Part shown: one piece after another, positions 1 through 64,000 of the stretch | How the letters are laid out: each line of letters begins with the position of its first letter | How positions within the stretch are numbered: the first letter of the stretch is position 1 | From: a bacterium | GTDB lineage: Bacteria; Vulcanimicrobiota; JAZDOK01 | DNA: 64,000 nt | NCBI GenBank assembly: GCA_043798715.1 | Contig: JAZDOK010000016.1 | Location: 1,036 to 65,035 of the forward strand | Reading direction: 5' to 3' | Program-made: the position numbers and the translations under genes | Notes under the pieces: model-generated | Seen by the model: only the letters and a program-made list of their open reading frames with translations | Told to the model about the DNA's origin: nothing | The model's database searches: none

Positions 1-473
1 GCCAGTCCGAGAGGAAGTTACTGGAAAAGGCGGGCCTGCGCTCCGTCAAGTACCTGCGGGAGATCCGGGTTGATAAATCCGGGATTTATTCCGTGGGCCA
101 GGAGTTAGATGTGGAGATCTTCAAGGTCGGTGAAAAGGTCGACGTGGTGGGCACATCCAAGGGGAAGGGCTTTGCCGGCGGCATGAAGCGCTGGAATTTT
201 CACGGAGGTCCGGCCAGCCATGGTTCCATGACTCACCGCCAGCCGGCCTCGGCCGGCTCCACCTGCGCGGCCAAGGTGATCAAGGGCAAAAAAATGCCCG
301 GCCGTCTGGGCGGCGTCAGGCGCACGGTGCAGGGCCTGGAAATTGTGAAGGTGGATCGGGACAAGAATCTCCTCGTGGTAAGGGGAAACGTTCCCGGCTC
401 CGCCAATTCCCTGGTCATCGTCAGTGAATCGGTAAAAGAAAATAGTAATTTTCCGGACAGAGCCGTCCGGTAG
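1..473 (+). CDS. rplC: 50S ribosomal protein L3 (uL3), 5'-truncated by window edge
   Basis: Frame 3 is open from the window edge. It contains GTSKGKGFAGGMKRWNFHGGPASHGS..HR, typical of uL3, and sits at the head of the S10-operon gene order. Confidence 0.95.
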   Translation, partial: QSERKLLEKAGLRSVKYLREIRVDKSGIYSVGQELDVEIFKVGEKVDVVGTSKGKGFAGGMKRWNFHGGPASHGSMTHRQPASAGSTCAAKVIKGKKMPGRLGGVRRTVQGLEIVKVDRDKNLLVVRGNVPGSANSLVIVSESVKENSNFPDRAVR

Positions 474-485
474 GGAGGAATCCAT

Positions 486-1109
486 ATGCCCAAGGTTTCG
501 TTATATAACGTAGAGGGGAAGGCCCTGGAGGAGATGGATCTTACGGACGCGATCTTCGGCGTCAAAGTGAGCCATGGGACTCTTCACCTGGCCCTTGTGC
601 GGCAACTGGCCAATGCCAGAATGGGAACCGCCTGCACCAAGACCCGCGCCGAGGTCAGAGGCGGAGGCAAGAAGCCCTGGAAGCAGAAGGGGACCGGCCG
701 CGCCCGTCACGGCAGTTCCCGCTCGCCTATATGGAAGGGCGGCGGAGTCACCTTCGGCCCCCGGCCCCGTGATTTCAGCTTTTCGCTTCCGCGGAAGATG
801 CGGCGGCTGGCCCTGCGCTCCGCTTTATCGCTCAGAGCCGGCCAGAAGGGCGTGAGTGTTCTGGAAAACCTCTCATTCGAAAAGCCGTCCACGAAGCAGG
901 TTGTAAAGATGCTGGAGAACCTCAACATCACCGGCAAGGTGCTCATTATTGCAAAGAACATGGAGGAGAATTTCGTCAAGTCCGTCCGGAATCTGCCGGA
1001 GGCCAAGATGATTTCGGTTCACAACCTCAATGTGCACGACCTTCTGAACTACGAGCACCTGCTGATAGAGAAGGAAGCGCTGGCTTCCATGGAGGAGGTT
1101 CTGGTATGA
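486..1109 (+). CDS. rplD: 50S ribosomal protein L4 (uL4)
   Basis: 207-aa ORF containing [19 protein letters not shown], characteristic of uL4. It follows rplC. Confidence 0.96.
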
Positions 1110-1408
1110 ACAAGACAGCAAGAGACGTCATCAAGCGGCCCCTCATTACGGAAAAAAGCATGGAGGGGACGACTATGAACAAGTACACCTTCGAGGTGGC
1201 CACCTGGGCCAACAAGATCGAGATTCGCAAGGCCGTTGAAACGATCTTCAAAGTGAAGGTGCTCAAAGTAAACACGCTCAACGTCCCCGGCAAGTTGAAG
1301 CGCTACGGGAAATTCTCGGGGTACACTTCGGACTGGAAGAAGGCCGTTGTGACCCTGAAGGACGGGGATAAGATAGAACTGGGCGGAGTGGAAATCTTCG
1401 CACAGTAA
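1106..1408 (+). CDS. rplW: 50S ribosomal protein L23 (uL23)
   Basis: 100-aa ORF (..[29 protein letters not shown]) with a 4-nt overlap on rplD. Position in the operon is conserved. Confidence 0.95.
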
Positions 1409-1430
1409 TCGCCTGAAAGGAGTCTTTGTC

Positions 1431-2255
1431 ATGCCGACCAAGAATTTTAAACCGACATCGCCCGGCAGGCGGTTCATGACCGTGGCCGATTTTGAAGAAA
1501 TAACCTGCAGCAGACCAGAGGAGACCCTGCTTCAGCCTCTGAAGAAAAATGCGGGGCGCAACGCCCAGGGACGGGTGACGGTTCGCCATCAGGGCGGCGG
1601 TTCCAAGAGGATGTACCGGAAGATTGACTGGAAAAGGGAAAAGGACGCCGTCCCGGCAAAGGTCTCTTCCATCGAGTACGATCCCAACAGGACGGCGTAC
1701 ATCGCCCTCCTTAACTATGCGGATGGGGAAAAACGGTATATCCTGGCTCCGCTGGGACTCAAGGTAGGGGACAAGGTGGTCGCGGGGGAAGAAGTTGACG
1801 TCAAACCCGGAAACGCGATGCCCATCAAAAGCATCCCCCTCGGGACCCTCATCCACAATATAGAGCTTAAGCCCGGCCGGGGTGCCCAGATGGTGCGCTC
1901 AGCCGGTGCCTCCGCCCAGCTCATGGCCAAGGAGGGTGATTACGCCCACGTGCGTCTTCCTTCCGGCGAGGTTCGCCTGGTCAGCATCAGATGCCGGGCT
2001 ACCATTGGGCAGGTGGGCAACGTGGAGCACGAGAACATAACCATCGGCAAGGCCGGGAGATCCCGCTGGATGGGCAAGCGTCCTTCGGTCAGGGGTGTGG
2101 CCATGAATCCCTGCGATCACCCGCACGGAGGCGGCGAGGCCCGCTCGACACCGGGGCGCCCCTCCACGACTCCCTGGGGTAAGCCGGCTATCGGCTTGAA
2201 GACCAGGAAGCGCAAGCCGGCGGACCGCATGATCGTAAAGAGAAGAAGCAAGTAG
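1431..2255 (+). CDS. rplB: 50S ribosomal protein L2 (uL2)
   Basis: 274-aa ORF with the GRN..GR.T.RH.GGG.K and [12 protein letters not shown]-like ([13 protein letters not shown]) motifs. Confidence 0.97.
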
Positions 2256-2270
2256 AAGGGGGGGGGTTCT

Positions 2271-2555
2271 TTGTCCAGGTCAGTTAAAAAAGGTCCGTAT
2301 GTGGATGAGAACTTGATGAAAAAAATCAGCAAGATGAATCAGACCGGACAGAAACAGGTCGTTAAGACGTGGGCCAGGGCCTGCACCGTCGTTCCGCAGA
2401 TGGTGGGTCATACCATCGCCATTCACGACGGGAGAAAGCACGTGCCCATCTATATTTCGGAAGAGATGGTGGGTCACAAGATGGGTGAATTCGCTCCCAC
2501 CAGGATTTTCAGAGGACACGGCTCTCATGCGGAGAAAACGACCGCCCTCAAGTAG
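2271..2555 (+). CDS. rpsS: 30S ribosomal protein S19 (uS19)
   Basis: TTG start. [40 protein letters not shown] is canonical uS19. Confidence 0.96.
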
Positions 2556-2576
2556 AGAGCACTCAGGAGGAGAACA

Positions 2577-2951
2577 ATGACCAAGACTAGCGGAGGAGAA
2601 AAAAAGGAAGCCAGGGCGATAGCCAGGTTCGTTAAAATGGCTCCCAGGAAGCTGAGGCTGGTGATGGAAGTGATCCGGGGCAAAGCCGTGCACGACGCCA
2701 TCAATATTCTCAGGTTCACCCCCAAGCGGGCGGCCAGGACCATAGAGAAAGTCTTGAAATCGGCTTTGGCCAATGCTGAGAATAATTTAAGAATGAGTGG
2801 CGACGATCTCTTCGTCTCAGCCGGCTTTGTTGACGGTGGGCCTACCATGAAGCGCTTTACGCCGCGTGCAATGGGACGGGCCAGCAAGATTCACAAGAGG
2901 TCGAGCCACATCACCATCGTCGTTAGGGAGAGAGAGGAGGCGAGTCGCTAA
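2577..2951 (+). CDS. rplV: 50S ribosomal protein L22 (uL22)
   Basis: [32 protein letters not shown] matches uL22. Operon position fits. Confidence 0.95.
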
Positions 2952-3632
2952 GTGGGCCAGAAAATACATCCAATCGGTTTAAGGGTCGGCATTATTCGGG
3001 GATGGGATAGTCGCTGGTTTCAGAAGAAACACTACGTGGAATGGCTCCACGAAGATATCATGATCCGCAACTTCATCCGCAAGACGATGAGAAACGCCGG
3101 TTTATCGAGAATCGAGATCGAGCGTGCCGATAAAGTAAATGTCACCATCCAGACAGCCAAGCCGGGAATAGTCATCGGCAAGCGCGGCGCCGGTATTGAG
3201 GATCTTCGCAAGAAGCTCATCGCAATGACCGGAAAAGAGGTCAAGGTAAACGTTCAGGAGGTCAAGCAGCCGGAGCTGGACGCCAGGCTGGTCGCCGAGA
3301 ACATCGTCGAGCAGCTCGAAAAACGGGTGGCCTTCCGACGGGCCATGAAACAGGCCCTGGGCCGCTCCATGCGTGCCGGCGCCAAGGGCATCAAAATCCA
3401 GTGCGGAGGACGTCTGGGCGGCGCTGAAATAGCCCGTTCGGAGCGCACCTTCGAGGGTAAAGTCCCCCTTCACACCCTGCGGGCGGACATAGATTACGCA
3501 ATGGTGGAAGCCTACACTACCTATGGACGCATCGGAGTGAAGGTCTGGATTTACCGTGGCGACATTCTGCCTGCCGGCAAGAAAGAGGCGGCAGAGGCGG
3601 CATCCGACTCCAGAGAGAGGAGGTTTGACTGA
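2952..3632 (+). CDS. rpsC: 30S ribosomal protein S3 (uS3)
   Basis: GTG start. [14 protein letters not shown]...W.S.W and the KH-domain GIVIGKRG motif are present. Confidence 0.97.
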
Positions 3633-4066
3633 TGTTACAGCCGAAGCGGGTGGCCTACCGTAAGGTCCACCGTGGGAAAATGAGAGGCAAAGCGACCAGA
3701 GGCAACACGATTGCCTTCGGGGAGTATGGCATTCAGGCTCTCGAGTGCTGCTGGGTGACCAGCCGTCAGATAGAGGCATCTAGAATCGCCATTACCAGGT
3801 ATATCAAGCGCGGCGGGAAAGTCTGGATCAAGATTTTCCCGGACAAGTCCGTGACGAAGAAGCCTGCCGAGACCCGGATGGGAAGCGGAAAAGGAAATCC
3901 TGAGTTCTGGGTGGCGGTCGTCAAGCCGGGCCGGGTTCTTTTTGAGATTTCCGGCGTCACCGAGGCGGAGGCCCGGGCCGCCATGCGCCTGGCAGCCTTC
4001 AAACTGCCCTTAAGGACACAGTTCCTCATGAGAGAAAAACTAGGTGGTGATGGCAGTGAAAGTTAA
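3632..4066 (+). CDS. rplP: 50S ribosomal protein L16 (uL16)
   Basis: [35 protein letters not shown] is canonical uL16. Confidence 0.97.
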
Positions 4067-4082
4067 GGAAGCAGTCGGGAAG

Positions 4083-4265
4083 ATGAGAGAGATGACTCCC
4101 GTGGAACTCAAGGACAGACTTAAAGACGTCAAGGAAGAACTCTTTAATCTGAGATTTCAACTGGCGACCGGACATCTGGAGGATTTCACGAAGATCCGCC
4201 AGATTAGAAGGAATATCGCGCGGATTCAAACTGTTCTTAAGGAAAAGGAATTGGGGATTCGCTAA
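4083..4265 (+). CDS. rpmC: 50S ribosomal protein L29 (uL29)
   Basis: [16 protein letters not shown]...[11 protein letters not shown] motif. The ORF is open from 4044; I prefer ATG 4083, which lies after the rplP stop and has AAGGAAG upstream. The start is uncertain. Confidence 0.9.
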
Positions 4266-4276
4266 GGAGGAGCCTT

Positions 4277-4534
4277 ATGGAAAAGCGGAGCAGGCGCAAA
4301 ATCAGACTCGGCCGGGTCATCAGCGACAAGATGGATAAGACCGTCGTCGTAGTGGTGGAGAGGCAGTTTTCTCATCCGATTTACGGAAAGATTATCAAAA
4401 GAAGGACCAAATTTAAAGCCCATGATGAGAAGAACGAATGTCATGTGGGCGATACGGTCAAAATCGCTGAGACCAGACCTATGAGCCGCGAGAAACGCTG
4501 GAGGGTCGAGTCGATCGTGGAGAAGTCCAGATAA
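4277..4534 (+). CDS. rpsQ: 30S ribosomal protein S17 (uS17)
   Basis: [18 protein letters not shown]...HP.YGK..KR..KF.AHDE.NEC..GD.V.I.ETRP.S matches uS17. Confidence 0.96.
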
Positions 4535-4547
4535 GGGGGAGATAAGG

Positions 4548-4916
4548 ATGATCCAGCAACAGAGCCGCCTGAAGGTGGCTGATAATTCCGGGGCCAAAGT
4601 GATCATGTGCATCCGGGTGTCCAAGGGATCTCATCATAAATACGCTTATGTTGGGGACGTTATTGTTGCCTCGGTAAAGGTGGCCACCCCGGGCATGCCC
4701 GTCAAGAAGGGCGAAGTGGTCAAGGCGGTCGTGGTCCGGACCAAGAAAAAAATCAGAAGGCCGGACGGCTCCTATATCCGTTTTGACGAGAACGCGGCGG
4801 TTCTGATCAACGACCAGATGAATCCCCGCGGGACCCGGATATTCGGCCCGGTGGCCAGGGAACTGAGGGACAGAGAATTCATGAAAATAGTCTCTTTAGC
4901 GCCTGAAGTTCTATAA
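4548..4916 (+). CDS. rplN: 50S ribosomal protein L14 (uL14)
   Basis: [21 protein letters not shown] is canonical uL14. Confidence 0.97.
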
Positions 4917-4933
4917 AGGAGGGTTTTCGGCCT

Positions 4934-5254
4934 GTGAATAAGGTTCATGTCAAAAAAAATGATACCGTCGTCGTGCTGAGCGGTAAGGACAGCGGCAAAA
5001 AGGGAAAAATCCTTAAGGTTATTACGGAGGATATGAAAGTCCTGGTCGAGGGGGTCAACATATCGAAGAGACACACCCGCCCTCGGCCTCCCAAGATTCC
5101 CCAGGGCGGCATACTGGAAAAGGCCCAGCCCATGTCCTCCAGTAATGTTCAACTGGTGTGTCCCAAGTGTTCCAAGCCCACCCGGATTGCGCACAAGCAG
5201 AGCTCCGAGGGTAAGAACGAGAGAGTCTGCAAGCAATGCGGAGAGGTCATCTGA
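4934..5254 (+). CDS. rplX: 50S ribosomal protein L24 (uL24)
   Basis: GTG start, KOW motif [24 protein letters not shown], correct operon position. The C-terminal CPKC..CKQC extension suggests a zinc-ribbon-bearing variant. Confidence 0.93.
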
Positions 5255-5268
5255 AGGGGGAGACGGTG

Positions 5269-5811
5269 ATGGTCAGATTAAAGGAGAAATATCTCAAGGA
5301 AGTAGTTCCGGCCATGCGGGAGCAGTTTCGCTACAAAAGCGTCATGCAGGTTCCCAGGCTTGAGAAGGTCGTCATAAACATGGGAGTCGGGGAGGCGCTG
5401 GCCAACCCGAAAGTCCTGGATGGGGCCGTCGGCGATATGAAGGCCATCAGCGGCCAGAAGCCGGTGGTGACCAAGGCCAAAAAGTCCATTTCCTCCTTCA
5501 AGCTCAGGGAGGGCATGTCAATCGGGTGCAAGGTGACCTTGAGGGGCGACCGCATGTACACTTTTCTCGACAAGCTCTTCAATGTGGTGCTCCCGAGAAT
5601 CAGGGATTTCCGGGGTCTTTCTCCCAAGTCCTTTGACGGCCGGGGAAATTTCGCCCTGGGAATGAAGGAGCAGATCGTATTCCCCGAGATCGAGTATGAC
5701 AAAGTGGATAAGGTCAGGGGGATGGACGTGGTGATCGTTACGACCGCCAGGAATGACGAAGAGGCGAATCATTTCCTGAAGCTTCTTGGGTGCCCCATAA
5801 GGGAAGGATAG
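5269..5811 (+). CDS. rplE: 50S ribosomal protein L5 (uL5)
   Basis: [14 protein letters not shown].. is a canonical uL5 N-terminus, with GAAGGGGGA as RBS. The ORF-track start at 5236 overlaps rplX and is probably too long. Confidence 0.95.
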
Positions 5812-5820
5812 GAGGATAGC

Positions 5821-6006
5821 ATGGCTAGAAAGGCAATGATTGAGAAATCCAGGAGGAAACCAAGGTTTGCAGTGCGCCAGCACAACCGCTGCAAACTCTG
5901 CGGGAGGCCCAAGGCTTATCTCAGAAGGTTCGGGATGTGCAGGATATGTTTCAGGATGTTGGCACACAGGGGCGAGATCCCGGGCATCACCAAGTCCAGT
6001 TGGTAG
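5821..6006 (+). CDS. rpsN: 30S ribosomal protein S14, zinc-binding type Z (uS14)
   Basis: 61 aa with CKLCGRP....CRIC (a CxxC..CxxC zinc motif) and a short type-Z length. Confidence 0.95.
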
Positions 6007-6031
6007 ATTCAACTCACGAGGAGGGAAAATT

Positions 6032-6430
6032 ATGGGAATGACAGACCCCATTGCCGATATGCTCACCAGGATCAGGAACGCCAATGTCGCCTATCATGAA
6101 CAGGTTGACATCCCGGCGTCCAGGTCGAAGGAGCAGATTGCCAGGGTCCTCAAAAAGGAAGGTTTCGTCCGGGATTTCCAGGTTCTCAACACCGGCGTGC
6201 AGGGCGTTTTGAGGGTCTTCATGAAGTACGGCCCCAACAAGGAGAAGATCCTCCTGGGGATCAAGCGGATCAGCAAGCCCGGTCTACGGGTTTACGTAGG
6301 CAAGGAAGAGATTCCCCGGATTTTCGGAGGGCTGGGCGTGGTGATTATGTCGACCCCCAAGGGCATCATGACGGGCAAACAGGCCAAGATGACCGGAGTC
6401 GGGGGAGAAGTTATCTGTTACGTGTGGTAG
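6032..6430 (+). CDS. rpsH: 30S ribosomal protein S8 (uS8)
   Basis: ATG at 6032 gives [17 protein letters not shown], canonical uS8, with GAGGAGGGA as RBS. The ORF-track start at 5840 runs through rpsN. Confidence 0.96.
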
Positions 6431-6443
6431 AGGAGGAAGACGC

Positions 6444-6986
6444 ATGTCTCGCATAGGGAAACTCCCAATCGCCGTGCCGCAGGGCGTCGCGGTGACATTC
6501 AAGGAAAACAACAAGGTGACCGTAAAGGGCCCCCTGGGGGAGATGTCACGGGTTTTCAACCCGGAGCTTAAGATCGCCCTCGACGGCGGACAGCTCACGG
6601 TTTCGCCGTTAAGAAATGACCTTCGGAGCCGCGCTCTTCACGGGCTCGGAAGAACGCTTCTCTCCAACATGGTGGAGGGAGTGACTAAAGGGTTTACGAA
6701 GGCCCTGCTTATAAGCGGGGTGGGTTACCGGGCCGCGAAGACGGCTCAGGGACTTCAGATCCAGATCGGGTTTTCCCATCCGGTCAACATAGAGGCGGTG
6801 CCGGGGATTGAGTTTGACGTCGAAGGCACCACCAAGATCATCGTCAAGGGCAAGGACAAGGAGCAGGTGGGGCAGATTGCAGCCAACATCCGCTCCATCA
6901 GGCCGGTCGAGCCCTACAAGGCCAAGGGAATCAAATATGATTTCGAAGTCGTCCGGAAGAAGGCCGGCAAGACGGGCAAGGCATAG
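6444..6986 (+). CDS. rplF: 50S ribosomal protein L6 (uL6)
   Basis: MSRIGKLPI.VP.GV.V......V.VKGP.GE is canonical uL6. Confidence 0.96.
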   Translation: MSRIGKLPIAVPQGVAVTFKENNKVTVKGPLGEMSRVFNPELKIALDGGQLTVSPLRNDLRSRALHGLGRTLLSNMVEGVTKGFTKALLISGVGYRAAKTAQGLQIQIGFSHPVNIEAVPGIEFDVEGTTKIIVKGKDKEQVGQIAANIRSIRPVEPYKAKGIKYDFEVVRKKAGKTGKA

Positions 6987-7002
6987 GAAAGGGGTATGCG
7001 CT

Positions 7003-7371
7003 GTGATTAAGAAGGAAACGCGCCGGATTCTCAGGGGCAAAAGGCATGAGAGGGTGAGGAAGAGCGTCTCCGGCACCCAGGTGAAGCCGCGTCTGGCGGT
7101 GTTCAAAAGCCTGCGCCACGTATATGCCCAGCTCATTGATGACGGGGTCGGCAGGACTCTGGCCTCCGCCTCTTCGCTGGAAAAAGAGCTGGTGAAAGCC
7201 GGTGAGAAGATGAACCAGACGGAGCTGGCCGTGGAAATCGGAAAGCTGATCGCCCGGCGGGCTAAGGAGCTGGGCATCAAGGAAGTGGTCTTTGACAGGG
7301 GCGGAAACAGATACCATGGAAATATTGCCTCTCTGGCCGGAGCCGCCAGAGAGGAAGGTCTGGAATTTTAG
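7003..7371 (+). CDS. rplR: 50S ribosomal protein L18 (uL18)
   Basis: GTG at 7003, after the rplF stop, with GGAAAGGGG upstream. It contains [19 protein letters not shown]...[17 protein letters not shown] and ..VFDRGG..YHG....LA..ARE.GL.F. Confidence 0.94.
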
Positions 7372-7386
7372 GAAAGGAGGGCTGTC

Positions 7387-7905
7387 ATGAGGGAGAGATC
7401 GTACAGGAGAGACGCACCGAAAGAAGAACCCGAGTTTAAAGAACAGGTCGTGAAGATTAACAGGGTGGCGAAAGTGGTCAAGGGCGGAAAAAGATTTTCT
7501 TTCAGCGCCCTGATTGTCATAGGAAACGGCAAGGGGCAGGTAGGAGCCGGTCTGGGGAAAGCCGGCGAGGTTCCGGATGCTATCCGCAAGGGCGCGGAGG
7601 AGGCCAAGAAGAACCTGATTACGGTTCCCATCACCGGGACCTCGATTCCGCACGAAGTCTTTGTCAAATTCGGCGCCGCGAAAGTTATGCTCAAACCGGC
7701 GGCGCCAGGCACCGGCGTCATTGCTGGCGGCGCAGTAAGGGCGGTTGTACAGCTCGCCGGAATCAAGGACATCCTGACCAAGTCGCTTGGTTCGGACAAC
7801 GCGATCAACATCGTCTATGCGACGATGAAAGGCCTGGGGATGCTCAGGACTCCCGAGGAAGTCGCCCGAAAAAGAGGTAAAGCGCCCCAGGAGGTCTTTG
7901 CGTAA
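7387..7905 (+). CDS. rpsE: 30S ribosomal protein S5 (uS5)
   Basis: [45 protein letters not shown] is canonical uS5. Confidence 0.97.
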
Positions 7906-7919
7906 GCTTGGAGGATAAT

Positions 7920-8363
7920 ATGATGAAAATGACTGATATCAAGCCGGAACCCGGATCCAGAAAGCGGTCCAAGAGAGTCGGCAGAGGACATGGATGCCAT
8001 GGGAAAACGGCCTGTAAGGGTTCAAAGGGCCAGAATGCCCGCTCCGGCGGAAGCAAGGGGCCGGGATTTGAAGGAGGGCAGACGCCCTGGTATCGCCGCC
8101 TTCCGAAATACAAGGGCTTCAAGAGCCTTGATAAAGAGGTTTTTTCAATCGTGAATCTGGCGTCCCTGGATTGTTTTGAAGCGAACGATGTGGTCACCCC
8201 GGAGACCCTGATGGAGAAGAAGCTCGTCAAGAGCATTGAGAGACCCATCAAACTTCTGGCCAAAGGGGCCCTGGATAAAGCCCTGACAGTGAGGCTTCAC
8301 AAGTTTTCCGGGAAAGCCGTCGAAGCGATTGAGGCGGCGGGAGGAAAGGCTGAGGTGATTTAG
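7920..8363 (+). CDS. rplO: 50S ribosomal protein L15 (uL15)
   Basis: ..KPEPGSRKRSKRVGRGHG.. and GGQTPWYRRLPK.GF are present. The ORF is open from 7908; the ATG at 7920/7923 follows GGAGGA. It comes directly after rpsE with no room for an L30 gene. Confidence 0.94.
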   Translation: MMKMTDIKPEPGSRKRSKRVGRGHGCHGKTACKGSKGQNARSGGSKGPGFEGGQTPWYRRLPKYKGFKSLDKEVFSIVNLASLDCFEANDVVTPETLMEKKLVKSIERPIKLLAKGALDKALTVRLHKFSGKAVEAIEAAGGKAEVI

Positions 8364-9668
8364 TTGGTAGGGACCCTTGCGAACGCCTTTAAGGTAAAGG
8401 AACTGAGAGACAAGATCCTGTACGTCTTTTTTGCTTTCTTCCTCTTTGTTCTGATGGTGCACATCAGTGTTCCGGGCGTCAACCTGACCGCGTGGCACAA
8501 GCTCCTGCAGGAAGGGGCGGTGTTCGCGTTCCTGGGAATGATTACCGGGGGAGCGCTCAATAATTTTTCCATCGGCGCCATGGGAATCACGCCCTACATC
8601 AACGCCTCGATCATCATGCAGCTTCTGACCGTAGTCATTCCGAAGCTTCATGAGATCCAGAAGGAGGGGGGAGATGCCGGCCGGCGCAAGATCTCCCAGT
8701 ACATACGGTTGCTCACCATGGGCCTGGCGATTCTTCAAGCCACTGTGATGGTCATAGGACTGGGCCGCTACAAACCCGAAGGCGAGTCCATATTCCTGAT
8801 TCAGGGACCTCTCTACTACCTGACCGTGATCTTCAGCCTGGTGGCTGGAACCGCTTTCCTCATGTGGCTCGGGGAGCAGATGACGGACAAGGGGGTCGGA
8901 AACGGGGTTTCTCTCATCATCTTCGGAGGGATCGTCCTTCGGTATCCTACCTACCTCTTTCAGACCTTCCAGCTGGCGGGCCTGAAGGGCCCCCGGTATT
9001 TCGTCAACCTCGGATTATTCTTCATCCTGGCCATCATTCTTGTCATGGGAATCATCATGCTGACCCAGGGGCAGAGGAAAGTTCCCGTACAGTACGCCAA
9101 GCGGGTCGTCGGACGCCGGGTCTTCGGCGGCCAGTCCACCTATATTCCAATCCGGGTGAACAATGCAGGCGTCATCTCCATCATCTTTGCCATCTCCATC
9201 CTCTACCTCCCGACGACTTTCGCCCAGTTTATGCGCCCGGAACAGGGCACCTTCCTCTACGGGGTGGTCCAGTTCATAAACACTCTCTTCAGGCCGGACG
9301 GGTGGTTCTATAATCTGGCCTACGCCCTGCTGGTGATCGCCTTTACTTATTTCTACGCCTACATTACTTTCAATGTTATAGATATCGCCGATAACCTCAA
9401 GAAAAACGGGGGATTCATTCCGGGGATCCGTCCCGGAAGGCCGACGGCGGAATATCTGTCGAGAATTCTATCGCGGGTGACTTTCATCGCGGCCATAGCC
9501 TTGGCCGTCATCGCCGTGGCGCCCACCTATGTCATGGCGATGACGAAGGTGACCACTTTTTATCTCGGGAGCACCTCTCTGCTCATTGTGGTCGGGGTGG
9601 CCCTGGACACGATGCAGCAGATTGAGGCGCGCATGCTGATGCGCCACTATCAGGGGATCATGAAATAG
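8364..9668 (+). CDS. secY: preprotein translocase subunit SecY
   Basis: 434-aa polytopic ORF (TTG start) in the conserved spc-operon position. It contains ..GI.PYI.ASII.QLL..V.P and ..GG.IPGIRPG..T..YL. Confidence 0.96.
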   Translation: MVGTLANAFKVKELRDKILYVFFAFFLFVLMVHISVPGVNLTAWHKLLQEGAVFAFLGMITGGALNNFSIGAMGITPYINASIIMQLLTVVIPKLHEIQKEGGDAGRRKISQYIRLLTMGLAILQATVMVIGLGRYKPEGESIFLIQGPLYYLTVIFSLVAGTAFLMWLGEQMTDKGVGNGVSLIIFGGIVLRYPTYLFQTFQLAGLKGPRYFVNLGLFFILAIILVMGIIMLTQGQRKVPVQYAKRVVGRRVFGGQSTYIPIRVNNAGVISIIFAISILYLPTTFAQFMRPEQGTFLYGVVQFINTLFRPDGWFYNLAYALLVIAFTYFYAYITFNVIDIADNLKKNGGFIPGIRPGRPTAEYLSRILSRVTFIAAIALAVIAVAPTYVMAMTKVTTFYLGSTSLLIVVGVALDTMQQIEARMLMRHYQGIMK

Positions 9669-9677
9669 GAGGGCCTT

Positions 9678-10322
9678 ATGAGGATCGTCATGCTCGGCCC
9701 TCCGGGGGCCGGGAAAGGAACTCAGGCGCAGGCCCTTTCGCAGAGTCTGGGTCTGCCCAGGGTTTCGACGGGAGATATCTTCCGCGAGGAAATTCGCCAG
9801 GGCAGCAGTCTGGGTCTTCAGGCGAAGGTTTTTCTCGAAGGCGGCAAGCTGGTCCCGGATGAGATCGTCATCGAGATTGCCAAGAAGCGTCTCGGTGAGG
9901 AAGACTGCCTCCGGGGTTTCATCCTGGATGGTTTTCCCAGGACGGCCGGGCAGGCCCGGGCGCTGGATGCCTGGCTTGAAGGGGAAAAGCTTTCCTTGAA
10001 TACGGTCTTTGACATCCGCGTCTCTCCGGAGGAGGTCGCCAGGCGTCTCGGGGACCGGCGGACCTGCGCCCGTTGCGGGGCCGTCTATCACCTGGTTTAC
10101 AACCCGCCCCGCGAACCGGAGACCTGCGATCTGTGCGGCGGGAAGCTCTATCTTCGGGATGATGATCGCCGCGAAGTCGTCCTCAAAAGGATCGCCGTCT
10201 ACGAGGAGCAGACGAGGCCCCTGGAGGAATACTACCGGGGCCGGGGGATTCTAATCGAGATTGACGGGGAGAAGACAATTAAAGAAGTGGGCGCCGAAAT
10301 TGCGTCTTTGATGGAAGCATAG
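9678..10322 (+). CDS. adk: adenylate kinase (zinc-lid type)
   Basis: P-loop MRIVMLGPPGAGKGTQA and a lid with CARCG...CDLCGG (four Cys). Confidence 0.96.
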   Translation: MRIVMLGPPGAGKGTQAQALSQSLGLPRVSTGDIFREEIRQGSSLGLQAKVFLEGGKLVPDEIVIEIAKKRLGEEDCLRGFILDGFPRTAGQARALDAWLEGEKLSLNTVFDIRVSPEEVARRLGDRRTCARCGAVYHLVYNPPREPETCDLCGGKLYLRDDDRREVVLKRIAVYEEQTRPLEEYYRGRGILIEIDGEKTIKEVGAEIASLMEA

Positions 10323-10325
10323 AAA

Positions 10326-11087
10326 ATGATTGCCATCAAGTCGGATGAGGAAATAGAGATCATGAGGGAGGCGGGACGGATTACGGCCCGGATACTGGAA
10401 GAAATAAAGAAGGCGATCGCTCCCGGTGTGACGACCGGGGAACTGGATCGTCTGGCGGAAGGATTGATCCGGAAGGAGGGCGCAGAGCCGCTCTTCAAGG
10501 GGTACCGGGGTAAATCACGCCGGCCTTTCCCCGCGTCAATTACGGTTTCAATCAACGATGAGGTAGTTCACGGCATCCCGGGGAAGAGAAAACTGTGTTC
10601 AGGAGACATTGTGAGCATCGACATGGGCGTCTCCTGGCGGGGATTTTGCGGTGATTCCGCCTTCACGGCGGCCATCGGGGAAGTTGATAAGCGCAGCAAA
10701 AAGCTGCTTGATGTCACCCGGGAGGCTCTTTACAAAGGGATTGAAAAGGCCAGGGCCGGCAATCACCTGACGGACATATCGAGCGCCGTGCAGGAGCACG
10801 TGGAGAAAAACGGGTTTTCCGTCGTGAGAGACCTGGTAGGGCACGGGATCGGGCGCCAGATGCACGAGGAGCCGCAGATTCCCAATTTCGGCCCGCCCGG
10901 TTTCGGTCCCGTCCTTGAGAAGGGGATGGTTCTGGCGATTGAACCCATGGTCAACATGGGAGGATACAAGGTGCGGTTTCTTTCGGATGATTGGACGGTC
11001 GTGACCGCGGACAAAAGTATTTCCGCTCACTTTGAACATACCGTGGCCGTCTCTGAGAACGGGCCGGTCATCCTGACGCAACAGTAG
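10326..11087 (+). CDS. map: type I methionine aminopeptidase
   Basis: 253 aa with the ...VHGIP......GDIVSID....W.G..GDSA.T and HGIG...HE.P.I.N motifs. Operon position fits. Confidence 0.95.
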
Positions 11088-11103
11088 GAAAGGAGGTGTC
11101 TCA

Positions 11104-11322
11104 GTGGCCAAGGAAGAGACGATAGAGGTTGAAGGGACCGTCATTGAGGCCCTTCCCAATGCTATGTTCAGGGTTGAGCTGGCCAACGGGCACAAGGTTC
11201 TGGCCCATGTCTCGGGCAAGATCCGGATGAATTTCATCCGCATTCTGCCGGGAGACAGGGTTACGGTGGAATTGTCACCCTACGACCTCAGTAGAGGAAG
11301 GATCACCTACCGGTACAAGTAG
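11104..11322 (+). CDS. infA: translation initiation factor IF-1
   Basis: GTG start. [60 protein letters not shown] matches IF-1. Confidence 0.97.
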
Positions 11323-11340
11323 TCTAGGGAGGAAGAAGCA

Positions 11341-11454
11341 ATGAAGAAAAAACCTTCTGTGCGGACGCGATGCGAAAAGTGCAAGATAATCGTCCGCAAG
11401 GGCAAAGTCAGGGTTATCTGCGAAAATGTTAAGCATAAACAGATTCAAGGTTAG
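11341..11454 (+). CDS. rpmJ: 50S ribosomal protein L36 (bL36)
   Basis: Hand-translated 37-codon ORF below the ORF-track cutoff: [37 protein letters not shown]. It lies between infA and rpsM as expected. Confidence 0.93.
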
Positions 11455-11465
11455 GGGGTGACAAA

Positions 11466-11849
11466 GTGGCAAGAATTGCAGGAATTGATTTACCGAGAGA
11501 CAAGCGGGTGGAGGTGGCCCTCACCTATATCTTTGGAATAGGGAGGAATTCGGCCAAGAAGATCCTGACCAGCACCAAGATCAATCCGGATACCCGCGTG
11601 CGGGGCCTGACTGATGAAGAGGTTGGCCGCCTCCGGGAGGAAATAGAGAAGAATTTCAAGGTGGAAGGGGATCTCAAGAGAGAGGTCACCCAGAGCATCA
11701 AGCGGCTCCTGGAAATCGGCTGCTACCGGGGCATGCGGCATAAGCGAGGCCTTCCGGTGCGGGGTCAGCGGACCAAGACCAATGCCAGGACCCGTAAGGG
11801 TCCGAGGCGGACGGTCGGGAGCAAGAAGAAGGCACCGTCCAAAACGTAA
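11466..11849 (+). CDS. rpsM: 30S ribosomal protein S13 (uS13)
   Basis: GTG start. [25 protein letters not shown]...A..IL is canonical uS13. Confidence 0.97.
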
Positions 11850-11867
11850 GTCATAAGGAGGGATAAC

Positions 11868-12257
11868 ATGGCCAGGAAGACCGGAAAATCGCGAAAAAAA
11901 GAGACGCGTCACATTCCCAAGGGGATTGCGCACATACAGTCCACTTTCAATAATACCGTCATCACGATCACGGACTTGAACGGCAACACGCTTGGGTGGG
12001 CCACGGCTGGGGTGCTGGGTTTCAAGGGCTCCCGCAAGAGCACGCCTTTCGCCGCCCAGATGGCGGCCGACCAGGTGGCCAAGAAGGCCATGGAGTTCGG
12101 GGTCCGGCAGGTGGACGTCTATGTGAAGGGCCCCGGGGCCGGTCGGGAGGCGGCGATTCGCTCGCTTCAGGCAGCCGGGCTTGAAATCAGTCTGATTAAG
12201 GATGTAACACCCATTCCGCACAATGGATGTCGTCCGCCCAAGAGGCGGAGAGTATAA
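11868..12257 (+). CDS. rpsK: 30S ribosomal protein S11 (uS11)
   Basis: [19 protein letters not shown]...W...[17 protein letters not shown] matches uS11. Confidence 0.97.
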
Positions 12258-12270
12258 GGGAGGCAGAAAT

Positions 12271-12906
12271 ATGGCTAGGTATACCGGACCGTTGTGTCGC
12301 CTGTGCAGAAGAGAGGGAAACAAGCTTTTGCTCAAGGGTACACGCTGTTACACTGGGAAGTGCGCCATGGAGCGTTCCGAGAATAGATCGGGGCCGCCTG
12401 GGCCGCCCAGTCGGAGCAGGAGGAAGATTTCACAGTACGGAATTCAGCTCAGGGAAAAACAGAAGCTGAAGAGGATCTACAGGCTTCAGGAGCGCCAGTT
12501 CAGGAGGTATTTCCATATTGCCGAGCAGCAGAAGGGGATAACCGGCGAGAATTTTCTTGGCCTTCTCGAATGCCGTCTGGACAACGCCGTCTATCGGCTG
12601 GGCTTTGCCAGTTCCCGGAACCAGGCCCGGCAGATGGTAAGTCACGGTCATTTTCTGGTCAACGGGAGAAAAGTCAATATCCCCTCATACCTTCTAAGGC
12701 CGGTTGACGAGATCGTCCTGAAGGAGAACAGCCGCGATAATCCCCTGTTCAAGCAGTCTCTTGCGAGTGCGGCAGGGCGGGCCATCCCCCAGTGGCTGAA
12801 AATGGATGCGGATAATTTCAAAGGAACAGTGCTCTCAAGACCTTCCAGGGAAGAGATAGATACACAAGTAAAGGAAGAGCTGATCGTAGAGTTCTACTCC
12901 AGATAA
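12271..12906 (+). CDS. rpsD: 30S ribosomal protein S4 (uS4)
   Basis: ATG 12271 gives [23 protein letters not shown], with a GGGAGG RBS and a C-terminal S4 RNA-binding domain. The ORF-track start at 12223 overlaps rpsK. Confidence 0.96.
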
Positions 12907-12921
12907 AGGGGGAAGCCAATA

Positions 12922-13884
12922 GTGATGCTAGAAATTGAAAAACCGGTAGTGGTCTCCGAGGCGCAGGAGGCATATGGAAAGTTCGTGATTGAGCCGCTGG
13001 AACGGGGTTACGGGGTTACCCTTGGGAACAGCTTGAGAAGAATCCTCCTTTCGTCCCTCCCGGGCGCCGCTGTCACCCACGTCAAAATAGAGGGCGTTCT
13101 GCACGAGTTTTCGACGATTCCGGGCGTGGTCGAGGACACCACCGAGATCATCCTGAATCTGAAGAAACTACGCATGAAGATGCATCCCGATGCGCCCAGG
13201 ACCATCCGGCTGGAAGTACGGGGAGAGAAGGAAGTGACCGCGGGGGACATCACCCTGGATGCCGATGTCGAGGTTCTGAACAAGAACCTGCACATCGCTA
13301 CTCTCAGCGAGCCTAATTCGCGTCTGATCATGGAGATGCGGGTCGAAAAAGGCAAGGGCTATGTGCCGGCTGAGCGCCACCGTCTGCCGGAGCAGATCAT
13401 CGGCCTGATCCCGGTGGATTCCATCTTCACTCCCGTGTTCAGGGTGAATTACGTGGTGGAGGATACCCGCGTCGGCCAGGTGACCGACTATGAGCGGCTC
13501 ATACTGGAAGTCTGGACGGATGGGAGCATCGGTCCCCACGAGGCGGTCAGTACGGCAGCCACGATTCTCCAGAATTACCTGAAATTTTTTGCGGATCTCA
13601 AGATTACGGCGGGACCCTCTCTCTCGATGGAGATCATGGAGCCGATGACCGTGGTGGATATGCCCATCGAGGAACTGGGACTCTCGGTCAGGTCCTTAAA
13701 CTGCCTCAGGAGAGCCGGGGTCCGGATCGTCAACGATCTGATTCAGCTCTCCCATGAAGATGTGATGAAACTTAAGAACTTCGGCCAGAAATCCCTGGAT
13801 GAAATCCAGGAGAAATTAGCGCAGTACAACCTGTCGCTTAAGATTTTCGCGCCTGAAGAGTCAGGGAAGGGTGAACTCAATTGA
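12922..13884 (+). CDS. rpoA: DNA-directed RNA polymerase subunit alpha
   Basis: 320 aa. N-terminal ..G.F.IEPLERG.G.TLGN.LRR.LLSS..G.A and C-terminal domain ..IEEL.LSVRS.NCL..A.I.....L are present. Confidence 0.97.
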
Positions 13885-14249
13885 AACACAAGGTCGTGAC
13901 CAGGACGCTCGGAAGGATTACCGGCCATAGAATCGCCATGCTCAGGAATCTGACGACGTCTCTTTTTATGCATCGTAAGATCGAGACGACGGAAACCCGG
14001 GCCAAGGAAGTGGCGAAATTTGCTCAACGGCTCATCACGCTGGCCAAGCGGGGAGACCTGGCGGCCAAGCGAGCGGTCTTTCAGCATATCCGGAACACGG
14101 ATGTCGCCAAGGAACTCTTCGATACGATTGCGCCCCAGTACCGTTCATCCGGGGATCACGAGGAGAGAAAAGGCGGTTATACCCGGATTTTAAAGCTCGG
14201 TCAGCGCAAGGGCGACGCGGCTCCCATGGTGATTATAGAGCTGGTATGA
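13881..14249 (+). CDS. rplQ: 50S ribosomal protein L17 (bL17)
   Basis: TTG start. ..LGR...HR.AMLRNL..SL..H..IETT..RAKE....A..LITLAK matches bL17. Confidence 0.95.
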
Positions 14250-15094
14250 TCCGGCTCGCCCGGCTGAGTCACACATACCAGCACGGAACTTCGGGCGAAA
14301 TAAACGCTCTTCAGGAAGTCGATCTTACCATCGGAGAGTGCGAGTTCGTCGCCATAATCGGTCCGAACGGCTGTGGAAAATCCACTCTGGCCAGGCATCT
14401 TAACGCACTCCTCCTGCCCACCGGCGGCGACGTGTGGGTGGAGGGTCTCAATACCAGGGAGCCGGAAAATATCGTGGAGATCCGCCGCCGGGTCGGGATG
14501 GTCTTTCAGAATCCCGAGACCCAGATAGTGGCAACGATGGTCGAGGAGGACGTGGCCTTCGGGCCTGAAAACCTGGGCCTTTCTCCGGAAGAAATAAGAA
14601 AACGAGTCAAAGAGGCCCTGCAGGCCGTAAGCCTGGAGGGCTTTGAACTTCTCTCCCCCCACCAGCTTTCCGGTGGTCAGAAACAAAGGGTGGCCCTGGC
14701 GGGCATCCTGGCGATGAGGCCGAGGACCATCGTGCTGGATGAGCCGACCGCCATGCTCGATCCCGCTGGCCGCCGCGAAGTCTTCCAGGCCGTAAGCCGC
14801 CTGAACACCGAAGAGGGCATCCGCGTCGTCTATATCACCCACTTCATGGAAGAGGCGGTGGAGGCCAGGCGGGTGATCGTTCTTGACCGCGGAACAATCG
14901 TGATGGACGGAACTTCGGCGGAGGTCTTCTCGCAATATGATCGGATGGCCGAACTTGGGGTGGGGGTGCCCTGCATAACCCGCCTCGATCACGCCCTCCG
15001 GGAAAAGGGCTTCAATCTTCCTAAAGTGCCGCTTTCCGCCGAAGAGATGGCGGATGAGCTTTCTCTTTTGCCTCTGAAGGCTTCTCTTCGGTAA
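14246..15094 (+). CDS. ecfA: energy-coupling factor (ECF) transporter ATPase subunit
   Basis: Walker [13 protein letters not shown] signature [10 protein letters not shown] and Walker [12 protein letters not shown]. It follows rplQ as ecfA does in many bacteria. Its last 264 nt are duplicated at 21186-21449. Confidence 0.9.
14831..15094 (+). repeat. left copy of the 264-bp direct repeat (ecfA 3' end); candidate attL-side homology
   Basis: Hand alignment with 21186-21449 gives about 22 mismatches in 264 nt (~92%). Homology starts sharply at TATATCACCC and ends at the stop codon. Confidence 0.85.
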
Positions 15095-15104
15095 ATCACG
15101 GGTT

Positions 15105-15235
15105 TGTCGGGGGTATCCCCCACGAAAGTACACCGTCGCCCCGCCATCGGCGGGGCGCGATTTCCCGCCAACGGCGGGACAACGCCTTTCTTAGGGAGAT
15201 ACCCCCTACTCCCCGTTTTCTCTCTTAGAAATCTG
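15105..15235 (+). repeat. GC-rich structured repeat element, copy A (MITE-like or structured RNA)
   Basis: It shares TGTCGGGGGTATCCCCCACGAAAGTAC...TCCCGCC(loop)GGCGGGAC...AACGCCTTTCTTAGG..ACCCCCT...GAAATCTG with 16661-16832. It has hairpins GGGGG-TAT-CCCCC, CGCCCCGCC-ATC-GGCGGGGCG and TCCCGCC-AAC-GGCGGGA. The ends, GGGGGTATCCCCC and GGGAGATACCCCC, are mutually complementary. Confidence 0.7.
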
Positions 15236-15313
15236 CGTAATCTTCTGAAACCAATTCATGCGGCCTATCCTGTTTGTATGCATTATCACGATAAAGTGCT
15301 AACATCAAATCCA

Positions 15314-16276
15314 CTATCGGGTCAAGAACGCGTGCAGACATGCTCTCATGTCTGCACGCGTTCTTCCGTGAAGTAGTACTAGGATTAATCCAGCAATGGC
15401 ACCAATCACAGCTCCTAACAGACAACTGAAATAGATTTTAGCGATTTCAAAAATATGAACAAAATTAAATTCGGAAATAATCATGTTGAACATAGTACTC
15501 AAAAGCCCAGTCATAGCACCCGCCAACCCGCCTAATAATGGAACCCGCAGAAAAGCTTCGGGCCAGCGCCTTCCCTTTATTATCTTTAATGCTTCGCCTG
15601 AGTAAAAGTTAAATAAGAAATATCCGATTAAAACATCTCCAGTAAGGTTTAATAAGGCGCAATCAAGGAAATACGGAAATATTGTTTTGGAATAAAATAT
15701 TCCTTCCAACCCTCCGATAAGGCCTCCAAAGATCCCTGCGACAACTCCTGCAATAGTAATGACTCCCTCATCACTATGCTTGTCGATTGCTTCGTTTATT
15801 GAAGTTTGCATTTGGCCTGACTTTTTTAGCAGAAGGGCATAAACAAAGCCCGCAAGGAACATTCCTAATAATAATCCGGTAAAGCCACCAATAAAAAACC
15901 CTATAATAGTTCCAACAATCGGAAAAGTGAAAGTTCCAGTCATGCATCCGGAAGCTATCCCCGCCATGAGTCCGTATAAAGCACCTTGCGAAACGTATTT
16001 TCTTAACGATTTAATTGTGTTTTTTGAAAATCTCCTGGAAGCCATCCATCCGAAGAATATACCCGTTAAGATTCCTGTTATTATTACTGCTGGCGTTGAA
16101 GAGCTGTCAACTATTAGCTGACGGCTGAGAGGTTCACGGAAAATAGAGTAGTAGGGGAAGCTGGCTATGTAATACTTATTGCACAGCAAGGCGGAAGTAC
16201 CTCCAATTATTCCGCCGCATATACCAACGACGATTCTTCCCCAGAGAAGGATCTTTTTATTTCCCAATACATTCAC
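15314..16276 (-). CDS. polytopic membrane protein with repeated glycine-zipper (GxxxG) segments, unknown function
   Basis: 320-aa AT-rich ORF with multiple hydrophobic segments (GICGGIIGG, GFFIGGFTGLLLGMFLAGF, GIFGGLIGGLEG, LGGLAGAMTGLL). I recognise no family. Confidence 0.7.
   Translation of the reverse strand: MNVLGNKKILLWGRIVVGICGGIIGGTSALLCNKYYIASFPYYSIFREPLSRQLIVDSSSTPAVIITGILTGIFFGWMASRRFSKNTIKSLRKYVSQGALYGLMAGIASGCMTGTFTFPIVGTIIGFFIGGFTGLLLGMFLAGFVYALLLKKSGQMQTSINEAIDKHSDEGVITIAGVVAGIFGGLIGGLEGIFYSKTIFPYFLDCALLNLTGDVLIGYFLFNFYSGEALKIIKGRRWPEAFLRVPLLGGLAGAMTGLLSTMFNMIISEFNFVHIFEIAKIYFSCLLGAVIGAIAGLILVLLHGRTRADMRACLHAFLTR
15324..15365 (-). terminator. perfect 19-bp-stem inverted repeat (hairpin) at the 3' end of the membrane-protein gene
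   Basis: AAGAACGCGTGCAGACATG-CTCT-CATGTCTGCACGCGTTCTT. It overlaps the last codons of ORF 15314-16276. There is no clear U-tract, so the terminator role is tentative. Confidence 0.45.
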
Positions 16277-16516
16277 CCCGCTTTCATCCGAAACGAACTA
16301 GGGGACTGTGTGTTCATGGGGTCGGGCTACACATTTGCCATTTATTCAGAGAACATACGGCGTAATAAATGCAGCCCCGTAACAAGTTGGAAAGGAGAAA
16401 ATGACCATTTCGGAAGGTTCTCGATAGCTGTATCTTTTCCTTTCCGTCTGTTAAAGCAAAGAGGGGGCAATTTGACGAAGTGTCCGGTAATAGATGAAAG
16501 GTTCTGTGAACGTTGT

Positions 16517-16596
16517 GTGATGCGGTCGTTATTGTCTTCTCGACCGCATCACACCTCCATAAGGGGCCTGTGCCTTGCAAGCACGGCCCCTTTATT
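16517..16596 (+). repeat. two-hairpin repeat module, copy 1 (second copy at 35505-35590)
   Basis: GTGATGCGGTCG-ttattgtcttc-CGACCGCATCAC, then CCATAAGGGGCCTGTGCCTTGCAAGCACGGCCCCTTT. It is near-identical to the sequence after the gdhA stop. Confidence 0.8.
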
Positions 16597-16660
16597 ACTT
16601 CCATCTGGGTTTGCTTCAGAGCCAAACTTGGCGATCATTTAAGCGTTATCTGGTTCGGGC

Positions 16661-16832
16661 TGTCGGGGGTATCCCCCACGAAAGTACGCCGTCGATTTTC
16701 CCTGCGAGAAAATCGCGACTCGGTGCTCAGCCTCGCTCGTCCCGCCTTCGGCGGGACACCGTGCCCGCTCGGCCTCCGCAACGCCTTTCTTAGGTGGACA
16801 CCCCCTCTTCCCGTTTCTTTCTGCGAAATCTG
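16661..16832 (+). repeat. GC-rich structured repeat element, copy B (about 40 nt longer than copy A)
   Basis: It has the same 5' block (TGTCGGGGGTATCCCCCACGAAAGTAC), the same internal TCCCGCC-TTC-GGCGGGA hairpin with a different loop, and the same 3' block (AACGCCTTTCTTAGGTGGACACCCCCT..GAAATCTG) as 15105-15235. Confidence 0.7.
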
Positions 16833-17181
16833 AATCAGGGAATTATGAAGGAGAACGCGAGGAATCACGAGCCTCAGAATGCCCTCTATTCTGCAGAGGA
16901 GCGCCAAGTTGGAGGAATCTGCAGGGTCAGGGCGAAAGGGTGACATGGCGGGGTGGAGGCGGTTTATTCGACAGGAAGAGCTGGTTCGACTGTTCGACTG
17001 GCCGATGGAAACTGCGGTCGCCAAGTGATATGGCAAAAGACATGCCGAAACTACCGTGGTCATGGCCAACACGGGCGGCTTCACTAAGGAGGAACTCGAT
17101 TGCATTCAAATACCGCAATGGGCAGGAAATTGAGGAAGCTGAAGGAAATTAGGTCGTGAAGATCGATTACAGGAGTTTCGT

Positions 17182-19491
17182 TTGAATACTTTAAACCTGC
17201 GCACCAGATACCGCCCCTTGCGTATTGGATGGTGTGTCCGTGACGGCAATATAGATGATTTTCGGAAAGTGTTGCGACTTACCCATACGCTGTGGGGTGG
17301 GCGATATAATCCCGTGATCCCGATAAATGATACAAAATTTGCTGAACAGTTGGTGAATCTTTTCCGCGTTGATGCTCTTTATCCGGCCTCAGATGACAAG
17401 GCACTCGATGATTTCATCAAACGGTTCTCTTACCTTCCCTGGCCGGTTTTACATAAAGAGTTATTTGTTGATGGCCCTTTTGGCAAAATGACGACGCTTC
17501 TTGATGTTACTCATCCTATCCTCCATCAAAAAGACGATATCCATAAATTAACGCATCCTTATTATGAATTTCACTTGCTTGATTGGGATAATTCAGATCC
17601 GTTAGGCGATGTTTTATTGGCCACTATTGGAAGTTATCCAACAAAAGAGGAGTGTGGTATTGACTATATCGATATGATAGCAAAACATTTAGCAAGAAGA
17701 AAAGTTCCCTTAGATATTAAATTACCGCTCCCGAACAATATTTATAAGATTTGTACTCCTTCAGCACTTACTGCTTATGATTTAGCTGAAGATTTTATCG
17801 AACCTTTTGATTGGAATAACAAAGGATTATATGTGGGAGATGCTCAGGACTTTTTTGATCTCGTTAACTTTTGGAATCTTAGAGCGTGTAATATTTATTT
17901 GCTTTTCTACGATCCACGACATGCTGAACGGCTAAACATTTTAAAGGATGCTTATTTAAATGAATTACATCGTGATTCTCCTGTATGGAGGCAGCAGATT
18001 GATGTTTTTACAAAATCAGATAATATTGATATATCAATATTAGGTTCGAATATCAGAAGAACTATTGCGTCAATGAACGATTGGAAATTATTAAAAACTA
18101 AACCACCCCTGATGCGTTTCAAAGAACAGTCCGCGCTTGGCTCTATAGCAGATGAAGACGGTACGCTTTCTGTTTGTTTTCAGCTTCCTGAGAAGCCTAT
18201 TTTCGATGAGTATCATCTTCAGAGACAACATTTAGTTGTCTCTGTAAATCCGCTAATTGACATTGCAAAATTTAGTAATTCTACTGCTATATTTCGCCCC
18301 CCTTTTATTCCTGAGTTAAACGAGTACTATGGGCGAGAGTGTTATTTCCATTGGAACGCAGCAAGGGCCGAAGTAGACGGCCTAGGAATTATCATTGATA
18401 TTACTCAAACAGATCTAACTTTACGCGCACTAGAAAATCGCAGTCTGATTGCAAAAATATTCGAAGTTTTTGGAATGAAGGCTGAGCCCAGCCAGCCTGG
18501 GCTTATCAGCGCTCGGCTCATCCAACAAATGGGCGGGCTTCAAGGTTGCCGTGTATTTAAAATTACAGGCGTCAGAGAACTTATTGAGAAATATAGTCCA
18601 TCGAAGTATTTTACAAGGAGTGGCGCTAAACAAATTATTGGAAAGCTAAATTTTCCAGAATTTGAAAATCTCTACATCGAAAAGAGACGGGATGGGAAAT
18701 TAAAACTCGAAGATGTTTTAAAATATTTAGCCAACAAAGGTGTATTCAGAGTCGGTCTAAATTTCCAATGCCCGAATTGCGAATTGAAATTCTGGTTGCA
18801 TTTAGATGATATTAAGACAATAGCAGAATGTGAGTATTGCGGGAATAAATTTAACGCGACCTCTCAACTCCGGGATCAATACTGGGCATACCGTCGTTCT
18901 GGGCTTTTCGGTCGAGACGACCATCAGGAAGGGGGCATTCCTGTTGCCCTTACCCTCCAGCAGCTCGATGCCACCTTGGAGCCGGAGTTAATGCTTTACA
19001 CCACAGGGATGAATATTAATCCCATAACCGCTCCTGTAAATACCTGCGAGACAGACTTAGTCCTTATTACGCAGACCCACAATGGACGTGTTCAGTTGGC
19101 AATCGGGGAATGTAAAACGCGTGGTGAGAAGATCGCGGAGAAAGCGGAGAAAGATGTAGAAAACCTGAAAAAAGTGGCAGATGCATTCCCTCCAGAAAGG
19201 TTCGAAAGCTTTATCGTTTTTTCAAAAACACATCCTTTTACAGAAAACGAAATTAAACGCTGTCAAGCCGCTCAGGTTTCAGGCCGACATCGAGTAATTA
19301 TCTTGTCTGATCGAGAACTTGAGCCGAATTTTATTTACGAACGCACAGTTTTAGAATTCGATATAAGAGAAAGCGTGATATCTCTGAAAGACTTAGCAAA
19401 AAATACACACGATATTTACTTTGAGCCAAAACCTAGAGCCCCAAAATCTAACAAAGAAAATGAACCGCACGATGCGAATGATCGTCAATAG
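17182..19491 (+). CDS. large unknown protein: unrecognised N-terminal ~530 aa + CxxC..CxxC zinc ribbon + PD-(D/E)xK-like nuclease core (candidate defence gene 1)
   Basis: 769-aa AT-rich ORF with a TTG start 6 nt after AGGAG. The zinc ribbon CPNCELKF..x..CEYCGNKF is at nt 18769-18840. ETDLVLI...GRVQLAIGECKTRGE at nt 19048-19116 fits the D-x(n)-E-x-K restriction-endonuclease-fold signature. Confidence 0.8.
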   Translation: MNTLNLRTRYRPLRIGWCVRDGNIDDFRKVLRLTHTLWGGRYNPVIPINDTKFAEQLVNLFRVDALYPASDDKALDDFIKRFSYLPWPVLHKELFVDGPFGKMTTLLDVTHPILHQKDDIHKLTHPYYEFHLLDWDNSDPLGDVLLATIGSYPTKEECGIDYIDMIAKHLARRKVPLDIKLPLPNNIYKICTPSALTAYDLAEDFIEPFDWNNKGLYVGDAQDFFDLVNFWNLRACNIYLLFYDPRHAERLNILKDAYLNELHRDSPVWRQQIDVFTKSDNIDISILGSNIRRTIASMNDWKLLKTKPPLMRFKEQSALGSIADEDGTLSVCFQLPEKPIFDEYHLQRQHLVVSVNPLIDIAKFSNSTAIFRPPFIPELNEYYGRECYFHWNAARAEVDGLGIIIDITQTDLTLRALENRSLIAKIFEVFGMKAEPSQPGLISARLIQQMGGLQGCRVFKITGVRELIEKYSPSKYFTRSGAKQIIGKLNFPEFENLYIEKRRDGKLKLEDVLKYLANKGVFRVGLNFQCPNCELKFWLHLDDIKTIAECEYCGNKFNATSQLRDQYWAYRRSGLFGRDDHQEGGIPVALTLQQLDATLEPELMLYTTGMNINPITAPVNTCETDLVLITQTHNGRVQLAIGECKTRGEKIAEKAEKDVENLKKVADAFPPERFESFIVFSKTHPFTENEIKRCQAAQVSGRHRVIILSDRELEPNFIYERTVLEFDIRESVISLKDLAKNTHDIYFEPKPRAPKSNKENEPHDANDRQ

Positions 19492-19523
19492 GAGGGTAGT
19501 GAAGAAGTATGACTCGCGAATTT

Positions 19524-19568
19524 GACTGGGTTTTGCATCAGCAGGAATGGTAGTTCTTCGAGCGAAAG
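19524..19568 (+). repeat. 45-nt direct repeat, copy 1 (pseudogenised 5' fragment of an AlbA_2-like gene)
   Basis: GACTGGGTTTTGCATCAGCAGGAATGGTAGTTCTTCGAGCGAAAG matches 20601-20645 at 40/45 positions. This copy carries an in-frame TAG. Confidence 0.8.
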
Positions 19569-19584
19569 AAAGGGAGGATCCAAG

Positions 19585-20592
19585 ATGCCAATTAAAAACA
19601 CCTGTTTTGGAATATTACCATTTAGAAGCCGCTCGATTGACAATAGATTTAAAAACATTATCCACCCTCTTGTTGAAACACACACCGGTCTTGTATATGA
19701 AGATGCACGTGTTTACTATGAAGCAAAAAACGAAAAAATGGATTTAATTTCAAGAATGGTTGAAGATGCAAAATTGGTAATAGTTGATATTTCAGAAGAC
19801 AATCCCAATGTTTTTTTTGAATTTGGCATAGCTTATCACCTAAAAAAGCCGATTATCATACTATGCAAAAAGTCGGAATGGAAGAAAGTCCGAAAGGAAA
19901 AACTGCCTTTTGATATACAAGGCCGCGAAATCCTCATCTACAAAGATAACGCAGCTCTAAGAGTACAACTTGGAAAATATATCTTTGACAGTCTCTATCC
20001 AACTCAGGAAATTTTGGTTTCATGGGAATCAGCGGATGCAAGAAATTATTTCAAAAGTCCCACAGAAATACAAATCTATCCGGAGCCTACAGATCCTAAA
20101 GGTGAAATTTGGAGCAGTAAGGCTGTTGATCTTGGTTTTACAATTGAATATCATGTAAAAATCCACGAACCCAATGGCAAAAATCCTGATATAAGACTCC
20201 ATTTTTCACACAAGCCTGGGAAAGAAGGGTATCCACGCATCACCATCATATTCCCCTGGGAGTATAATTGTGAAGAATGTCACATAGATTATTTTTACGA
20301 CCCAAAGGAACAAAGAATGGAGGAAAGGTTGCAACAAGTACCGGTTGCAAAACAAAACATCGCAATCAAAGAATTTGATGTTCTGGTCTCGTTTTGTTGG
20401 CCCAACCTTGTTTTTGAGTCTCCTTTTTTTGGTGATGCAAAACCACGAGTCAATGTCTCTTTAAACCTGCTCCGCAATAAAGGTTTTCCTCTTCATCTTG
20501 CCCAATACATTGGCTTCGCATCACCAAATAGCCAAGTGACTATCAGCGATATAAAAATTAAAGAAATTTCCCATGTGGAGAAAAACTCATGA
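19585..20592 (+). CDS. nucleoside 2-deoxyribosyltransferase/TIR-like Rossmannoid domain protein with unknown beta-rich C-terminal domain (candidate defence gene 2)
   Basis: ATG 19585 lies 8 nt after AAGGGAGG, giving 335 aa. The N-terminus reads FGILPF....ID..F...I.P......(~50 aa)..AKLVIVDISEDNPNVFFEFGIAYHLKKPIIILCKK...LPFDIQGR.ILIY. This resembles the D-x-G/N-x-x-x-E-x-G-x-A-x-x-x-x-K-P motif of NDT-like domains, assigned from memory. I do not recognise the C-terminal ~200 aa. Confidence 0.75.
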   Translation: MPIKNTCFGILPFRSRSIDNRFKNIIHPLVETHTGLVYEDARVYYEAKNEKMDLISRMVEDAKLVIVDISEDNPNVFFEFGIAYHLKKPIIILCKKSEWKKVRKEKLPFDIQGREILIYKDNAALRVQLGKYIFDSLYPTQEILVSWESADARNYFKSPTEIQIYPEPTDPKGEIWSSKAVDLGFTIEYHVKIHEPNGKNPDIRLHFSHKPGKEGYPRITIIFPWEYNCEECHIDYFYDPKEQRMEERLQQVPVAKQNIAIKEFDVLVSFCWPNLVFESPFFGDAKPRVNVSLNLLRNKGFPLHLAQYIGFASPNSQVTISDIKIKEISHVEKNS

Positions 20593-20822
20593 GCAATCTG
20601 GACTGGGTTCTTCATCAGCAGGAAGGGCAGTTCTTCGAGCAAAAGAGCTGCTATGAGTGAAAGGTTGGGGGTTAAACAACCATGAAAAGAATTACGCCTG
20701 AAAAAGAATCGCTGACCGTCGAATTCAAGAGCGACAAGAGTCGCCTTCTTCGAAAACTGGTGCAAGCAGATAAGCTAAAATTAGTCGGGAAGGGACGAAA
20801 CGCTTATTATATCACGACCTAA
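20589..20822 (+). pseudogene. collapsed remnants of an AlbA_2-domain / winged-helix (RecG-like 'ATP-binding/transcriptional regulator') gene
   Basis: There are two mini-ORFs. The first is MSNLDWVLHQQEGQFFEQKSCYE* (20589-20660). The second is MKRITPEKESLTVEFKSDKSRLLRKLVQADKLKLVGKGRNAYYITT* (20682-20822). The second joins an AlbA_2-type start (E.E.LEFK) directly to a wHTH-type tail (L..L....L...G.GR...Y), implying an internal deletion. Confidence 0.5.
20601..20645 (+). repeat. 45-nt direct repeat, copy 2
   Basis: GACTGGGTTCTTCATCAGCAGGAAGGGCAGTTCTTCGAGCAAAAG. It lies inside a 23-codon ORF (20589-20660) whose ATG overlaps the gene-2 stop (ATGA). Confidence 0.8.
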
Positions 20823-20830
20823 TCGCGCGG

Positions 20831-20870
20831 AAACGCGCGCGCGTTTATCTGAAACACGCGCGCGTTTATC
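20831..20870. repeat. tandem 19-nt repeat with alternating-CG palindromic core (possible operator or recombination site)
   Basis: AAACGCGCGCGCGTTTATC-tg-AAACACGCGCGCGTTTATC. The first unit contains the perfect 16-nt palindrome AAACGCGCGCGCGTTT. Confidence 0.75.
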
Positions 20871-20890
20871 ATGCAGACAAAGTGTAGTTT

Positions 20891-21088
20891 ATGTCGAAAA
20901 TAGTCACGATATCTATTGCCATAGAAGCCATTATCCATAATGTCCATAAAGTTCGACAAATTATTGTTCGTCATATCTTGGAGGTGTCGGTATCCACTGC
21001 AACCCATATCGCTCATAACCTGCTTGAGACAGGTTGGTTGATTCCGGTTGGGAACAAGCGCTGGAGGCGCTATATTTCCAGGGAATAG
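20891..21088 (+). CDS. small winged-helix-like ORF (possibly another C-terminal gene fragment)
   Basis: 65 aa. ..ILEVSVSTATHIAHNLLETGWLIPVGNKRWRRY resembles an HTH plus wing. No convincing RBS, and the N-terminal half looks non-native. Confidence 0.3.
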   Translation: MSKIVTISIAIEAIIHNVHKVRQIIVRHILEVSVSTATHIAHNLLETGWLIPVGNKRWRRYISRE

Positions 21089-21185
21089 CATGTCGTACAC
21101 TTTAATTGGGCTATCGAACACTTTGTTTGTTTAATTTGTGTGCCCCAGGGTATACGATAGCAACAGGCTGGATCCCTCTACTCTT

Positions 21186-21449
21186 TATATCACCCACTTC
21201 ATGGAAGAGGCCGTGGAGGCCAGGCGGGTGATCGTTCTTGACCGCGGAACAATCGTGATGGACGGAACCCCGGCGGAAGTATTATCGCAGTACGATCAGA
21301 TGGAGAAACTGGGGGTGGGGGTGCCCTGCATAACCCGCCTGGATCACGCCCTCAGGGAAGAGGGCTTCAACCTTCCTTCAGTGCCGCTTTCCGCCGAGGA
21401 GATGGCGGATGAGCTTTCTCTTTTGCCTCTGAAGGCTTCTCCTCGGTGA
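21186..21449 (+). pseudogene. orphan 3' fragment of ecfA (right copy of the 264-bp direct repeat)
   Basis: It translates to [32 protein letters not shown]...[11 protein letters not shown], about 88% identical to the ecfA C-terminus. There are no Walker motifs or credible start upstream. It overlaps the 3' end of convergent yvcK. Confidence 0.85.
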
Positions 21450-22734
21450 CTTCGAGGATGAGCTTGTTCAGAATGTCCGCCAGCTTTTTTGAATCATGGC
21501 GGACCATGTTGGTCTCGGAGATGAGATTGGCGCAGATGGCATGAAGGCCCATCTCCTCGACTTTCTCCCGGTCCGCCCGGACGGGGAAGGCGCCCTCCGC
21601 CTCGTATTTCTGCGAGAGCCTGGCCGGCATTTTGTCATTGATGAGTACATAGTCAAAAATCTGCTCGCCGATTTGTTCTAAAATTGTTCTGACATGATCC
21701 GAGGCCGTGAAGCGATCGGTCTCTCCGGGCTGGGTCATGACGTTGCAGACATATATTTTAATCGCCCGGGATCCCTTGATGGCCTCCGGAACTCCGTCTA
21801 TCAGGAGATTGGGAAGGACGCTGGTGTAGAGGCTTCCCGGGCCGTATATGATGGCGTCCGCCTCCCGGATGGCCTGCAGGACCTCCGGGACGGGGGGGCA
21901 GTGCGCCGGTTTGAGGAAGACCTCTCTGATGGGCTTCCCGGCTTTAGAGATGGTGGTCTCCCCCTCGACGACGGAAGAGTCGGACAGCACGGCGCAGAGG
22001 ATGGGCGGGGTGAGGGTGGAGGGCAGGACCCTTCCTCTGACGGCCAGGATCTTGGAGGACATCTTGAGTGCCCGCTCAAAGTCTCCGGCGATGGAGGTCA
22101 TGGCGACCAGAAAAAGGTTTCCGAAGTTGTGCCCGCCCAGTCCCTCGCCGTCTGAGAATCTGAATTGAAAGAGTTCAGACATGAAGGACTCGTCGTCGGC
22201 CAGGGCCACCAGGCAATTTCGAAGGTCTCCGGGAGGGATGACCCCAAGCTCCTTCCGGAGACGCCCGGAACTTCCCCCGTCGTCGGTCACGGTCACCACG
22301 GCCGTGAGGTTCCCGGTGTGTTCCTTAAGGCCGCTCAGGAGGCTGGAGAGGCCGGTGCCCCCGCCGATGGCCACGATCTTAAGACCCTGGCGGAGCTGCC
22401 GGCGTTCGTAAACCAGCTCGACCAGCCTCTTCTGCTCGTAGGGCATGGCCGCATGGTAGAGCGATGAAAAGCCCTGGCGGATGCCGAATATGATGATTAG
22501 GAATCCCGTGACGGCGAAGAGGTAATCCACGAGCCTGGGGGACAGCTCCCGCCCGGTCAGGCGCTGCAGAATGTTCAAGACGGCGATCTCAATCTCAATG
22601 GGCCCCTTGGCGTTGACGATGAGGATGAAGCCCAGCGAAAAAATTAGGAGGCCCACCCAGGAGAGGATAAGCCAGCGCTTGATCTTCATCCCCGGTAGAA
22701 GCCACTTGAAAAGACGGTCGAAAAATTTCAGCAT
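21367..22734 (-). CDS. yvcK: gluconeogenesis factor YvcK / CofD-like (UPF0052) protein with N-terminal membrane anchor
   Basis: KIVAIGGGTGLSSLLSGLKEHT.NLTAVVTVTDDGGSSGRLR.ELGV.PPGD.RNCLVALA is the YvcK-family signature. Confidence 0.9.
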   Translation of the reverse strand: MLKFFDRLFKWLLPGMKIKRWLILSWVGLLIFSLGFILIVNAKGPIEIEIAVLNILQRLTGRELSPRLVDYLFAVTGFLIIIFGIRQGFSSLYHAAMPYEQKRLVELVYERRQLRQGLKIVAIGGGTGLSSLLSGLKEHTGNLTAVVTVTDDGGSSGRLRKELGVIPPGDLRNCLVALADDESFMSELFQFRFSDGEGLGGHNFGNLFLVAMTSIAGDFERALKMSSKILAVRGRVLPSTLTPPILCAVLSDSSVVEGETTISKAGKPIREVFLKPAHCPPVPEVLQAIREADAIIYGPGSLYTSVLPNLLIDGVPEAIKGSRAIKIYVCNVMTQPGETDRFTASDHVRTILEQIGEQIFDYVLINDKMPARLSQKYEAEGAFPVRADREKVEEMGLHAICANLISETNMVRHDSKKLADILNKLILEVTEEKPSEAKEKAHPPSPRRKAALKEG

Positions 22735-22736
22735 GG

Positions 22737-23591
22737 TTATTTCTTCAGATCCCTGTGCTCCAGGTGAAGGGGATAGTTCAGGCTTTCCAGGTATCGGGCC
22801 AGCTCATTACTGATCGCCACCGAGCGGTGCTTGCCTCCGGTGCAGCCGATGGCGATCGTGAGGTGCGCCTTGCCCTCCCCGACGAAGAGGGGAATGAGGA
22901 AGCGGTGCAGGTCGAAAAGCTTTGAAAGAAAATCTCCGGCCTGCGAATTTCCGAGCACAAAGTCCCGGACCGCCTCGTTGTTTCCAGTCAGATCTCTGAG
23001 ATTCTCCACGTAGTAGGGGTTGGGGAGGAAGCGCACGTCGAAAACCAGGTCTGAATCCAGGGGAATTCCGTACTTGTAGCCGAATGAGACGACCGTGATA
23101 TTGATGGGGTCCTCCCTTTTGGACATGAAAAGGGAGATGATCTCGTCCCTGAATTCCTGGGGGGAGAGTATGTTCGTGTCAATGATTTTGTCGGAAACAC
23201 CTTTTATCTCCTCCAGCAGGAGCCGCTCCGCCTTGATGCCCTCGAGTGGGCGGCCGGTGGGAGCCAGGGGGTGTTTCCGGCGACTTTCGCTGAAGCGCCG
23301 CACCAGGACTTCGTCAGAAGAATCAAGGAAGACGATCTGGTAGCGAAAGCCGTTCCTGGAGAGTTCCTGAAGGTCCTTAAGGAGGGTGGAAAAAAATTCC
23401 TGTCCCCGGGTGTCCATTACCAGAGCCACCCTTTTTACGTCCGAGTGGGCGCAGAGTTCGGCAAATTTTGACAGGAGGGCCGGGAGGAGATTGTCAACGC
23501 AGAAGAATCCCTGATCCTCGAAATATTTCAGGGCCAGAGATTTTCCGGCGCCCGAAAGCCCGGTGATGATGATGAATTCAGGCTGGGCCAT
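22737..23591 (-). CDS. rapZ: RNase adapter protein RapZ (YvcJ)
   Basis: IIITGLSGAGKS.ALK.FED.GFFCVDNL P-loop N-terminus and C-terminal ..IAIGCTGGKHRSV motif. It is adjacent to yvcK, as is typical. Confidence 0.93.
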   Translation of the reverse strand: MAQPEFIIITGLSGAGKSLALKYFEDQGFFCVDNLLPALLSKFAELCAHSDVKRVALVMDTRGQEFFSTLLKDLQELSRNGFRYQIVFLDSSDEVLVRRFSESRRKHPLAPTGRPLEGIKAERLLLEEIKGVSDKIIDTNILSPQEFRDEIISLFMSKREDPINITVVSFGYKYGIPLDSDLVFDVRFLPNPYYVENLRDLTGNNEAVRDFVLGNSQAGDFLSKLFDLHRFLIPLFVGEGKAHLTIAIGCTGGKHRSVAISNELARYLESLNYPLHLEHRDLKK

Positions 23592-23743
23592 TTTTACCTC
23601 CTGCTTTGCTTTTAGTATTTCTCCCGCGGACGTTCCGGCTCCTTCCGGAGAGACTGCGTAAAAGGTAAAAGGTTGCGCCGGTTTGTCTTCCTCAAGGGCG
23701 CGAAGCGCCTCTTCCCGGTTTGATTCCGAAACTTTATTCCGAA

Positions 23744-23772
23744 TTGTTTATAATGCCTGTTTCTGGTATAAT
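23744..23772 (+). promoter_or_regulatory. candidate sigma-70 promoter for rarA
   Basis: TTGTTT, a 17-nt spacer, then TATAAT with an extended-10 TG (TGGTATAAT), about 30 nt upstream of the rarA start. Confidence 0.4.
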
Positions 23773-23803
23773 CAGGGAGTGAAAAAGTCCGCCTAAAGAT
23801 GCA

Positions 23804-25165
23804 ATGGAGGATACTCGACGAGTGAAGAAGCAGGCAGACATTCCCAATGTTGCTCCCGAGAATAAATCCGAGGCCGAACTGGCTCCCCTGGCCGATCGGA
23901 TGCGCCCCAGAAACCTCGAAGAATTTCTGGGGCAGGAGCACCTGGTTGGAGAAGGCCGCCTTCTCAGGGAAGCCCTGGAATCGGGCAATCTCTTTTCCTT
24001 CATCCTCTGGGGCCCCCCGGGCTCCGGGAAGACCACCCTGGCTCGCATCGTCGCCGAGAAGACCCGGGCGCACTTTGTGGAGTTTTCCGCCGTCGCCTCC
24101 GGAATCCCCGAAGTGCGGCAGGCTATCAAGGAAGCATCGCTGCGCCGGGAGATGTACCGCCAGCGCACCATCCTCTTCATAGACGAGATCCACCGATTCA
24201 ATAAGGCCCAACAGGACGCCTTTCTCCCGCACGTGGAGGACGGCACCGTCATCCTGATCGGGGCTACGACGGAAAATCCCTATTTTGAGGTTATCTCGCC
24301 CCTGGCCTCACGCATGCGGGTCTATCAACTGCACCAATTGGAAAAGGAACAGATCCGGGCCATCCTTCTCAGGGCGCTGGAAGACAAGGAAAATGGCCTC
24401 GGGAAAGCGCGTTCCAGCGTTGACGAAGACGCCCTCTCCTTCATCATCGAGGCGGCCAACGGGGACGCCCGCTTTGCCCTGAACGCCCTGGAGCTGTCCT
24501 CCCGAAAGGGCCGAGTCACCCTTGAGGTGGCTCTGGACGCCATTCAGAAGAAGGCCCTGGTCTACGATCGCCAGGGAGAATACCATTACGACGTCATTTC
24601 GGCCTTTATCAAAAGCCTGCGCGGGGGAGATCCCGACGCCGCGCTTTACTGGCTGGCCCGGATGCTCGTTTCGGGCGAGGATCCTCTCTTTATCGCCAGG
24701 CGCATGGTCATACTCGCCGCCGAGGACGTGGGAAACGCCGATCCCCTGGCCCTGGTCGTGGCCAATGCCGCCGCCGATGCGGTCCATTTTGTCGGGATGC
24801 CAGAGGCCAGGATTCCCCTGGCTCAGGCCGCCGCCTACCTCGCCTCGGCCCCCAAGTCCAACCGGGCCTATCTGGGGATTGAAAAGGCCATGCAGGACGT
24901 CGAGAAGAAGATCGTCCCCCCGGTGCCCCTGCATCTTCGGAATGCGGCCTTCAAGGGGGCCGGGGAGCTTGGATATGCCCGGGGATACCGCTATCCCCAC
25001 GATTATCCGGGGCACTTCGTGCAACAGGTCTATCTGCCGGAAGGTTTTGAGGAGTCCGTGTATTACGAGCCGTCTGCCGAGGGCCATGAAGGCAAGATCG
25101 GGGAACGCCTTGGAAAAAGATGGCCCGGCAAACGCTATGAAAAGAGGGACGATAAAGGTGCCTGA
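23804..25165 (+). CDS. rarA: replication-associated recombination protein A (RarA/MgsA AAA+ ATPase)
   Basis: LADRMRPRNL.EF.GQEHL.G.G..L.......L.S.ILWGPPGSGKTTLARI.A and ..LF.DEIHRFNK.QQDAFLP.VE.G matches RarA. Confidence 0.93.
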   Translation: MEDTRRVKKQADIPNVAPENKSEAELAPLADRMRPRNLEEFLGQEHLVGEGRLLREALESGNLFSFILWGPPGSGKTTLARIVAEKTRAHFVEFSAVASGIPEVRQAIKEASLRREMYRQRTILFIDEIHRFNKAQQDAFLPHVEDGTVILIGATTENPYFEVISPLASRMRVYQLHQLEKEQIRAILLRALEDKENGLGKARSSVDEDALSFIIEAANGDARFALNALELSSRKGRVTLEVALDAIQKKALVYDRQGEYHYDVISAFIKSLRGGDPDAALYWLARMLVSGEDPLFIARRMVILAAEDVGNADPLALVVANAAADAVHFVGMPEARIPLAQAAAYLASAPKSNRAYLGIEKAMQDVEKKIVPPVPLHLRNAAFKGAGELGYARGYRYPHDYPGHFVQQVYLPEGFEESVYYEPSAEGHEGKIGERLGKRWPGKRYEKRDDKGA

Positions 25166-25273
25166 TTTCAACGTCAGCCGGGGGGGGGAGAAAAATCTCC
25201 GGGGGAAAAAGAGGAAAAAGCCCACTCCGGGATAAATATTAGATGTATAACCAAGAGGAAGGAGGCTGTTATT

Positions 25274-25630
25274 ATGGACGACAACAAGGGAATGGGAATG
25301 ATGTTCGGTTTTCTGGTCGGGACGCTGGTGGGGGCGACCATCGCTTTTATGATTGCTCCGCAGTCGGGTGAGGAGACGCGCGAGAAGATCCGGGTGGAAG
25401 CTCTCAAGATGAAGGAGAAGGCGGAGAAATTCGTCGATGAGGCCAGGGAGCAGGCTGAAAAAATTGTAGACGAAATGAAGGAAAAAGCCGCTGAGATGGT
25501 TGAGGAGCTCAAAGAAGACGCCGATGTTCTGATGGAAAAAGGGAAGCAGGCGATCATCGAAAAAAAAGCTCAGGTTATTGATGTCATCAGCAAGCACGTA
25601 AAAAAAGCGGAGCAGGCTCCTGCTGAATAA
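25274..25630 (+). CDS. YtxH domain-containing protein
   Basis: N-terminal TM GFLVGTLVGATIAFMIAPQSGEETREKI, then a charged helical region. This is the typical YtxH layout. Confidence 0.8.
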   Translation: MDDNKGMGMMFGFLVGTLVGATIAFMIAPQSGEETREKIRVEALKMKEKAEKFVDEAREQAEKIVDEMKEKAAEMVEELKEDADVLMEKGKQAIIEKKAQVIDVISKHVKKAEQAPAE

Positions 25631-25678
25631 AGTGGCTTTTTGAGCAGCTTTTCTTTAAAAATAGGAGGGCGCCTCATC

Positions 25679-26017
25679 GTGGATATAAATCTGGAGACCA
25701 GAAAGCTCGGCAATTCGGCCTATTTGATCGAAATTCAAGGCGAAATAGACGTCTACACTTCGCCCAGGGTAAAGGAGACCATCAACGAGCTGATAGAGAA
25801 GGGTAAATATTTTCTGGTCATTAACCTGGAAGGGGTCCGTTACATTGACAGCACCGGCCTGGGTGTGCTCATCGGCGCTCTCAAGAAGGTCAAGGAGAAT
25901 GACGGCGCCGTCTCTCTGATCAGTACGAACCCGCAGATAAAGAAAATATTCACCATTACCGGCCTGGTCAAGATATTCGGGATTTACAAGAACGAGGAAG
26001 AAGCCTGGCGAACATGA
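25679..26017 (+). CDS. STAS-domain anti-sigma-factor antagonist (SpoIIAA-like)
   Basis: ..I.GEIDVYTSP..KE.I.....G....VINL..V.YIDSTGLGVLIG..K......G...L....PQI.K.F.ITGL matches the STAS fold. GTG 25679 lies 9 nt after AGGAGGG; the ORF is open from 25640. Confidence 0.85.
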   Translation: MDINLETRKLGNSAYLIEIQGEIDVYTSPRVKETINELIEKGKYFLVINLEGVRYIDSTGLGVLIGALKKVKENDGAVSLISTNPQIKKIFTITGLVKIFGIYKNEEEAWRT

Positions 26018-26038
26018 CCGCCTGACGGACCGTATAAA

Positions 26039-27103
26039 TCAGGGGATTTCCTCGGTGGAAAAGTCACATATAAGATCCTGCAGGGTGAGCATGTTGCCCT
26101 GCAGGATCTTTTTCAGTTCCGGGAGGCGTTCACTGACTGTCTCAAAGAGGATCCTGGTCATATCACAGTAGAATCTGAATTTTTCCGGCGGGTATCTGAC
26201 AGCGGTCATCAGGCACCTTCCTCCGCATAAGCTCAGTATATCGCACTTCAGGCAGAAGTCCACAAAGTTTCCGGCTGTAATCGGATTCTGCCGCACTTCT
26301 CCTTCAATCGAGCCGATCGTATCCTTCGGTTCGAGGAGTTCCACGCAAGTGTAACACACTCCGTCCAGGTCAATGATGACCTGAAAGGAAGCGGCTCCGC
26401 AGCGATAGGAGCGAAACAGTTTCCGGCCCAGGAGGGAGAGGGCCGCTTCATGGAGGGGAATAATGGGGAGGATTTTTCCCTCTTTGAGATGGTCCATCCA
26501 GAGAGCCGCCAGTCTTTTGAGTTCGGAGCGATATTTTTCTTTGACCGTTTCAGTCAGGATGTTCTCCGGGGAATTTTCGAGCTGCCAGTAGACATAATCG
26601 AAACGGTTCAGGCTGAGCAGGTGGACGACGGAGTCATAGAGGTTATTTTCCGGGCAGAGGGTCATTCGGGCCAGCATTTTTCCCCTGAAAGGCGGTTTTA
26701 TTTTCGGAATGTTGGCCATGAGGGCGTCATAGACGCCTGGTCCCCGCCCACGATCCGTCATATTTCGATCCCCGTCTATGGAGAGCGAGAGGTAGTTTAG
26801 ATTGCCGAGAATAAAAGGATCTAATCTGTCCAGGAGAATGCCGTTGGTCTGGATCGTGTACCGGAGGTTGCTGCCCAGGGTCATCTCCATGAATTTTTTT
26901 ATCCATTCCCGGTTCAGGAGGGGCTCCCCGCCGAAGAAGACGACTTCGCTGCCCCCGTTTCCGCGGTTTTTTAAAATAAAATCGGCTGTCCTGTCAACAT
27001 CGGGCTCTTTCCCTTCCTGGGAGAGGTCATTGATGAATGATTTCGCGGAACAATAACGGCAGTCGATGTTGCAATTTTTTGTAAGGTAGATTAGAAATTC
27101 CAT
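26039..27103 (-). CDS. radical SAM / SPASM-domain enzyme (paralog of 35648-36802)
   Basis: CNIDCRYC is a CxxxCxxC motif. GGEPLL and SIDG are present, and the C-terminal Cys cluster is C..C(5)C(3)C-like (CLKCDILSLCGGRC). Confidence 0.85.
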   Translation of the reverse strand: MEFLIYLTKNCNIDCRYCSAKSFINDLSQEGKEPDVDRTADFILKNRGNGGSEVVFFGGEPLLNREWIKKFMEMTLGSNLRYTIQTNGILLDRLDPFILGNLNYLSLSIDGDRNMTDRGRGPGVYDALMANIPKIKPPFRGKMLARMTLCPENNLYDSVVHLLSLNRFDYVYWQLENSPENILTETVKEKYRSELKRLAALWMDHLKEGKILPIIPLHEAALSLLGRKLFRSYRCGAASFQVIIDLDGVCYTCVELLEPKDTIGSIEGEVRQNPITAGNFVDFCLKCDILSLCGGRCLMTAVRYPPEKFRFYCDMTRILFETVSERLPELKKILQGNMLTLQDLICDFSTEEIP

Positions 27104-27218
27104 TTTATTTTCTCAGCTATAAGCCTTTTTTCTCTGCGTCCTCTGTGTCTCGGCGGTGATCTTGCAAAAATGACTGGAGAAATTATAGCACAAGGCGGGA
27201 TTCCGAAGCAAGGAAGAC

Positions 27219-28643
27219 TTACTCAGTCTTAAGGGAGAGGTCGAAGGTGGAGGCAGTGAAGTCGAGGTTTTCTCCCCGGTATTCTTTTTCCGGCAGGTGA
27301 AAGGCGTAGCCGAAGCTTCGTTCGCTGTGTTTGGGCGGATCGAGCGGAAGATTTATGGAATCATGGATGCAGATGTGGTGGCGATCAAAGAAGCCGAAAT
27401 AAAATTTCCGGATCTCCGGCTTGTCTTTTTCTTCGTAACCGGAGGAGACCATCTGGCATCGGGCTTCCTCCACGTCTACCGGGACCCAGCCGTATGGTGC
27501 AAGGTAGATCTGCGTCCAGAGATGATTCAGTCTGAAACCTTCCCCCATCTGCCAGCCGCCGCTTACCTTGGCGGGGATGCCGATGGCTCTTGAGAGGGTA
27601 GCGAAGAAAATGGCCTGGCCCCCGCAGTCTCCTTTGCGGGTCTTAAGGACGTAGGCGCTTTCATCCTCGATGAGCTGGTGGGGGATAAGGTTGAATTCGA
27701 TGTTCTCCGTCATCCATTCGTAGAGGAGCCAGGCCTGGAGGTAGGGATTGGTCTCCCGGCCCACGATGGAGCGGGCGAGTTCCATCACTTCATCAGAGAC
27801 GGTGATGTGTTTTTCGGAACCCAGGTAGCGCGCAAAACGAGCGTCGGGCGCGTCTAACGGTTCGATTCTTTCGGATTTCAGGTTGTAATATGCGTCGGAG
27901 GAGGTAAAGGAAAAGGTGTACTCAATTCCCCGGGCCGCCTCATCGCTTTCTACTTCAAAGTAGATGATGCCGATTTCGCTTTCCGGCGGGGTCAGGTGAC
28001 GGTGAGGGGGAGTTGAAGAGATGAGCTTGACATCCCGCTGGGTCTCCCTTTCGAGAGGAAATGGGGCCCAGATCTTTAATTTATTTTCCGGAGAAAGGGA
28101 GAGTTTTCTCGTAAGTTTTATGCGAGCCGTGACCGTTATTTTCATTGGATCCAGAAAATATCTGCATTCGGAATCCAGCTCCGGAATTTTGTCCCTGGCG
28201 GCCTCGATGTGCCGGCGGACGGTGCGGTCGAAGGTGTAGTCTTTCTGCTCCCATCCCCGGTAGCGGCTCATAAGGTTCGGGCAGTTAAAGGCCAGGTTGA
28301 AAACCGCGTGTTCATAATAGCGCCTGGAGCCGTCAATTTCAAGGCTGTCCAGGTAGCCCTCCTCGTCCCACTTCTCGAATTCCTCCGGGCGGAAGTCCTC
28401 GATGTGCTTGGTCAGGTTCCACAGGAGGAGGTCCCGGTCGTAGGGGTATTCCTTACGCAGGCGGTTGATTCTGGCCAGGGCGGCGCGGCACTCCGCCTGG
28501 CCGGCTTCATCCCGGGCCTCCCGGTAAAGTCTAAGCGCCTCCGAAAGATAAAACTGCGCTTTCCGCAGTTCTCCTTTTTCGAGGTGCCTCAGTGCTGTTT
28601 CATGCTCTTCGCAGTGTGCCGGTTTTTTATCCAATTCCTTCAT
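27219..28643 (-). CDS. transglutaminase-like domain protein
   Basis: ..RKGDCGGQAIFFATLSRAIGIPAKVSGGW.. is a transglutaminase-core Cys motif, with downstream H (NHLW) and D (VPVD). Confidence 0.8.
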   Translation of the reverse strand: MKELDKKPAHCEEHETALRHLEKGELRKAQFYLSEALRLYREARDEAGQAECRAALARINRLRKEYPYDRDLLLWNLTKHIEDFRPEEFEKWDEEGYLDSLEIDGSRRYYEHAVFNLAFNCPNLMSRYRGWEQKDYTFDRTVRRHIEAARDKIPELDSECRYFLDPMKITVTARIKLTRKLSLSPENKLKIWAPFPLERETQRDVKLISSTPPHRHLTPPESEIGIIYFEVESDEAARGIEYTFSFTSSDAYYNLKSERIEPLDAPDARFARYLGSEKHITVSDEVMELARSIVGRETNPYLQAWLLYEWMTENIEFNLIPHQLIEDESAYVLKTRKGDCGGQAIFFATLSRAIGIPAKVSGGWQMGEGFRLNHLWTQIYLAPYGWVPVDVEEARCQMVSSGYEEKDKPEIRKFYFGFFDRHHICIHDSINLPLDPPKHSERSFGYAFHLPEKEYRGENLDFTASTFDLSLKTE

Positions 28644-28653
28644 AATTATCGCG

Positions 28654-29433
28654 CTATTCTCCCCTGAATACGGGGGGGCGCTTTTCTCGGAAAGCCTGAA
28701 TGCCCTCGGCGTAGTCCCGGCTGTCGTAAACCACCTGGCGCAGACCCTGGATGCGTTCGAAGGTGAGGGGGCTCAAGGGGTGGGCGGAGGCCAGGAGGCG
28801 GAACTGCTCTTTGATGGCGGAGATACTGAGCGGGCTGTTCAAGGCTATCTTCCGGGCCATCCCGAAGGTGAAGCTCTCCAGCTCTTCCACCGGCACCAAA
28901 TGGTTCAAGAGCCCTTTTTGCGCCGCTTCCTCCGCCGTCATGGGCTGGGCGGTAAAGAACATTTCTTTTGCCGTGTTGACCCCCAATACGTTCATGAAGT
29001 GCAGGATCCCGGAGGCATTGTAAGGGATGCCGATTTTGGCCGGGGTCATGGTGAAGGACGTCTTGGGGCAGCCGATGAGAATGTCGCAGCTTACGGCCAG
29101 GTCACAGGCCCCTCCCCAGACCCCCCCCTCTAGCATGGCGATGACCGGGACGGAAAGGTTCTGGATGGTCCGGATGACCTTGACGAGCGAATCGTAAAAA
29201 GAGAGGGGTTCTCTGCCCGGCATGGGAAGTTCGTTGATATCATGGCCCGCCGACCAGACCTTCGCCCCCGGGTGGGCCCGAAGGACGATCGTCCGGGCCT
29301 TTTCCCGGTGGAGGGCCTCCATGGCCTCGATCATCTCCTCGATCATCTGCCCGCTCAGGGCGTTTCGCTTCTCGTAGTTATTGAGGGTGATGGTTCCCAC
29401 GTACTCATCGATGGCGGATAAAACGAGCGGCAT
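28654..29433 (-). CDS. scpB: crotonase-fold protein, methylmalonyl-CoA decarboxylase (ScpB/YgfG)-like
   Basis: Collinear resemblance to E. coli YgfG from memory: KVWSAGHDINELP..G.EPLS, EG.VWGGA, F.MTPA..G.PYN, ERIQG.R..VYDS.DY.EG..AF.EKR.P.F. Confidence 0.75.
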   Translation of the reverse strand: MPLVLSAIDEYVGTITLNNYEKRNALSGQMIEEMIEAMEALHREKARTIVLRAHPGAKVWSAGHDINELPMPGREPLSFYDSLVKVIRTIQNLSVPVIAMLEGGVWGGACDLAVSCDILIGCPKTSFTMTPAKIGIPYNASGILHFMNVLGVNTAKEMFFTAQPMTAEEAAQKGLLNHLVPVEELESFTFGMARKIALNSPLSISAIKEQFRLLASAHPLSPLTFERIQGLRQVVYDSRDYAEGIQAFREKRPPVFRGE

Positions 29434-29550
29434 TTTTAGCTTCCCTTCTTCAGGATCAGGGTCGATTTTTCAGTCTGAGCTCATTATAGCATAGACAGGC
29501 AGAGGGTTCAATGAGGCGAGGGAGCAGGTTCGTAGCAACATTTTGCAGGT

Positions 29551-30672
29551 ATGAGCGGTCTCGAAAAGGAGGAAAGGAGTGTACTCTTCGGCGAATTTGA
29601 AATACCTGTGCGAAACTCTCTTCATCTCATAGAGCTCTCCTCGAATGTAGAGGTCAACCTGAATCAGCGCATGCAGGTTGGCTTGCGCCTGTCCCAATTT
29701 CTGGAAAAACCGGAAGGCGATTTTTGGGCGGCCGTCAGGGAAATTGAAGAAGACCCCCTTTTTTTCAAGATAGTCAGCCTCCTTATGGGGAAGAAGAAGG
29801 CGGTCAAGGTCATTCCCCGGAAGACATGCCATTTTATCAGGGAGGGAGAAGTTCCTTCCACGGCGGGCTTTGACGTTGAAAGTCTTCTGCAGGGCAAGGA
29901 AGACATCATTTCAAAAATCCGCCTTCTGGGGAGAGAAAAATTCGTCGCCTGTTTTCTGAGGGAAGATTATTTTACGATTCCCGAGATAGCTGAAATGACG
30001 GGACTCTCCATTGAGGAGGTTGCCGATTTCAGAAAAAAAGTTATCGATGTATCAGTTCTCTCGGATCTGGCGACCGGCCTTCAGGAACCGGTATGTTCCG
30101 GAGTGGAGCCGTCTTATGAAGTGGCCGCCGCCGTGAGGATAAGAGACGGGAATCCCGAGGTGGATTTTTGTCACGAAAGAAGGCGTTATGAAATCAACTA
30201 CGAATGCTTTTCACGACTTCTTTCCGGGAACCTCATCAACAACAGAGAGAGGAGTAAACTCGAGGTTCTTAGAAGAAAAATGGAGATGATCAACTTTCGG
30301 CTCAATCTGACCGCCCGGGTGGTGGAAGCGGTCGTTCTAGCTCAGAAATCCTTTGTCCTGAGCGGCAACGAGGAGGAGATCAGGCCGCTTGAAGAAAAGG
30401 AACTGGCCGGCGAACTCGGTATTCATCCCAGCTGGCTCTGCCGGGTCCTCAAAAATAAATGTGTCGCGACTCCTTCCGGTAACAAGCCGCTCGGCTCTTT
30501 TTTCATAACCAGAAGAGCCTTACGCAAGCGGTTGGGCCGCAGGCTCATCGCTGAGCTCCTGAAGGAGAAAGACTGCAGCGACAGGGAACTTGCGGCCATC
30601 CTCTTTGAAAAATATAAAATTAAAGCAGCCAGGAGAACGGTGAATTCCTGGAGATTGGAGCAGGGGGGCTAA
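29551..30672 (+). CDS. rpoN: compact, divergent RNA polymerase sigma-54 (RpoN)-family protein
   Basis: C-terminal HTH IRPLEEKELAGELGIHPSWLCRVLKNKCVATPSGNKPLGSFF and RpoN box AARRTVNSWR. An ELH-like P.YEVAAAV.IRDGNPEV...YEIN segment is present. The N-terminal LNQRMQVGLRLSQ...EEDPLF resembles region I but is shortened. The start is uncertain: 29551 or ATG 29671. Confidence 0.75.
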   Translation: MSGLEKEERSVLFGEFEIPVRNSLHLIELSSNVEVNLNQRMQVGLRLSQFLEKPEGDFWAAVREIEEDPLFFKIVSLLMGKKKAVKVIPRKTCHFIREGEVPSTAGFDVESLLQGKEDIISKIRLLGREKFVACFLREDYFTIPEIAEMTGLSIEEVADFRKKVIDVSVLSDLATGLQEPVCSGVEPSYEVAAAVRIRDGNPEVDFCHERRRYEINYECFSRLLSGNLINNRERSKLEVLRRKMEMINFRLNLTARVVEAVVLAQKSFVLSGNEEEIRPLEEKELAGELGIHPSWLCRVLKNKCVATPSGNKPLGSFFITRRALRKRLGRRLIAELLKEKDCSDRELAAILFEKYKIKAARRTVNSWRLEQGG

Positions 30673-30682
30673 GGAACTTTAA

Positions 30683-32290
30683 ATGGCTGACAATAAAAGA
30701 AAAAAAGAGAACCCTTCTCATTCTTCCGGGAACAAAAGGCAACCGGACTTCCGCCGGTTGTCGAGCAGCATCCTGCTCTATGCAAACAAAGGTATTCAGA
30801 GGCTTGACTTCCTGAGAGAGGCCTCAAGGATGCTCCTGGAATTTTCAGGTTGCAATGCCGTGGAATTATGGCTTAAAGAGAGGGGAAAATGTTTCCGCTG
30901 TGTCGTTCAAAAGGAACGTGAAGAGCCATGTATTCTTGAAACCAGACCGCTGTCTTCTTTGAAGTTGCAACCCGTTTCAGTGAGTGCGTCGCTGAAATCA
31001 AATCAAAGGGAATTCGCAAGTGACTTTCAGTCGGCAGCCGTCTTTCCTCTGCGGATGGGAGAGGAGCAGATTGGACTTCTCCGTTTATGGGCCCGGGATA
31101 AGGACTTTTTTTTGCCCGAATACAGAGAATCTTATGAGTCGGTGGCTTTGACTCTGACGGGGGCCCTGGCTCACCGCCGGGCTCAGGTAGCTCTTCGTGA
31201 GAGGGTTAAGGAGCTGATGTGCCTTTATGGCCTGGCACATATTATTGCTCAGCCGGAGCAAAAAACCGAGGAGATGATGCAATCTATCGTGGAGCTTCTT
31301 CCCCCGGCCTGGCTTTATCCTGAAATAGCTTCTGCCAGAATAACAGTTGACGGGTTGGTTTATGAGACTCCTGTATTTAAGGAGGGCTCTTCTGCTCAAA
31401 TTTCGGAAATAGTGGCGAAGAGGGTCCGGCGAGGGTCAGTTGAAGTTCACTATTCCGCGGAGATGCCAAACCATGATGAAGGGCCTTTTTTGAAAGAAGA
31501 GAGGAATTTGATAGATGCCGTTGCCCGGGAGTTGGCGCTTTTTATCGAGCGCCGGGAAGCGGAGGAAGAAAAATCCAGGGTTCAGGAGCAGCTCAGGCAT
31601 GCGGATCGCCTGGCGACTATCGGCCAACTGGCGGCTGGCGTGGCGCATGAACTCAATGAGCCCCTGGGCAGTATCCTGGGTTTTGCTCAATTGGCCATGA
31701 AATCACCGGTTCTTCCCCCCCTCGTAGTGGAGGATCTGGAAAAGATCGTTTCGGCCTCGCTTCATGCCAGGGAGATCGTAAAGAAACTTCTGCTCGTCGC
31801 CAGGCAAATGCCTCCAAAGAAAACCGCGGTCAACCTGAGCCGGATAGTGGAGGAAGGCCTTTATTTCCTTGAGTCCCGCTGTGACAAACTGGGCATCAAA
31901 GTGGTGTGTTCCCTGGATCCGGATCTCCCGGAGATCATTGCCGACCCGACACAGCTTCATCAGGTTCTGGTTAATCTCGTCGTCAACGCGATTCAAGCGA
32001 TGCCGGATGGCGGCCAACTCACGATAAGCACGAAGTTTCTGAACGACCAGGTCGCGCTCACCGTCGAGGATTCGGGCGTTGGAATGGAAGAGAAAGTTCT
32101 CAGGCAGATATTTCTTCCGTTTTTTACCACCAAGGATGTGAATGAAGGCACCGGCCTCGGCCTGCCGGTTGTCCATGGGATCGTAACTTCTCACGGCGGC
32201 ACAATCAACGTGGAAAGCCGGGTGGGCCTCTTCACCCGCTTTGAGATCATTCTGCCGGTGGGCGATTCCGAAATAAAGGAGGGGGACTGA
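30683..32290 (+). CDS. GAF-domain sensor histidine kinase
   Basis: H-box AGVAHELNEPLGSILGF; HATPase N/G boxes LVNLVVNAIQA, DSGVGM, GTGLGL. The N-terminal region is GAF-like. Confidence 0.88.
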   Translation: MADNKRKKENPSHSSGNKRQPDFRRLSSSILLYANKGIQRLDFLREASRMLLEFSGCNAVELWLKERGKCFRCVVQKEREEPCILETRPLSSLKLQPVSVSASLKSNQREFASDFQSAAVFPLRMGEEQIGLLRLWARDKDFFLPEYRESYESVALTLTGALAHRRAQVALRERVKELMCLYGLAHIIAQPEQKTEEMMQSIVELLPPAWLYPEIASARITVDGLVYETPVFKEGSSAQISEIVAKRVRRGSVEVHYSAEMPNHDEGPFLKEERNLIDAVARELALFIERREAEEEKSRVQEQLRHADRLATIGQLAAGVAHELNEPLGSILGFAQLAMKSPVLPPLVVEDLEKIVSASLHAREIVKKLLLVARQMPPKKTAVNLSRIVEEGLYFLESRCDKLGIKVVCSLDPDLPEIIADPTQLHQVLVNLVVNAIQAMPDGGQLTISTKFLNDQVALTVEDSGVGMEEKVLRQIFLPFFTTKDVNEGTGLGLPVVHGIVTSHGGTINVESRVGLFTRFEIILPVGDSEIKEGD

Positions 32291-32293
32291 TAA

Positions 32294-33643
32294 ATGTCAT
32301 CATTGCCCGAGGAGGGAAAAATCCTGGTAGTTGACGATTCGCCGGGGACCCGCGAAGTCATCCAGCGAAATCTTTCTTCAAAAGGCTATCAGGTTTTTAC
32401 GGCTTCAGGCGTAGCGGAAGCTCTGGACGTTCTAAGTTCAACATCCGTTGAGCTGGTCATAACCGACCTTAAAATGCCGAAAATCGGCGGCATGGATCTG
32501 ATGCGGCACGTCAGGGAAAATTTAAAAGATACCGAGGTCATGATGATTACGGGCTACCCTTCCATTGAAGGGGCCGTCGAGGCCGTCAAGACAGGAGCGG
32601 AGGAATATCTCCCAAAACCATTCACCGATGAGGAACTCTTCTCCGCGGTCCGGCGGGTGCTTGAGAAACACCGGAGCCGGAGGACAGGATCTTCCCTTGG
32701 CAGCCCCGGACTTTCAGCGTCCTTTGGCATTGTCGGAGGCTCTGAAGCGATGAGGAAAGTCTATCGTGCAATAGAGAAAGCGGCGGCGACTTCAGCCACG
32801 GTCCTTGTCTCCGGCGAGAGCGGCACGGGAAAAGAACTGGTGGCCCGGGCCATCCATTACATGAGCCAGAGGGCTTCGGCCCCCTTTTTGCCGGTGAACT
32901 GCGGCGGAATCCCGGAAGGTTTGCTGGAGAGCGAACTGTTTGGCCACGTCAAGGGGGCCTTTACCGGCGCGAACGAATCTCGTGCCGGTTTTTTCCAGAC
33001 TGCCGACGGAGGGACGATATTTCTTGACGAAATCGGCAACACATCCCTCTCGACGCAGGCAAAACTACTGCGGGTGCTTCAGGATAAGGAAGTCTGCATG
33101 CTTGGAGCGACCCGCCCCCGACTGGTGGACGTCCGGATCCTGGCGGCTACAAATAGAGATCTCCTGGCGCTCGTGAAAAAGGAAATATTTCGCGAGGACT
33201 TGTTTTATCGCCTCAATGTTCTTTCCCTCTGCATTCCGCCTTTGCGCGAGCGGGGGGATGACATCCTGCTTCTGATACGGCACTTTTCGACCAAATTCGC
33301 CGCGGAACTTGGGAAGGTCGCACCCCGTTTCTCCGACAAGGCTCTGAGAGTCCTGAAAAACTACTACTGGCCGGGAAACGTAAGAGAACTGGAAAATGTC
33401 ATCCAGCGTCTGGTGGTGATGACCGATGGCGACTTAAATGATGTGCCGGACCTCCCTTCCAACATGAGATTCAATGCTCTCCGCAATGTGGGGCTCGATC
33501 GAACTTTGGCCCAGGTGGAAGCTGAATATATCAGAAACGTTCTGGAGAGCGTAAATGGCAACAAAAGCCAGGCTGCCGAGATACTCAGGATAGATCGAAA
33601 GACCCTGCGGCAGAAGCTGAAAGTAATCGAAGTGTTATCTTAA
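32294..33643 (+). CDS. sigma-54-dependent response regulator (NtrC family: REC + AAA+ + Fis HTH)
   Basis: REC domain (ILVVDD...DLKMP), Walker A GESGTGKE, GAFTGA loop, Walker B FLDEIG, and a C-terminal Fis-type HTH (NKSQAAEILRIDRKTL). Confidence 0.93.
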   Translation: MSSLPEEGKILVVDDSPGTREVIQRNLSSKGYQVFTASGVAEALDVLSSTSVELVITDLKMPKIGGMDLMRHVRENLKDTEVMMITGYPSIEGAVEAVKTGAEEYLPKPFTDEELFSAVRRVLEKHRSRRTGSSLGSPGLSASFGIVGGSEAMRKVYRAIEKAAATSATVLVSGESGTGKELVARAIHYMSQRASAPFLPVNCGGIPEGLLESELFGHVKGAFTGANESRAGFFQTADGGTIFLDEIGNTSLSTQAKLLRVLQDKEVCMLGATRPRLVDVRILAATNRDLLALVKKEIFREDLFYRLNVLSLCIPPLRERGDDILLLIRHFSTKFAAELGKVAPRFSDKALRVLKNYYWPGNVRELENVIQRLVVMTDGDLNDVPDLPSNMRFNALRNVGLDRTLAQVEAEYIRNVLESVNGNKSQAAEILRIDRKTLRQKLKVIEVLS

Positions 33644-33678
33644 GCCTTTCCGAAGGCTGACCCTGATGTTCCGAGGAA

Positions 33679-33716
33679 AGACCCGCCGGGGAGAAACGCC
33701 CCAGCGGGTCTTTTTT
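33679..33716 (+). terminator. rho-independent terminator after the response regulator gene
   Basis: AGACCCGC-CGGGGAGAAACGCCCCA-GCGGGTCT followed by TTTTTT. Confidence 0.6.
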
Positions 33717-33807
33717 ACCCGCAAGTGAAGATTTTTCCCGCAGCATCAAGCATCGAAATTATCCGGTGAAATCAGGTTTCCGGGTGATTTTTCCATGCAC
33801 CAAAAAT

Positions 33808-33823
33808 TGGCAACACGATTGCT
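33808..33823 (+). promoter_or_regulatory. sigma-54 (-24/-12) promoter
   Basis: TGGCAACACGATTGCT matches TGGCAC-N5-TTGCW with exact GG/GC spacing. It lies 47 nt upstream of the 33870 ATG and immediately downstream of an rpoN-like/HK/NtrC-type cluster. Confidence 0.75.
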
Positions 33824-33869
33824 CCATCCTTAAGCGGGAGAAGACAACAGGAAAGGAGCGAAGATATCC

Positions 33870-34214
33870 ATGAAAACCTTGTTAAAAGAAGAGCATTTGA
33901 AGGCGGAGCCGTCCCAGTCGGGAGGGAAGTCCGCCGGACTCTGTTCCGCTTGTATCAACGAGGCGGGCTGTACCTACGGCAACACGGAGGAGCGACAGGT
34001 GATTCAATGCGAACAGTTTGAGCTCTCAATGCCTTCCAGGCAAAAAATCACTGAAAACGAAATCTGGCGAGTAGTCAAAAGCATGGTCAAACCATCTGAG
34101 AGAGCCGAAACCGATACTCACGTCTGGGGCCTGTGCAAAAATTGCGGAGATTTTCCCAATTGCACTTATCCGAGATCTGAGGGCGGAGTCTGGCATTGTG
34201 AGGATTATAAATAG
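33870..34214 (+). CDS. small cysteine-rich protein with two tandem Cys4 modules (metal or Fe-S binding?)
   Basis: 114 aa with a GGAAAGGAG RBS. The two repeats are GLCSACINEAGCTY(10)VIQCEQFE and GLCKNCGDFPNCTY(8)VWHCEDYK. Confidence 0.7.
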   Translation: MKTLLKEEHLKAEPSQSGGKSAGLCSACINEAGCTYGNTEERQVIQCEQFELSMPSRQKITENEIWRVVKSMVKPSERAETDTHVWGLCKNCGDFPNCTYPRSEGGVWHCEDYK

Positions 34215-34224
34215 GAGGCGAGTA

Positions 34225-35496
34225 ATGGCGACGCAAACAAAAAAAATGAGTCTCTATGAGAGCGTAACCCGGCAGTTTAACAAGGCGGCCGACCTGATGA
34301 ACCTGGACTCTGAAATCCGGAAGATCCTGGGTAAGACAACCAATGAAATCGTCGTCAACTTTCCGGTCAAGATGGATGACGGGCGGGTGGAGATGTTTAC
34401 CGGCTACCGCGTCCAGCACAACAATGTGCTGGGCCCCTACAAAGGGGGGCTCCGATTCCACCCCGCGGTGGACATAGACGAGGTGCGCTCGCTGGCGGCC
34501 TGGATGACCTGGAAGACGGCCATTTCCGGCATCCCTTACGGCGGGGGCAAAGGGGGAATCCAGATCGACCCATCCAAATATTCTCCGACCGAGATGGAAC
34601 GAATCACCCGCCGCTTCACCTACGCGCTTGGAAACAACATCGGCCCGGAATACGACATCCCGGCCCCTGATGTGAACACTAATCCCCAGATCATGGCCTG
34701 GATCCTGGACACCTACCTTTCGACGATGCCGCCTCAGGAGCGGCAGCGCTGCATTCACGTGGTGACAGGGAAGCCCATCGAGTCCGGCGGCAGTGTCGGG
34801 CGGGATAAGGCGACGGGCCAGGGAGTGGTCTATCTGATCGAAGAATGGGCCAGGGACCGCAATGTGGACCTGCGAGGGGCGACTTATTTTGTGCAGGGAT
34901 TCGGGAATGTGGGTTCGTGGACGGCGCGGTTGCTTTCGCCGCTCGGTTCAAAACTCCTGGCGGTCGAGGACGTAACCGGTTCGATTCAGAACATGGAGGG
35001 CATCTATGCGGATGACCTGGTCGGATATGTGAAGGAGAAGGGCGGCGTCGGCGGCTATCCCAAGGCCAAGGCGATTGACCACGAGACATTCATGCGGACG
35101 AAGGCGGACATATTTATACCAGCGGCCATGGAGCGCCAGATCACGGCGGAGACCGCTCCGTGGTTGAATGTAAAACTGGTGGCGGAAGGCGCCAACGGCC
35201 CGACGGACCTGGATGGAGATGCCATTCTTCAGGAGAAGAATATTGACCTGATTCCGGACATTATGTGCAACTCGGGCGGAGTTATTGTGAGTTACTTCGA
35301 GTGGCTTCAGAACAAGCGGAGCGAGTTCTGGGATTTGGACGAGGTGGATTCGAAGCTTCACAAGAAGATTGTGAGCGCCTATCGCCGCGTTCGTGAGATG
35401 GCATGGAAGTACAACACCGATTGGCGCACCGCCGCCTATATTGTGGCTATCTCGCGCCTTGAGATGGTCTACAAGGAGCGCGGTATATTTCCGTGA
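34225..35496 (+). CDS. gdhA: Glu/Leu/Phe/Val-family glutamate dehydrogenase
   Basis: ..FTGYRVQHNN.LGPYKGGLRFHP.V..DEV..LA.WMTWK.A....PYGGGKGG (catalytic Lys motif) and the GFGNVG Rossmann motif. ATG 34225 follows AGGAGG. Confidence 0.95.
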   Translation: MATQTKKMSLYESVTRQFNKAADLMNLDSEIRKILGKTTNEIVVNFPVKMDDGRVEMFTGYRVQHNNVLGPYKGGLRFHPAVDIDEVRSLAAWMTWKTAISGIPYGGGKGGIQIDPSKYSPTEMERITRRFTYALGNNIGPEYDIPAPDVNTNPQIMAWILDTYLSTMPPQERQRCIHVVTGKPIESGGSVGRDKATGQGVVYLIEEWARDRNVDLRGATYFVQGFGNVGSWTARLLSPLGSKLLAVEDVTGSIQNMEGIYADDLVGYVKEKGGVGGYPKAKAIDHETFMRTKADIFIPAAMERQITAETAPWLNVKLVAEGANGPTDLDGDAILQEKNIDLIPDIMCNSGGVIVSYFEWLQNKRSEFWDLDEVDSKLHKKIVSAYRRVREMAWKYNTDWRTAAYIVAISRLEMVYKERGIFP

Positions 35497-35504
35497 TGGA
35501 GCCC

Positions 35505-35590
35505 GTGATGAGGTCGTTATTGTCTTCTCGACATCATCACATACTTCCCTCCATAAGGGGCCTGTGCCTTGCAAGCACGGGCCCCTTTGT
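35505..35590 (+). terminator. two-hairpin repeat module, copy 2; second hairpin plus T-run acts as the gdhA terminator
   Basis: GTGATGAGGTCG-ttattgtcttc-CGACATCATCAC, then GGGGCCTGTGCC-TTGCAA-GCACGGGCCCC-TTTGTATA. It begins 9 nt after the gdhA stop and is a duplicate of 16517-16596. Confidence 0.7.
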
Positions 35591-35647
35591 ATAAAGACCT
35601 CGTCTCTGGTTTAAGAAAGTGAAGGAAACGGCGGGCAGGGTGCCGAA

Positions 35648-36802
35648 GTGCCGCTCATGAAAGCAGAGACGAGCGCCCTTCGGGCTGAAGTGGATGCGCG
35701 TATTTCCAGGGAGGCTCTTCTGAGCGGAATGGATTTCCCGATCACCTGGGAACTCTACCCGGCCATGACCTGCAACCTGTCCTGCGTGTACTGTTACAAT
35801 GGGCCAAAGGCGCAGGAACTAGCCCGGACGCCCCTTCCGACCTACGCGCTTCCGGATCTGCTCTCCTTTTTAAGGTATTATGCCCGCCCCGGCGACCGCG
35901 TCTCGTTTACCGGCGGCGAGCCGTTTTCCCGAATAGAGTGGCTGGAAAGCCTCATAGCCGCCACTGAAAAGTCCGGCTTCATCTACTCGGCCTATACCAA
36001 CGGGACGCTTCTTGAAAAAGTGCCGCTTTCGCTGCTTCGACATTTCTCCCAGCTCAACGTCTCCATTGACGGGGATGAGGAGGCGACCGATCGGGTGCGC
36101 GGTGATGGTACTTTTCGGGCAATTCTCCGGAACCTCTCGGCCGTCCGCTCCTCCTTTCCGGGGCAGATCGTGGCCCGCATGACCGTGACCCCGTCGGGGA
36201 GGCTGGCCGAATCGGTTCAGGCGCTCCTTGAAAATCCCCACTTCGATCTCATCTACTGGCAGTATCAGAACCGGGCCGTCCTGGACGGCTCTTTCGGAGA
36301 AAGGCAGGAGGCGGAACTTCTGTCCCTGCTCCGCTTCTGGCTGTCCCGGCTGGAAGAGGGACAAGTTCTTCCGCTCTACCCCTTCAAGGCCATGACAGGA
36401 AAGCTTCTGGGTCAGAGACAGTATCCGGGATTTCCGCCGCCCTTCACACTGGGGTGCGGAGCCGGTTACAACTACGTGCAGATTTTTACCAGCGGAGACC
36501 TCTACGCCTGCCCGGAGCTTCTCCTGCACGAAGAGGCCCTCATGGGAAGTCTAAAAAACGGCCTCAGGCGCCGCGTTGAACTTTCAGATTTTCCGGACAA
36601 CCTATCCTGTCTGCGGTGCGAGGTCCTTGAGATTTGCCATGCCCGCTGCCTCCACTTTCGGCCGCTGGAATATTGCCGCCTCATCAGGAGTGCATTAAAC
36701 CTTCTTAAGGAGCGCCTTCCGGCGATCCGTCTCCTCATCGAGCAGGGCCGACTCAGTAACAATGACTTCGTCCTTCACCGGGAACTTGAGGAGATGTTTT
36801 AG
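35648..36802 (+). CDS. radical SAM / SPASM-domain enzyme (paralog of 26039-27103)
   Basis: CNLSCVYC is a CxxxCxxC motif. GGEPF and SIDGD are present, with a C-terminal CLRCEVLEICHARC cluster. It is collinear with the 354-aa paralog throughout. Confidence 0.85.
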   Translation: MPLMKAETSALRAEVDARISREALLSGMDFPITWELYPAMTCNLSCVYCYNGPKAQELARTPLPTYALPDLLSFLRYYARPGDRVSFTGGEPFSRIEWLESLIAATEKSGFIYSAYTNGTLLEKVPLSLLRHFSQLNVSIDGDEEATDRVRGDGTFRAILRNLSAVRSSFPGQIVARMTVTPSGRLAESVQALLENPHFDLIYWQYQNRAVLDGSFGERQEAELLSLLRFWLSRLEEGQVLPLYPFKAMTGKLLGQRQYPGFPPPFTLGCGAGYNYVQIFTSGDLYACPELLLHEEALMGSLKNGLRRRVELSDFPDNLSCLRCEVLEICHARCLHFRPLEYCRLIRSALNLLKERLPAIRLLIEQGRLSNNDFVLHRELEEMF

Positions 36803-36811
36803 GAGGAAGGA

Positions 36812-38854
36812 ATGTCCGATTTTCAGCTCCAGGCCCCCTACCCGCCCCGGGGGGATCAGCCGCAGGCCGTCGAGGCCGTCGCGCGCGGCCTGCGCGAGGG
36901 CCTCCCGGAGCAGACTATCCTGGGGGTGACCGGAAGCGGCAAGACCTTCGTCATGGCCAACGTCATAGCCGCTCTTTCCCGCCCGGCCCTGGTGATTTCT
37001 CACAACAAGACCCTGGCGGCGCAACTGGCCGGCGAGTTCCGGGAGTTTTTTCCCCATAACGCGGTCGAGTATTTCGTGAGCTACTACGACTACTATCAGC
37101 CGGAGGCCTATATTCCACAGTCCGACACCTACATCGAGAAGGATTCCGACATCAACCAGGATATTGACCGCCTGCGCCACGCGGCCACCCAGGCGGTTCT
37201 CGAACGGCGGGACGCCATCGTGGTGGCCAGTGTCTCCTGCATCTACGGCCTGGGTTCCCCCGAAGACTACATGAAGACGATCCTGGTCTTCCGCCTTGGG
37301 GATGAGGTCGAGCGAGCTTCCATCCTGAAGCGCCTGGTGGAGATGCAGTTCACCAGGAGCACGGCCACCCTGGCCCGGGGCCAGTTCCGCCTCAGGGGGG
37401 ATGTCCTTGAGATAGCTCCCGCGGACGAGGAGAACGTGGTGCGGATGGATTTTTTCGGGGACGCCGTAGAGAAAATTTCAGTTTACGACCCGGTATCCGG
37501 ACATATCCTGGCCCACAAGGAGCGGCTGGTGGTCTATCCGGCCAAGCATTTCATCACTCCGCTTCCCAAGCTCAAAGCGGCCCTGACCTCAATCGAACAG
37601 GAGCTTGAGGACCGCCTCCGGTACTTCCGGGACCATGAAATGCTCCTCGAGGCCCAGCGAATCGAACAGCGCACCCGCTATGACATGGAGATGCTCCGGG
37701 AAATAGGCTACTGCTCGGGCATCGAGAATTACTCCCGCCACTTAACCGGGAGGGCTCCCGGCCAGCCGCCGGCCACGCTCATTGACTACTTCCCGGAGGA
37801 TTTCATCGTCTTCATTGACGAATCACACGTGACCATTCCCCAGCTCCACGCCATGCGGCACGGGGACCGTTCACGAAAGGACAGCCTGATTAATTATGGC
37901 TTCAGACTCCCCTCGGCCTACGACAATCGCCCGCTCTCCTTTGAGGAATTCCGGGAGAGGATCGGCCAGGTGGTCTATGTTTCGGCCACTCCCGGGCCCT
38001 ACGAACTCAAGGTCAGCCGCCAGGTGGCGGAACTCATCGTCCGTCCCACCGGGATCGTGGACCCCGAAATCGTCATCCGTCCGGTGGCCGGGGAGGTGGA
38101 GGACCTCCTGGCCGAAATAAGGAAGCGGGCGGCCTCATCCGAGCGGGTGCTGGTGACGACCCTCACCAAGAAGATGGCCGAAGATCTCTCCGAGTACCTG
38201 GCGCAGGCAGGGATCAAGGTGCGCTACCTCCACTCCGATATTGACACGCTGGATCGAATCCAGATCCTCCGGGATCTGCGCCTGGGCACATTTGATGTGC
38301 TGGTGGGGATCAACCTGCTACGGGAGGGCCTGGACCTGCCGGAGGTCTCACTGGTGGCCATCCTGGACGCCGACAAGGAAGGATTCCTGCGCTCGGAGAC
38401 CTCGCTCATTCAGACCATCGGGAGGGCCGCCCGGAACATCAGCGGCACGGTCATCCTCTACGCCGATAAAATGACCGGCTCCATCAACCGTGCGGTGGAT
38501 GAGACGATGCGCCGCCGCCGAATCCAGCTTGAATATAACAAGACCTACGGGATCATCCCCGAGACGATTCGAAAATCGGTGCGCGATATTCTCGAATCTC
38601 TGGCGGTCTCCGAGCCGGAGACGGCCTACAAGGTGAAAGAGAAAGAATCTCTCTCCGTCAGATCGCTTGAAAAACTCATCCGGGAACTCGATCGGGCCAT
38701 GAAGGAGGCGGCCAAAAAGCTGGAGTTCGAAAAGGCCGCGGCCCTTCGGGACGAGATGTACGAGGCCCGGAAAAGCCTCTCCGAAAAGCTCAAGAACGCC
38801 CCCATCGGCCCGGTGGCCCTCTCCCTGCCCGGCCGAAGGCGCCGCCCAATTTGA
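36812..38854 (+). CDS. uvrB: excinuclease ABC subunit B
   Basis: F.L.APY.P.GDQP.A...L..G.......[17 protein letters not shown], helicase motifs, and a C-terminal UVR domain ([13 protein letters not shown]). Confidence 0.97.
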
Positions 38855-38925
38855 CCTTTTTATTTAAAAGCCATTATCCCCCATTTGGTCTACTACTCTT
38901 TATGCCACTTAGGCCATACGAGGGA

Positions 38926-38954
38926 TTAAGAATTCCCCGGTTTTCTGGTACAAT
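38926..38954 (+). promoter_or_regulatory. candidate sigma-70 promoter for the pseudopilin cluster
   Basis: TTAAGA, a 17-nt spacer, then TACAAT with an extended-10 TG (TGGTACAAT). Confidence 0.3.
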
Positions 38955-38974
38955 AGTACGAGAGGGGGTGTTAA

Positions 38975-39346
38975 TTGCTATTCGCGCGAAAAAAAGGGAT
39001 GTCCATGATCGAGATTCTCTTTGCTATCGCCATCCTTTCCGTAGGGGTACTGGCCGTAATGGGGCTTTTTCCCGCTATATTCAAACTGAATACCAGTTCC
39101 AGTCTCACGGTCAGCGCTCTCTTCCTGGCCCAGGAAAAGATGGACGAGATTCTCGCGACGGGCAAGAGCATCTCGACCACGGAGGTAGCGGAGGAGATGC
39201 CCCAGCTTCCGCAGGGCCAGCGATTCCGGGTCGGCTCGGACGATCCCAACGGCGACCCGGATATCCAGATGATCACCGTGCGGGTCACCTGGAGGGAAAA
39301 AAGCCGTAGCAGGAGTGTTGTTTTGAAAAGTCTAATATCACCGTAG
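38975..39346 (+). CDS. prepilin-type N-terminal cleavage/methylation domain protein (minor pseudopilin)
   Basis: Leader ..KKG|MSMIEILFAIAILSVGVLAV is a class III signal peptide. Confidence 0.8.
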   Translation: MLFARKKGMSMIEILFAIAILSVGVLAVMGLFPAIFKLNTSSSLTVSALFLAQEKMDEILATGKSISTTEVAEEMPQLPQGQRFRVGSDDPNGDPDIQMITVRVTWREKSRSRSVVLKSLISP

Positions 39347-39364
39347 CGGAATGGAGAAAGGATC

Positions 39365-39991
39365 ATGAAGAAAAGGAATGGCGGTTTCACCCTGGCCGAG
39401 CTGATGGTGGTCTCCGTCCTTTTCCTGCTTGTCTCTTCCTCGATCATGGGGGTCCTGATCCTGGCTCTGAGCTGCTGGGAGAAGGCGGACGCCAGCGTGG
39501 CGGCCCAGCAGAACTCCAGGCTGGCCGTCTCTATCATCACGGCGGATTTGAAACAGGCGGTTGCCAACCAGGATCCCGGGCATGGGACGAACCCGCCCAC
39601 CGGATACCGGGCCATCTCCCCTGCCGTACCCCCCACCGGGGTCCTCTATCCGAACATGAACCAGACTTCAAGGGCCTATATCATCTTCAATGAGCCTTAT
39701 TTCAGCGCCTATGATCCCTCCGGAGCCTCCTGGGACCCGCAGGATCCCTCGAACTACCAGAAGATAAAATATTACGTTTCAAGCGGAATTATTCTTCGCC
39801 AGGTCACGAAATATGACTCCAGCAGCCAGATCGCCTCGACCAGGGAAGACCCGATTGCGGCGGTCAACGATGGCAGTATTACTCTTACGGTAGATTATCT
39901 TGGTCCAAATTTATTTAATGTTAAAGTGAGTGCCGTCGAAAAATCCAATACCTCCATATGCAGTTCAAAGGTCTATATTCCGGCCAGATGA
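39365..39991 (+). CDS. prepilin-type N-terminal cleavage/methylation domain protein
   Basis: MKKRNGG|FTLAELMVVSVLFLLV is a canonical G/FTLxE prepilin signal. Confidence 0.85.
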   Translation: MKKRNGGFTLAELMVVSVLFLLVSSSIMGVLILALSCWEKADASVAAQQNSRLAVSIITADLKQAVANQDPGHGTNPPTGYRAISPAVPPTGVLYPNMNQTSRAYIIFNEPYFSAYDPSGASWDPQDPSNYQKIKYYVSSGIILRQVTKYDSSSQIASTREDPIAAVNDGSITLTVDYLGPNLFNVKVSAVEKSNTSICSSKVYIPAR

Positions 39992-40017
39992 TTTGGGACC
40001 CGCCCGGAAGGAAGTGA

Positions 40018-41355
40018 TTGGCGATGAGTAATAAGTTTAAAAAGAAGCCGGGAGGAATCGCCCTTGTTCTGACGCTTCTCTCTCTCCTTATTATTTCCGT
40101 TCTGGGATTGGGGCTGGTGACGATCATGCTGGGGGAGTCGAGCGCCACCTCGCTTCAGGTAAGGGAATCCAAGTCCTATTACCTGGCCTGCGCCGGCGTT
40201 GCCAGGGCCACGGCTGAGCTTCGCCGGAATTCCACCTGGGGGACTTCTTCCCCGGTAACCGCTTCAATGGGAGAGGGGCAGTATGAGGTCACGGTCTGGG
40301 CCTCTCCAAACAACTCGACGAGTTCCTACAAGCTCTGGAAAGTGACTACACGCGGGCGGGCTTATGATTCCTCGCGGGAGATCGTCGCCTGGGTCGAGCA
40401 GGAATCGTTCGCCAAGTACGCCATGTTTACCGACAGCGAGAAGTCGAGCGACGGCACGACCATCTGGTATCTGACAAGAGACAGCATGACCGGACCTGTC
40501 CATACCAACGGCTATTACAGCATCAGCGGAATTCCCCGCTTCTCCGACAGAGTGACGGCCGCCAATACCTCCGATTCATATTATAATTCCACCTACCGGA
40601 GGTACTCCCAGGGGGGACATTATTATTATGATCCGGCTTATTTTTACCGTTACTCCACCGAACATGGAAACGAGAATTACAATTCGAACAAGCCGATGGC
40701 CCTGGAGGGCAGCGCCTCATTCTCTTTTCAGGGCGGGCAGCCGAGAATCACGCTTCCCACGGACACGGGGTTAATCGCCAGCCGGGCCAATACCACCTTC
40801 AACGACGATGTCGCCATCACTTTTAATGATGACGGAACGATGACGGTACATAGCGGAGCGTCCAATACGACCCTCTCCACCCAGACGACCACGATTCAGG
40901 TCAACGGCGATGCGGATGTCCATGGAACCCTGGCGGGGCGGACCACGATCGGTTGCTCGGGAGACATTAACATCGTCGGTGATATTGTCTATAATGACAA
41001 GACCCAGGATGTCCTGGGCCTCGTCGCCCAGGGGACCATATGGATAAAGACGAGCAGCAATGTCAAGCGGGATCTGGAAATTGACGCCGTCTTAATGGCG
41101 CTTAACAATTCCATGACGGTCGAAAACTACGATCGCGGGGTAGCACGCGGCACCCTTAGGATCTTCGGCGGAGTCATTCAGCGCTACCGCGGCGCCGTGG
41201 GCACTTTTAACACCAACTCCAACCAGGTGGCTTCGGGGTACAGCAAAGAGTATGTCTACGATCAGAAGCTTCTCAACAAGCCGCCCTTGAATTTCCCCGT
41301 CACCGGGGAGATCAAAATCAAGGCCTGGCAGGACAGGGGGGCGTTGGCGGAGTGA
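40018..41355 (+). CDS. PilX-N-like pilus/pseudopilus-associated protein
   Basis: The N-terminal GGIALVLTLLSLLIISVLGLGLV anchor is typical of PilX-type minor pilins. GPVHTNG...I.G.P.F...V motif is present. Large Ser/Thr/Asn-rich beta domain. Confidence 0.7.
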   Translation: MAMSNKFKKKPGGIALVLTLLSLLIISVLGLGLVTIMLGESSATSLQVRESKSYYLACAGVARATAELRRNSTWGTSSPVTASMGEGQYEVTVWASPNNSTSSYKLWKVTTRGRAYDSSREIVAWVEQESFAKYAMFTDSEKSSDGTTIWYLTRDSMTGPVHTNGYYSISGIPRFSDRVTAANTSDSYYNSTYRRYSQGGHYYYDPAYFYRYSTEHGNENYNSNKPMALEGSASFSFQGGQPRITLPTDTGLIASRANTTFNDDVAITFNDDGTMTVHSGASNTTLSTQTTTIQVNGDADVHGTLAGRTTIGCSGDINIVGDIVYNDKTQDVLGLVAQGTIWIKTSSNVKRDLEIDAVLMALNNSMTVENYDRGVARGTLRIFGGVIQRYRGAVGTFNTNSNQVASGYSKEYVYDQKLLNKPPLNFPVTGEIKIKAWQDRGALAE

Positions 41356-41888
41356 GCCAGGATAATCTTCTGCCCGATGGAAGAAAAGTTCTGGTGGAGA
41401 CCTCTCCCGAATTTAAGGCCTGGATTCGCGCGCAGGAGTGTAAGTCCGCCGTGCGGAAGGAAGAGGAGAGCCGGAAAGAGTTCCTGCCGCCGCCATTGGA
41501 GGAAAGCGTTCCTCTTTCCGGGCCGGGGAGCGATCGCGGGATCAGGGGCTATAACAGATTTGTTAACGCAATAATCATGCTCGTACTGGCGGGCTGCGTA
41601 CTTTTGTTCGGCTTTATCTCCTCTTATTACAACACCAGCATAGAAAAAAGTTCATCTCAGAAATTCAGGCATCCATTATCCCTAAGGGTATACGACAGCA
41701 GAACCAGGGATTTATCTTTGCTTCATCGCCATCTGAAACCCCAGGGGAGCCCTCCAATTGAAGACCATAGCTATTACATTCCCGAATGGCCCAAGCCGCT
41801 TCCGCTTTCTCCAGTACCTTTTGAGATGCCGGTGCCGCCGGATGAATCTCCGGACAAGGGAATGCCGGCGGGCCGCCTGAACATATAA
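41352..41888 (+). CDS. hypothetical single-pass membrane protein (pilus cluster)
   Basis: 178-aa ORF with a 4-nt overlap on the upstream gene. It has one TM segment (AIIMLVLAGCVLLFGFI) and a Pro-rich tail. Confidence 0.55.
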   Translation: MSQDNLLPDGRKVLVETSPEFKAWIRAQECKSAVRKEEESRKEFLPPPLEESVPLSGPGSDRGIRGYNRFVNAIIMLVLAGCVLLFGFISSYYNTSIEKSSSQKFRHPLSLRVYDSRTRDLSLLHRHLKPQGSPPIEDHSYYIPEWPKPLPLSPVPFEMPVPPDESPDKGMPAGRLNI

Positions 41889-41963
41889 GAACGTAAGAGG
41901 GATTTGCCATTCAATATTGAAAACAGAGGGAAGATATTTATCATAACAAGGGGGGTGAACTGT

Positions 41964-42329
41964 TTGAAAAAAATCGTATTGGCGCTTCTCCTGTCCGCAA
42001 TTTTTTTCGCCGGCTTCATGTCGTGCGTCCAGGCGCAGAAACCGGCCGCTCCCGGCCTGACTCTTCTTTATTTCTACAGCGATGGCTGAGGGGCCTGTGT
42101 CCAGATGAAGCCGGATCTCCTTCAGTTTGAAGGGGAGTGCGCGGCCAGGGTCAAAGTGGTGAAAATTGATGTCACCAAGCCCAGGGAACTCGATTGCAAA
42201 AATTACATCGATCTGTATAAATCCAGATATATTCCCCATCTGGTGCTCATCAACCAGGATCGGAAGATCCTCAAGACTCACACGGGGAGCATGACTAAAA
42301 AAGAACTCATTGATTTTGTAGGGGAATAG
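41964..42329 (+). CDS. secreted thioredoxin-fold protein with in-frame TGA at the first redox position (putative UxxC selenoprotein)
   Basis: ORFs 41904-42089 and 42105-42329 are in the same frame, separated only by TGA 42087-42089. Read-through gives ..LLYFYSDG-U-GACVQMKP..., the Trx WCGPC position, with a cis-Pro loop YIPHLVLI downstream. TTG 41964 follows AAGGGGGG and starts a signal peptide. Confidence 0.65.
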
Positions 42330-42359
42330 GGGACTCAGAGTTCGCCTGGTTTGCCATCA

Positions 42360-42386
42360 GGGCCTGCTTTACGCAGGCCCTTTTGT
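42360..42386 (+). terminator. rho-independent terminator
   Basis: GGGCCTGC-TTTAC-GCAGGCCC followed by TTTTGTT, 30 nt after the thioredoxin-like stop. Confidence 0.7.
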
Positions 42387-42444
42387 TGCAGGATTTAAGG
42401 GGGGCGGAGCGGAATACTCCCGGAAATATCAAGGAGGAGACGGG

Positions 42445-42600
42445 ATGGAAGATCATGACATGATGCTTGACCTGTACGATCTGCTGATGGATAGGACGGT
42501 CATCGCCGATTCCGAGGCGATGGCCACCGCCATGAATTTCTGGGGTTCCCTGTCCTGTGATATCACCATGTCGGATGAGGCGGGAAGGTTCCCGGCCTGA
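42445..42600 (+). CDS. small hypothetical protein (51 aa)
   Basis: Hand-found ORF MEDHDMMLDLYDLLMDRTVIADSEAMATAMNFWGSLSCDITMSDEAGRFPA, with a strong RBS AAGGAGGAG 6 nt upstream. Confidence 0.4.
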   Translation: MEDHDMMLDLYDLLMDRTVIADSEAMATAMNFWGSLSCDITMSDEAGRFPA

Positions 42601-42671
42601 CTGGCCGTAAGCGGCTTTCCTCACTTCTGGCGCGTTCAGGACTAAACAAGACAAATCAAGGAGGCAAGAGC

Positions 42672-43808
42672 ATGGCAAAGTACAAGATCGCGTGGCTCCC
42701 CGGAGATGGCATCGGAGTAGAGGTGTTAGAGGCGGCGAAGATCGTCCTCGACGAAACCTCGCTTGACGCCGAATACATCCACGGCGACATCGGCTGGGAG
42801 TTCTGGTGCAAAGAGGGGGACGCCTTTCCCCAGCGGACGATTGATCTCCTCAAGAATGTGAACGCCGCCATGTTCGGCGCCATCACCTCCAAACCGGTCA
42901 AGAGCGCCGAGGCCGAGCTCATCCCCGAGCTCAAGGGCCAGGGCCTGATCTATCGCTCGCCCATCGTCCGGATGCGCCAGCTTTTCGATTTGTATATCTG
43001 CCTGCGCCCCTGTAAGGCCTACCCGGGCAGCCCCATCAATTTCAAGGAAGGGCTCGACCTGGTGATCTTCAGAGAGAACACAGAGGGTCTCTACTCGGGG
43101 GTGGAGTTCGCGCCGGTGCCGGAAGAGCTTTCGCAGACACTCGCCAGGCTCTCCAAACCCTTCGCGCCCTTCCAGAAACTTGAGGGCGGGGACTATGCCA
43201 TTACCTGCAAGATAAACACCCGCAAGGGTTCTGAGCGGATCATCCGCTCCGCATTTGAGTTCACCAGAAAGTTCGGACGCAAAAAGGTCACGGTCATTCA
43301 CAAGGCCAACGTCGTTAGGGCCACTGAGGGGCTCTTCCTGGAGACAGCCAAGGAGGTGGCGAAGGATTATCCTGAAATCAGGATGGACGATGCCAATATC
43401 GATGCCATCTGCATGTGGCTTCTCAAGAACCCGTTCAATTATGACGTCCTGGTGGCGACCAACCTCTTCGGCGACATCATCTCAGACCTCTGCGCCCAGA
43501 TGGTTGGAGGACTCGGTTTCGGCTGTTCGGGTAATATCGGAGACAAGCTTGCCGTCTTCGAGCCGACCCACGGCTCGGCTCCAAAATACGCCGGCCAGCA
43601 CAAGGTGAACCCGATTGCCACCATCCTTGCGGCCAAGATGATGCTCGAGTGGCTGGGCGAGACGGAAAAGGCCCGTAGGGTCGAGGGGGCGGTGGCGGCC
43701 GTGATCAAGGAGGGCAAAGTACGGACCTATGACATGGGCGGCGCAGCCGGCACTCTGGACATGGCCCGCGCGGTCGCCGAACAGATAGCCCAACCAGTCA
43801 AGAATTGA
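42672..43808 (+). CDS. isocitrate/isopropylmalate dehydrogenase-family oxidative decarboxylase
   Basis: I.WLPGDGIG.EV......VL, ..R.LFDLY..LRP......, .FRENTEGLYSG.E, and NLFGDI.SD..A...GGLG... matches the family. The substrate cannot be told from sequence by eye. Confidence 0.88.
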   Translation: MAKYKIAWLPGDGIGVEVLEAAKIVLDETSLDAEYIHGDIGWEFWCKEGDAFPQRTIDLLKNVNAAMFGAITSKPVKSAEAELIPELKGQGLIYRSPIVRMRQLFDLYICLRPCKAYPGSPINFKEGLDLVIFRENTEGLYSGVEFAPVPEELSQTLARLSKPFAPFQKLEGGDYAITCKINTRKGSERIIRSAFEFTRKFGRKKVTVIHKANVVRATEGLFLETAKEVAKDYPEIRMDDANIDAICMWLLKNPFNYDVLVATNLFGDIISDLCAQMVGGLGFGCSGNIGDKLAVFEPTHGSAPKYAGQHKVNPIATILAAKMMLEWLGETEKARRVEGAVAAVIKEGKVRTYDMGGAAGTLDMARAVAEQIAQPVKN

Positions 43809-45151
43809 TGATGAATTTCCGAATGCAACGTCTCCTTTATGCCGTGGTCTTCTGCGCGTTGCTCGTTTTCGCATATCTGCCGGCGCTGGCCGGAGAACCT
43901 GCTGAAATTGAGGATCGCCCGGCCTCTTCGCAGGTCGAGTCGCTTTCTCCCGGAGATATTATTCCGGAAGTTTCGGCGCAGGAGGCGGTCGAAGAATATC
44001 GCCGCGGAAGAGAGCAATTCCTCGCGGGGCGTCTTGAGGATGCTCTTTTATCTTTCCGCCGCGCGAGCGACCTTGATCCCCTTCTGAAAGAAGCCTACAT
44101 TGGGGCGGGCTGTGCCGAGGACGCGAAAGGAAATTATTCGGCTGCCACAGCTTCGTACGAGATGGCCCTGGGCCTCGATTCTAAAGATGTCTCTGCGCTT
44201 AATAACATGGGAGTCAGCCTCTTTAATTCCGGCAAGTTAGAGGAGTCCGGGAAGGCATTCCAGAAGGCTCTGGAGATCAGCCCTTCCGCCGGACTTTACA
44301 GCAACCTGGGTGTCGTCAGTCAGCGCCTCCAGAGTTGGGACGAGGCTTTCGCCTCGTATCAAAAGGCCCGGGAGTTTTCTCCGGAGGATCCGACTCCATT
44401 GTACAACATGGCTATCGGGAAAGCCGCTCAGGGACGGAGCGAGGAGGCCCTGGCTCTTGGTGCCCGACTTCTCGCAAGGGAGCCCGGGAACTCCGGCGGG
44501 CATCTGCTCCGCGGGGTTTTTCTCTTCAGACTGGGGAAAACCAGAGAGGCCCTTGATGAATTACACGAGGCCGTCCGCCTGGATCCCGACAGCTCCGAAG
44601 CCAATTACGACCTGGGGATTGCCCTTCTTTTCTCCGGAAAGAGCGATGAGGCCCAGGTCGCGTTTCAGCGGGCGGTTGAGCTTAAAACGGGTTTTCTGGA
44701 AGGGCACCTGGCTCTGGGACAGCTTTTTGGAGATGCCGGGCGCTATGAGGAGGCGCAAAACGAATACTTCGAGGCGCTCCGACTCAGCCCCGGACGGGAC
44801 GAGATTCAGATTGGCCTCGGGAACCTCCTGCTCCGACAGGGGAAATTGGGAGAAGCAGCTCAGACCTATGCCAGGGTCATCCAGATGAACCCGAAGAACG
44901 CTGTCGCTCACAACAACCTGGGTGTCCTTCTCAAGAGGCAGGAGAGGCCCGATGACGCCATTCGGGAGTTTCAGTCCGCCACGGAAGCCGATCCTGCCTA
45001 TGCAACGGCCTGGTACAACATGGGCTATTTACTGGAGGCCAAGGAGAACAGGGCCGGGGCGCTCAAGGCCTTTGAAAATGTTCTCCGGCTGGCCCCCGGG
45101 GCGGCCGAAGCCCCCGAGATACGGGTCAAGGTCCAGGAGCTGAGACAGTAA
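43805..45151 (+). CDS. secreted tetratricopeptide-repeat protein
   Basis: Signal peptide followed by about ten 34-aa TPR-like units (..A...Y..AL.L.P....A..NLG....). Confidence 0.85.
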   Translation: MMMNFRMQRLLYAVVFCALLVFAYLPALAGEPAEIEDRPASSQVESLSPGDIIPEVSAQEAVEEYRRGREQFLAGRLEDALLSFRRASDLDPLLKEAYIGAGCAEDAKGNYSAATASYEMALGLDSKDVSALNNMGVSLFNSGKLEESGKAFQKALEISPSAGLYSNLGVVSQRLQSWDEAFASYQKAREFSPEDPTPLYNMAIGKAAQGRSEEALALGARLLAREPGNSGGHLLRGVFLFRLGKTREALDELHEAVRLDPDSSEANYDLGIALLFSGKSDEAQVAFQRAVELKTGFLEGHLALGQLFGDAGRYEEAQNEYFEALRLSPGRDEIQIGLGNLLLRQGKLGEAAQTYARVIQMNPKNAVAHNNLGVLLKRQERPDDAIREFQSATEADPAYATAWYNMGYLLEAKENRAGALKAFENVLRLAPGAAEAPEIRVKVQELRQ

Positions 45152-45191
45152 CCGAAGACCATAGACTATAGACCAGGAGTTAGGAGAAGTC

Positions 45192-47237
45192 ATGAAAAAA
45201 TCATCAAACCATTTAGTCCGGGTTGTTTTTTTATTTCTGCTGATTGCTTTTACGGCGATTCAGGCGGAGGCCGCCTCATTCATTCCGCAGAGCACGGTAA
45301 AGGCGGTCAGTACCGCTCTTGTTAAAAAACACGGCGAGGTCCAGGCCGCGAGGATAGAGCGCTGCGTCCCACTCACGGCCTCCTTCTGGCGGGCGGAAGA
45401 CGGCGACGCAAAAGCCTTTGAGAATTTCTGTATGAATAATTTCACCGCCGATCCCTCGCTCTTGGAGGCGGTCTTCGGCCGCTACGAGAAGAACTTTGAA
45501 AGCATCGAGGGCCATTACCTGGCCATACACCGCGCCGTGATGTGGCCCATAGACGTGGACGAGGGGGAAATTCTGCCGGTGGACCGCCTTTTCGCCGATT
45601 ATTCTCCACATGCGCATATGGACGACGATTTTTTCAGGACGAAAATAGCCTTCATGGCGCTTCTCAATTTCCCGCAGTTCACGCTCGAAGAAAAACTCAG
45701 GCAGAGCGCTACCTGGTCGCGGGATGAGTGGGCCCGGGTCCGGCTGGGCGATATCTTTGCGGCCAGGGTTCCCGCGGCAGTGCGCCAGAGGGTAAACACG
45801 GCCTACCTTGCAGCCGATGACTACATCAACTCCTACAACATATACATGCACTCCCTTCTTGATGCGGAGGGAAGCCGCCCATTTCCCGAAGGTCTCCGCC
45901 TTATCTCCCACTGGGGGCTGCGCGATGAGCTTAAGGCTCTTTATAAAGAGCCAACCGGCCTGCCGAAGCAGAATATGATCGCCTGTGTCATGGAGCGGAT
46001 CATCCGCCAGGAGATTCCCGGCATTACCATCAATAATCCGAAGGTGGACTGGAACCCGGAAAAAAACACTGTCGCCTCAAACGGAAAGTTGATTCCGGCC
46101 GTCCGCGAGCCGGATACCCGCTACCGGCGCCTGCTCGGCGTTTTTCGGGCCGAGAGGAAACTGGATCCCTACTATCCCCAATTCCCCTCCATGATCGCCC
46201 GAAAGTTCAACCGGGAGCGGGAGATTCCGGAGAAACAGATGGAGCAGCTCCTGGTCTCCGTCCTCTCCTCGCCCACTCTGAAGGAAGTCGGGAAACTCAT
46301 AGAAAAGCGCCTGGGGCGGCCTCTTCAGCCTTTCGATATCTGGTATACCGGCTTTGACACAGGAAAGGCCTTGGATCAGAATGATTTGGACAAGATGGTC
46401 CGCGACCGGTATCCGAACGTCCAGGCCTTCCAGAAGGACCTGCCGAACATACTTATGAAGCTTGGTTTTTCCGGGGAGACGGCCGAATTTTTGAGCGGTA
46501 AAATTCAGGTGGACCCGGCCCGGGGCGCCGGCCATGCGATGGGAGCCGAGATGCGGGGGGACAAGGCTCACCTTCGGACCCGCTTCGGAAAAAACGGGAT
46601 GGACTACCAGGGCTTCAACGTGGCCTGCCACGAGCTGGGGCATTGCGTGGAGCAGACCTTTTCACTCTACCGGGTGGACCACACCCTTCTGCAGGGAGTT
46701 CCTAACACAGCTTTTACCGAGGCCTTCGCCTTCATATTCCAGTCGAAGGACATGGCGGTTCTGGGTCTGCCCCAGGAAAAAGACGCCGTGAAGGAACAAC
46801 TTGCGGTTCTCAACAACCTCTGGCTCACCTACGAGATCTCAGGCGTGGGCCTCCTGGACATGAGGATCTGGCGCTGGATGTATGCCCACCCCGGAGCGAC
46901 GCCTAAGGAGCTGAAAGAGGCGGTCCTCTCTCTGGCCAAGGGGGTCTGGAACACCTATTTTGCGCCGGTCATCGGAGTTAAGGACTCGGTGCTTCTGGCC
47001 GTGTATTCTCACATAATAGACGCCGGCCTGTACACACCGGATTACCCGCTGGGGCACATCATTCAGTTTCAGCTTGAAAGCTACCTGGCCGATAAAAACC
47101 TGGCCTCCGAGATGGAGCGCATGTGCGTTCAGGGGATGCTCACCCCCAATGCCTGGATGAAAGGGGCGGTCGGCTACGGCATCTCCTCCGAACCGCTCCT
47201 TAAGGCGGCCGAAGAGGCCCTCAAGGAGCTGAGGTAG
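45192..47237 (+). CDS. secreted putative zinc metallopeptidase (HExxH ... E gluzincin-like)
   Basis: Signal peptide (LIAFTAIQAEA) and HELGH at ..VACHELGHCVEQ.. with TEAFA about 25-30 aa downstream. Confidence 0.65.
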   Translation: MKKSSNHLVRVVFLFLLIAFTAIQAEAASFIPQSTVKAVSTALVKKHGEVQAARIERCVPLTASFWRAEDGDAKAFENFCMNNFTADPSLLEAVFGRYEKNFESIEGHYLAIHRAVMWPIDVDEGEILPVDRLFADYSPHAHMDDDFFRTKIAFMALLNFPQFTLEEKLRQSATWSRDEWARVRLGDIFAARVPAAVRQRVNTAYLAADDYINSYNIYMHSLLDAEGSRPFPEGLRLISHWGLRDELKALYKEPTGLPKQNMIACVMERIIRQEIPGITINNPKVDWNPEKNTVASNGKLIPAVREPDTRYRRLLGVFRAERKLDPYYPQFPSMIARKFNREREIPEKQMEQLLVSVLSSPTLKEVGKLIEKRLGRPLQPFDIWYTGFDTGKALDQNDLDKMVRDRYPNVQAFQKDLPNILMKLGFSGETAEFLSGKIQVDPARGAGHAMGAEMRGDKAHLRTRFGKNGMDYQGFNVACHELGHCVEQTFSLYRVDHTLLQGVPNTAFTEAFAFIFQSKDMAVLGLPQEKDAVKEQLAVLNNLWLTYEISGVGLLDMRIWRWMYAHPGATPKELKEAVLSLAKGVWNTYFAPVIGVKDSVLLAVYSHIIDAGLYTPDYPLGHIIQFQLESYLADKNLASEMERMCVQGMLTPNAWMKGAVGYGISSEPLLKAAEEALKELR

Positions 47238-47276
47238 CCGGCGGCTGCGACGCCGGGCACACAGTATGAGAATATG

Positions 47277-47308
47277 AAAAGGGAGCGAGGAAACTCGCTC
47301 CCTTTAAA
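47277..47308. terminator. bidirectional rho-independent terminator between convergent genes
   Basis: AAAA-GGGAGCGAG-GAAA-CTCGCTCCC-TTTAAATTT. Confidence 0.7.
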
Positions 47309-47335
47309 TTTACAGATAGAATATACCGCTCACTT

Positions 47336-47905
47336 TTATCCGACGTGAAAGGCGTCCTTGATGTAGTGGACGAATTCCTGCCCGAAGCGGTTGCCGGCCT
47401 TCCAGCCATCCTGGAGGCCTTCGGCGGCTCCATGGGCCAGGCCCTTCATTGAACCGACGGCGGCTCCGGCAATCGTCGGGAGCGAGGCGCCTATGGCGGC
47501 CCCGGCAGCAAAGCCTCCAACGGCTCCAATCGGTCCGGCCATGGAGGCGCCGGCCGCGGCCAGACACAGGCCCGCACTGGCGGCCAGGACCCGCTGCAGG
47601 GTGGTGGCGACTCCTTCGTAATCCTTGATAATCTTGCTTCCCGTCTGGTGACCCTGGCGGACGCCATCCACTGCGCCGTCCACCGAGCCCCGGGCTCCCC
47701 GGAAGGCCCCGGCGGCCCCGGCGGTCAGGGTTCCCATGACGTATCCACCGATTTTTTCTCCGGTGGTGGGCTTGTCTATTTTTTTAGAAATAGTGGCCCG
47801 GTCTTTTATTTCCGGCTGCTTTTCCTTTTCAACGTCCGGGAGATTTTCTTGTTTTCTGGCGTGGTCGGAAGGTATACCTCCAGAGATTCTGCTGATGTCC
47901 GTCAT
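47336..47905 (-). CDS. hypothetical Gly/Ala-rich protein (glycine-zipper segments)
   Basis: 189 aa: a charged N-terminus followed by GTLTAGAAGAF.. and ..AGPIGAVGGFAAGAAIGASLPTIAGAAVG. Confidence 0.55.
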   Translation of the reverse strand: MTDISRISGGIPSDHARKQENLPDVEKEKQPEIKDRATISKKIDKPTTGEKIGGYVMGTLTAGAAGAFRGARGSVDGAVDGVRQGHQTGSKIIKDYEGVATTLQRVLAASAGLCLAAAGASMAGPIGAVGGFAAGAAIGASLPTIAGAAVGSMKGLAHGAAEGLQDGWKAGNRFGQEFVHYIKDAFHVG

Positions 47906-48117
47906 GACATGACCTCCTTAACGAAATGCTTCCTCTAATATTCAATTATAGGAGAGGAAGGTCATCGAGTCAATTAGAGAATGTTAATAAATTGTTAACA
48001 TATTGTCTTCTTTTCCCTTCTAGAAGTTTGCCTTGTGCAATTGGCTCACCTGTGTTATAATCGCCTCCGAAACTTGAGAGATCGAGCTTCCATCTTTTTT
48101 TCCAAGGAGGTAGCTGG

Positions 48118-48702
48118 ATGAGCAATATTCTGGTTCCCAATCGCGTTTTTTTTACCAAGGGTGTCGGCGTCCATAAGGAATGCCTGACCTCTTTTGAGCT
48201 GGCCCTCAGGGATGCGGGGATTGCTCCCTACAACCTGGTGACGGTTTCCAGTATCTATCCCCCCGGCTGCAAGAGGATCTCCCGGGATGAGGGTTTGAAA
48301 CTCATGACGCCGGGTCAAATAATTTTTACGGTCATGAGCCGCAACAATACCAACGAGCCGGGCCGTGTGCTGGCTGCCTCAGTTGGCTTGGCGGTTCCGG
48401 CGGATCCTGAACAGTACGGCTACCTGTCCGAACACCACTCCTACGGCGAGACCGAAAACAAGGCCGGCGATTACGCTGAGGATCTTGCGGCCACCATGCT
48501 GGCCAACACCCTGGGAATAGAGTTCGATCCTGACACCGCCTGGGATGAGAGGGAACAGATCTTCAAGATGAGCGGCAAGATCGTCAAGAGCCAAAATATC
48601 ACGCAGTCGGCCCAGGGAAACAGTGACGGTCTCTGGACGACCGTTTTGGCGGCGGCGGTTCTAATACTGCCCAACGGGAACGGGCTGGGATTCCCGCAAT
48701 AA
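48118..48702 (+). CDS. pdaD: pyruvoyl-dependent arginine decarboxylase
   Basis: [12 protein letters not shown].....[23 protein letters not shown] matches the PdaD family, including the SS self-cleavage region. Confidence 0.88.
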
Positions 48703-48727
48703 GTTTTACCTTGCCGGGCCCGGCTCA

Positions 48728-49018
48728 TCAAAAGTGCTGGATCTCGGTATTCACATTAACAATTTCGACGGCGGGCTCGCTTTCTACGGAAGATATGACT
48801 TTCTGAAGGACGCTCTCCACCATGGTTTTGTCCCCGGAAACGAAAGCGACGCCCAGGACCGACTTCTGCCAGAGATCCTGCTCGGCGACTTCAGCGATGG
48901 AGACGTCGAATTTATTCAGGATCCGATCCTTTAGTTTTTTGACGATGTGCCTCTTTTCCTTGAGTGAATTTGGCCCACTGGAAAGAAAAAGCTCCATCCT
49001 CAAAATTCCGACAACCAT
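48728..49018 (-). CDS. DUF503 (YlxP-like) protein
   Basis: ..L.MELFL....SLKEKR.IVK.LKDR..NKF.VS.AEV..QD.WQ...LGVA.VS.D is the DUF503 pattern. Confidence 0.8.
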   Translation of the reverse strand: MVVGILRMELFLSSGPNSLKEKRHIVKKLKDRILNKFDVSIAEVAEQDLWQKSVLGVAFVSGDKTMVESVLQKVISSVESEPAVEIVNVNTEIQHF

Positions 49019-49686
49019 CAGCCGGAAACCCCAAGGGCTTTTCGGATCTCCTCCGGGTGCTTTTCAGCCAGGAAGGCGCAGGCGCACTCTGCTTCTTCCC
49101 TGGTTTTGCCCAGACCGAAAAAGAGGTGCAAAACTTTCTGCCCGAAGGGAGAAAGAAAGAGACTGCATCTAAAGCGGGCTTTTTCCCTTTCCGCTGAGAA
49201 GTCCGGAAGCCGCCCGGGAGGCTGAAGAACAAGAGTCAGATCTTTTACCGGGTGGAAAACAAAAAAAATCTTCTTTTCATCGAAGACAATCTCTTCGCTG
49301 TGCCCGTCAAGATAAAACTCAAGTTCAAGCTCGACCGCCTCCTCCATTTCCCGCATGTTTATAAAGTGGTATTCAAGGAGCAGGGCATCCGCTTCGGGCG
49401 GAATGAATTGCTGCCGTATGATAGATAGACCGGCTCCGGGAAAGAAGGAGCTAAGCTCCGCCAGGGATCCCGTAAGAGAAAAATTACCGACCTTTCCGGG
49501 GGGCACCTCTGTCCCATTCCGGCTCACTTTTAGATTAAAGCCCTCAAAACATTTTTCCCCTTTGAAGAACAGGCCGTCCCCCGACTGGAAGGAACCATCC
49601 TTTCTTCCGGAAAGTTTGAGGTTTACACCCTTAATAAGAAAGGGCTCGCTGTTACGGAGCCCTTTTTTAACGCCTTTAACTTTCAA
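49018..49686 (-). CDS. hypothetical protein
   Basis: 222-aa ORF (TTG start) packed tightly between efp and the DUF503 gene. No motif recognised. Confidence 0.5.
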   Translation of the reverse strand: MKVKGVKKGLRNSEPFLIKGVNLKLSGRKDGSFQSGDGLFFKGEKCFEGFNLKVSRNGTEVPPGKVGNFSLTGSLAELSSFFPGAGLSIIRQQFIPPEADALLLEYHFINMREMEEAVELELEFYLDGHSEEIVFDEKKIFFVFHPVKDLTLVLQPPGRLPDFSAEREKARFRCSLFLSPFGQKVLHLFFGLGKTREEAECACAFLAEKHPEEIRKALGVSG

Positions 49687-49688
49687 AT

Positions 49689-50246
49689 TTACATCCTTCT
49701 CAGGTAGCTTCCGCTCCGGGTGTCAATCTGCAGCACGTCGCCTATCTCGATAAAGAGCGGGGCCTGCACCACCGCGCCTGTTTCGAGGGTTGCCGGCTTG
49801 GTGCCGCCGGTGGCCGTATCGCCCTTGTACCCCGGATCCGTCTGGGTGACCTTGAGTTCCACGAAGTTGGGAAGTTCCACTCCGATGGGGAGATTTTCAT
49901 GGGTGAGGACGCTTATATTCATGCTCTCCTTGAGCCACTTGAAGCCGTCTCCTATCTGCTCGGCGGACAAGGTGAGCTGGTCGAAGTTTTTGTTGTCCAT
50001 GAAAACATAGTCCGAACCGTTGGAGTACAGATACTGCATTTCTCTTCTTTCAACGACGGCCCGCTCGATCTTCTCCCCTCCGCGGAAGGTCTTTTCGACG
50101 ACGTATCCGGTCTTGACGTTTTTAAGTTTGGTGCGCACAAAGGCGGAGCCCTTGCCCGGCTTTACGTGCTGAAAATCTACCACTGTCACCAGGTCACCAT
50201 CAACGACGATGGTGATGCCGGTCCTGAAATCATTGCTGGATATCAT
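49689..50246 (-). CDS. efp: elongation factor P
   Basis: ATG at 50246, with GGAGGAG 6 nt upstream, gives [46 protein letters not shown]. The ORF-track N-terminal extension runs into the rnpB terminator. Confidence 0.96.
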
Positions 50247-50350
50247 GCCCTCTCCTCCTGCGCGCAATAAAAGTCTTCTTTTATTCGCCCAGATTCGGTG
50301 TTTTCCTCCCCGCCCTGGGATAAAGGTGTTTTCAGGATGCAGTTCCGCTG

Positions 50351-50376
50351 AAAGAAAAGGCCCCACTTGGGGCCTT
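50351..50376 (-). terminator. rho-independent terminator of rnpB
   Basis: On the minus strand: AAGGCCCC-AAGT-GGGGCCTT followed by TTCTTT. Confidence 0.65.
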
Positions 50377-50384
50377 CACGCATT

Positions 50385-50837
50385 GATGACAGGGAAGTGG
50401 GCCTGTAAGCCGAGTTCTGTTCCCGTCCGGATTTCTCCGGAAGGACGGCGATCATCTATCTGGGATCTGCATTACTGCACACCTCGTGCGACCACACCCG
50501 AGAGACTGCCGGCGGGCAGCCGGCGCAGAATTCTTAATTATCAACCAAAAATCCTGCATTCTCTCCTATTTGGTCTTGCTCCGGATGGGGTTTGCCTAGC
50601 CGGCAGGTCGCCCTGCCGCTGGTGAGCTCTTACCTCACCGTTGCACCCTTGCTCATCGTCCGGGAAATCCCGGCCTGGTGAGCGGTCTTCATTTCTGTGG
50701 CACTTTCCCGGGGTCACCCCCGCTGGGCGTTACCCAGCACCCCGCCCTGTGGAGCTCGGACTTTCCTCAGGCGCCTCCATTCATAGTTTGCCTATCAAAC
50801 TTCCGCACCCGCGACCACCCGTCCCACTTCCCTGTCA
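50385..50837 (-). ncRNA. rnpB: RNase P RNA, bacterial type A
   Basis: The minus strand contains GAGGAAAGTCCGAGCTCCACAGGGC..GGGTAACGCCC, GGGAAAGTGCCACAGAAA, GGTAAGAGCTCACC, CCGGAGCAAGACCAAATAGG and ACAGAACTCGGCTTACAG. The P1 helix pairs GACAGGGAAGTGGG with CCCACTTCCCTGTC. Ends are accurate to about +/-5 nt. Confidence 0.9.
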
Positions 50838-50858
50838 AAGAACATCTCTTCTCCTTCT

Positions 50859-50887
50859 AATATACGCTTTATGGCTAAAAAAGTCAA
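50859..50887 (-). promoter_or_regulatory. sigma-70 promoter of rnpB
   Basis: On the minus strand: TTGACT, a 17-nt spacer, then TATATT, ending about 20 nt upstream of P1. Confidence 0.55.
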
Positions 50888-51010
50888 TTTTCGGGCTTGT
50901 TAAATTTAAAGTTTTCTCTTCTTTTAACGCTGATTTAAGTAAGTTTTTTTTCATGCGAAACCGCTCTTGCCCGGCTGAAGCTCAAGAGGTAGAATGAGGG
51001 TCAGAGGATT

Positions 51011-51892
51011 TTGATGGAAAAATTATCTCCTGTCCCGCGTGGAGCGCATCACCTGAAGGCGGACCTGTGGCTTCTCCTGGCGGCCTTTTTCTGGGGCCTG
51101 ACTTTTGTATCGGTCAAGGACGCCATGCGCTGCTCCTCGCCCCTCCTCTTTATGGGAATCCGTTTTGCGCTGGCGGCCCTCGTCCTTCTTCCCTTTTGTT
51201 TCAGGAGCCTTCGGCGTCTCGATCGGAGCGGCTGGCGGGACGGCATCCTCCTCGGAATTTTTCTCTTCGGGGGCTATGCCTTTCAAACGGCGGGGCTCGT
51301 CCATACCACCGCGACCAGGTCGGCCTTTATCACCGGGCTCACCATGATCCTGGTGCCGCCGCTCTCGGTTCTCCTGCTCGGGAAAAAGAGCGATCTGCTG
51401 CAGATCGCCGGGGTGTTTTTAGCCGTCGTCGGCCTCTATATATTTATCCGCCCGGAGGCCGGACCAATCAACCGGGGCGATTTCCTGACCCTTTTCTGCA
51501 CCCTGTGTTTCGCAATACAGATTATCCTGGTCCAGCGCGCGACCGTTCGGTATCAGCCGCTGGACATGGTAATGATTCAGCTCCTCACCACTGTGCTTCT
51601 CAGTTTCTCCCTGAGCCCCTTCCTGGAGAAGCCCTTCTTCCAATGGTCCCCTGCTCTGGGCCTGGATCTTCTCTTCACCAGTCTCCTGGCTACAGTCGCC
51701 TGTCTTATGATCCAGTTCACCTTCCAGCGAAAGACCTCCCCCACCCGGGCGGCTGTCATCTACGCCACCGAGCCCCTGTTTGCGGCCCTCTTCGGTTTCC
51801 TCTTCTTTGGAGAGTACCTTGCGTGGCCGGGTTGGCTGGGGGCCGTCCTCATCCTCTCGGGAATGGTCCTGTCGGAGCTCAGCCCCCGCTGA
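51011..51892 (+). CDS. EamA/DMT-family transporter
   Basis: 293 aa with about 10 TM segments in two EamA-like halves (..F.WG..F........P......R...A). Confidence 0.85.
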   Translation: MMEKLSPVPRGAHHLKADLWLLLAAFFWGLTFVSVKDAMRCSSPLLFMGIRFALAALVLLPFCFRSLRRLDRSGWRDGILLGIFLFGGYAFQTAGLVHTTATRSAFITGLTMILVPPLSVLLLGKKSDLLQIAGVFLAVVGLYIFIRPEAGPINRGDFLTLFCTLCFAIQIILVQRATVRYQPLDMVMIQLLTTVLLSFSLSPFLEKPFFQWSPALGLDLLFTSLLATVACLMIQFTFQRKTSPTRAAVIYATEPLFAALFGFLFFGEYLAWPGWLGAVLILSGMVLSELSPR

Positions 51893-52047
51893 AATATGCC
51901 GGGTTACCGTCAGTATGTATTGAGTCCGCCGGGAAGGATTTTAGGGGAGTCATTCAGAAAAGTATTTAAGTCCATCAGGTAATCATTGCGGCAGAAAGCC
52001 TCAACTTCTGCGCGGGCGCGGATGGCCGCGCCGGAAAGGATGAAGCC

Positions 52048-55000
52048 ATGAAGAGAACCTGCCTTGGAAATCTCCTGTTCTTCCTCTTTTTCCTGTTTCT
52101 GGCTGCGCCGGTTTTATCCCAGGATGCGGCTCAGGACCAGCCAGTCCCATCGCTTCTGGTCAGGCCGGCCGTGAACGTGAGCCCACTGGGCCCCCTCCAG
52201 TATGAGGGAGGCCTGGACGTGATGCGCTCCTCCCTGCGGACCCTCATGGGACTTTTGACCCCCGATGAGGAGAAAAAATTCATGGCGCAGTGGGCTCCCC
52301 AGTATGACTTTCCCAATGCCGAGGCCCGGGCCTATTATGAAAAACTGAACCCTCTCCTGGAAGAGCTTATAAGTCTCCGGCAGGCGATGCTTGAGGCCGC
52401 CCGGGAACACGATGCCGCTCTCCGCGAGATGGAGCTGGCCTGGCGCCTGGATGATGATGAGGGATTCCGGGAGGCGGAAGGCATAGTCCTCTCCCAGAAG
52501 GGCATCATCGTTCCCGGAGAAAAACGTGCCAGGGAGCTTTTGGCGGCCATCGAAAAGCTGGGCGATCCCCCGGATGCCTCAGAGGCCAGGAAGAATGCCC
52601 GGCGCCGCCATACGCAGGCCCGCGCAACCGCCGAGAAGGCCTGCGGGGGGGAGCCTGCCGCACCCGGCCGCGAGCTCCACGAGGGTTGGTGGATCCTGAC
52701 AGACAAGAAAGTCAGCAAGGATCAATTTGTAACATACACGGGAACGGGCGTATCCGGCACCTGCGTAGCGGACCATCCGACGGACGGCTGGACTGCGTCC
52801 TTCACTCATACCTGGTCGGCCCCGCCTTCCCGCATGCATGCGGGCTACTACTATACCCCGAATCCCCAGGCCTATACGGGGGGCAAGACGGAGAACATCG
52901 GCGAGACCGTCAAGCTCTCGGGCACGGTCCGACTCGTCAGCTGGAAGTGGAGCAGAGAAGGCCCGGGGGATGGAAGGATTGACAAGAGTGTTCCCCCAAG
53001 GGCGGACGCGGAGACACATTTCTGGGTGTCTCTTGAGGACAGTCCCACCTTAGGAATTGCCAAGTGCAAGGACGCCCGGGTGGAAACCAAGGGGAAGTCC
53101 GAGGATGAGGCGACCTGTTCCTTCGTGGCTCCTTTCGCCCCATACGGAGATTCAAAATACAAGCTCCAGATTTGGGTTCCTACATACGGGAGCGGGGGGC
53201 GTGGGTATTCCTGCGGGGTGACTTACGTCTATTCATGGGACCCCACCGGAAACACGGTGAAGCCCCTCGAAGACAAAGAGCAACCGCCAAATCCCGCCGG
53301 TGAAACCACAGCCGCCACATCTGTACCTCAGCCGGTGGATCCCGCCGAAGAAGCGCGGAAGATAAAAGAGGAGGACGAGAAGGGCAAGGCCGACCGCATA
53401 GCCGAGTCCGAGGCCAACATCAACAGAGCCAGGAAAGTCCTCTCGAATCTCGAGAATGACTTGGCCGCCGAGAGGGCCGGGAAGAATGATGCGAAGCGGA
53501 TCGGCGATATCGAGTTTGCTATCCTGGGGCAGAAGTCCGATATCCACGACGAGGAGAACCGCATCGCCTCAGTAAAAAGCGGCGAAATAGTCTCCACCCG
53601 CGGGCCTTTCGAGGAATACGCCAGCGCTCTCCTGATTGAGAGCTGCAGGAAGGAAGTCCAGGACTTTTCCCGCATCCAGCAGGAGCAGGCGGCGGCCCAG
53701 CGCCTTATCGCCATCCTGGAAAAATACTCACCGGAGGAGGCGGAAACGGCCCGGAAATTCGCGGAACGGGAGCTGGGGCCGGAACTCTACGCCTCCCGCG
53801 ACCTGGCGAAGGCGAAGAAAGCCGTGGAACAGGTGCACGCCCTGGTGGAAAACAAGCTCAAGACCGAGCAGGCCTACCGGGAGAGCCGGCAGGAATATAC
53901 CGCGCGGCACGCCGCCGTCATGGACGGTTACGTTAAAGCGGCTGAATCCATCAAGACCAACTCCGGCCGGGCCCTCATGGTCCTCTCTCTCGGCGCTGAG
54001 ATTCTCCCGGGCATGGCCATTCAGATGGCCTACGAAGCGGGGGTGGGCTTTGCCGAGGGGGCCACGCCTGCCCAGGTCGCCACCAGGGCAGGGACCAATC
54101 TTCTCATAGTGGGGGGAATAATAGGCGTGACCAAACTCGGAGGATATGTCCTGGGGAAGATGCTCGCGCCCGCCGCCGGTAAAGTAGCCGCCGAAGCCGC
54201 CGAACAGGGCGCCCCGAAAGTCGGGGAAGTATTTCAGGGAGCCAAATTCGCCGAGGAACTGGGGAACAACCAGGCGCTGGTCAAGCAGGCCGTGGAAAAG
54301 CTGGCCGGGAAGCGCCAGGCCCTGGTTGCCGCCCGGGCGGCCAAGGAAAGCCCCGAGGTCATAGCAAAACTTGAAAAGGAAGCGGACGAGCTCGTCTCCT
54401 CAATAGAGGGCAGCACCCTGGCCAAGAGAGCTCTTAAGACCGAGGTCAAGGCCGCCGAAAAGGCCGCCGAGGGGGCTGAGGCCGGCTCGGCCGAGGCTGC
54501 CAAGCTCGAACAGCTCCAGAAGACTGAAACCGCATACCTCGAACACCTCTCCGAGCTCCAGGCCAAAACGCGTTCCCGGATGGTCGAAGATCTCCAGAAA
54601 CAGGGCTACAACGTTGAAGAGGGCTGGTTCACCACCTTTCGAAACCAGTCGAGCAAGGGAATAAACAACGACCTCGACCTGGGCCTCCTGGCCGAGCTTG
54701 AGGGAAAACTCATGAAAGAGGGAAAGCCCGTCACCCTCCAGGAGTTCATGAAGGACGCCCAGAAGGCCTACGACGGGGCTTTTAAAAGCGTAACCGGCCG
54801 CTCGGCCAAGCTGGCCGATCAGAACGTGACCACCAGCGCCTTCAGCGAGGCTTACCCGCTCGAATGGCTCTCGAAGAACGAAAACCTTATCGTCGCCGCC
54901 GACCCGGCCTCCTGCGCCAAGGCCGGCCAGGCCATCGCAAACAAGGTGGAGAACGCCCTCGCCGGCCCCGATCCCTTTTTCGTCAACCTCCAGAAGGCCG

Positions 55001-55290
55001 GAGCCAGCCTGGCCAAGGACATACGGACCAAGCTCCTGGTGCGCCTGAAGAAAACCGTGCCCCAGGCGTCTGGTTCCACCCCCAACGCCCTGACGAAGGA
55101 AGCCATTGAGCAGGCCGGCCGGCACTACGAGGAAGTGGCCAAAGTCCTGGACGACTTTGCCGCCAACAAGATTGACCCGCTCACGGCCAGCAGGAAGGTG
55201 CGGGAGCTCACCGGCGGCTGCTCCCTCTCAGAGATAGCCCAAGAAGCCGGTGGGCTTCTAAAAAAACTGGGCGAGGCCCAGGCAAAATAG
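52048..55290 (+). CDS. large secreted protein with a beta-rich module, long coiled-coil regions and two central hydrophobic segments; unknown function
   Basis: 1080-aa ORF. It has a signal peptide (LFFLFFLFLAAPVLSQ), Ala/Glu/Lys-rich heptad-like stretches, and hydrophobic segments at ALMVLSLGAEILPGMAIQMA.. and ..LLIVGGIIGVTKLGGYVLG. Confidence 0.75.
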   Translation: MKRTCLGNLLFFLFFLFLAAPVLSQDAAQDQPVPSLLVRPAVNVSPLGPLQYEGGLDVMRSSLRTLMGLLTPDEEKKFMAQWAPQYDFPNAEARAYYEKLNPLLEELISLRQAMLEAAREHDAALREMELAWRLDDDEGFREAEGIVLSQKGIIVPGEKRARELLAAIEKLGDPPDASEARKNARRRHTQARATAEKACGGEPAAPGRELHEGWWILTDKKVSKDQFVTYTGTGVSGTCVADHPTDGWTASFTHTWSAPPSRMHAGYYYTPNPQAYTGGKTENIGETVKLSGTVRLVSWKWSREGPGDGRIDKSVPPRADAETHFWVSLEDSPTLGIAKCKDARVETKGKSEDEATCSFVAPFAPYGDSKYKLQIWVPTYGSGGRGYSCGVTYVYSWDPTGNTVKPLEDKEQPPNPAGETTAATSVPQPVDPAEEARKIKEEDEKGKADRIAESEANINRARKVLSNLENDLAAERAGKNDAKRIGDIEFAILGQKSDIHDEENRIASVKSGEIVSTRGPFEEYASALLIESCRKEVQDFSRIQQEQAAAQRLIAILEKYSPEEAETARKFAERELGPELYASRDLAKAKKAVEQVHALVENKLKTEQAYRESRQEYTARHAAVMDGYVKAAESIKTNSGRALMVLSLGAEILPGMAIQMAYEAGVGFAEGATPAQVATRAGTNLLIVGGIIGVTKLGGYVLGKMLAPAAGKVAAEAAEQGAPKVGEVFQGAKFAEELGNNQALVKQAVEKLAGKRQALVAARAAKESPEVIAKLEKEADELVSSIEGSTLAKRALKTEVKAAEKAAEGAEAGSAEAAKLEQLQKTETAYLEHLSELQAKTRSRMVEDLQKQGYNVEEGWFTTFRNQSSKGINNDLDLGLLAELEGKLMKEGKPVTLQEFMKDAQKAYDGAFKSVTGRSAKLADQNVTTSAFSEAYPLEWLSKNENLIVAADPASCAKAGQAIANKVENALAGPDPFFVNLQKAGASLAKDIRTKLLVRLKKTVPQASGSTPNALTKEAIEQAGRHYEEVAKVLDDFAANKIDPLTASRKVRELTGGCSLSEIAQEAGGLLKKLGEAQAK

Positions 55291-55323
55291 ATTGTAAAAA
55301 TTTCCGGGATTTACCGGCAATAT

Positions 55324-55383
55324 TCTGATCCTGGCTCGGCCCTCTGAGGGAAGGCCGACTGCCTCGTCAGCGGAGACAAGGAT
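55324..55383 (+). pseudogene. ~60-nt fragment of a PIN-toxin gene paralog
   Basis: TCTGATCCTGGCTCGGCCCTC..AAGGCCGACTGCCTCGTCAGCGGAGACAAGGAT nearly matches 59062-59122 inside the PIN gene, including an exact 33-nt run. It is intergenic here. Confidence 0.7.
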
Positions 55384-55463
55384 TTACGGGAGGCCATTCA
55401 GAAGAAATATTCACGATTCTCCATTTCAAGGAGGCGCGGGAGGCCGCGCTGGAAAGGCATAAG

Positions 55464-57638
55464 GTGAAAGGCCGAAGTTTCATTCAATTCCTCGATCTCG
55501 TTCTGGTCAGTTTCCTCATCCTTTTCCTGGAACTGGCCTGTATTCGCTGGTTTCCAAGTTACCTCAGGCTCCTGAGCTTTTTTACGAATTTTATTCTGCT
55601 CGCCTGTTTTCTCGGCATGAGCATCGGCTGTCTCATCGCCGACCGGAAAGAGGATTTTTTCGCATGGTCGGGGCCTCTTCTCCTGACGGCTTGTTTTATT
55701 GTCTGGTGCTTTAAAGCCCTGGGTTTGACCACAACGATGGGAACTCAGCTCTTTAAAGATGAAATCTTTTTCGGCGCCGAGATCCTTGAAACTCAGAGAA
55801 TCGTTCCTCTCGAGCTGATCGTGGTCGTCTTCTTTCTTCTCCTGTCTCTGGCCTTCGTCGGACTGGGACAGAAACTGGGGCGGGAACTTAAAAAGCATCC
55901 GCCGCTCATCGCTTACTCCTTCAATATAGGGGGAAGCCTTATTGGAATTCTGGCGTTTTCCGTCTGCTCCTACCTCTCAACGCCGCCTTCCGTATGGTTC
56001 GCCCTGTCGCTGCTGGCTTTTGTGTTGTTGTTGAGGGACAGGTCCCGCGTCACCCGGCTGGCGAACCTTCTGGCTCAGGTACTTCTGCTGAGCATCGTTG
56101 TCGTGATGGAGTTTCATACGATATGGTCTCCCTACTACAAGATCGTGCTCCAATCCGATAAAAACTCACCCGGCGTCACCCATCTCCTCGTGAACGATAT
56201 CGGCCACCAGTTCATGAAGCCGGTTGACCAGTTCTCTCTTTATTCCATTCCCTATATTCTACTCGCCAGGAGCCGGCCGGAAGCTTCCCCGGATCATGTA
56301 CTGGTCATTGGAGCGGGCACGGGTAATGATGTCGCCCATGCACTTTACAATGGAGCCCGCAAAATAGACGCGGTCGAAATTGATGCCTCCATCATCCGCC
56401 TGGGAAAGATATTGCACCCGGAACATCCCTACCAGAGCGATAAGGTCTCACTTTACAATGAGGACGGTCGTTCCTTTATCAAAAGGGTGAAAGAAAAATA
56501 TGACATCGTTCTCTACGGACTGGTGGACTCTCTCACCCTGCTGTCCACCTATTCCAGCATCCGGCTGGAGAACTATCTTTTCACCACCGAGGCGTTTCGA
56601 GAGGTGAAAGAACGGCTTAAGCCCGGAGGAATCTTCGTGGTTTATAATTATTTTCGCGAGGGGTGGCTGATCCAGCGCATAAGCCGCATGCTGGAGACGG
56701 TTTTCAATCAGAAGCCTCTCATTCTGACCTATCCCCCCTGCGCTGTCATACGGGATGTTCCCCGGGATCCGAGCGATTTTTCGCTTTCTACTTTTGCGAT
56801 TTTCATTTGTGGAGACAAGGACGGGATAGAAAAGTATCTAAGAGAAAAGAGTGTCAACATTGTCTCGCCAAACCGGTTTCCGGGTGCTCTGCCGATCGGG
56901 AGTCCCGCTCCCGGGAAAAAACAGCTCTACGGGATGAAATTTGCGCCATCTCGGCTGGATATAGTAAGCTCGCATGAAAAGTTGCCGGAAGATGACTGGC
57001 CTTTTCTATACCTGAGAAAACCATCCCTCCCTCCTCACAATATAAAAGGCCTGTTACTGATTCTCCTGTGCTCTCTTATTCTGATGAGCTATCCCGGCCG
57101 TTTCCGCTTAAAGGACATCAACGGGCACTTCTTTTTCCTGGGCAGCGGTTTCATGATCATGGAGACCCTCAGCATTACCAGGTTTGCCCTTCTTTTTGGT
57201 TCCACCTGGCTCAATAATTCGATTGTTTTTTTCTCGATTCTTGCCATGGGACTCTGTGCGACCCTGGTTGCTTTATTCAGGCCGGGAATAAAAACATCTT
57301 ATCTGTATGCGGGCGTCTTCCTTTCTCTGGCCCTTATCCCGCTGGTCCCTATGAAATTCTTTCTCTCCCTTCCGCCGCTGGAAAGGCTTCTTTCTTCCGG
57401 GCTGTTATACTTTCTGCCAATCTTCTTCGGAGGAATTATTTTCGCTAATTCCTTCGGCAAGAGCGAGTCTTCCAACAAGGATTTGGGTTCCAACATCCTG
57501 GGAGCGATGCTTGGAGGGGTTGCGGAATACCTCTCCCTCATTTGGGGTTATCAGCACCTGGTACTGTTCGTGGCATTCATGTATTTTCTCTCGTGGATTT
57601 TCCTTCCAAAAGGCCGGACTTCACGGGGGAGGATTTAA
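55464..57638 (+). CDS. polytopic membrane protein with central spermidine/spermine-synthase-like methyltransferase-fold domain
   Basis: 724 aa. N-terminal and C-terminal TM bundles flank ..HVLVIGAGTGNDVAHAL....KIDAVEID..I...G (SAM/dcSAM-binding fold). Confidence 0.8.
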   Translation: MKGRSFIQFLDLVLVSFLILFLELACIRWFPSYLRLLSFFTNFILLACFLGMSIGCLIADRKEDFFAWSGPLLLTACFIVWCFKALGLTTTMGTQLFKDEIFFGAEILETQRIVPLELIVVVFFLLLSLAFVGLGQKLGRELKKHPPLIAYSFNIGGSLIGILAFSVCSYLSTPPSVWFALSLLAFVLLLRDRSRVTRLANLLAQVLLLSIVVVMEFHTIWSPYYKIVLQSDKNSPGVTHLLVNDIGHQFMKPVDQFSLYSIPYILLARSRPEASPDHVLVIGAGTGNDVAHALYNGARKIDAVEIDASIIRLGKILHPEHPYQSDKVSLYNEDGRSFIKRVKEKYDIVLYGLVDSLTLLSTYSSIRLENYLFTTEAFREVKERLKPGGIFVVYNYFREGWLIQRISRMLETVFNQKPLILTYPPCAVIRDVPRDPSDFSLSTFAIFICGDKDGIEKYLREKSVNIVSPNRFPGALPIGSPAPGKKQLYGMKFAPSRLDIVSSHEKLPEDDWPFLYLRKPSLPPHNIKGLLLILLCSLILMSYPGRFRLKDINGHFFFLGSGFMIMETLSITRFALLFGSTWLNNSIVFFSILAMGLCATLVALFRPGIKTSYLYAGVFLSLALIPLVPMKFFLSLPPLERLLSSGLLYFLPIFFGGIIFANSFGKSESSNKDLGSNILGAMLGGVAEYLSLIWGYQHLVLFVAFMYFLSWIFLPKGRTSRGRI

Positions 57639-57735
57639 CGCTCTTCTTTCAGAAATATGTTTGTATCATTCCGTGCCGGTTGTTGCGCGGAGCTTTGCCG
57701 CCCATGTATTCATTTGACAAAAAGGAGGCTATAAA

Positions 57736-58524
57736 ATGAAACTATCCCGAAAAACCCTCGCCGCCGTACTGGTGATCACCCTGCTCTGTACCGTGTCCTG
57801 GGCCCTGGCCACGACCATGACCATCAAGTTCAAGGATGGGACCGTGGTGAACTACGACGCGACTAAGATCGAGTCCGTAATATTTTCTGAGACCGCAACT
57901 CCCGGGGCTCAGGAGGGCACGGCTATTTTCGAAGACACCTTCCCCTCGGGGCTCTCCGATACCTGGGAGCCGATTGCGTGCGCGGGCGGAAGTTTTGACA
58001 AGTTTGCCAAGGCCCTGCCCGGACGCATCGAGGTGATTGTGCCGGAAGGCAATTCCTGGGGCAAGACCGGCATCGTATCGCGCCAACCTTTGTTCACCGT
58101 GGGGCCCGACATGGAAACCGCGCCTCTCGCGCTTGAGCTCAAATTCGACCCGGCCAGGACCACGGGCTTAATCATCGGCCTTTCCGAAAGCAAAACCCAG
58201 GATCTCTATTGGGCCCAGAACGTCTGGTTCCATATAGGCCGCCCCTCCGTGACCGCGACTTCCTCTGATTTCAGTAACACCCAGAACGGCGTCGAGAATT
58301 ACGGCTCGGCCAAGGGCCCGGCCGCGTTTCCCGGGACCGTAACCCTGACCATCAAGCCGGGCTTTGTCAGCGTGGAGACCTCAACCGGCATCAAGCAGGA
58401 GGGCAAGTTCTCCTGGCTCAAGCCCGGATCTTCAGCCTATCTCTATATCTTCAGTCATCCCACGGCCGAGGGTCTGCCTGCCGCCTTCATCCTGGAGAAA
58501 ATAAGGATGTTCACCGGTCGCTGA
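57736..58524 (+). CDS. secreted hypothetical protein
   Basis: 262 aa with a signal peptide (LAAVLVITLLCTVSWALA). No recognised motif. Confidence 0.65.
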   Translation: MKLSRKTLAAVLVITLLCTVSWALATTMTIKFKDGTVVNYDATKIESVIFSETATPGAQEGTAIFEDTFPSGLSDTWEPIACAGGSFDKFAKALPGRIEVIVPEGNSWGKTGIVSRQPLFTVGPDMETAPLALELKFDPARTTGLIIGLSESKTQDLYWAQNVWFHIGRPSVTATSSDFSNTQNGVENYGSAKGPAAFPGTVTLTIKPGFVSVETSTGIKQEGKFSWLKPGSSAYLYIFSHPTAEGLPAAFILEKIRMFTGR

Positions 58525-58583
58525 AAACTGTTGAATTTTCGTCCAACCTGTGCTACAATGTGTTACAGGAGGATGAATTCAAT

Positions 58584-58802
58584 ATGAGAGAAAGCATTTC
58601 TATCAGTCTTCCCACCCCCATGCGGCAAAGGCTGGATCGTTTCATCAGGGCGGGACGTCTTAACCGGAGCGATATCGTCCGCGAGGCCCTGCGGCAATAC
58701 TTCGCCCGCGAGGAATTCCGCCGCCTTCGCTCCCTCATGGTGCCGGAAGCAGAAGAACGCGGCATCTTCACGGACGACGATGTCTTCAAGCACCTCAAAT
58801 GA
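58584..58802 (+). CDS. ribbon-helix-helix (CopG-like) antitoxin
   Basis: MRESISISLPTPMRQRLDRFIRAGRLNRSDIVREALRQY is the RHH pattern. Its stop overlaps the PIN gene start by 4 nt. Confidence 0.8.
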   Translation: MRESISISLPTPMRQRLDRFIRAGRLNRSDIVREALRQYFAREEFRRLRSLMVPEAEERGIFTDDDVFKHLK

Positions 58803-59215
58803 AGGTCTTTTTCGACACCAATGTCCTTATAGCTGCTTTCATCTCCCACGGAGCCTGCACGGAACTCTTCGAACACTGTTTGAGTGAACACCGGATCTGC
58901 CTCTCCCAGGAGGTCCTTGGAGAGTTGGAGGAAAAACTCACCGGCAAATTGGCCTTTCCTGAAGAAAAAGTTAAGGAAGTTCTCTCCTTCCTCCGGGAGA
59001 ACGCGGAGGTTCTGCCTTCCGGGATCTTGCCTTCACCTGTCAGCCGGGATCCCGATGACGATCTGATCCTGGCCTCGGCCCTCGGGGGTAAGGCCGACTG
59101 CCTCGTCAGCGGAGACAAGGATCTGCTTGTTCTGGAGAAGGTGCCGGGTCTGCCCATTATCAGCCCCGGCGACTTCTGGCGGTTTGAAAAAAGGAGAGGC
59201 CGGAAGCGGCGTTGA
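58799..59215 (+). CDS. PIN-domain toxin (VapC-like, TIGR00305-type)
   Basis: MKVFFDTNVLIAAF is the first acidic motif, followed by ..DPDDDLILASAL.GKADCLVSGDKDLL. Confidence 0.85.
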   Translation: MKVFFDTNVLIAAFISHGACTELFEHCLSEHRICLSQEVLGELEEKLTGKLAFPEEKVKEVLSFLRENAEVLPSGILPSPVSRDPDDDLILASALGGKADCLVSGDKDLLVLEKVPGLPIISPGDFWRFEKRRGRKRR

Positions 59216-59234
59216 CAACTTAACAAGCGCATGT

Positions 59235-59456
59235 CTACTTTTTCTTCCTCAAGACGCCTTCGAGCCAGTCGAGGATGCGCTCGTTGGCGAAGACCATGGC
59301 CCCTATCTGGCAGTGTTCCTCCGCCCCGTCCTGCGAGGTAGTGAGCAGAAAATCCCTGGGGCACTTGAGGGTTTCATATTCCACCACGACGCGAATAACG
59401 GGTGGGACAAGGTTGTCGAGAAGTATTTCAAGACCGCCTGAGACCCATATACTCAA
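59235..59456 (-). CDS. hypothetical small protein (uncertain)
   Basis: 73-aa ORF filling the gap downstream of the Mut7-C gene, overlapping it by 29 nt. No motif. Confidence 0.25.
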   Translation of the reverse strand: MSIWVSGGLEILLDNLVPPVIRVVVEYETLKCPRDFLLTTSQDGAEEHCQIGAMVFANERILDWLEGVLRKKK

Positions 59457-59889
59457 GCTCGGCTTTCATGTGCTCGTAATGGGTGGCCGCCCAAAAAACT
59501 TTCATGCAATTGGGACAGCGGGAGAAATTATCCCGGGTCTTAAAAACATAAGGTGGAACCAATATCTTCACTTCTTCTTTTTCAACCGGTAAAAGCTTTT
59601 CGTTGCAGGCCAGGCAGCGAGTGAACAGGGCGGCCTTGTCTGAAGGAAAGACGTTCAGAAACTGGGCCAGTTGATTCCGCCAGAGGTCGTCCCGGATAAA
59701 GAAAATTTCAAGCCCCTTCTTTTTCGCCAGCCTGGTGTCCCGGGTGAGGAGCACGCGGTTTTCATTTTTGGCCAGGGACAGAAGAACTTCGTCGGCGATT
59801 TCGCTGAAATAAAGCGTGTCAAAACCGAGGATTCTGAGCCACCTGGCCAGCCGGCCCAGCATGGCGTCCGCAAGAAATTTCCGGTTCAT
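59428..59889 (-). CDS. Mut7-C RNase domain (DUF82) protein: PIN-like domain + C-terminal zinc ribbon
   Basis: F..DAMLGRLARWLRILGFDT is the family signature, with C-terminal CLACN....CPNC. Confidence 0.85.
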   Translation of the reverse strand: MNRKFLADAMLGRLARWLRILGFDTLYFSEIADEVLLSLAKNENRVLLTRDTRLAKKKGLEIFFIRDDLWRNQLAQFLNVFPSDKAALFTRCLACNEKLLPVEKEEVKILVPPYVFKTRDNFSRCPNCMKVFWAATHYEHMKAELEYMGLRRS

Positions 59890-60076
59890 GGTGTGAAAAG
59901 TTTTCGACGGATTTACTTTTACACCTGTTCCCTGATGAGTATCGGGTCAATGTTCAAAGTTCAGACTCCGGGTACGCAAGCCCGCTGCCCGCATCTGATA
60001 AATGAGTATGGGAAGAGGGATCTTGAAAAGCCGCGATGAATAAAAGAGTGTTTGTTTTTCATCACTGTCAATAGAA

Positions 60077-61225
60077 ATGAGGGCACTCTTGACCGAAAAG
60101 GGAAAATCAAATTCAGAAAAAGGAGGGCATATCCGCGCCGCCAAGGCCTATTTTTTTTCAGGGAATGCTCTGTATCTGGCCGGTTTATTCATCTACACGT
60201 TCAGTCCCTATTATGGGAATTTCATCTCGACTGAACGGTTCGACTATGCCGTTTTTCCGGAAATAGTCCGACCGTTTTTTGAGGCACTCTTTGCGGTCAT
60301 CGGGCAGAATACCCAGGAGTTTCTCTGGCGGGCGTATCTATGTTACCTGCTTTATTCTCTTTTCAATGTTTTATTTCAGCCTCGGAAGATCGAACTTGAG
60401 AGATACCGCCCCTATGTTTTCTGGAGGGTCCTGGGTTCGGCGATCAGTGCCGGCCTGCCTTTTTTAAAGGGCGACATGCAAAAGTCCGGACCTCCCTTCA
60501 AATGGAGCCAGGCCGAACGCACGACGGTCCTGTGTTTTCTCCTGAAGTTTTTTTATATTCCGGTGATGACCAATTTTCTTTTCTCCAATATCAAGCTTTT
60601 GTTTGTAAATTACGATAAAATAACGATGATCGGAATCGGTCTCCCTCAGATCATCGAGGCGGTCTATTTTTCCATGCTTTACATCCTCCTGATTGTGGAT
60701 ACCGGCTTTTTTACCTTCGGTTATATTTTCGAAATCAAGGGCAAGAGCGAGTTCCGCTCGGTGGACCCCTATTTCACAGGTTGGCTGGCAGCACTCATGT
60801 GCTACCCCCCTTTTAACGGCATCACCTGCCAGTTAATCGGATGGGGTTCCACGGACTACGCCACCTTTGGCTCCATTCCGGTCACTATTGCGGTCCTGAG
60901 CCTGGTGCTGGTTCTTTATTTTATTTACACCTGGGCCTCGGTGGCTCTGGGTCTCAAGGCCAGCAACCTTACCAACAGGGGAATAGTCTCATGGGGACCA
61001 TACCGCTTTATCCGCCACCCGGCCTACATCTGCAAGAACCTGGCCTGGATCGTCATGGCGATCCCGCTCATGAGAAACGGACTGCCGACGATCCTGCCCC
61101 TCATTCTATGGAGTATGGTCTATCTTTTCCGCGCCCTGACCGAGGAGCGCCATCTACTGGCGGATCCGGACTACCGGGAATACTGCCTTAAGGTGCGCTA
61201 CCGTTTCATCCCCGGCCTCTATTAA
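60077..61225 (+). CDS. polytopic membrane protein with C-terminal isoprenylcysteine carboxyl methyltransferase (ICMT/PEMT)-like domain
   Basis: ..GPYRFIRHPAYICKNLAWI......L..AL.EERHL......Y.EY...V.YRFIPG is a typical ICMT-family tail. Confidence 0.75.
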   Translation: MRALLTEKGKSNSEKGGHIRAAKAYFFSGNALYLAGLFIYTFSPYYGNFISTERFDYAVFPEIVRPFFEALFAVIGQNTQEFLWRAYLCYLLYSLFNVLFQPRKIELERYRPYVFWRVLGSAISAGLPFLKGDMQKSGPPFKWSQAERTTVLCFLLKFFYIPVMTNFLFSNIKLLFVNYDKITMIGIGLPQIIEAVYFSMLYILLIVDTGFFTFGYIFEIKGKSEFRSVDPYFTGWLAALMCYPPFNGITCQLIGWGSTDYATFGSIPVTIAVLSLVLVLYFIYTWASVALGLKASNLTNRGIVSWGPYRFIRHPAYICKNLAWIVMAIPLMRNGLPTILPLILWSMVYLFRALTEERHLLADPDYREYCLKVRYRFIPGLY

Positions 61226-61288
61226 TCCGTTCGTCCTGCGGGCGGAGGATATCTTGGCTTTTTGGAGAAAGTCACTTTTTAAGGAGGG

Positions 61289-62215
61289 ATGATAATCATG
61301 AGAATGAGAATTTCACAGCTTACCCTGTTCGTGTTTCTGATACTGCTTATTTCTTTCTCCGGGGCCCAGGCGGCCAAGATGAAAATTGCGGTGCTCCCCT
61401 TCGAGGATGGCTCCCTGAAGCACTGGTGGTCGGGGGATTTCAGGCCGGGCGAGGGCATCGCGGACTCAATGGTCACGGCCCTTGTCAACAGCAAGGCTTT
61501 TGTAGTGGTAGAGCGCTCTGAGTTGAAGAAAGTGCTCGAGGAGCAGGGCCTTGGGGGCACCGGTATCGTGGATCCGGCCACGGCCGCCAAGGTCGGAAAG
61601 GTTCTGGGGGTCCGCTATCTGGTCATGGGAAAGGTCACCGATTTTTCGCTCAGGGAATCGAACGTCGGGGTCGGCTCCATCCTCTCCCTTTTCGGCTCCA
61701 ACAACCAGCAGGCCAACACTCTTGATTCCAAGACCGGGACGGCCCGGGTGGCCATTGACGCCCGACTGATTGACACCGAGACGGCCGAGATCGCCTTTGC
61801 GGAAAAGGGAGTCGGGGAGATGTCCGCTTCCAATATCGGACTGTCCGGCCAGAACATAGGTATGACCAACTTCAAGGAATCCATACTGGGGAAGGCCACT
61901 GAAAAAGCCATTGAGACCCTGGTGCAAAAAGTGGTTGAGTCGGCCAAAGCCTCGCCCGAGGGCAAGGTGGTGGACGTTGAGGGAAGCATTATCACAATCA
62001 ACATGGGTGAAGGAGAAGTAACCGTCGGGCAGGAACTCAAAATTTTTTCAAAGGGCAAGGAGATAAAGGATCCGGACACGGGGGAATTGCTCGAGTGCCA
62101 GACTGATGAGATCGGTCTAATCCGCGTTATCTCCGTCTCCAAAAAAGTTTCCAAGTGCTCGGTCTTAGAAACGACCAGGGATATCAAGCCCAGGGATGTC
62201 GTGAAGTTCAAGTAG
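61289..62215 (+). CDS. CsgG-family (curli assembly/transport-like) periplasmic lipoprotein
   Basis: Signal peptide, then KIAVLPFED.S......GEGIADSMVTALVNS..F.VVERSEL..VL.EQGL...G.VD..TAAKVGK.LGV.YLV.GKVT.F. Confidence 0.8.
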   Translation: MIIMRMRISQLTLFVFLILLISFSGAQAAKMKIAVLPFEDGSLKHWWSGDFRPGEGIADSMVTALVNSKAFVVVERSELKKVLEEQGLGGTGIVDPATAAKVGKVLGVRYLVMGKVTDFSLRESNVGVGSILSLFGSNNQQANTLDSKTGTARVAIDARLIDTETAEIAFAEKGVGEMSASNIGLSGQNIGMTNFKESILGKATEKAIETLVQKVVESAKASPEGKVVDVEGSIITINMGEGEVTVGQELKIFSKGKEIKDPDTGELLECQTDEIGLIRVISVSKKVSKCSVLETTRDIKPRDVVKFK

Positions 62216-62275
62216 ACAGAAGACCATAGACCATAGACAGGGGAACTTCGGAGCGAGTGGATTTTTTCGAGGAAG

Positions 62276-63397
62276 GTGTCTGTCATGAGAAAAGTCGCAA
62301 TATCAGCTTGTTTCTGCTTCCTACTGATACTGGGCCTTGCGGGGGCGATCAGGGCGGCCGAGGTGAAGGAAGTGGTTGTCACCGGTAGCGGGGTCTCCAA
62401 AAACGCCGCCATTCGCGAGGCATTGAGAACGGCTATTGAACAGGCTCTGGGGGTCTTCATTGATTCTTCCACCAAGGTTGAAAACAGCGAGCTGATTGAA
62501 GACAAAATTCTGTCCCATGCGGAGGGCTTCGTCAGCGGCCAGGAAGTGCTCGAGGAGAAGAGCGGAAAGGATTCCTTCTGGGTGAAGCTGAAGGTAAAAG
62601 TCAGCCTTGAACCCCTTAAAGACGAGCTTTCCCGGTTGAAAATTCTGATCAAGACTATAGGGGATCCCAGAATCATGGTGATCATCCCCGAGACTCACAT
62701 CGCTCATCCAAGGGTGCCCGATCCCGCCGGTGAGACGGAAATCATCCGCAAGCTTCTCGGAGCCGGCTACAAGGTTGTGGATCCGCATATAGTCTCCTCC
62801 ATACGCTACGGCGATCTGGTGGACAAGCTGCTCCGCGGCGACACCGCCGCGGCCCAGCAAATAGGCTCCAAATACGGGGCTGATATAATAATCATCGGGG
62901 AGGCCTTCAGCGAGGAAAACCAGAACCCCACGCTTCGGGATACCGGGCTCTCCTCCGCCAGGGCGCGGGTTGAGGCCAGGGCCGTCTGGGCCTCAAACGG
63001 CGAGGTCATCGCGGCGCACGGGATCCATGCCAGCGGAGTGGATTACACGCCTCTGGCGGCCGGGAAAAAGGCCCTGGCCCAGGCCGGCTCGGAGATAGCC
63101 GATTATTTCATCCCGCTGCTGGTCGGCAAAAAAGGCGGCGAAAAAACCCTCAAACTCATGTTTACCAACGTCACCAGCCTCTCAAAGCTGAAAGCTCTCA
63201 TGAATTACATCCAGGGAATCTCCGGCGTCGGCGGCGTCTTCCAGCGCGAATTCAGCAGCGTGGCCGGCCTGGCCCTGTTGGACGTGGACGTCAATCTTTC
63301 GGCCCAGGATTTTGCCTCCGAGCTCGAAAAATCCAGTGTTCTTAAAATTGCGATCAAAAATGTGGAAATGTCGCGGGTTGACGCCGAGCTGAAGTAG
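62276..63397 (+). CDS. LPP20/FlgT-N-like secreted lipoprotein-type protein
   Basis: Signal peptide, then V.GSG.S...AI..AL..AIEQALGV.I.S.T.VEN..LI.DKI.S...GFV (LPP20-like), plus a second CsgG/LpoB-like module (IMVIIPE..). Confidence 0.6.
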   Translation: MSVMRKVAISACFCFLLILGLAGAIRAAEVKEVVVTGSGVSKNAAIREALRTAIEQALGVFIDSSTKVENSELIEDKILSHAEGFVSGQEVLEEKSGKDSFWVKLKVKVSLEPLKDELSRLKILIKTIGDPRIMVIIPETHIAHPRVPDPAGETEIIRKLLGAGYKVVDPHIVSSIRYGDLVDKLLRGDTAAAQQIGSKYGADIIIIGEAFSEENQNPTLRDTGLSSARARVEARAVWASNGEVIAAHGIHASGVDYTPLAAGKKALAQAGSEIADYFIPLLVGKKGGEKTLKLMFTNVTSLSKLKALMNYIQGISGVGGVFQREFSSVAGLALLDVDVNLSAQDFASELEKSSVLKIAIKNVEMSRVDAELK

Positions 63398-63450
63398 AAG
63401 CAGGCCTGCCCCGCCGTTGGTGCCGTTGGCGGTGACAGGCCTGTTATATT

Positions 63451-63480
63451 TGTAGGGGCGATTAATTAATCGCCCCTACA
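63451..63480. terminator. bidirectional terminator (perfect 30-nt palindrome)
   Basis: TGTAGGGGCGATTAA|TTAATCGCCCCTACA between convergent genes, with T-runs on both sides. Confidence 0.7.
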
Positions 63481-63489
63481 ACATTTTTG

Positions 63490-63987
63490 TTACATCCCCA
63501 AGCCCTTGAAGAGCCAGAATACGCCGAAGACGGTGGCTGCCGCGCTCAGAACCAGGGAAATCCAGGCCATGTTCTTTGCGGGCCGGATGATCTCAAGATG
63601 AAGTTCTCCGGTTTTCGAGGAGGCGATCTTGTCTTCAGCCAATTTCGACCGCCTAAGCGCCAGAATCGCAATCAGAATACCGAGGAACGAGAATAAAAGG
63701 ACGGCATTCACGTTGTCATTCCGGGTCTCAGGTTTGATGAGCCCGCCCAGGATTTTGGTCAGCAGGATCACGACCGGGAAGATGAGCATCATCAGGCTGA
63801 AGATTCCGGTATTGAAGGCCTCCTTGGCCAGGAGGATGATCTTCTTTATGCTCCTGACCAGGTTCTCCCGGTTGCACTTAGAACATGTGTCCAGCAAGGC
63901 CGGGTGTGAGAATCCGCATTCCGGACAGGTTACCATCTCTTCCGCCTTCTTCGCTTTTTTAGGAAGGGAATTCCAGCGGGTGGCCAT
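63490..63987 (-). CDS. zinc-ribbon membrane protein, unknown function
   Basis: 165 aa with N-terminal CPECGF...CSKC followed by three hydrophobic segments. Confidence 0.6.
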   Translation of the reverse strand: MATRWNSLPKKAKKAEEMVTCPECGFSHPALLDTCSKCNRENLVRSIKKIILLAKEAFNTGIFSLMMLIFPVVILLTKILGGLIKPETRNDNVNAVLLFSFLGILIAILALRRSKLAEDKIASSKTGELHLEIIRPAKNMAWISLVLSAAATVFGVFWLFKGLGM

Positions 63988-64000
63988 CAGGATCCCGGCT

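Follow-up and report, generated by a model that had tools for sequence, protein, structure and literature searches.

A 6.1-kb AT-rich islet between two copies of the ecfA gene end is probably one occupant of a variable insertion hotspot

How did the 3' end of a housekeeping gene come to stand twice around a block of AT-rich DNA? The question is raised by the ecfA–yvcK region of a 64-kb stretch of bacterial DNA (the window), in which ecfA follows rplQ at the end of a ribosomal-protein operon. A preliminary description had reported that the tail of ecfA recurs downstream with about 22 mismatches, and that this distal copy lacks an ecfA body and overlaps the tail of yvcK. Our alignment bore these observations out. 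Over 264 nt, the proximal copy (P) and the distal copy (D) differ at 22 positions (92% identity), and their alignment needs no gaps or indels. Their homology has an abrupt left edge at TATATCACCC (21186 in D) and a right edge at the ecfA stop codon, and D overlaps the 3' end of yvcK by 83 nt. P-specific changes fall mostly in third codon positions and D-specific changes at all codon positions. Through the duplication, both ecfA and yvcK have complete 3' ends (Table 1).

Table 1. Features of the ecfA–yvcK locus, in window coordinates.
Feature	Position	Strand	Basis or remark
ecfA, ECF-transporter ATPase, 282 aa, intact	14246-15094	+	Pfam ABC_tran 4.8e-31; NCBIfam ECF_ATPase_1 2e-106
Putatively imported block	14749-21333	.	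divergence steps; at between-species divergence from empty-site lineage
P, proximal copy of the 264-nt ecfA tail	14831-15094	+	last 87 codons from the H-loop (YITH...) and stop TAA
R2 copy 1, degenerate, 43-nt deletion	15105-15235	.	starts 10 nt after ecfA stop; same ecfA-stop/R2 junction in L094
Membrane protein ORF, 320 aa, glycine-rich, multi-pass	15314-16276	-	G+C 0.41; without family match
R2 copy 2, full length	16646-16832	.	G+C 0.61; sequence identity to L088 and L094 copies
769-aa protein	17182-19491	+	N-terminal Rossmann-like region; zinc ribbon CxxC...CxxC (530-553); C-terminal E-x-D...E-x-K nuclease-like motif
46-nt direct repeat, copy 1	19524-19569	+	5' end of a decayed gene, interrupted by a stop (M..DWVLHQQEW*)
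335-aa protein	19585-20592	+	N-terminal nucleoside-2-deoxyribosyltransferase/TIR-like domain; C-terminal concanavalin-A-like beta-sandwich
Decayed gene fragments	20590-21121	+	no Pfam match at E<=1
D, distal copy of the ecfA tail, without ecfA body upstream	21186-21449	+	stop TGA; last 83 nt antisense of yvcK 3' end
yvcK (CofD-related, 455 aa), convergent with ecfA	21367-22734	-	Pfam CofD 4.6e-115; TIGR01826 YvcK 2.9e-115

The G+C content is 0.43 over 15095-21185 (6.1 kb) versus 0.56 in both flanks, the only such dip within the window. The sharp drop described earlier thus held for the islet as a whole, but not as uniform AT-richness, with G+C reaching 0.61 at both 15105-15235 and 16646-16832 and 0.52 at 16833-17181. 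As had been claimed, no integrase is visible: neither the ORFs (Pfam, NCBIfam and PADLOC) nor six-frame translations of the non-genic 16270-17190 and 20585-21190 (Pfam, E<=1) revealed an integrase or recombinase, or a remnant of one. The databases and genomes searched contained no near-identical copy of the islet and no donor carrying it, and viral and JGI metagenome contigs outside the clade yielded no copy of the repeat core.

The locus was then compared among related genomes, of which only about six exist, and all counts are small. The empty site that the preliminary description had envisaged was found in the closest relative, L088, where ecfA (2680-3528, +) and yvcK (3446-4813, -) overlap by 83 nt, the tail is present once and the flanks are 95.6% and 93.7% identical to those of the window. 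An identical empty-site tail is present in four more assemblies from other samples (L090-L093), giving five independent assemblies in total. Three further genomes carry occupied alleles, none with an integrase: a radical-SAM gene and a decayed ecfA' remnant in L081; TspO and MNT/HEPN genes in L082, where the ecfA C-terminus is replaced and the repeat spans 34 nt; and, in L094, a repeat termed R2 directly after the ecfA stop. Hence four occupied alleles with different accessory content and one empty allele lie between the same core genes. The tail repeats measure ~34 nt and at least 168 nt in two of the three other occupied alleles. Within L081, and likewise within L082, the paralogous tails share lineage-specific states, and the duplications in these two genomes appear to be independent events. 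The old tail remnant in L081 has indels and D has none. In the window as well as in L094 and L081, the ecfA stop is the precise left junction, a possible sign of a more specific mechanism or of common ancestry of the split state. The locus had been interpreted as the classical footprint of one integrative element; this interpretation fits less well with three unrelated integrase-less cargos at the same site with different repeat lengths. Because the tail duplications differ in length, the site is better described as a recurrent hotspot than as the att site of one element.

The near-identical ends of the repeat had been proposed as crossover cores. However, orthologous tails of different genomes show the same profile of conserved ends and diverged centre, which suggests that it reflects constraint; it matches coding constraint, in that the 5' end encodes the H-loop and the 3' end codes for both ecfA and yvcK. 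In addition, the P/D mosaic gave no significant breakpoint in a maximum chi-square test (p=0.08).

Divergence from L088 changes in steps across the locus. It is 12/503 (2.4%) over ecfA nt 1-503, rises to 7/82 (8.5%) over nt 504-585, the ~80 nt upstream of the repeat, and reaches 25/264 (9.5%) between P and the single L088 tail (Fisher's test, body versus tail p=3e-4; ~80 nt upstream p=0.01). D differs from the same tail at 22/264 positions overall, with 17/147 (11.6%) in positions 1-147 and 5/117 (4.3%) in positions 148-264; the yvcK body is 4.9% diverged. In all other genome pairs, ecfA divergence is 7-9% over the whole body. P-specific and D-specific states both recur in the tail of L089. 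The breakpoints of the diverged block are approximate, at about 14675-14749 and about 21320-21362. These steps look like recombination tracts in the flanking core genes of a hotspot, and an assembler switching between two co-occurring strains would give the same steps. Of the expectations for a crossover in a single core, the pattern in D fits, whereas P left of the putative crossover and the ~80 nt upstream, at 8.5-8.8% from L088, do not.

The islet is a composite, partly decayed mosaic, foreign in composition and without mobility genes. R2 (~190 nt) matched no Rfam family; its L088 copy folds strongly (z = -4.7) when read on the strand equivalent to the minus strand of the window. Sequence identity of copy 2 is 92% with the L088 copy, which lies at a different locus, and 97% with the L094 copy beside ecfA. 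Near the right end, a second copy of the 46-nt repeat (20601-20646) opens a 23-codon stub, one decayed fragment bears an ...ESLTVEFK... motif, two C-terminal stubs appear winged-helix-like by eye, and twin GC palindromes lie at 20824-20870. The membrane-protein gene and the TIR-like gene are each enclosed by nested direct repeats, which shows that the islet was built in steps.

The 769-aa protein belongs to an unnamed family of >1000 members without a Pfam model. The residues of its PD-(D/E)xK motif (E623, D625, E643 and K645) are invariant in 31 homologues. It showed no Pfam match to CARF, the domain that binds cyclic oligoadenylate, and no sequence match to the PDB; the best Foldseek matches of its AF2 model (pLDDT 85) were Cdn1/Can2/Card1, at E 1.4e-5 to 6e-3, the first of these values going with TM-scores of only 0.22/0.38. 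On this model, the protein looks like a Can2/Card1-like nuclease. Can2, Card1 and Cdn1 are CARF-nuclease effectors that belong to type III CRISPR (PMC7969007, PMC12825302). The 769-aa protein resembles them in its best structural matches and its PD-(D/E)xK-like motif, but it is twice as long and has an extra zinc ribbon, and the TM-scores are low. Furthermore, no cas genes were found in the islet or in five neighbourhoods of its homologues, and no cyclase genes near those five. Homologues sit among RM, AAA_15 and patatin genes, and the gene downstream of them is variable.

The 335-aa protein was matched by the PADLOC TIR effector model (5e-8) but not by Pfam TIR, and 13 of 36 homologues match PF05014 (Nuc_deoxyrib_tr). 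Its AF2 model (pLDDT 86) matched lectin/CBM66/GH16 folds at E 2e-9. Thoeris-like systems are TIR signalling pairs, and the order of a 769-aa gene followed by a TIR/deoxyribosyltransferase-like gene is reminiscent of them. Unlike in Thoeris, however, the downstream partner differs between 769-aa homologues, with no conserved ThsA-type (SLOG or Macro) pairing, and the TIR-like gene of the window, which has 46-nt repeats of its own on either side, came in as a later insertion. The islet cargo is probably anti-phage defence.

Taken together, the 6.1-kb islet marks a real but fairly ordinary variable hotspot, and it was probably exchanged by homologous recombination rather than being a self-mobile element. 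We lean towards a joint explanation in which an overlap hotspot, a stepwise islet and block import by homologous recombination are combined. The 83-nt overlap of the ecfA and yvcK 3' ends in this small uncultured lineage would be a recurrent site of insertion, where inserted DNA is kept when the ecfA tail is duplicated, P serving the C-terminus of ecfA and D that of yvcK. Given the divergence steps in ecfA and D, the whole allele was most likely imported by homologous recombination. The imported block would comprise ~80 nt of the ecfA body, P, the islet and the left ~147 nt of D, from a donor ~9% diverged, with crossovers in ecfA (near 14700-14750) and inside D near 21333. The original duplication would have arisen in some earlier genome, either when a circle with a copy of the tail entered by a single (Campbell-type) crossover or when homologous recombination at one end was combined with an illegitimate join, which pushed the old tail downstream. 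The earlier view of D as the ancestral gene end and P as the imported tail is thereby narrowed: since the allele was most likely imported whole, D is ancestral at most in its right ~117 nt, which show native-level divergence, and P and D are about equally diverged from the sister tail. The empty-site tail itself carries ~12 lineage-specific changes; therefore, it is no pristine ancestor and cannot fix polarity, which counts against block import. So do the lack of a donor with the islet in the genomes searched, the left junction exactly at the ecfA stop in three genomes, and the right crossover inside the 264-nt tail, which single-crossover entry predicts but which is a coincidence for block import.

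The mosaic nature of D, foreign-like on the left and native-like on the right, favours a site-specific integrative element (a genomic island or IME) targeting the H-loop-coding part of ecfA, with a replacement tail in attP and an integrase lost or acting in trans. Also consistent with such an element, the direct repeats consist of the 3' end of ecfA, P finishes exactly at the stop codon, an empty site exists, the repeat starts at highly conserved H-loop codons, which are a sensible target, and the islet is visibly decayed. We nevertheless consider it unlikely, as even six-frame Pfam scans yielded no integrase or remnant, P left of the putative crossover and the ~80 nt upstream are at foreign-level rather than native divergence, and the breakpoint test was not significant. 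Moreover, the three other alleles are integrase-less, differ in junctions and repeat lengths and carry different cargo rather than the same element, and the repeat core did not turn up in viral or JGI metagenome contigs outside the clade. A smaller, non-autonomous unit of ecfA tail and R2, mobilised in trans and inserted before the resident tail, with cargo accreting later between R2 and the old tail, would explain why the window and L094 share the same ecfA-stop/ATCACGGG/R2 junction although their ecfA bodies are 8% apart, and why R2 copies are 92-97% identical across genomes, closer than the genomes themselves. R2 also folds strongly, and one copy forms a clean insertion at another L088 locus, starting with ATATCAC like the tail repeat (TATATCACCC). 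This match covers few nucleotides and was picked up post hoc, however; copy 2 is not preceded by tail-like sequence, terminal inverted repeats, a target duplication and a transposase are all lacking, and the occupied alleles of L081 and L082 lack it, which makes the unit quite improbable. We give similarly little credence to the ecfA tail as the entry point of a recombinase-free cassette system, in which segments starting with an H-loop-to-stop copy would anchor there and push the resident tail downstream, the displaced tail surviving because it encodes the end of yvcK. R2, which abuts the stop codon in two lineages, might then be part of the cassette, where it would be mobilised in trans or act as a guide.

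Tandem duplication of the 264-nt tail could instead have come first and provided a neutral junction for foreign DNA to enter later through unrelated events. This would explain two intact genes around heterogeneous, nested cargo, as well as the spread of D changes over all codon positions outside the overlap, beside mostly third-position changes in P. It is very improbable, however: each later insertion must strike the exact copy junction, P and D are 8.3% apart, the same as tails from different species, D lacks the indels of the old L081 remnant, and P-specific and D-specific states are present in the tails of other genomes. Finally, the preliminary description had allowed for an assembly artefact, with the duplication, or the join at 21186, produced by chimeric or mis-collapsed assembly. 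The contig appears to be of metagenome type, and a strain-switch chimera could mimic the divergence steps. Yet an artefact is unlikely in the extreme, because the copies differ by 8%, no shared sequence or k-mer exists at 21185/21186 to cause a graph jump, and split loci with ecfA-tail remnants beside yvcK occur in independent assemblies of three relatives.

Chromosomal hotspots of horizontal gene transfer reportedly exchange their content through recombination in the core genes on either side, often with no integrase. The ecfA–yvcK site resembles such hotspots between conserved core genes (PMC5635113) in its varied accessory genes in close relatives, absence of mobility genes, recombination tracts in the flanks and defence-type cargo; it differs in that the flanking genes overlap and the junctions vary by lineage. 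Because of this overlap, occupation needs duplication of up to 264 nt of gene end. Integrative elements that enter a gene end and restore their target include tRNA-gene islands, SGI1 in trmE and ICESt3 in fda. The dusA-specific islands are further examples (PMC4482086). Like them, the islet has target-derived direct repeats, a P that completes the gene and empty sites in relatives, but it lacks an integrase, its repeat is 264 nt long and 8% diverged rather than the usual tens of nucleotides, and several unrelated small cargos share the site. C-terminal displacement in polymorphic-toxin loci (T6SS effector/immunity arrays, Rhs and CDI orphans; PMC5361080) is similar in that a module sharing the upstream gene part brings a new 3' end, the old one becomes a downstream orphan, and no dedicated recombinase is involved. 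In contrast to the toxins, ecfA encodes a housekeeping ABC ATPase with two functionally equivalent tails, and the orphan tail persists because the end of yvcK, on the opposite strand, is encoded in it. Tail displacement, if true, would be the housekeeping-gene counterpart of that process.

These results also warn that 3'-end direct repeats with an AT-rich insert do not by themselves identify a site-specific integrative element. Two components are perhaps worth attention: the 769-aa family, for its Can2/Card1-like fold, zinc ribbon, PD-(D/E)xK motif and defence-type neighbourhoods, and R2, as a structured ~190-nt repeat spreading among these genomes. The locus offers a natural example of how an overlapping convergent gene pair can serve as an insertion hotspot, where each occupation must duplicate the shared gene end and the resulting copies, freely exchanged as alleles, go on to evolve independently of the remainder of the gene.

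The last 264 nt of ecfA, a gene located after rplQ, occur twice in the window, once at 14831-15094 (proximal copy) and again at 21186-21449 (distal copy). The two copies align without gaps over all 264 nt with 22 mismatches, exactly where the preliminary description had placed them; similarity starts suddenly at TATATCACCC and ends at the ecfA stop codon. The proximal copy completes a 282-aa ECF-transporter ATPase. No ecfA body is found upstream of the distal copy, the last 83 nt of which are antisense to the 3' end of a convergent yvcK/CofD-family gene. The YvcK of the window carries a hydrophobic N-terminal extension of ~115 aa and a low-complexity C-terminal tail of ~28 aa, the latter being the portion encoded antisense to ecfA. 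Its closest named relatives come from Eremiobacterota and Armatimonadota MAGs, and the closest relatives of EcfA are from Bacillota.

An exact look-up of the window EcfA returned no record. A scan of GTDB genomes gave a best EcfA match of only 58% identity, indicating that there are no close relatives among the GTDB representatives, and yvcK lay beside ecfA in 0 of 80 loci. With a 41-nt pattern derived from the repeat, neither JGI metagenome contigs nor viral contigs gave a match. The protein database, together with a single pattern scan of metagenomes, yielded a small related clade; its closest member, the contig L088, was found in metagenome contigs with a looser 27-nt pattern and is 95.6% (left flank) and 93.7% (right flank) identical to the window. 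L088 has the empty site that the preliminary description had suggested looking for: ecfA (2680-3528, plus strand) and yvcK (3446-4813, minus strand) converge and overlap by 83 nt, and there is one tail only. In four more assemblies from different samples, the arrangement and the tail are identical to those of L088. The window therefore carries an insertion.

Other members of the clade carry different genes at this site. The contig L081 (~92% nt identity) has one radical-SAM gene there and, beside yvcK, the decayed remains of an ecfA tail, which span tail positions 95-264 and have lost internal segments. In L082 (~82% nt identity), a TspO gene and an MNT/HEPN pair occupy the site and the repeat is only ~34 nt long; the insertion junction lies inside ecfA (10773-10849 versus 12294-12360), the last 12 codons have been replaced by new sequence, SLWGQVLQSNIY, and all that is left of the ancestral tail sequence is the stretch antisense to the yvcK end. 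In L094, R2, a G+C-rich repeat also present in the window, follows the ecfA stop immediately, with the same junction as in the window. No recombinase was found in any of these occupied alleles (L081, L082 and L094). Lineage-specific bases are common to both tail copies within L081, and likewise within L082, so each lineage made its duplication, or homogenised it, on its own. A YvcK relative at a greater distance (62% identical) has no ecfA beside it, so the ecfA/yvcK overlap and the hotspot are confined to this clade. The ecfA stop is TAA in tails freed from the yvcK overlap (proximal copy, 15092-15094; L081, 10847-10849) and TGA in tails still overlapped by yvcK (distal copy, 21447-21449; L088; the related contig L089), a split that reflects either parallel change or shared ancestry of "split-type" tails. 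The L094 and L089 contigs break off within R2 or the tail.

Coordinates of features discussed in the text
Feature	Contig	Position	Strand	Remark
R2 copy 1, degenerate	window	15105-15235		begins ten bases past the ecfA stop
R2 copy 2, full	window	16646-16832
R2 copy	L088	10703-10909
R2 copy	L094	1603-1756
769-aa protein gene	window	17182-19491
46-nt direct repeat, left	window	19524-19569
46-nt direct repeat, right	window	20601-20646
G+C palindromes	window	20824-20870
yvcK (CofD family, 455 aa)	window	21367-22734	minus	convergent with ecfA
RNase P RNA, bacterial class A	window	50390-50830	minus	276 bits

The G+C content between the tail copies is 0.43, against 0.56 on each side, and this dip is unique within the 64-kb window. 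An AT-rich island, as described before, is thus present, but it is not uniform and contains three G+C-rich internal stretches. The reported absence of a recombinase was confirmed, as none was detected in the ORFs of this ~6.1-kb islet or in six-frame translations of its non-genic parts, and a six-frame Pfam search of the latter gave no match to integrase remnants. No tRNA genes were found in the 64 kb; the sole Rfam match above the gathering threshold in the window was the RNase P RNA.

The two R2 copies of the window bracket an ORF on the minus strand for a 320-aa glycine-rich membrane protein. R2, a repeat of this lineage, is ~190-207 nt long and G+C-rich, without terminal inverted repeats or an obvious target duplication. 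The L088 copy is a clean insertion of ~207 nt between two other genes, and is absent from that position in L081 and the window. Across genomes whose ecfA bodies are ~8% apart, R2 copies are 92-97% identical, which suggests that R2 spread recently. In the L088 copy, folding of the minus strand is much stronger than that of shuffled sequences (z = -4.7). Rfam returned only sub-threshold chance matches for the islet and R2 (SorY, 30 bits against a threshold of 111), and the R2 core had no match in viral contigs. A further, decayed copy of the tail was sought both upstream of R2 copy 2 and across the other non-coding parts, where scores fell in the range of shuffled controls.

The next islet gene encodes a 769-aa protein of an unnamed family with more than 1000 database matches and no Pfam model. 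The family has an invariant CxxC...CxxC zinc ribbon and an E-x-D...E-x-K motif (PD-(D/E)xK-like). A confident structure model (pLDDT 85) was closest in fold to Cdn1, Can2 and Card1, CARF nucleases activated by cyclic oligoadenylate, but with low TM-scores. Homologues are neighboured by restriction, AAA_15 and patatin genes, and some (P0161, P0174 and P0185) are fused to AIG2/GGACT domains. The protein had no match in viral contigs, and plasmid records gave only two distant hypothetical proteins. It is a candidate for an uncharacterised defence nuclease, and the predicted fold and the gene neighbourhood suggest that the islet is probably defensive. The gene after it encodes a 335-aa protein with an N-terminal nucleoside-deoxyribosyltransferase/TIR-like domain and a C-terminal concanavalin-A-like domain; a conserved two-gene system of this gene and the 769-aa gene was rejected, as the gene downstream of the 769-aa homologue differed in all five loci compared. 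A 46-nt direct repeat with 89% identity lies on both sides of the TIR-like gene. Each copy represents the 5' end of a gene, now in fragments, that begins M..DWVLHQQEGQFFE.K; a stop interrupts one copy, and the other is cut short after 23 codons. The arrangement is a second, smaller instance of an insertion between two copies of a gene end. The final 600 nt of the islet are gene debris, in which two adjacent near-identical G+C palindromes (GAAACGCGCGCGCGTTTATC, twice) score as terminator-like. The islet is a decaying mosaic that was built stepwise.

The preliminary description had further proposed that the distal tail is the ancestral gene end and that the conserved ends of the repeat are candidate crossover cores. 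Neither proposal was supported. The copies are near-identical at tail positions 1-83 and 214-264 and 14.6% different between, and the same profile is seen between orthologous tails of different genomes. Positions 1-83 encode the conserved H-loop region and positions 214-264 are, or until recently were, read on both strands, so that constraint explains the conserved ends without recombination cores. Changes specific to the proximal copy fall mostly at third codon positions, as expected for a working gene end; those specific to the distal copy are spread over all codon positions.

Compared with the single L088 tail, the proximal copy differs at 25 and the distal copy at 22 of 264 positions, and on these sequences neither copy can be taken for this genome's ancestral gene end. 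In the gene bodies, the differences from L088 are only 19 of 585 positions for ecfA (Fisher p=3e-4) and 4.9% for yvcK. Along ecfA, the window and L088 differ by 2.4% at nt 1-503, by 8.5% at nt 504-585 and by 9.5% in the tail, as against 7-9% over nt 1-503 and 8.5-12% in the remaining segments for all other genome pairs. The last ~350 nt of the window ecfA therefore have a genealogy of between-species depth, and the raised divergence begins ~80 nt upstream of the repeat boundary. The distal copy is 11.6% diverged from L088 at positions 1-147 and 4.3% at positions 148-264, with a likelihood change-point at 21333. Polarising the proximal copy against the empty-site tail with outgroups failed because each has ~11-12 private changes; the L088 tail carries ~12, as many as the proximal copy, which indicates that the tail region was replaced or accelerated in both lineages. 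States specific to the proximal and the distal copy co-occur in the L089 tail; the tails thus act like alleles that recombine. Under a maximum chi-square test, the proximal/distal mosaic gave no significant signal of a single crossover (p=0.08 with L088 and p=0.18 with L081 as reference). A strain-switching assembler could mimic the divergence steps.

The insertion sits at the overlap of two convergent genes, whose shared end is duplicated while both genes stay complete. Occupation of the site is recurrent and heterogeneous, with no mobility genes and with divergence steps in the flanks. We infer that homologous recombination in the genes on either side brought the allele into this genome. Both divergence steps are most simply explained by one event, in which the occupied allele would have been imported in full from a donor differing by ~9%. 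The incoming block would have included part of ecfA, the proximal tail, the islet and the left part of the distal tail, and the two homologous crossovers would lie near 14700-14750 and within the distal tail. Hotspots that are poor in integrases and change their content by such recombination in neighbouring genes have reportedly been described in one hotspot study. Single-crossover entry into this genome, Campbell-type or site-specific, is a possible alternative that likewise predicts a crossover inside the tail, but it also predicts that the left part of the proximal copy is native, which was not seen.

As for the decayed integrative element of the preliminary description, the insertion, its empty site and the lack of an integrase stand, but the ancestral copy and the crossover cores were wrong or unproven, and we consider such an element unlikely. 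That a tail-plus-R2 unit is itself mobile is more doubtful still, although the window and L094 lineages share the ecfA-stop/R2 junction and the L088 R2 insert begins with ATATCAC, as does the tail repeat. The original duplication may have arisen when a circle with a copy of the tail entered by a single crossover, or by one-ended homologous recombination and an illegitimate join through which the old tail was displaced, a route proposed for T6SS effector arrays (PMC5361080). The window locus is best regarded as one occupied allele of a recombination hotspot, at which the overlapping gene ends force a duplication at every occupation of the site.

Follow-up and report, generated by a model that had tools for sequence, protein, structure and literature searches.

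We conclude, with a probability of roughly 0.88, that positions 41964-42329 of the window (the whole 64,000-nucleotide stretch of DNA that was analysed) hold one gene, which would encode an exported, thioredoxin-fold selenoprotein with a UxxC active site, use the hairpin at 42116-42136 as its SECIS element and act as an extracytoplasmic thiol-disulfide oxidoreductase. The kind of gene is already known, as thioredoxin-fold UxxC selenoproteins have been inventoried (PMC13188914), and the gene described here is a new, unannotated member. The initial annotation had proposed a UxxC selenoprotein because of an in-frame TGA, and that overall reading is supported by conservation of the TGA, alignment of the active site and a covarying hairpin.

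The frame can be followed directly in the sequence. It runs from a TTG at 41964 through the in-frame TGA at 42087-42089 to a TAG at 42327-42329, confirming the earlier observation of two same-frame ORFs split only by this TGA. The read-through product is LKKIVLALLLSAIFFAGFMSCVQAQKPAAPGLTLLYFYSDG-TGA-GACVQMKPDLLQFEGE...YIPHLVLI...ELIDFVGE, followed by the stop. With selenocysteine (Sec) at the TGA and a slash at the predicted cleavage site, the 121-aa protein becomes LKKIVLALLLSAIFFAGFMSCVQA/QKPAAPGLTLLYFYSDG-U-GACVQMKPDLLQFEGE...SRYIPHLVLINQDRKILKTHTGSMTKKELIDFVGE. An earlier TTG lies at 41904, but the placement of the Shine-Dalgarno-like AAGGGGGGT favours TTG 41964 as the start (Table 1).

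Residues 4-18 of the putative signal peptide (15 residues) have an average Kyte-Doolittle hydropathy of 2.73. The VQA before the predicted cleavage point is retained in close orthologues, and hydrophobic N-termini occur in the other family members whose N-terminus is visible. The KK, the hydrophobic core and the VQA followed by Q, together with these hydrophobic N-termini of relatives, therefore point to export of the protein, with putative cleavage between VQA and QK. The promoter scan of the region gave two matches in total (1.1 expected) and the terminator scan one (1.8 expected). Together, the promoter-like site, ribosome-binding site and terminator-like hairpin suggest a monocistronic unit, all three being pattern matches only.

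Table 1. Features of the probable thioredoxin-like selenoprotein gene and its flanks, in window coordinates.
Feature	Position	Strand	Basis
Sigma-70-like promoter candidate, TTGAAA-16-TATCAT	41917..41944	+	Consensus scan, 10/12 matches; pattern only
Shine-Dalgarno-like AAGGGGGGT	41949..41957	+	Read from sequence; ends 6 nt before TTG, G-run 7 nt before
Full CDS, putative thioredoxin-like selenoprotein	41964..42329	+	121 codons + TAG; Sec = codon 42
Predicted signal peptide, 24 aa (KK n-region, hydrophobic core, predicted cleavage VQA/QK)	41964..42035	+	Hydropathy, conservation
Probable Sec codon UGA, attacking first-Cys position of CxxC	42087..42089	+	Thioredoxin alignment; TGA in 14/14 relatives
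Resolving Cys, TGT, residue 45 of UxxC	42096..42098	+	Invariant column in alignment A4
Candidate bSECIS apical hairpin, 9-bp stem + GUU loop	42116..42136	+	Fold, published rules, covariation
Conserved Pro, residue 91, aligned with thioredoxin cis-Pro	42234..42236	+	Invariant in A4; solved thioredoxins
Intrinsic-terminator-like hairpin + T-run, 9 bp (7 G-C)	42359..42391	+	Pattern match only; 30 nt past TAG, well placed

When Cys is put in place of Sec, the protein matches the Pfam Thioredoxin model (PF00085) with 41.5 bits against a gathering cut-off of 23.5 (E=1.4e-10), and the match covers residues 31-119, i.e., it extends across the TGA. The Thioredoxin_2 model (PF13098) gives a weaker match, 29.3 bits against a cut-off of 27. 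A profile of the whole family aligns with solved thioredoxins (2i4a, 7xao and others; E ~3e-10), and in that alignment the TGA column is the attacking first Cys of WCGPC, just as the initial annotation had claimed. The active-site motif, U-G-A-C (U42 and C45), and the IP of YIPHL align with CGPC and the cis-Pro IP of 2i4a and 7xao, so its further claims, of a resolving Cys two residues on and a preserved cis-Pro loop, also hold. Comparison with Cys-containing homologues places a Cys opposite the TGA in these solved thioredoxins and in three distant relatives from a metagenome scan that carry DGCxxC (L102 LLVYFYSDGCAPC, L103 LLYFYGDGCEHC and L104 LLYFYFDGCKFC). No Cys-form orthologue was found within the close family or above ~30% identity.

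With 2i4a, 7xao and E. coli TrxA the protein shares the fold, the active-site register, a Met and a Pro after CxxC and the cis-Pro loop. It differs from them in having Sec, predicted export, DG-U instead of W-C, and Ala instead of Pro. Unlike a classical thioredoxin, it has no N-terminal beta1-alpha1 (the Pfam match begins at profile position 19), and it reaches only 34.5 bits against the cut-off of 96.8 for the TrxA equivalog TIGR01068. By these profile comparisons, the protein is of thioredoxin fold without being an orthologue of TrxA.

Protein databases hold the family in truncated form. Of 5.8 billion protein clusters searched through a word index, only four matched, each of 74-75 aa. When the 79-aa stretch downstream of the TGA was compared exhaustively by phmmer with 1.84 billion representatives, six proteins of 57-78 aa matched; five of them start at the Met just past the TGA and one (P0007) at a later Met. 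Neither search matched a full-length or Sec-annotated copy. Since the fragments start at the same place, gene callers evidently cut the family identically everywhere, and the expectation that they would split or truncate this gene proved correct, as the database copies are all C-terminal fragments.

The DNA behind the protein-search matches, plus four sequences from the metagenome scan, gave 14 other family members, which are 31-84% identical to the window protein. In all 14, the aligned column is TGA and x-x-Cys comes next, although the surrounding residues vary (with the codon written out: DG-TGA-GAC, DG-TGA-PSC, NG-TGA-PSC, DG-TGA-GGC, DG-TGA-GSC, DG-TGA-AGC and PT-TGA-GWC). Upstream of the TGA, pS exceeded pN in all ten pairs of close orthologues (e.g., pS/pN of 0.31/0.08, 0.39/0.10 and 0.80/0.36), and downstream of it pS exceeded pN as well in the close orthologues compared. 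On this substitution pattern, the frame upstream of the TGA is under purifying selection in close orthologues.

These data decide against an alternative in which the TGA is a true stop and the locus is either a broken thioredoxin gene (a pseudogene or an assembly error) or a 41-aa leader followed by a 74-aa protein starting at ATG 42105. Gene callers annotate every database copy in this way, and there is indeed an ATG 15 nt past the TGA. That ATG, however, is absent from two relatives (L015 and L098), which nevertheless retain the xxC between the TGA and the position of the missing Met. A 74-aa fragment would also be without strand beta-1 and the active site, yet the Pfam match spans the TGA. 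Above all, 14 independent relatives, the most distant only 31% identical, share the TGA and have an intact frame on either side of it, and a second lesion occurs in only one of them. The conservation of the TGA, together with in-register conservation upstream of it in diverged orthologues, excludes the sequencing error or recent pseudogene that the initial annotation had named among refuting outcomes. We therefore regard a true stop as close to refuted, and it is the least probable of the readings considered.

The relative with the second lesion is L099, a 2.1-kb metagenome contig with an in-frame TAG at 1691-1693, 35 codons past the Sec codon, in a column that is Glu or Ala in other members; the TAG may reflect either pseudogene status or a sequencing error. 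Two-domain variants exist in L098 (3548-4270), L014 (2590-3237) and L008 (3-533), where an extra domain of ~110 aa lies between the signal peptide and the Sec-thioredoxin domain. In L098 this domain has a weak Cu_amine_oxidN1 match (E=5.8e-5). The family profile detected zero members among GTDB species representatives, and among public sequencing runs only one had related sequence, with 6% of sampled words.

A selenoprotein gene of this type should carry a bSECIS hairpin, for which published rules specify a loop of 3-9 nt, a G within the first two loop positions, a stem of 4-16 bp, a UGA-to-loop spacing of 16-37 nt and an MFE of at most -7.5 kcal/mol (PMC13188914). The candidate hairpin (5' arm 42116-42124, loop 42125-42127, 3' arm 42128-42136) falls within every range, with a 3-nt GUU loop (G then U), a 9-bp stem, a spacing of 35 nt and -11.3 kcal/mol; the loop length and spacing lie at the edges of the published ranges. 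It is the same hairpin that the initial annotation had noted at 42117-42137 as a possible SECIS. Folding of the 42087-42150 area, which had been suggested as a check, gave a divided answer: the 29-nt hairpin segment is stable (-11.3 kcal/mol, z=-2.55), but the 64-nt GC-rich context is not unusually so (z=-0.37).

To put these rules in perspective, a scan with a crude implementation of them passed 17 TGA-split ORF pairs in the window, where 159 such pairs were listed, so the hairpin alone is not above chance. Only the thioredoxin-like gene was credible among these pairs, so there is no second selenoprotein gene in the window to corroborate the use of Sec.

Comparative evidence is stronger. Across the 15 sequences (the window and its relatives), the GUU loop is invariant, 89.6% of stem cells can pair (shifting the 3' arm by 1-3 columns lowers this to 38.5-63.7%), and compensatory double changes occur at four of the nine stem pairs. 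None of 500 shuffles matched the observed hairpin values. The arms read CUCCUUCA/UGAAGGGG in the window, CUCUUGUUCA/UGAGCAGGAG in L013 and CUGGCUCG/CGAGUCAG in L014. In L014, the closing pair has changed from A-U to G-C through a CAG-to-CGG change (Gln to Arg) and a synonymous UUU-to-UUC change in a Phe codon. Synonymous divergence in the 17 codons past the TGA is lower than further downstream in nine of ten close-orthologue pairs. Together, the stem covariation and the reduced synonymous change indicate that the peptide PDLLQFEGE is conserved partly on account of the RNA. As measured on these alignments, it is conservation (the TGA in all relatives and the covarying stem), not the hairpin alone, that exceeds chance.

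Some relatives have weaker hairpins. The closest orthologues (L001, L004 and L007) have a C-A mismatch in the stem, and their 29-nt fold of -5.9 kcal/mol is above the -7.5 limit; the corresponding segment of L011 has -6.3 kcal/mol. A longer outer stem proposed by RNAalifold (42092-42100/42139-42146) was rejected, as only 56.7% of its cells pair across the 15 sequences and shuffles were not exceeded. Like the SECIS of E. coli fdhF type, the window hairpin is a stem-loop within the CDS that directly follows the UGA, and its apical loop has a G followed by a U. It differs from that type in its minimal 3-nt loop, in a spacing near the upper limit and in that the conserved bulged U is not seen.

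Elsewhere in the window TGA behaves as an ordinary stop, terminating 25 of the 64 ORFs of at least 100 aa. A global reassignment of TGA is thereby ruled out, and the window uses the standard code, with recoding local to 42087-42089. Pfam searches, run in four batches over the larger ORFs, found no selA, selB or selD in the window, which also has no tRNA genes and hence no selC.

Sec-decoding genes do occur in relatives. In L013, the family member adjoins a tRNA-Sec gene (2481-2573), selA and selB, with divergent transcription (cluster 1-3231), and the L013 SelA has its best named relative in Candidatus Xenobia, which is a class within the Eremiobacterota/Vulcanimicrobiota phylum. A Candidatus Xenobia MAG (L105, 867-5176) has selD followed by selA and selB, and its SelD, a 341-aa AIRS/AIRS_C protein, has an in-frame TGA of its own (motif ACAG-U-ASK). 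A tRNA-Sec gene lies directly upstream of selA in L106 (7900-9437) and L107 (758-2295). The SecY encoded in the window is 69-72% identical to proteins of Vulcanimicrobiota/Candidatus Eremiobacterota MAGs, with a few Armatimonadetes labels among the lower-ranked matches (66-70% identity). On this one protein, the organism is tentatively placed in Eremiobacterota/Vulcanimicrobiota, which is its probable phylum and one in which, as the Xenobia MAG shows, Sec-decoding genes occur. Our literature search found no paper that ties Eremiobacterota, Vulcanimicrobiota, WPS-2 or Xenobia to selenocysteine or selenoproteins.

Read-through of the UGA need not involve Sec: a near-cognate or suppressor tRNA could insert Trp, Cys or Gly, with the hairpin merely stimulating read-through. 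Such a reading gains something from the lack of sel genes in the window and from the fact that Sec insertion is here a prediction from sequence. Yet the site is that of the catalytic nucleophile, which is functional only as Cys or Sec, and a TGY Cys codon, although one mutation away, is used by 0/14 relatives. The hairpin also has SECIS geometry with a G-first loop, one family member (L013) is linked to selC-selA-selB, and elsewhere in the window TGA simply ends ORFs. Insertion of a standard amino acid is for these reasons highly improbable, and the gene very probably decodes the UGA as Sec.

The proposed mechanism is as follows. SelB-GTP carrying Sec-tRNA(Sec) would bind the GUU hairpin on the mRNA being translated and deliver Sec to the UGA, so that the ribosome goes on rather than terminating. 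Guided by its N-terminal signal peptide, the product would next cross the cytoplasmic membrane. On the far side, U42 would attack substrate disulfides through its selenolate and C45 would resolve the mixed selenenylsulfide. The protein would thus act outside the cytoplasm as a thiol-disulfide oxidoreductase, with reductant or isomerase as its most likely role, and a membrane electron donor of the CcdA/DsbD type could recycle it. Sec insertion itself, export, the redox direction and the CcdA/DsbD-type donor are what we infer from these comparisons, and we favour the reducing direction because the best matches are classical reducing thioredoxins.

It is also conceivable that the protein is a selenoprotein with a different job, i.e., a DsbA-like oxidant or a ResA/CcmG-like factor for cytochrome c maturation rather than a general exported reductant. 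Predicted export would suit such a role, as would profile matches to exported thioredoxins of the ResA, StoA, TraF/TrbB and DsbH types. These matches are weak, however, and far under the family cut-offs: those to ResA (22.8 against 170 bits) and StoA (22.2 against 210 bits) are partial. Genes for cytochrome maturation, DsbB or CcdA/DsbD are not found nearby in the window or in relatives, and the closest matches are, as noted, reducing thioredoxins. We consider this alternative function unlikely, though far from negligible, and keep a general exported reductant or isomerase as the preferred role.

Among known prokaryotic selenoproteins, the nearest in kind is the UxxC thioredoxin (PF00085, e.g., WP_010956703.1) listed in PMC13188914. 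The two share a Pfam family, Sec in place of the first Cys and a UGA decoded via a downstream hairpin within the CDS, a likeness to WP_010956703.1 that is drawn from the family listing. The window protein differs in having a signal peptide and in its dipeptide, G-A rather than G-P. The same inventory lists exported thioredoxin-fold UxxC selenoproteins, namely PF13098 thiol:disulfide interchange, DsbA-like, redoxin and TlpA-like proteins (PMC13188914). The window protein resembles these in being a UxxC thioredoxin-fold protein with predicted export, but it is a single minimal domain of ~97 aa. Selenoprotein-specific NCBIfam models gave no match above cut-off, and the only one at E<=1 was TsoB (13.3 against 805 bits).

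Gene neighbourhood is conserved in close relatives only, where the order is uvrB or pilus-like genes, the thioredoxin-like gene, a 51-aa ORF, an Iso_dh gene and a TPR gene. It varies across the wider family and therefore gives no pointer to a redox partner, and no redox-partner genes were found in the window by the Pfam searches of the larger ORFs. The 51-aa ORF (MEDHDMMLDLYDLLMDRTVIADSEAMATAMNFWGS..., 42445-42600, + strand), between the thioredoxin-like gene and Iso_dh, has no Pfam match. Its counterparts in L001, L004 and L007 are 67-84% identical, 30 residues are invariant, and the ORF is probably a genuine small gene. Upstream, uvrB and the thioredoxin-like gene are separated by four ORFs (38851-41888, + strand), one of which encodes a 445-aa DUF4900 protein whose hydrophobic N-terminus is pilin-like. 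This block is present in the window and L004-L006 and absent from L001 and L007, where uvrB adjoins directly; it is an insertion or deletion between close relatives.

The Iso_dh-family dehydrogenase (42672-43808, + strand) is 75-83% identical across MAGs labelled with many phyla (Acidobacteriota, Ignavibacteriota, WOR-3, Elusimicrobia and others), which rules it out as a taxonomic marker. At 80 Iso_dh-anchored loci from many phyla, the thioredoxin-like gene was adjacent in none. An Rfam scan of the window found a bacterial class A RNase P RNA (50390-50830, - strand; full-length match, 276.5 bits) and nothing besides. For three large ORFs on the + strand, at 17182-19491 (769 aa), 45192-47237 (681 aa) and 52048-55290 (1080 aa), Pfam gave no match at E<=1e-5.

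The search found no Cys orthologue above ~30% identity and no member among GTDB representatives, and there is no curated model. The proteins could form a family of exported mini-thioredoxins that is new to description and apparently Sec-obligate, maybe centred on Eremiobacterota/Vulcanimicrobiota (possibly class Xenobia). We offer this as a tentative suggestion, with the odds somewhat against it. Speculatively, many of these organisms live in habitats of typically acidic pH, where the low pKa of Sec could keep a redox site outside the cytoplasm reactive.

A thioredoxin-like selenoprotein leaves the general knowledge of Sec decoding and of thioredoxin chemistry unchanged. What the locus adds is a well-supported selenoprotein family that is now mis-annotated, each database copy being a fragment of 57-78 aa. 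With its conserved UGA and covarying, minimal GUU-loop SECIS, the family can serve as a test or training case for selenoprotein finders, and its most-conserved peptide, PDLLQFEGE, owes that conservation partly to the RNA hairpin encoded there. For the organism, the gene provides indirect evidence for Sec decoding in an Eremiobacterota-like lineage.
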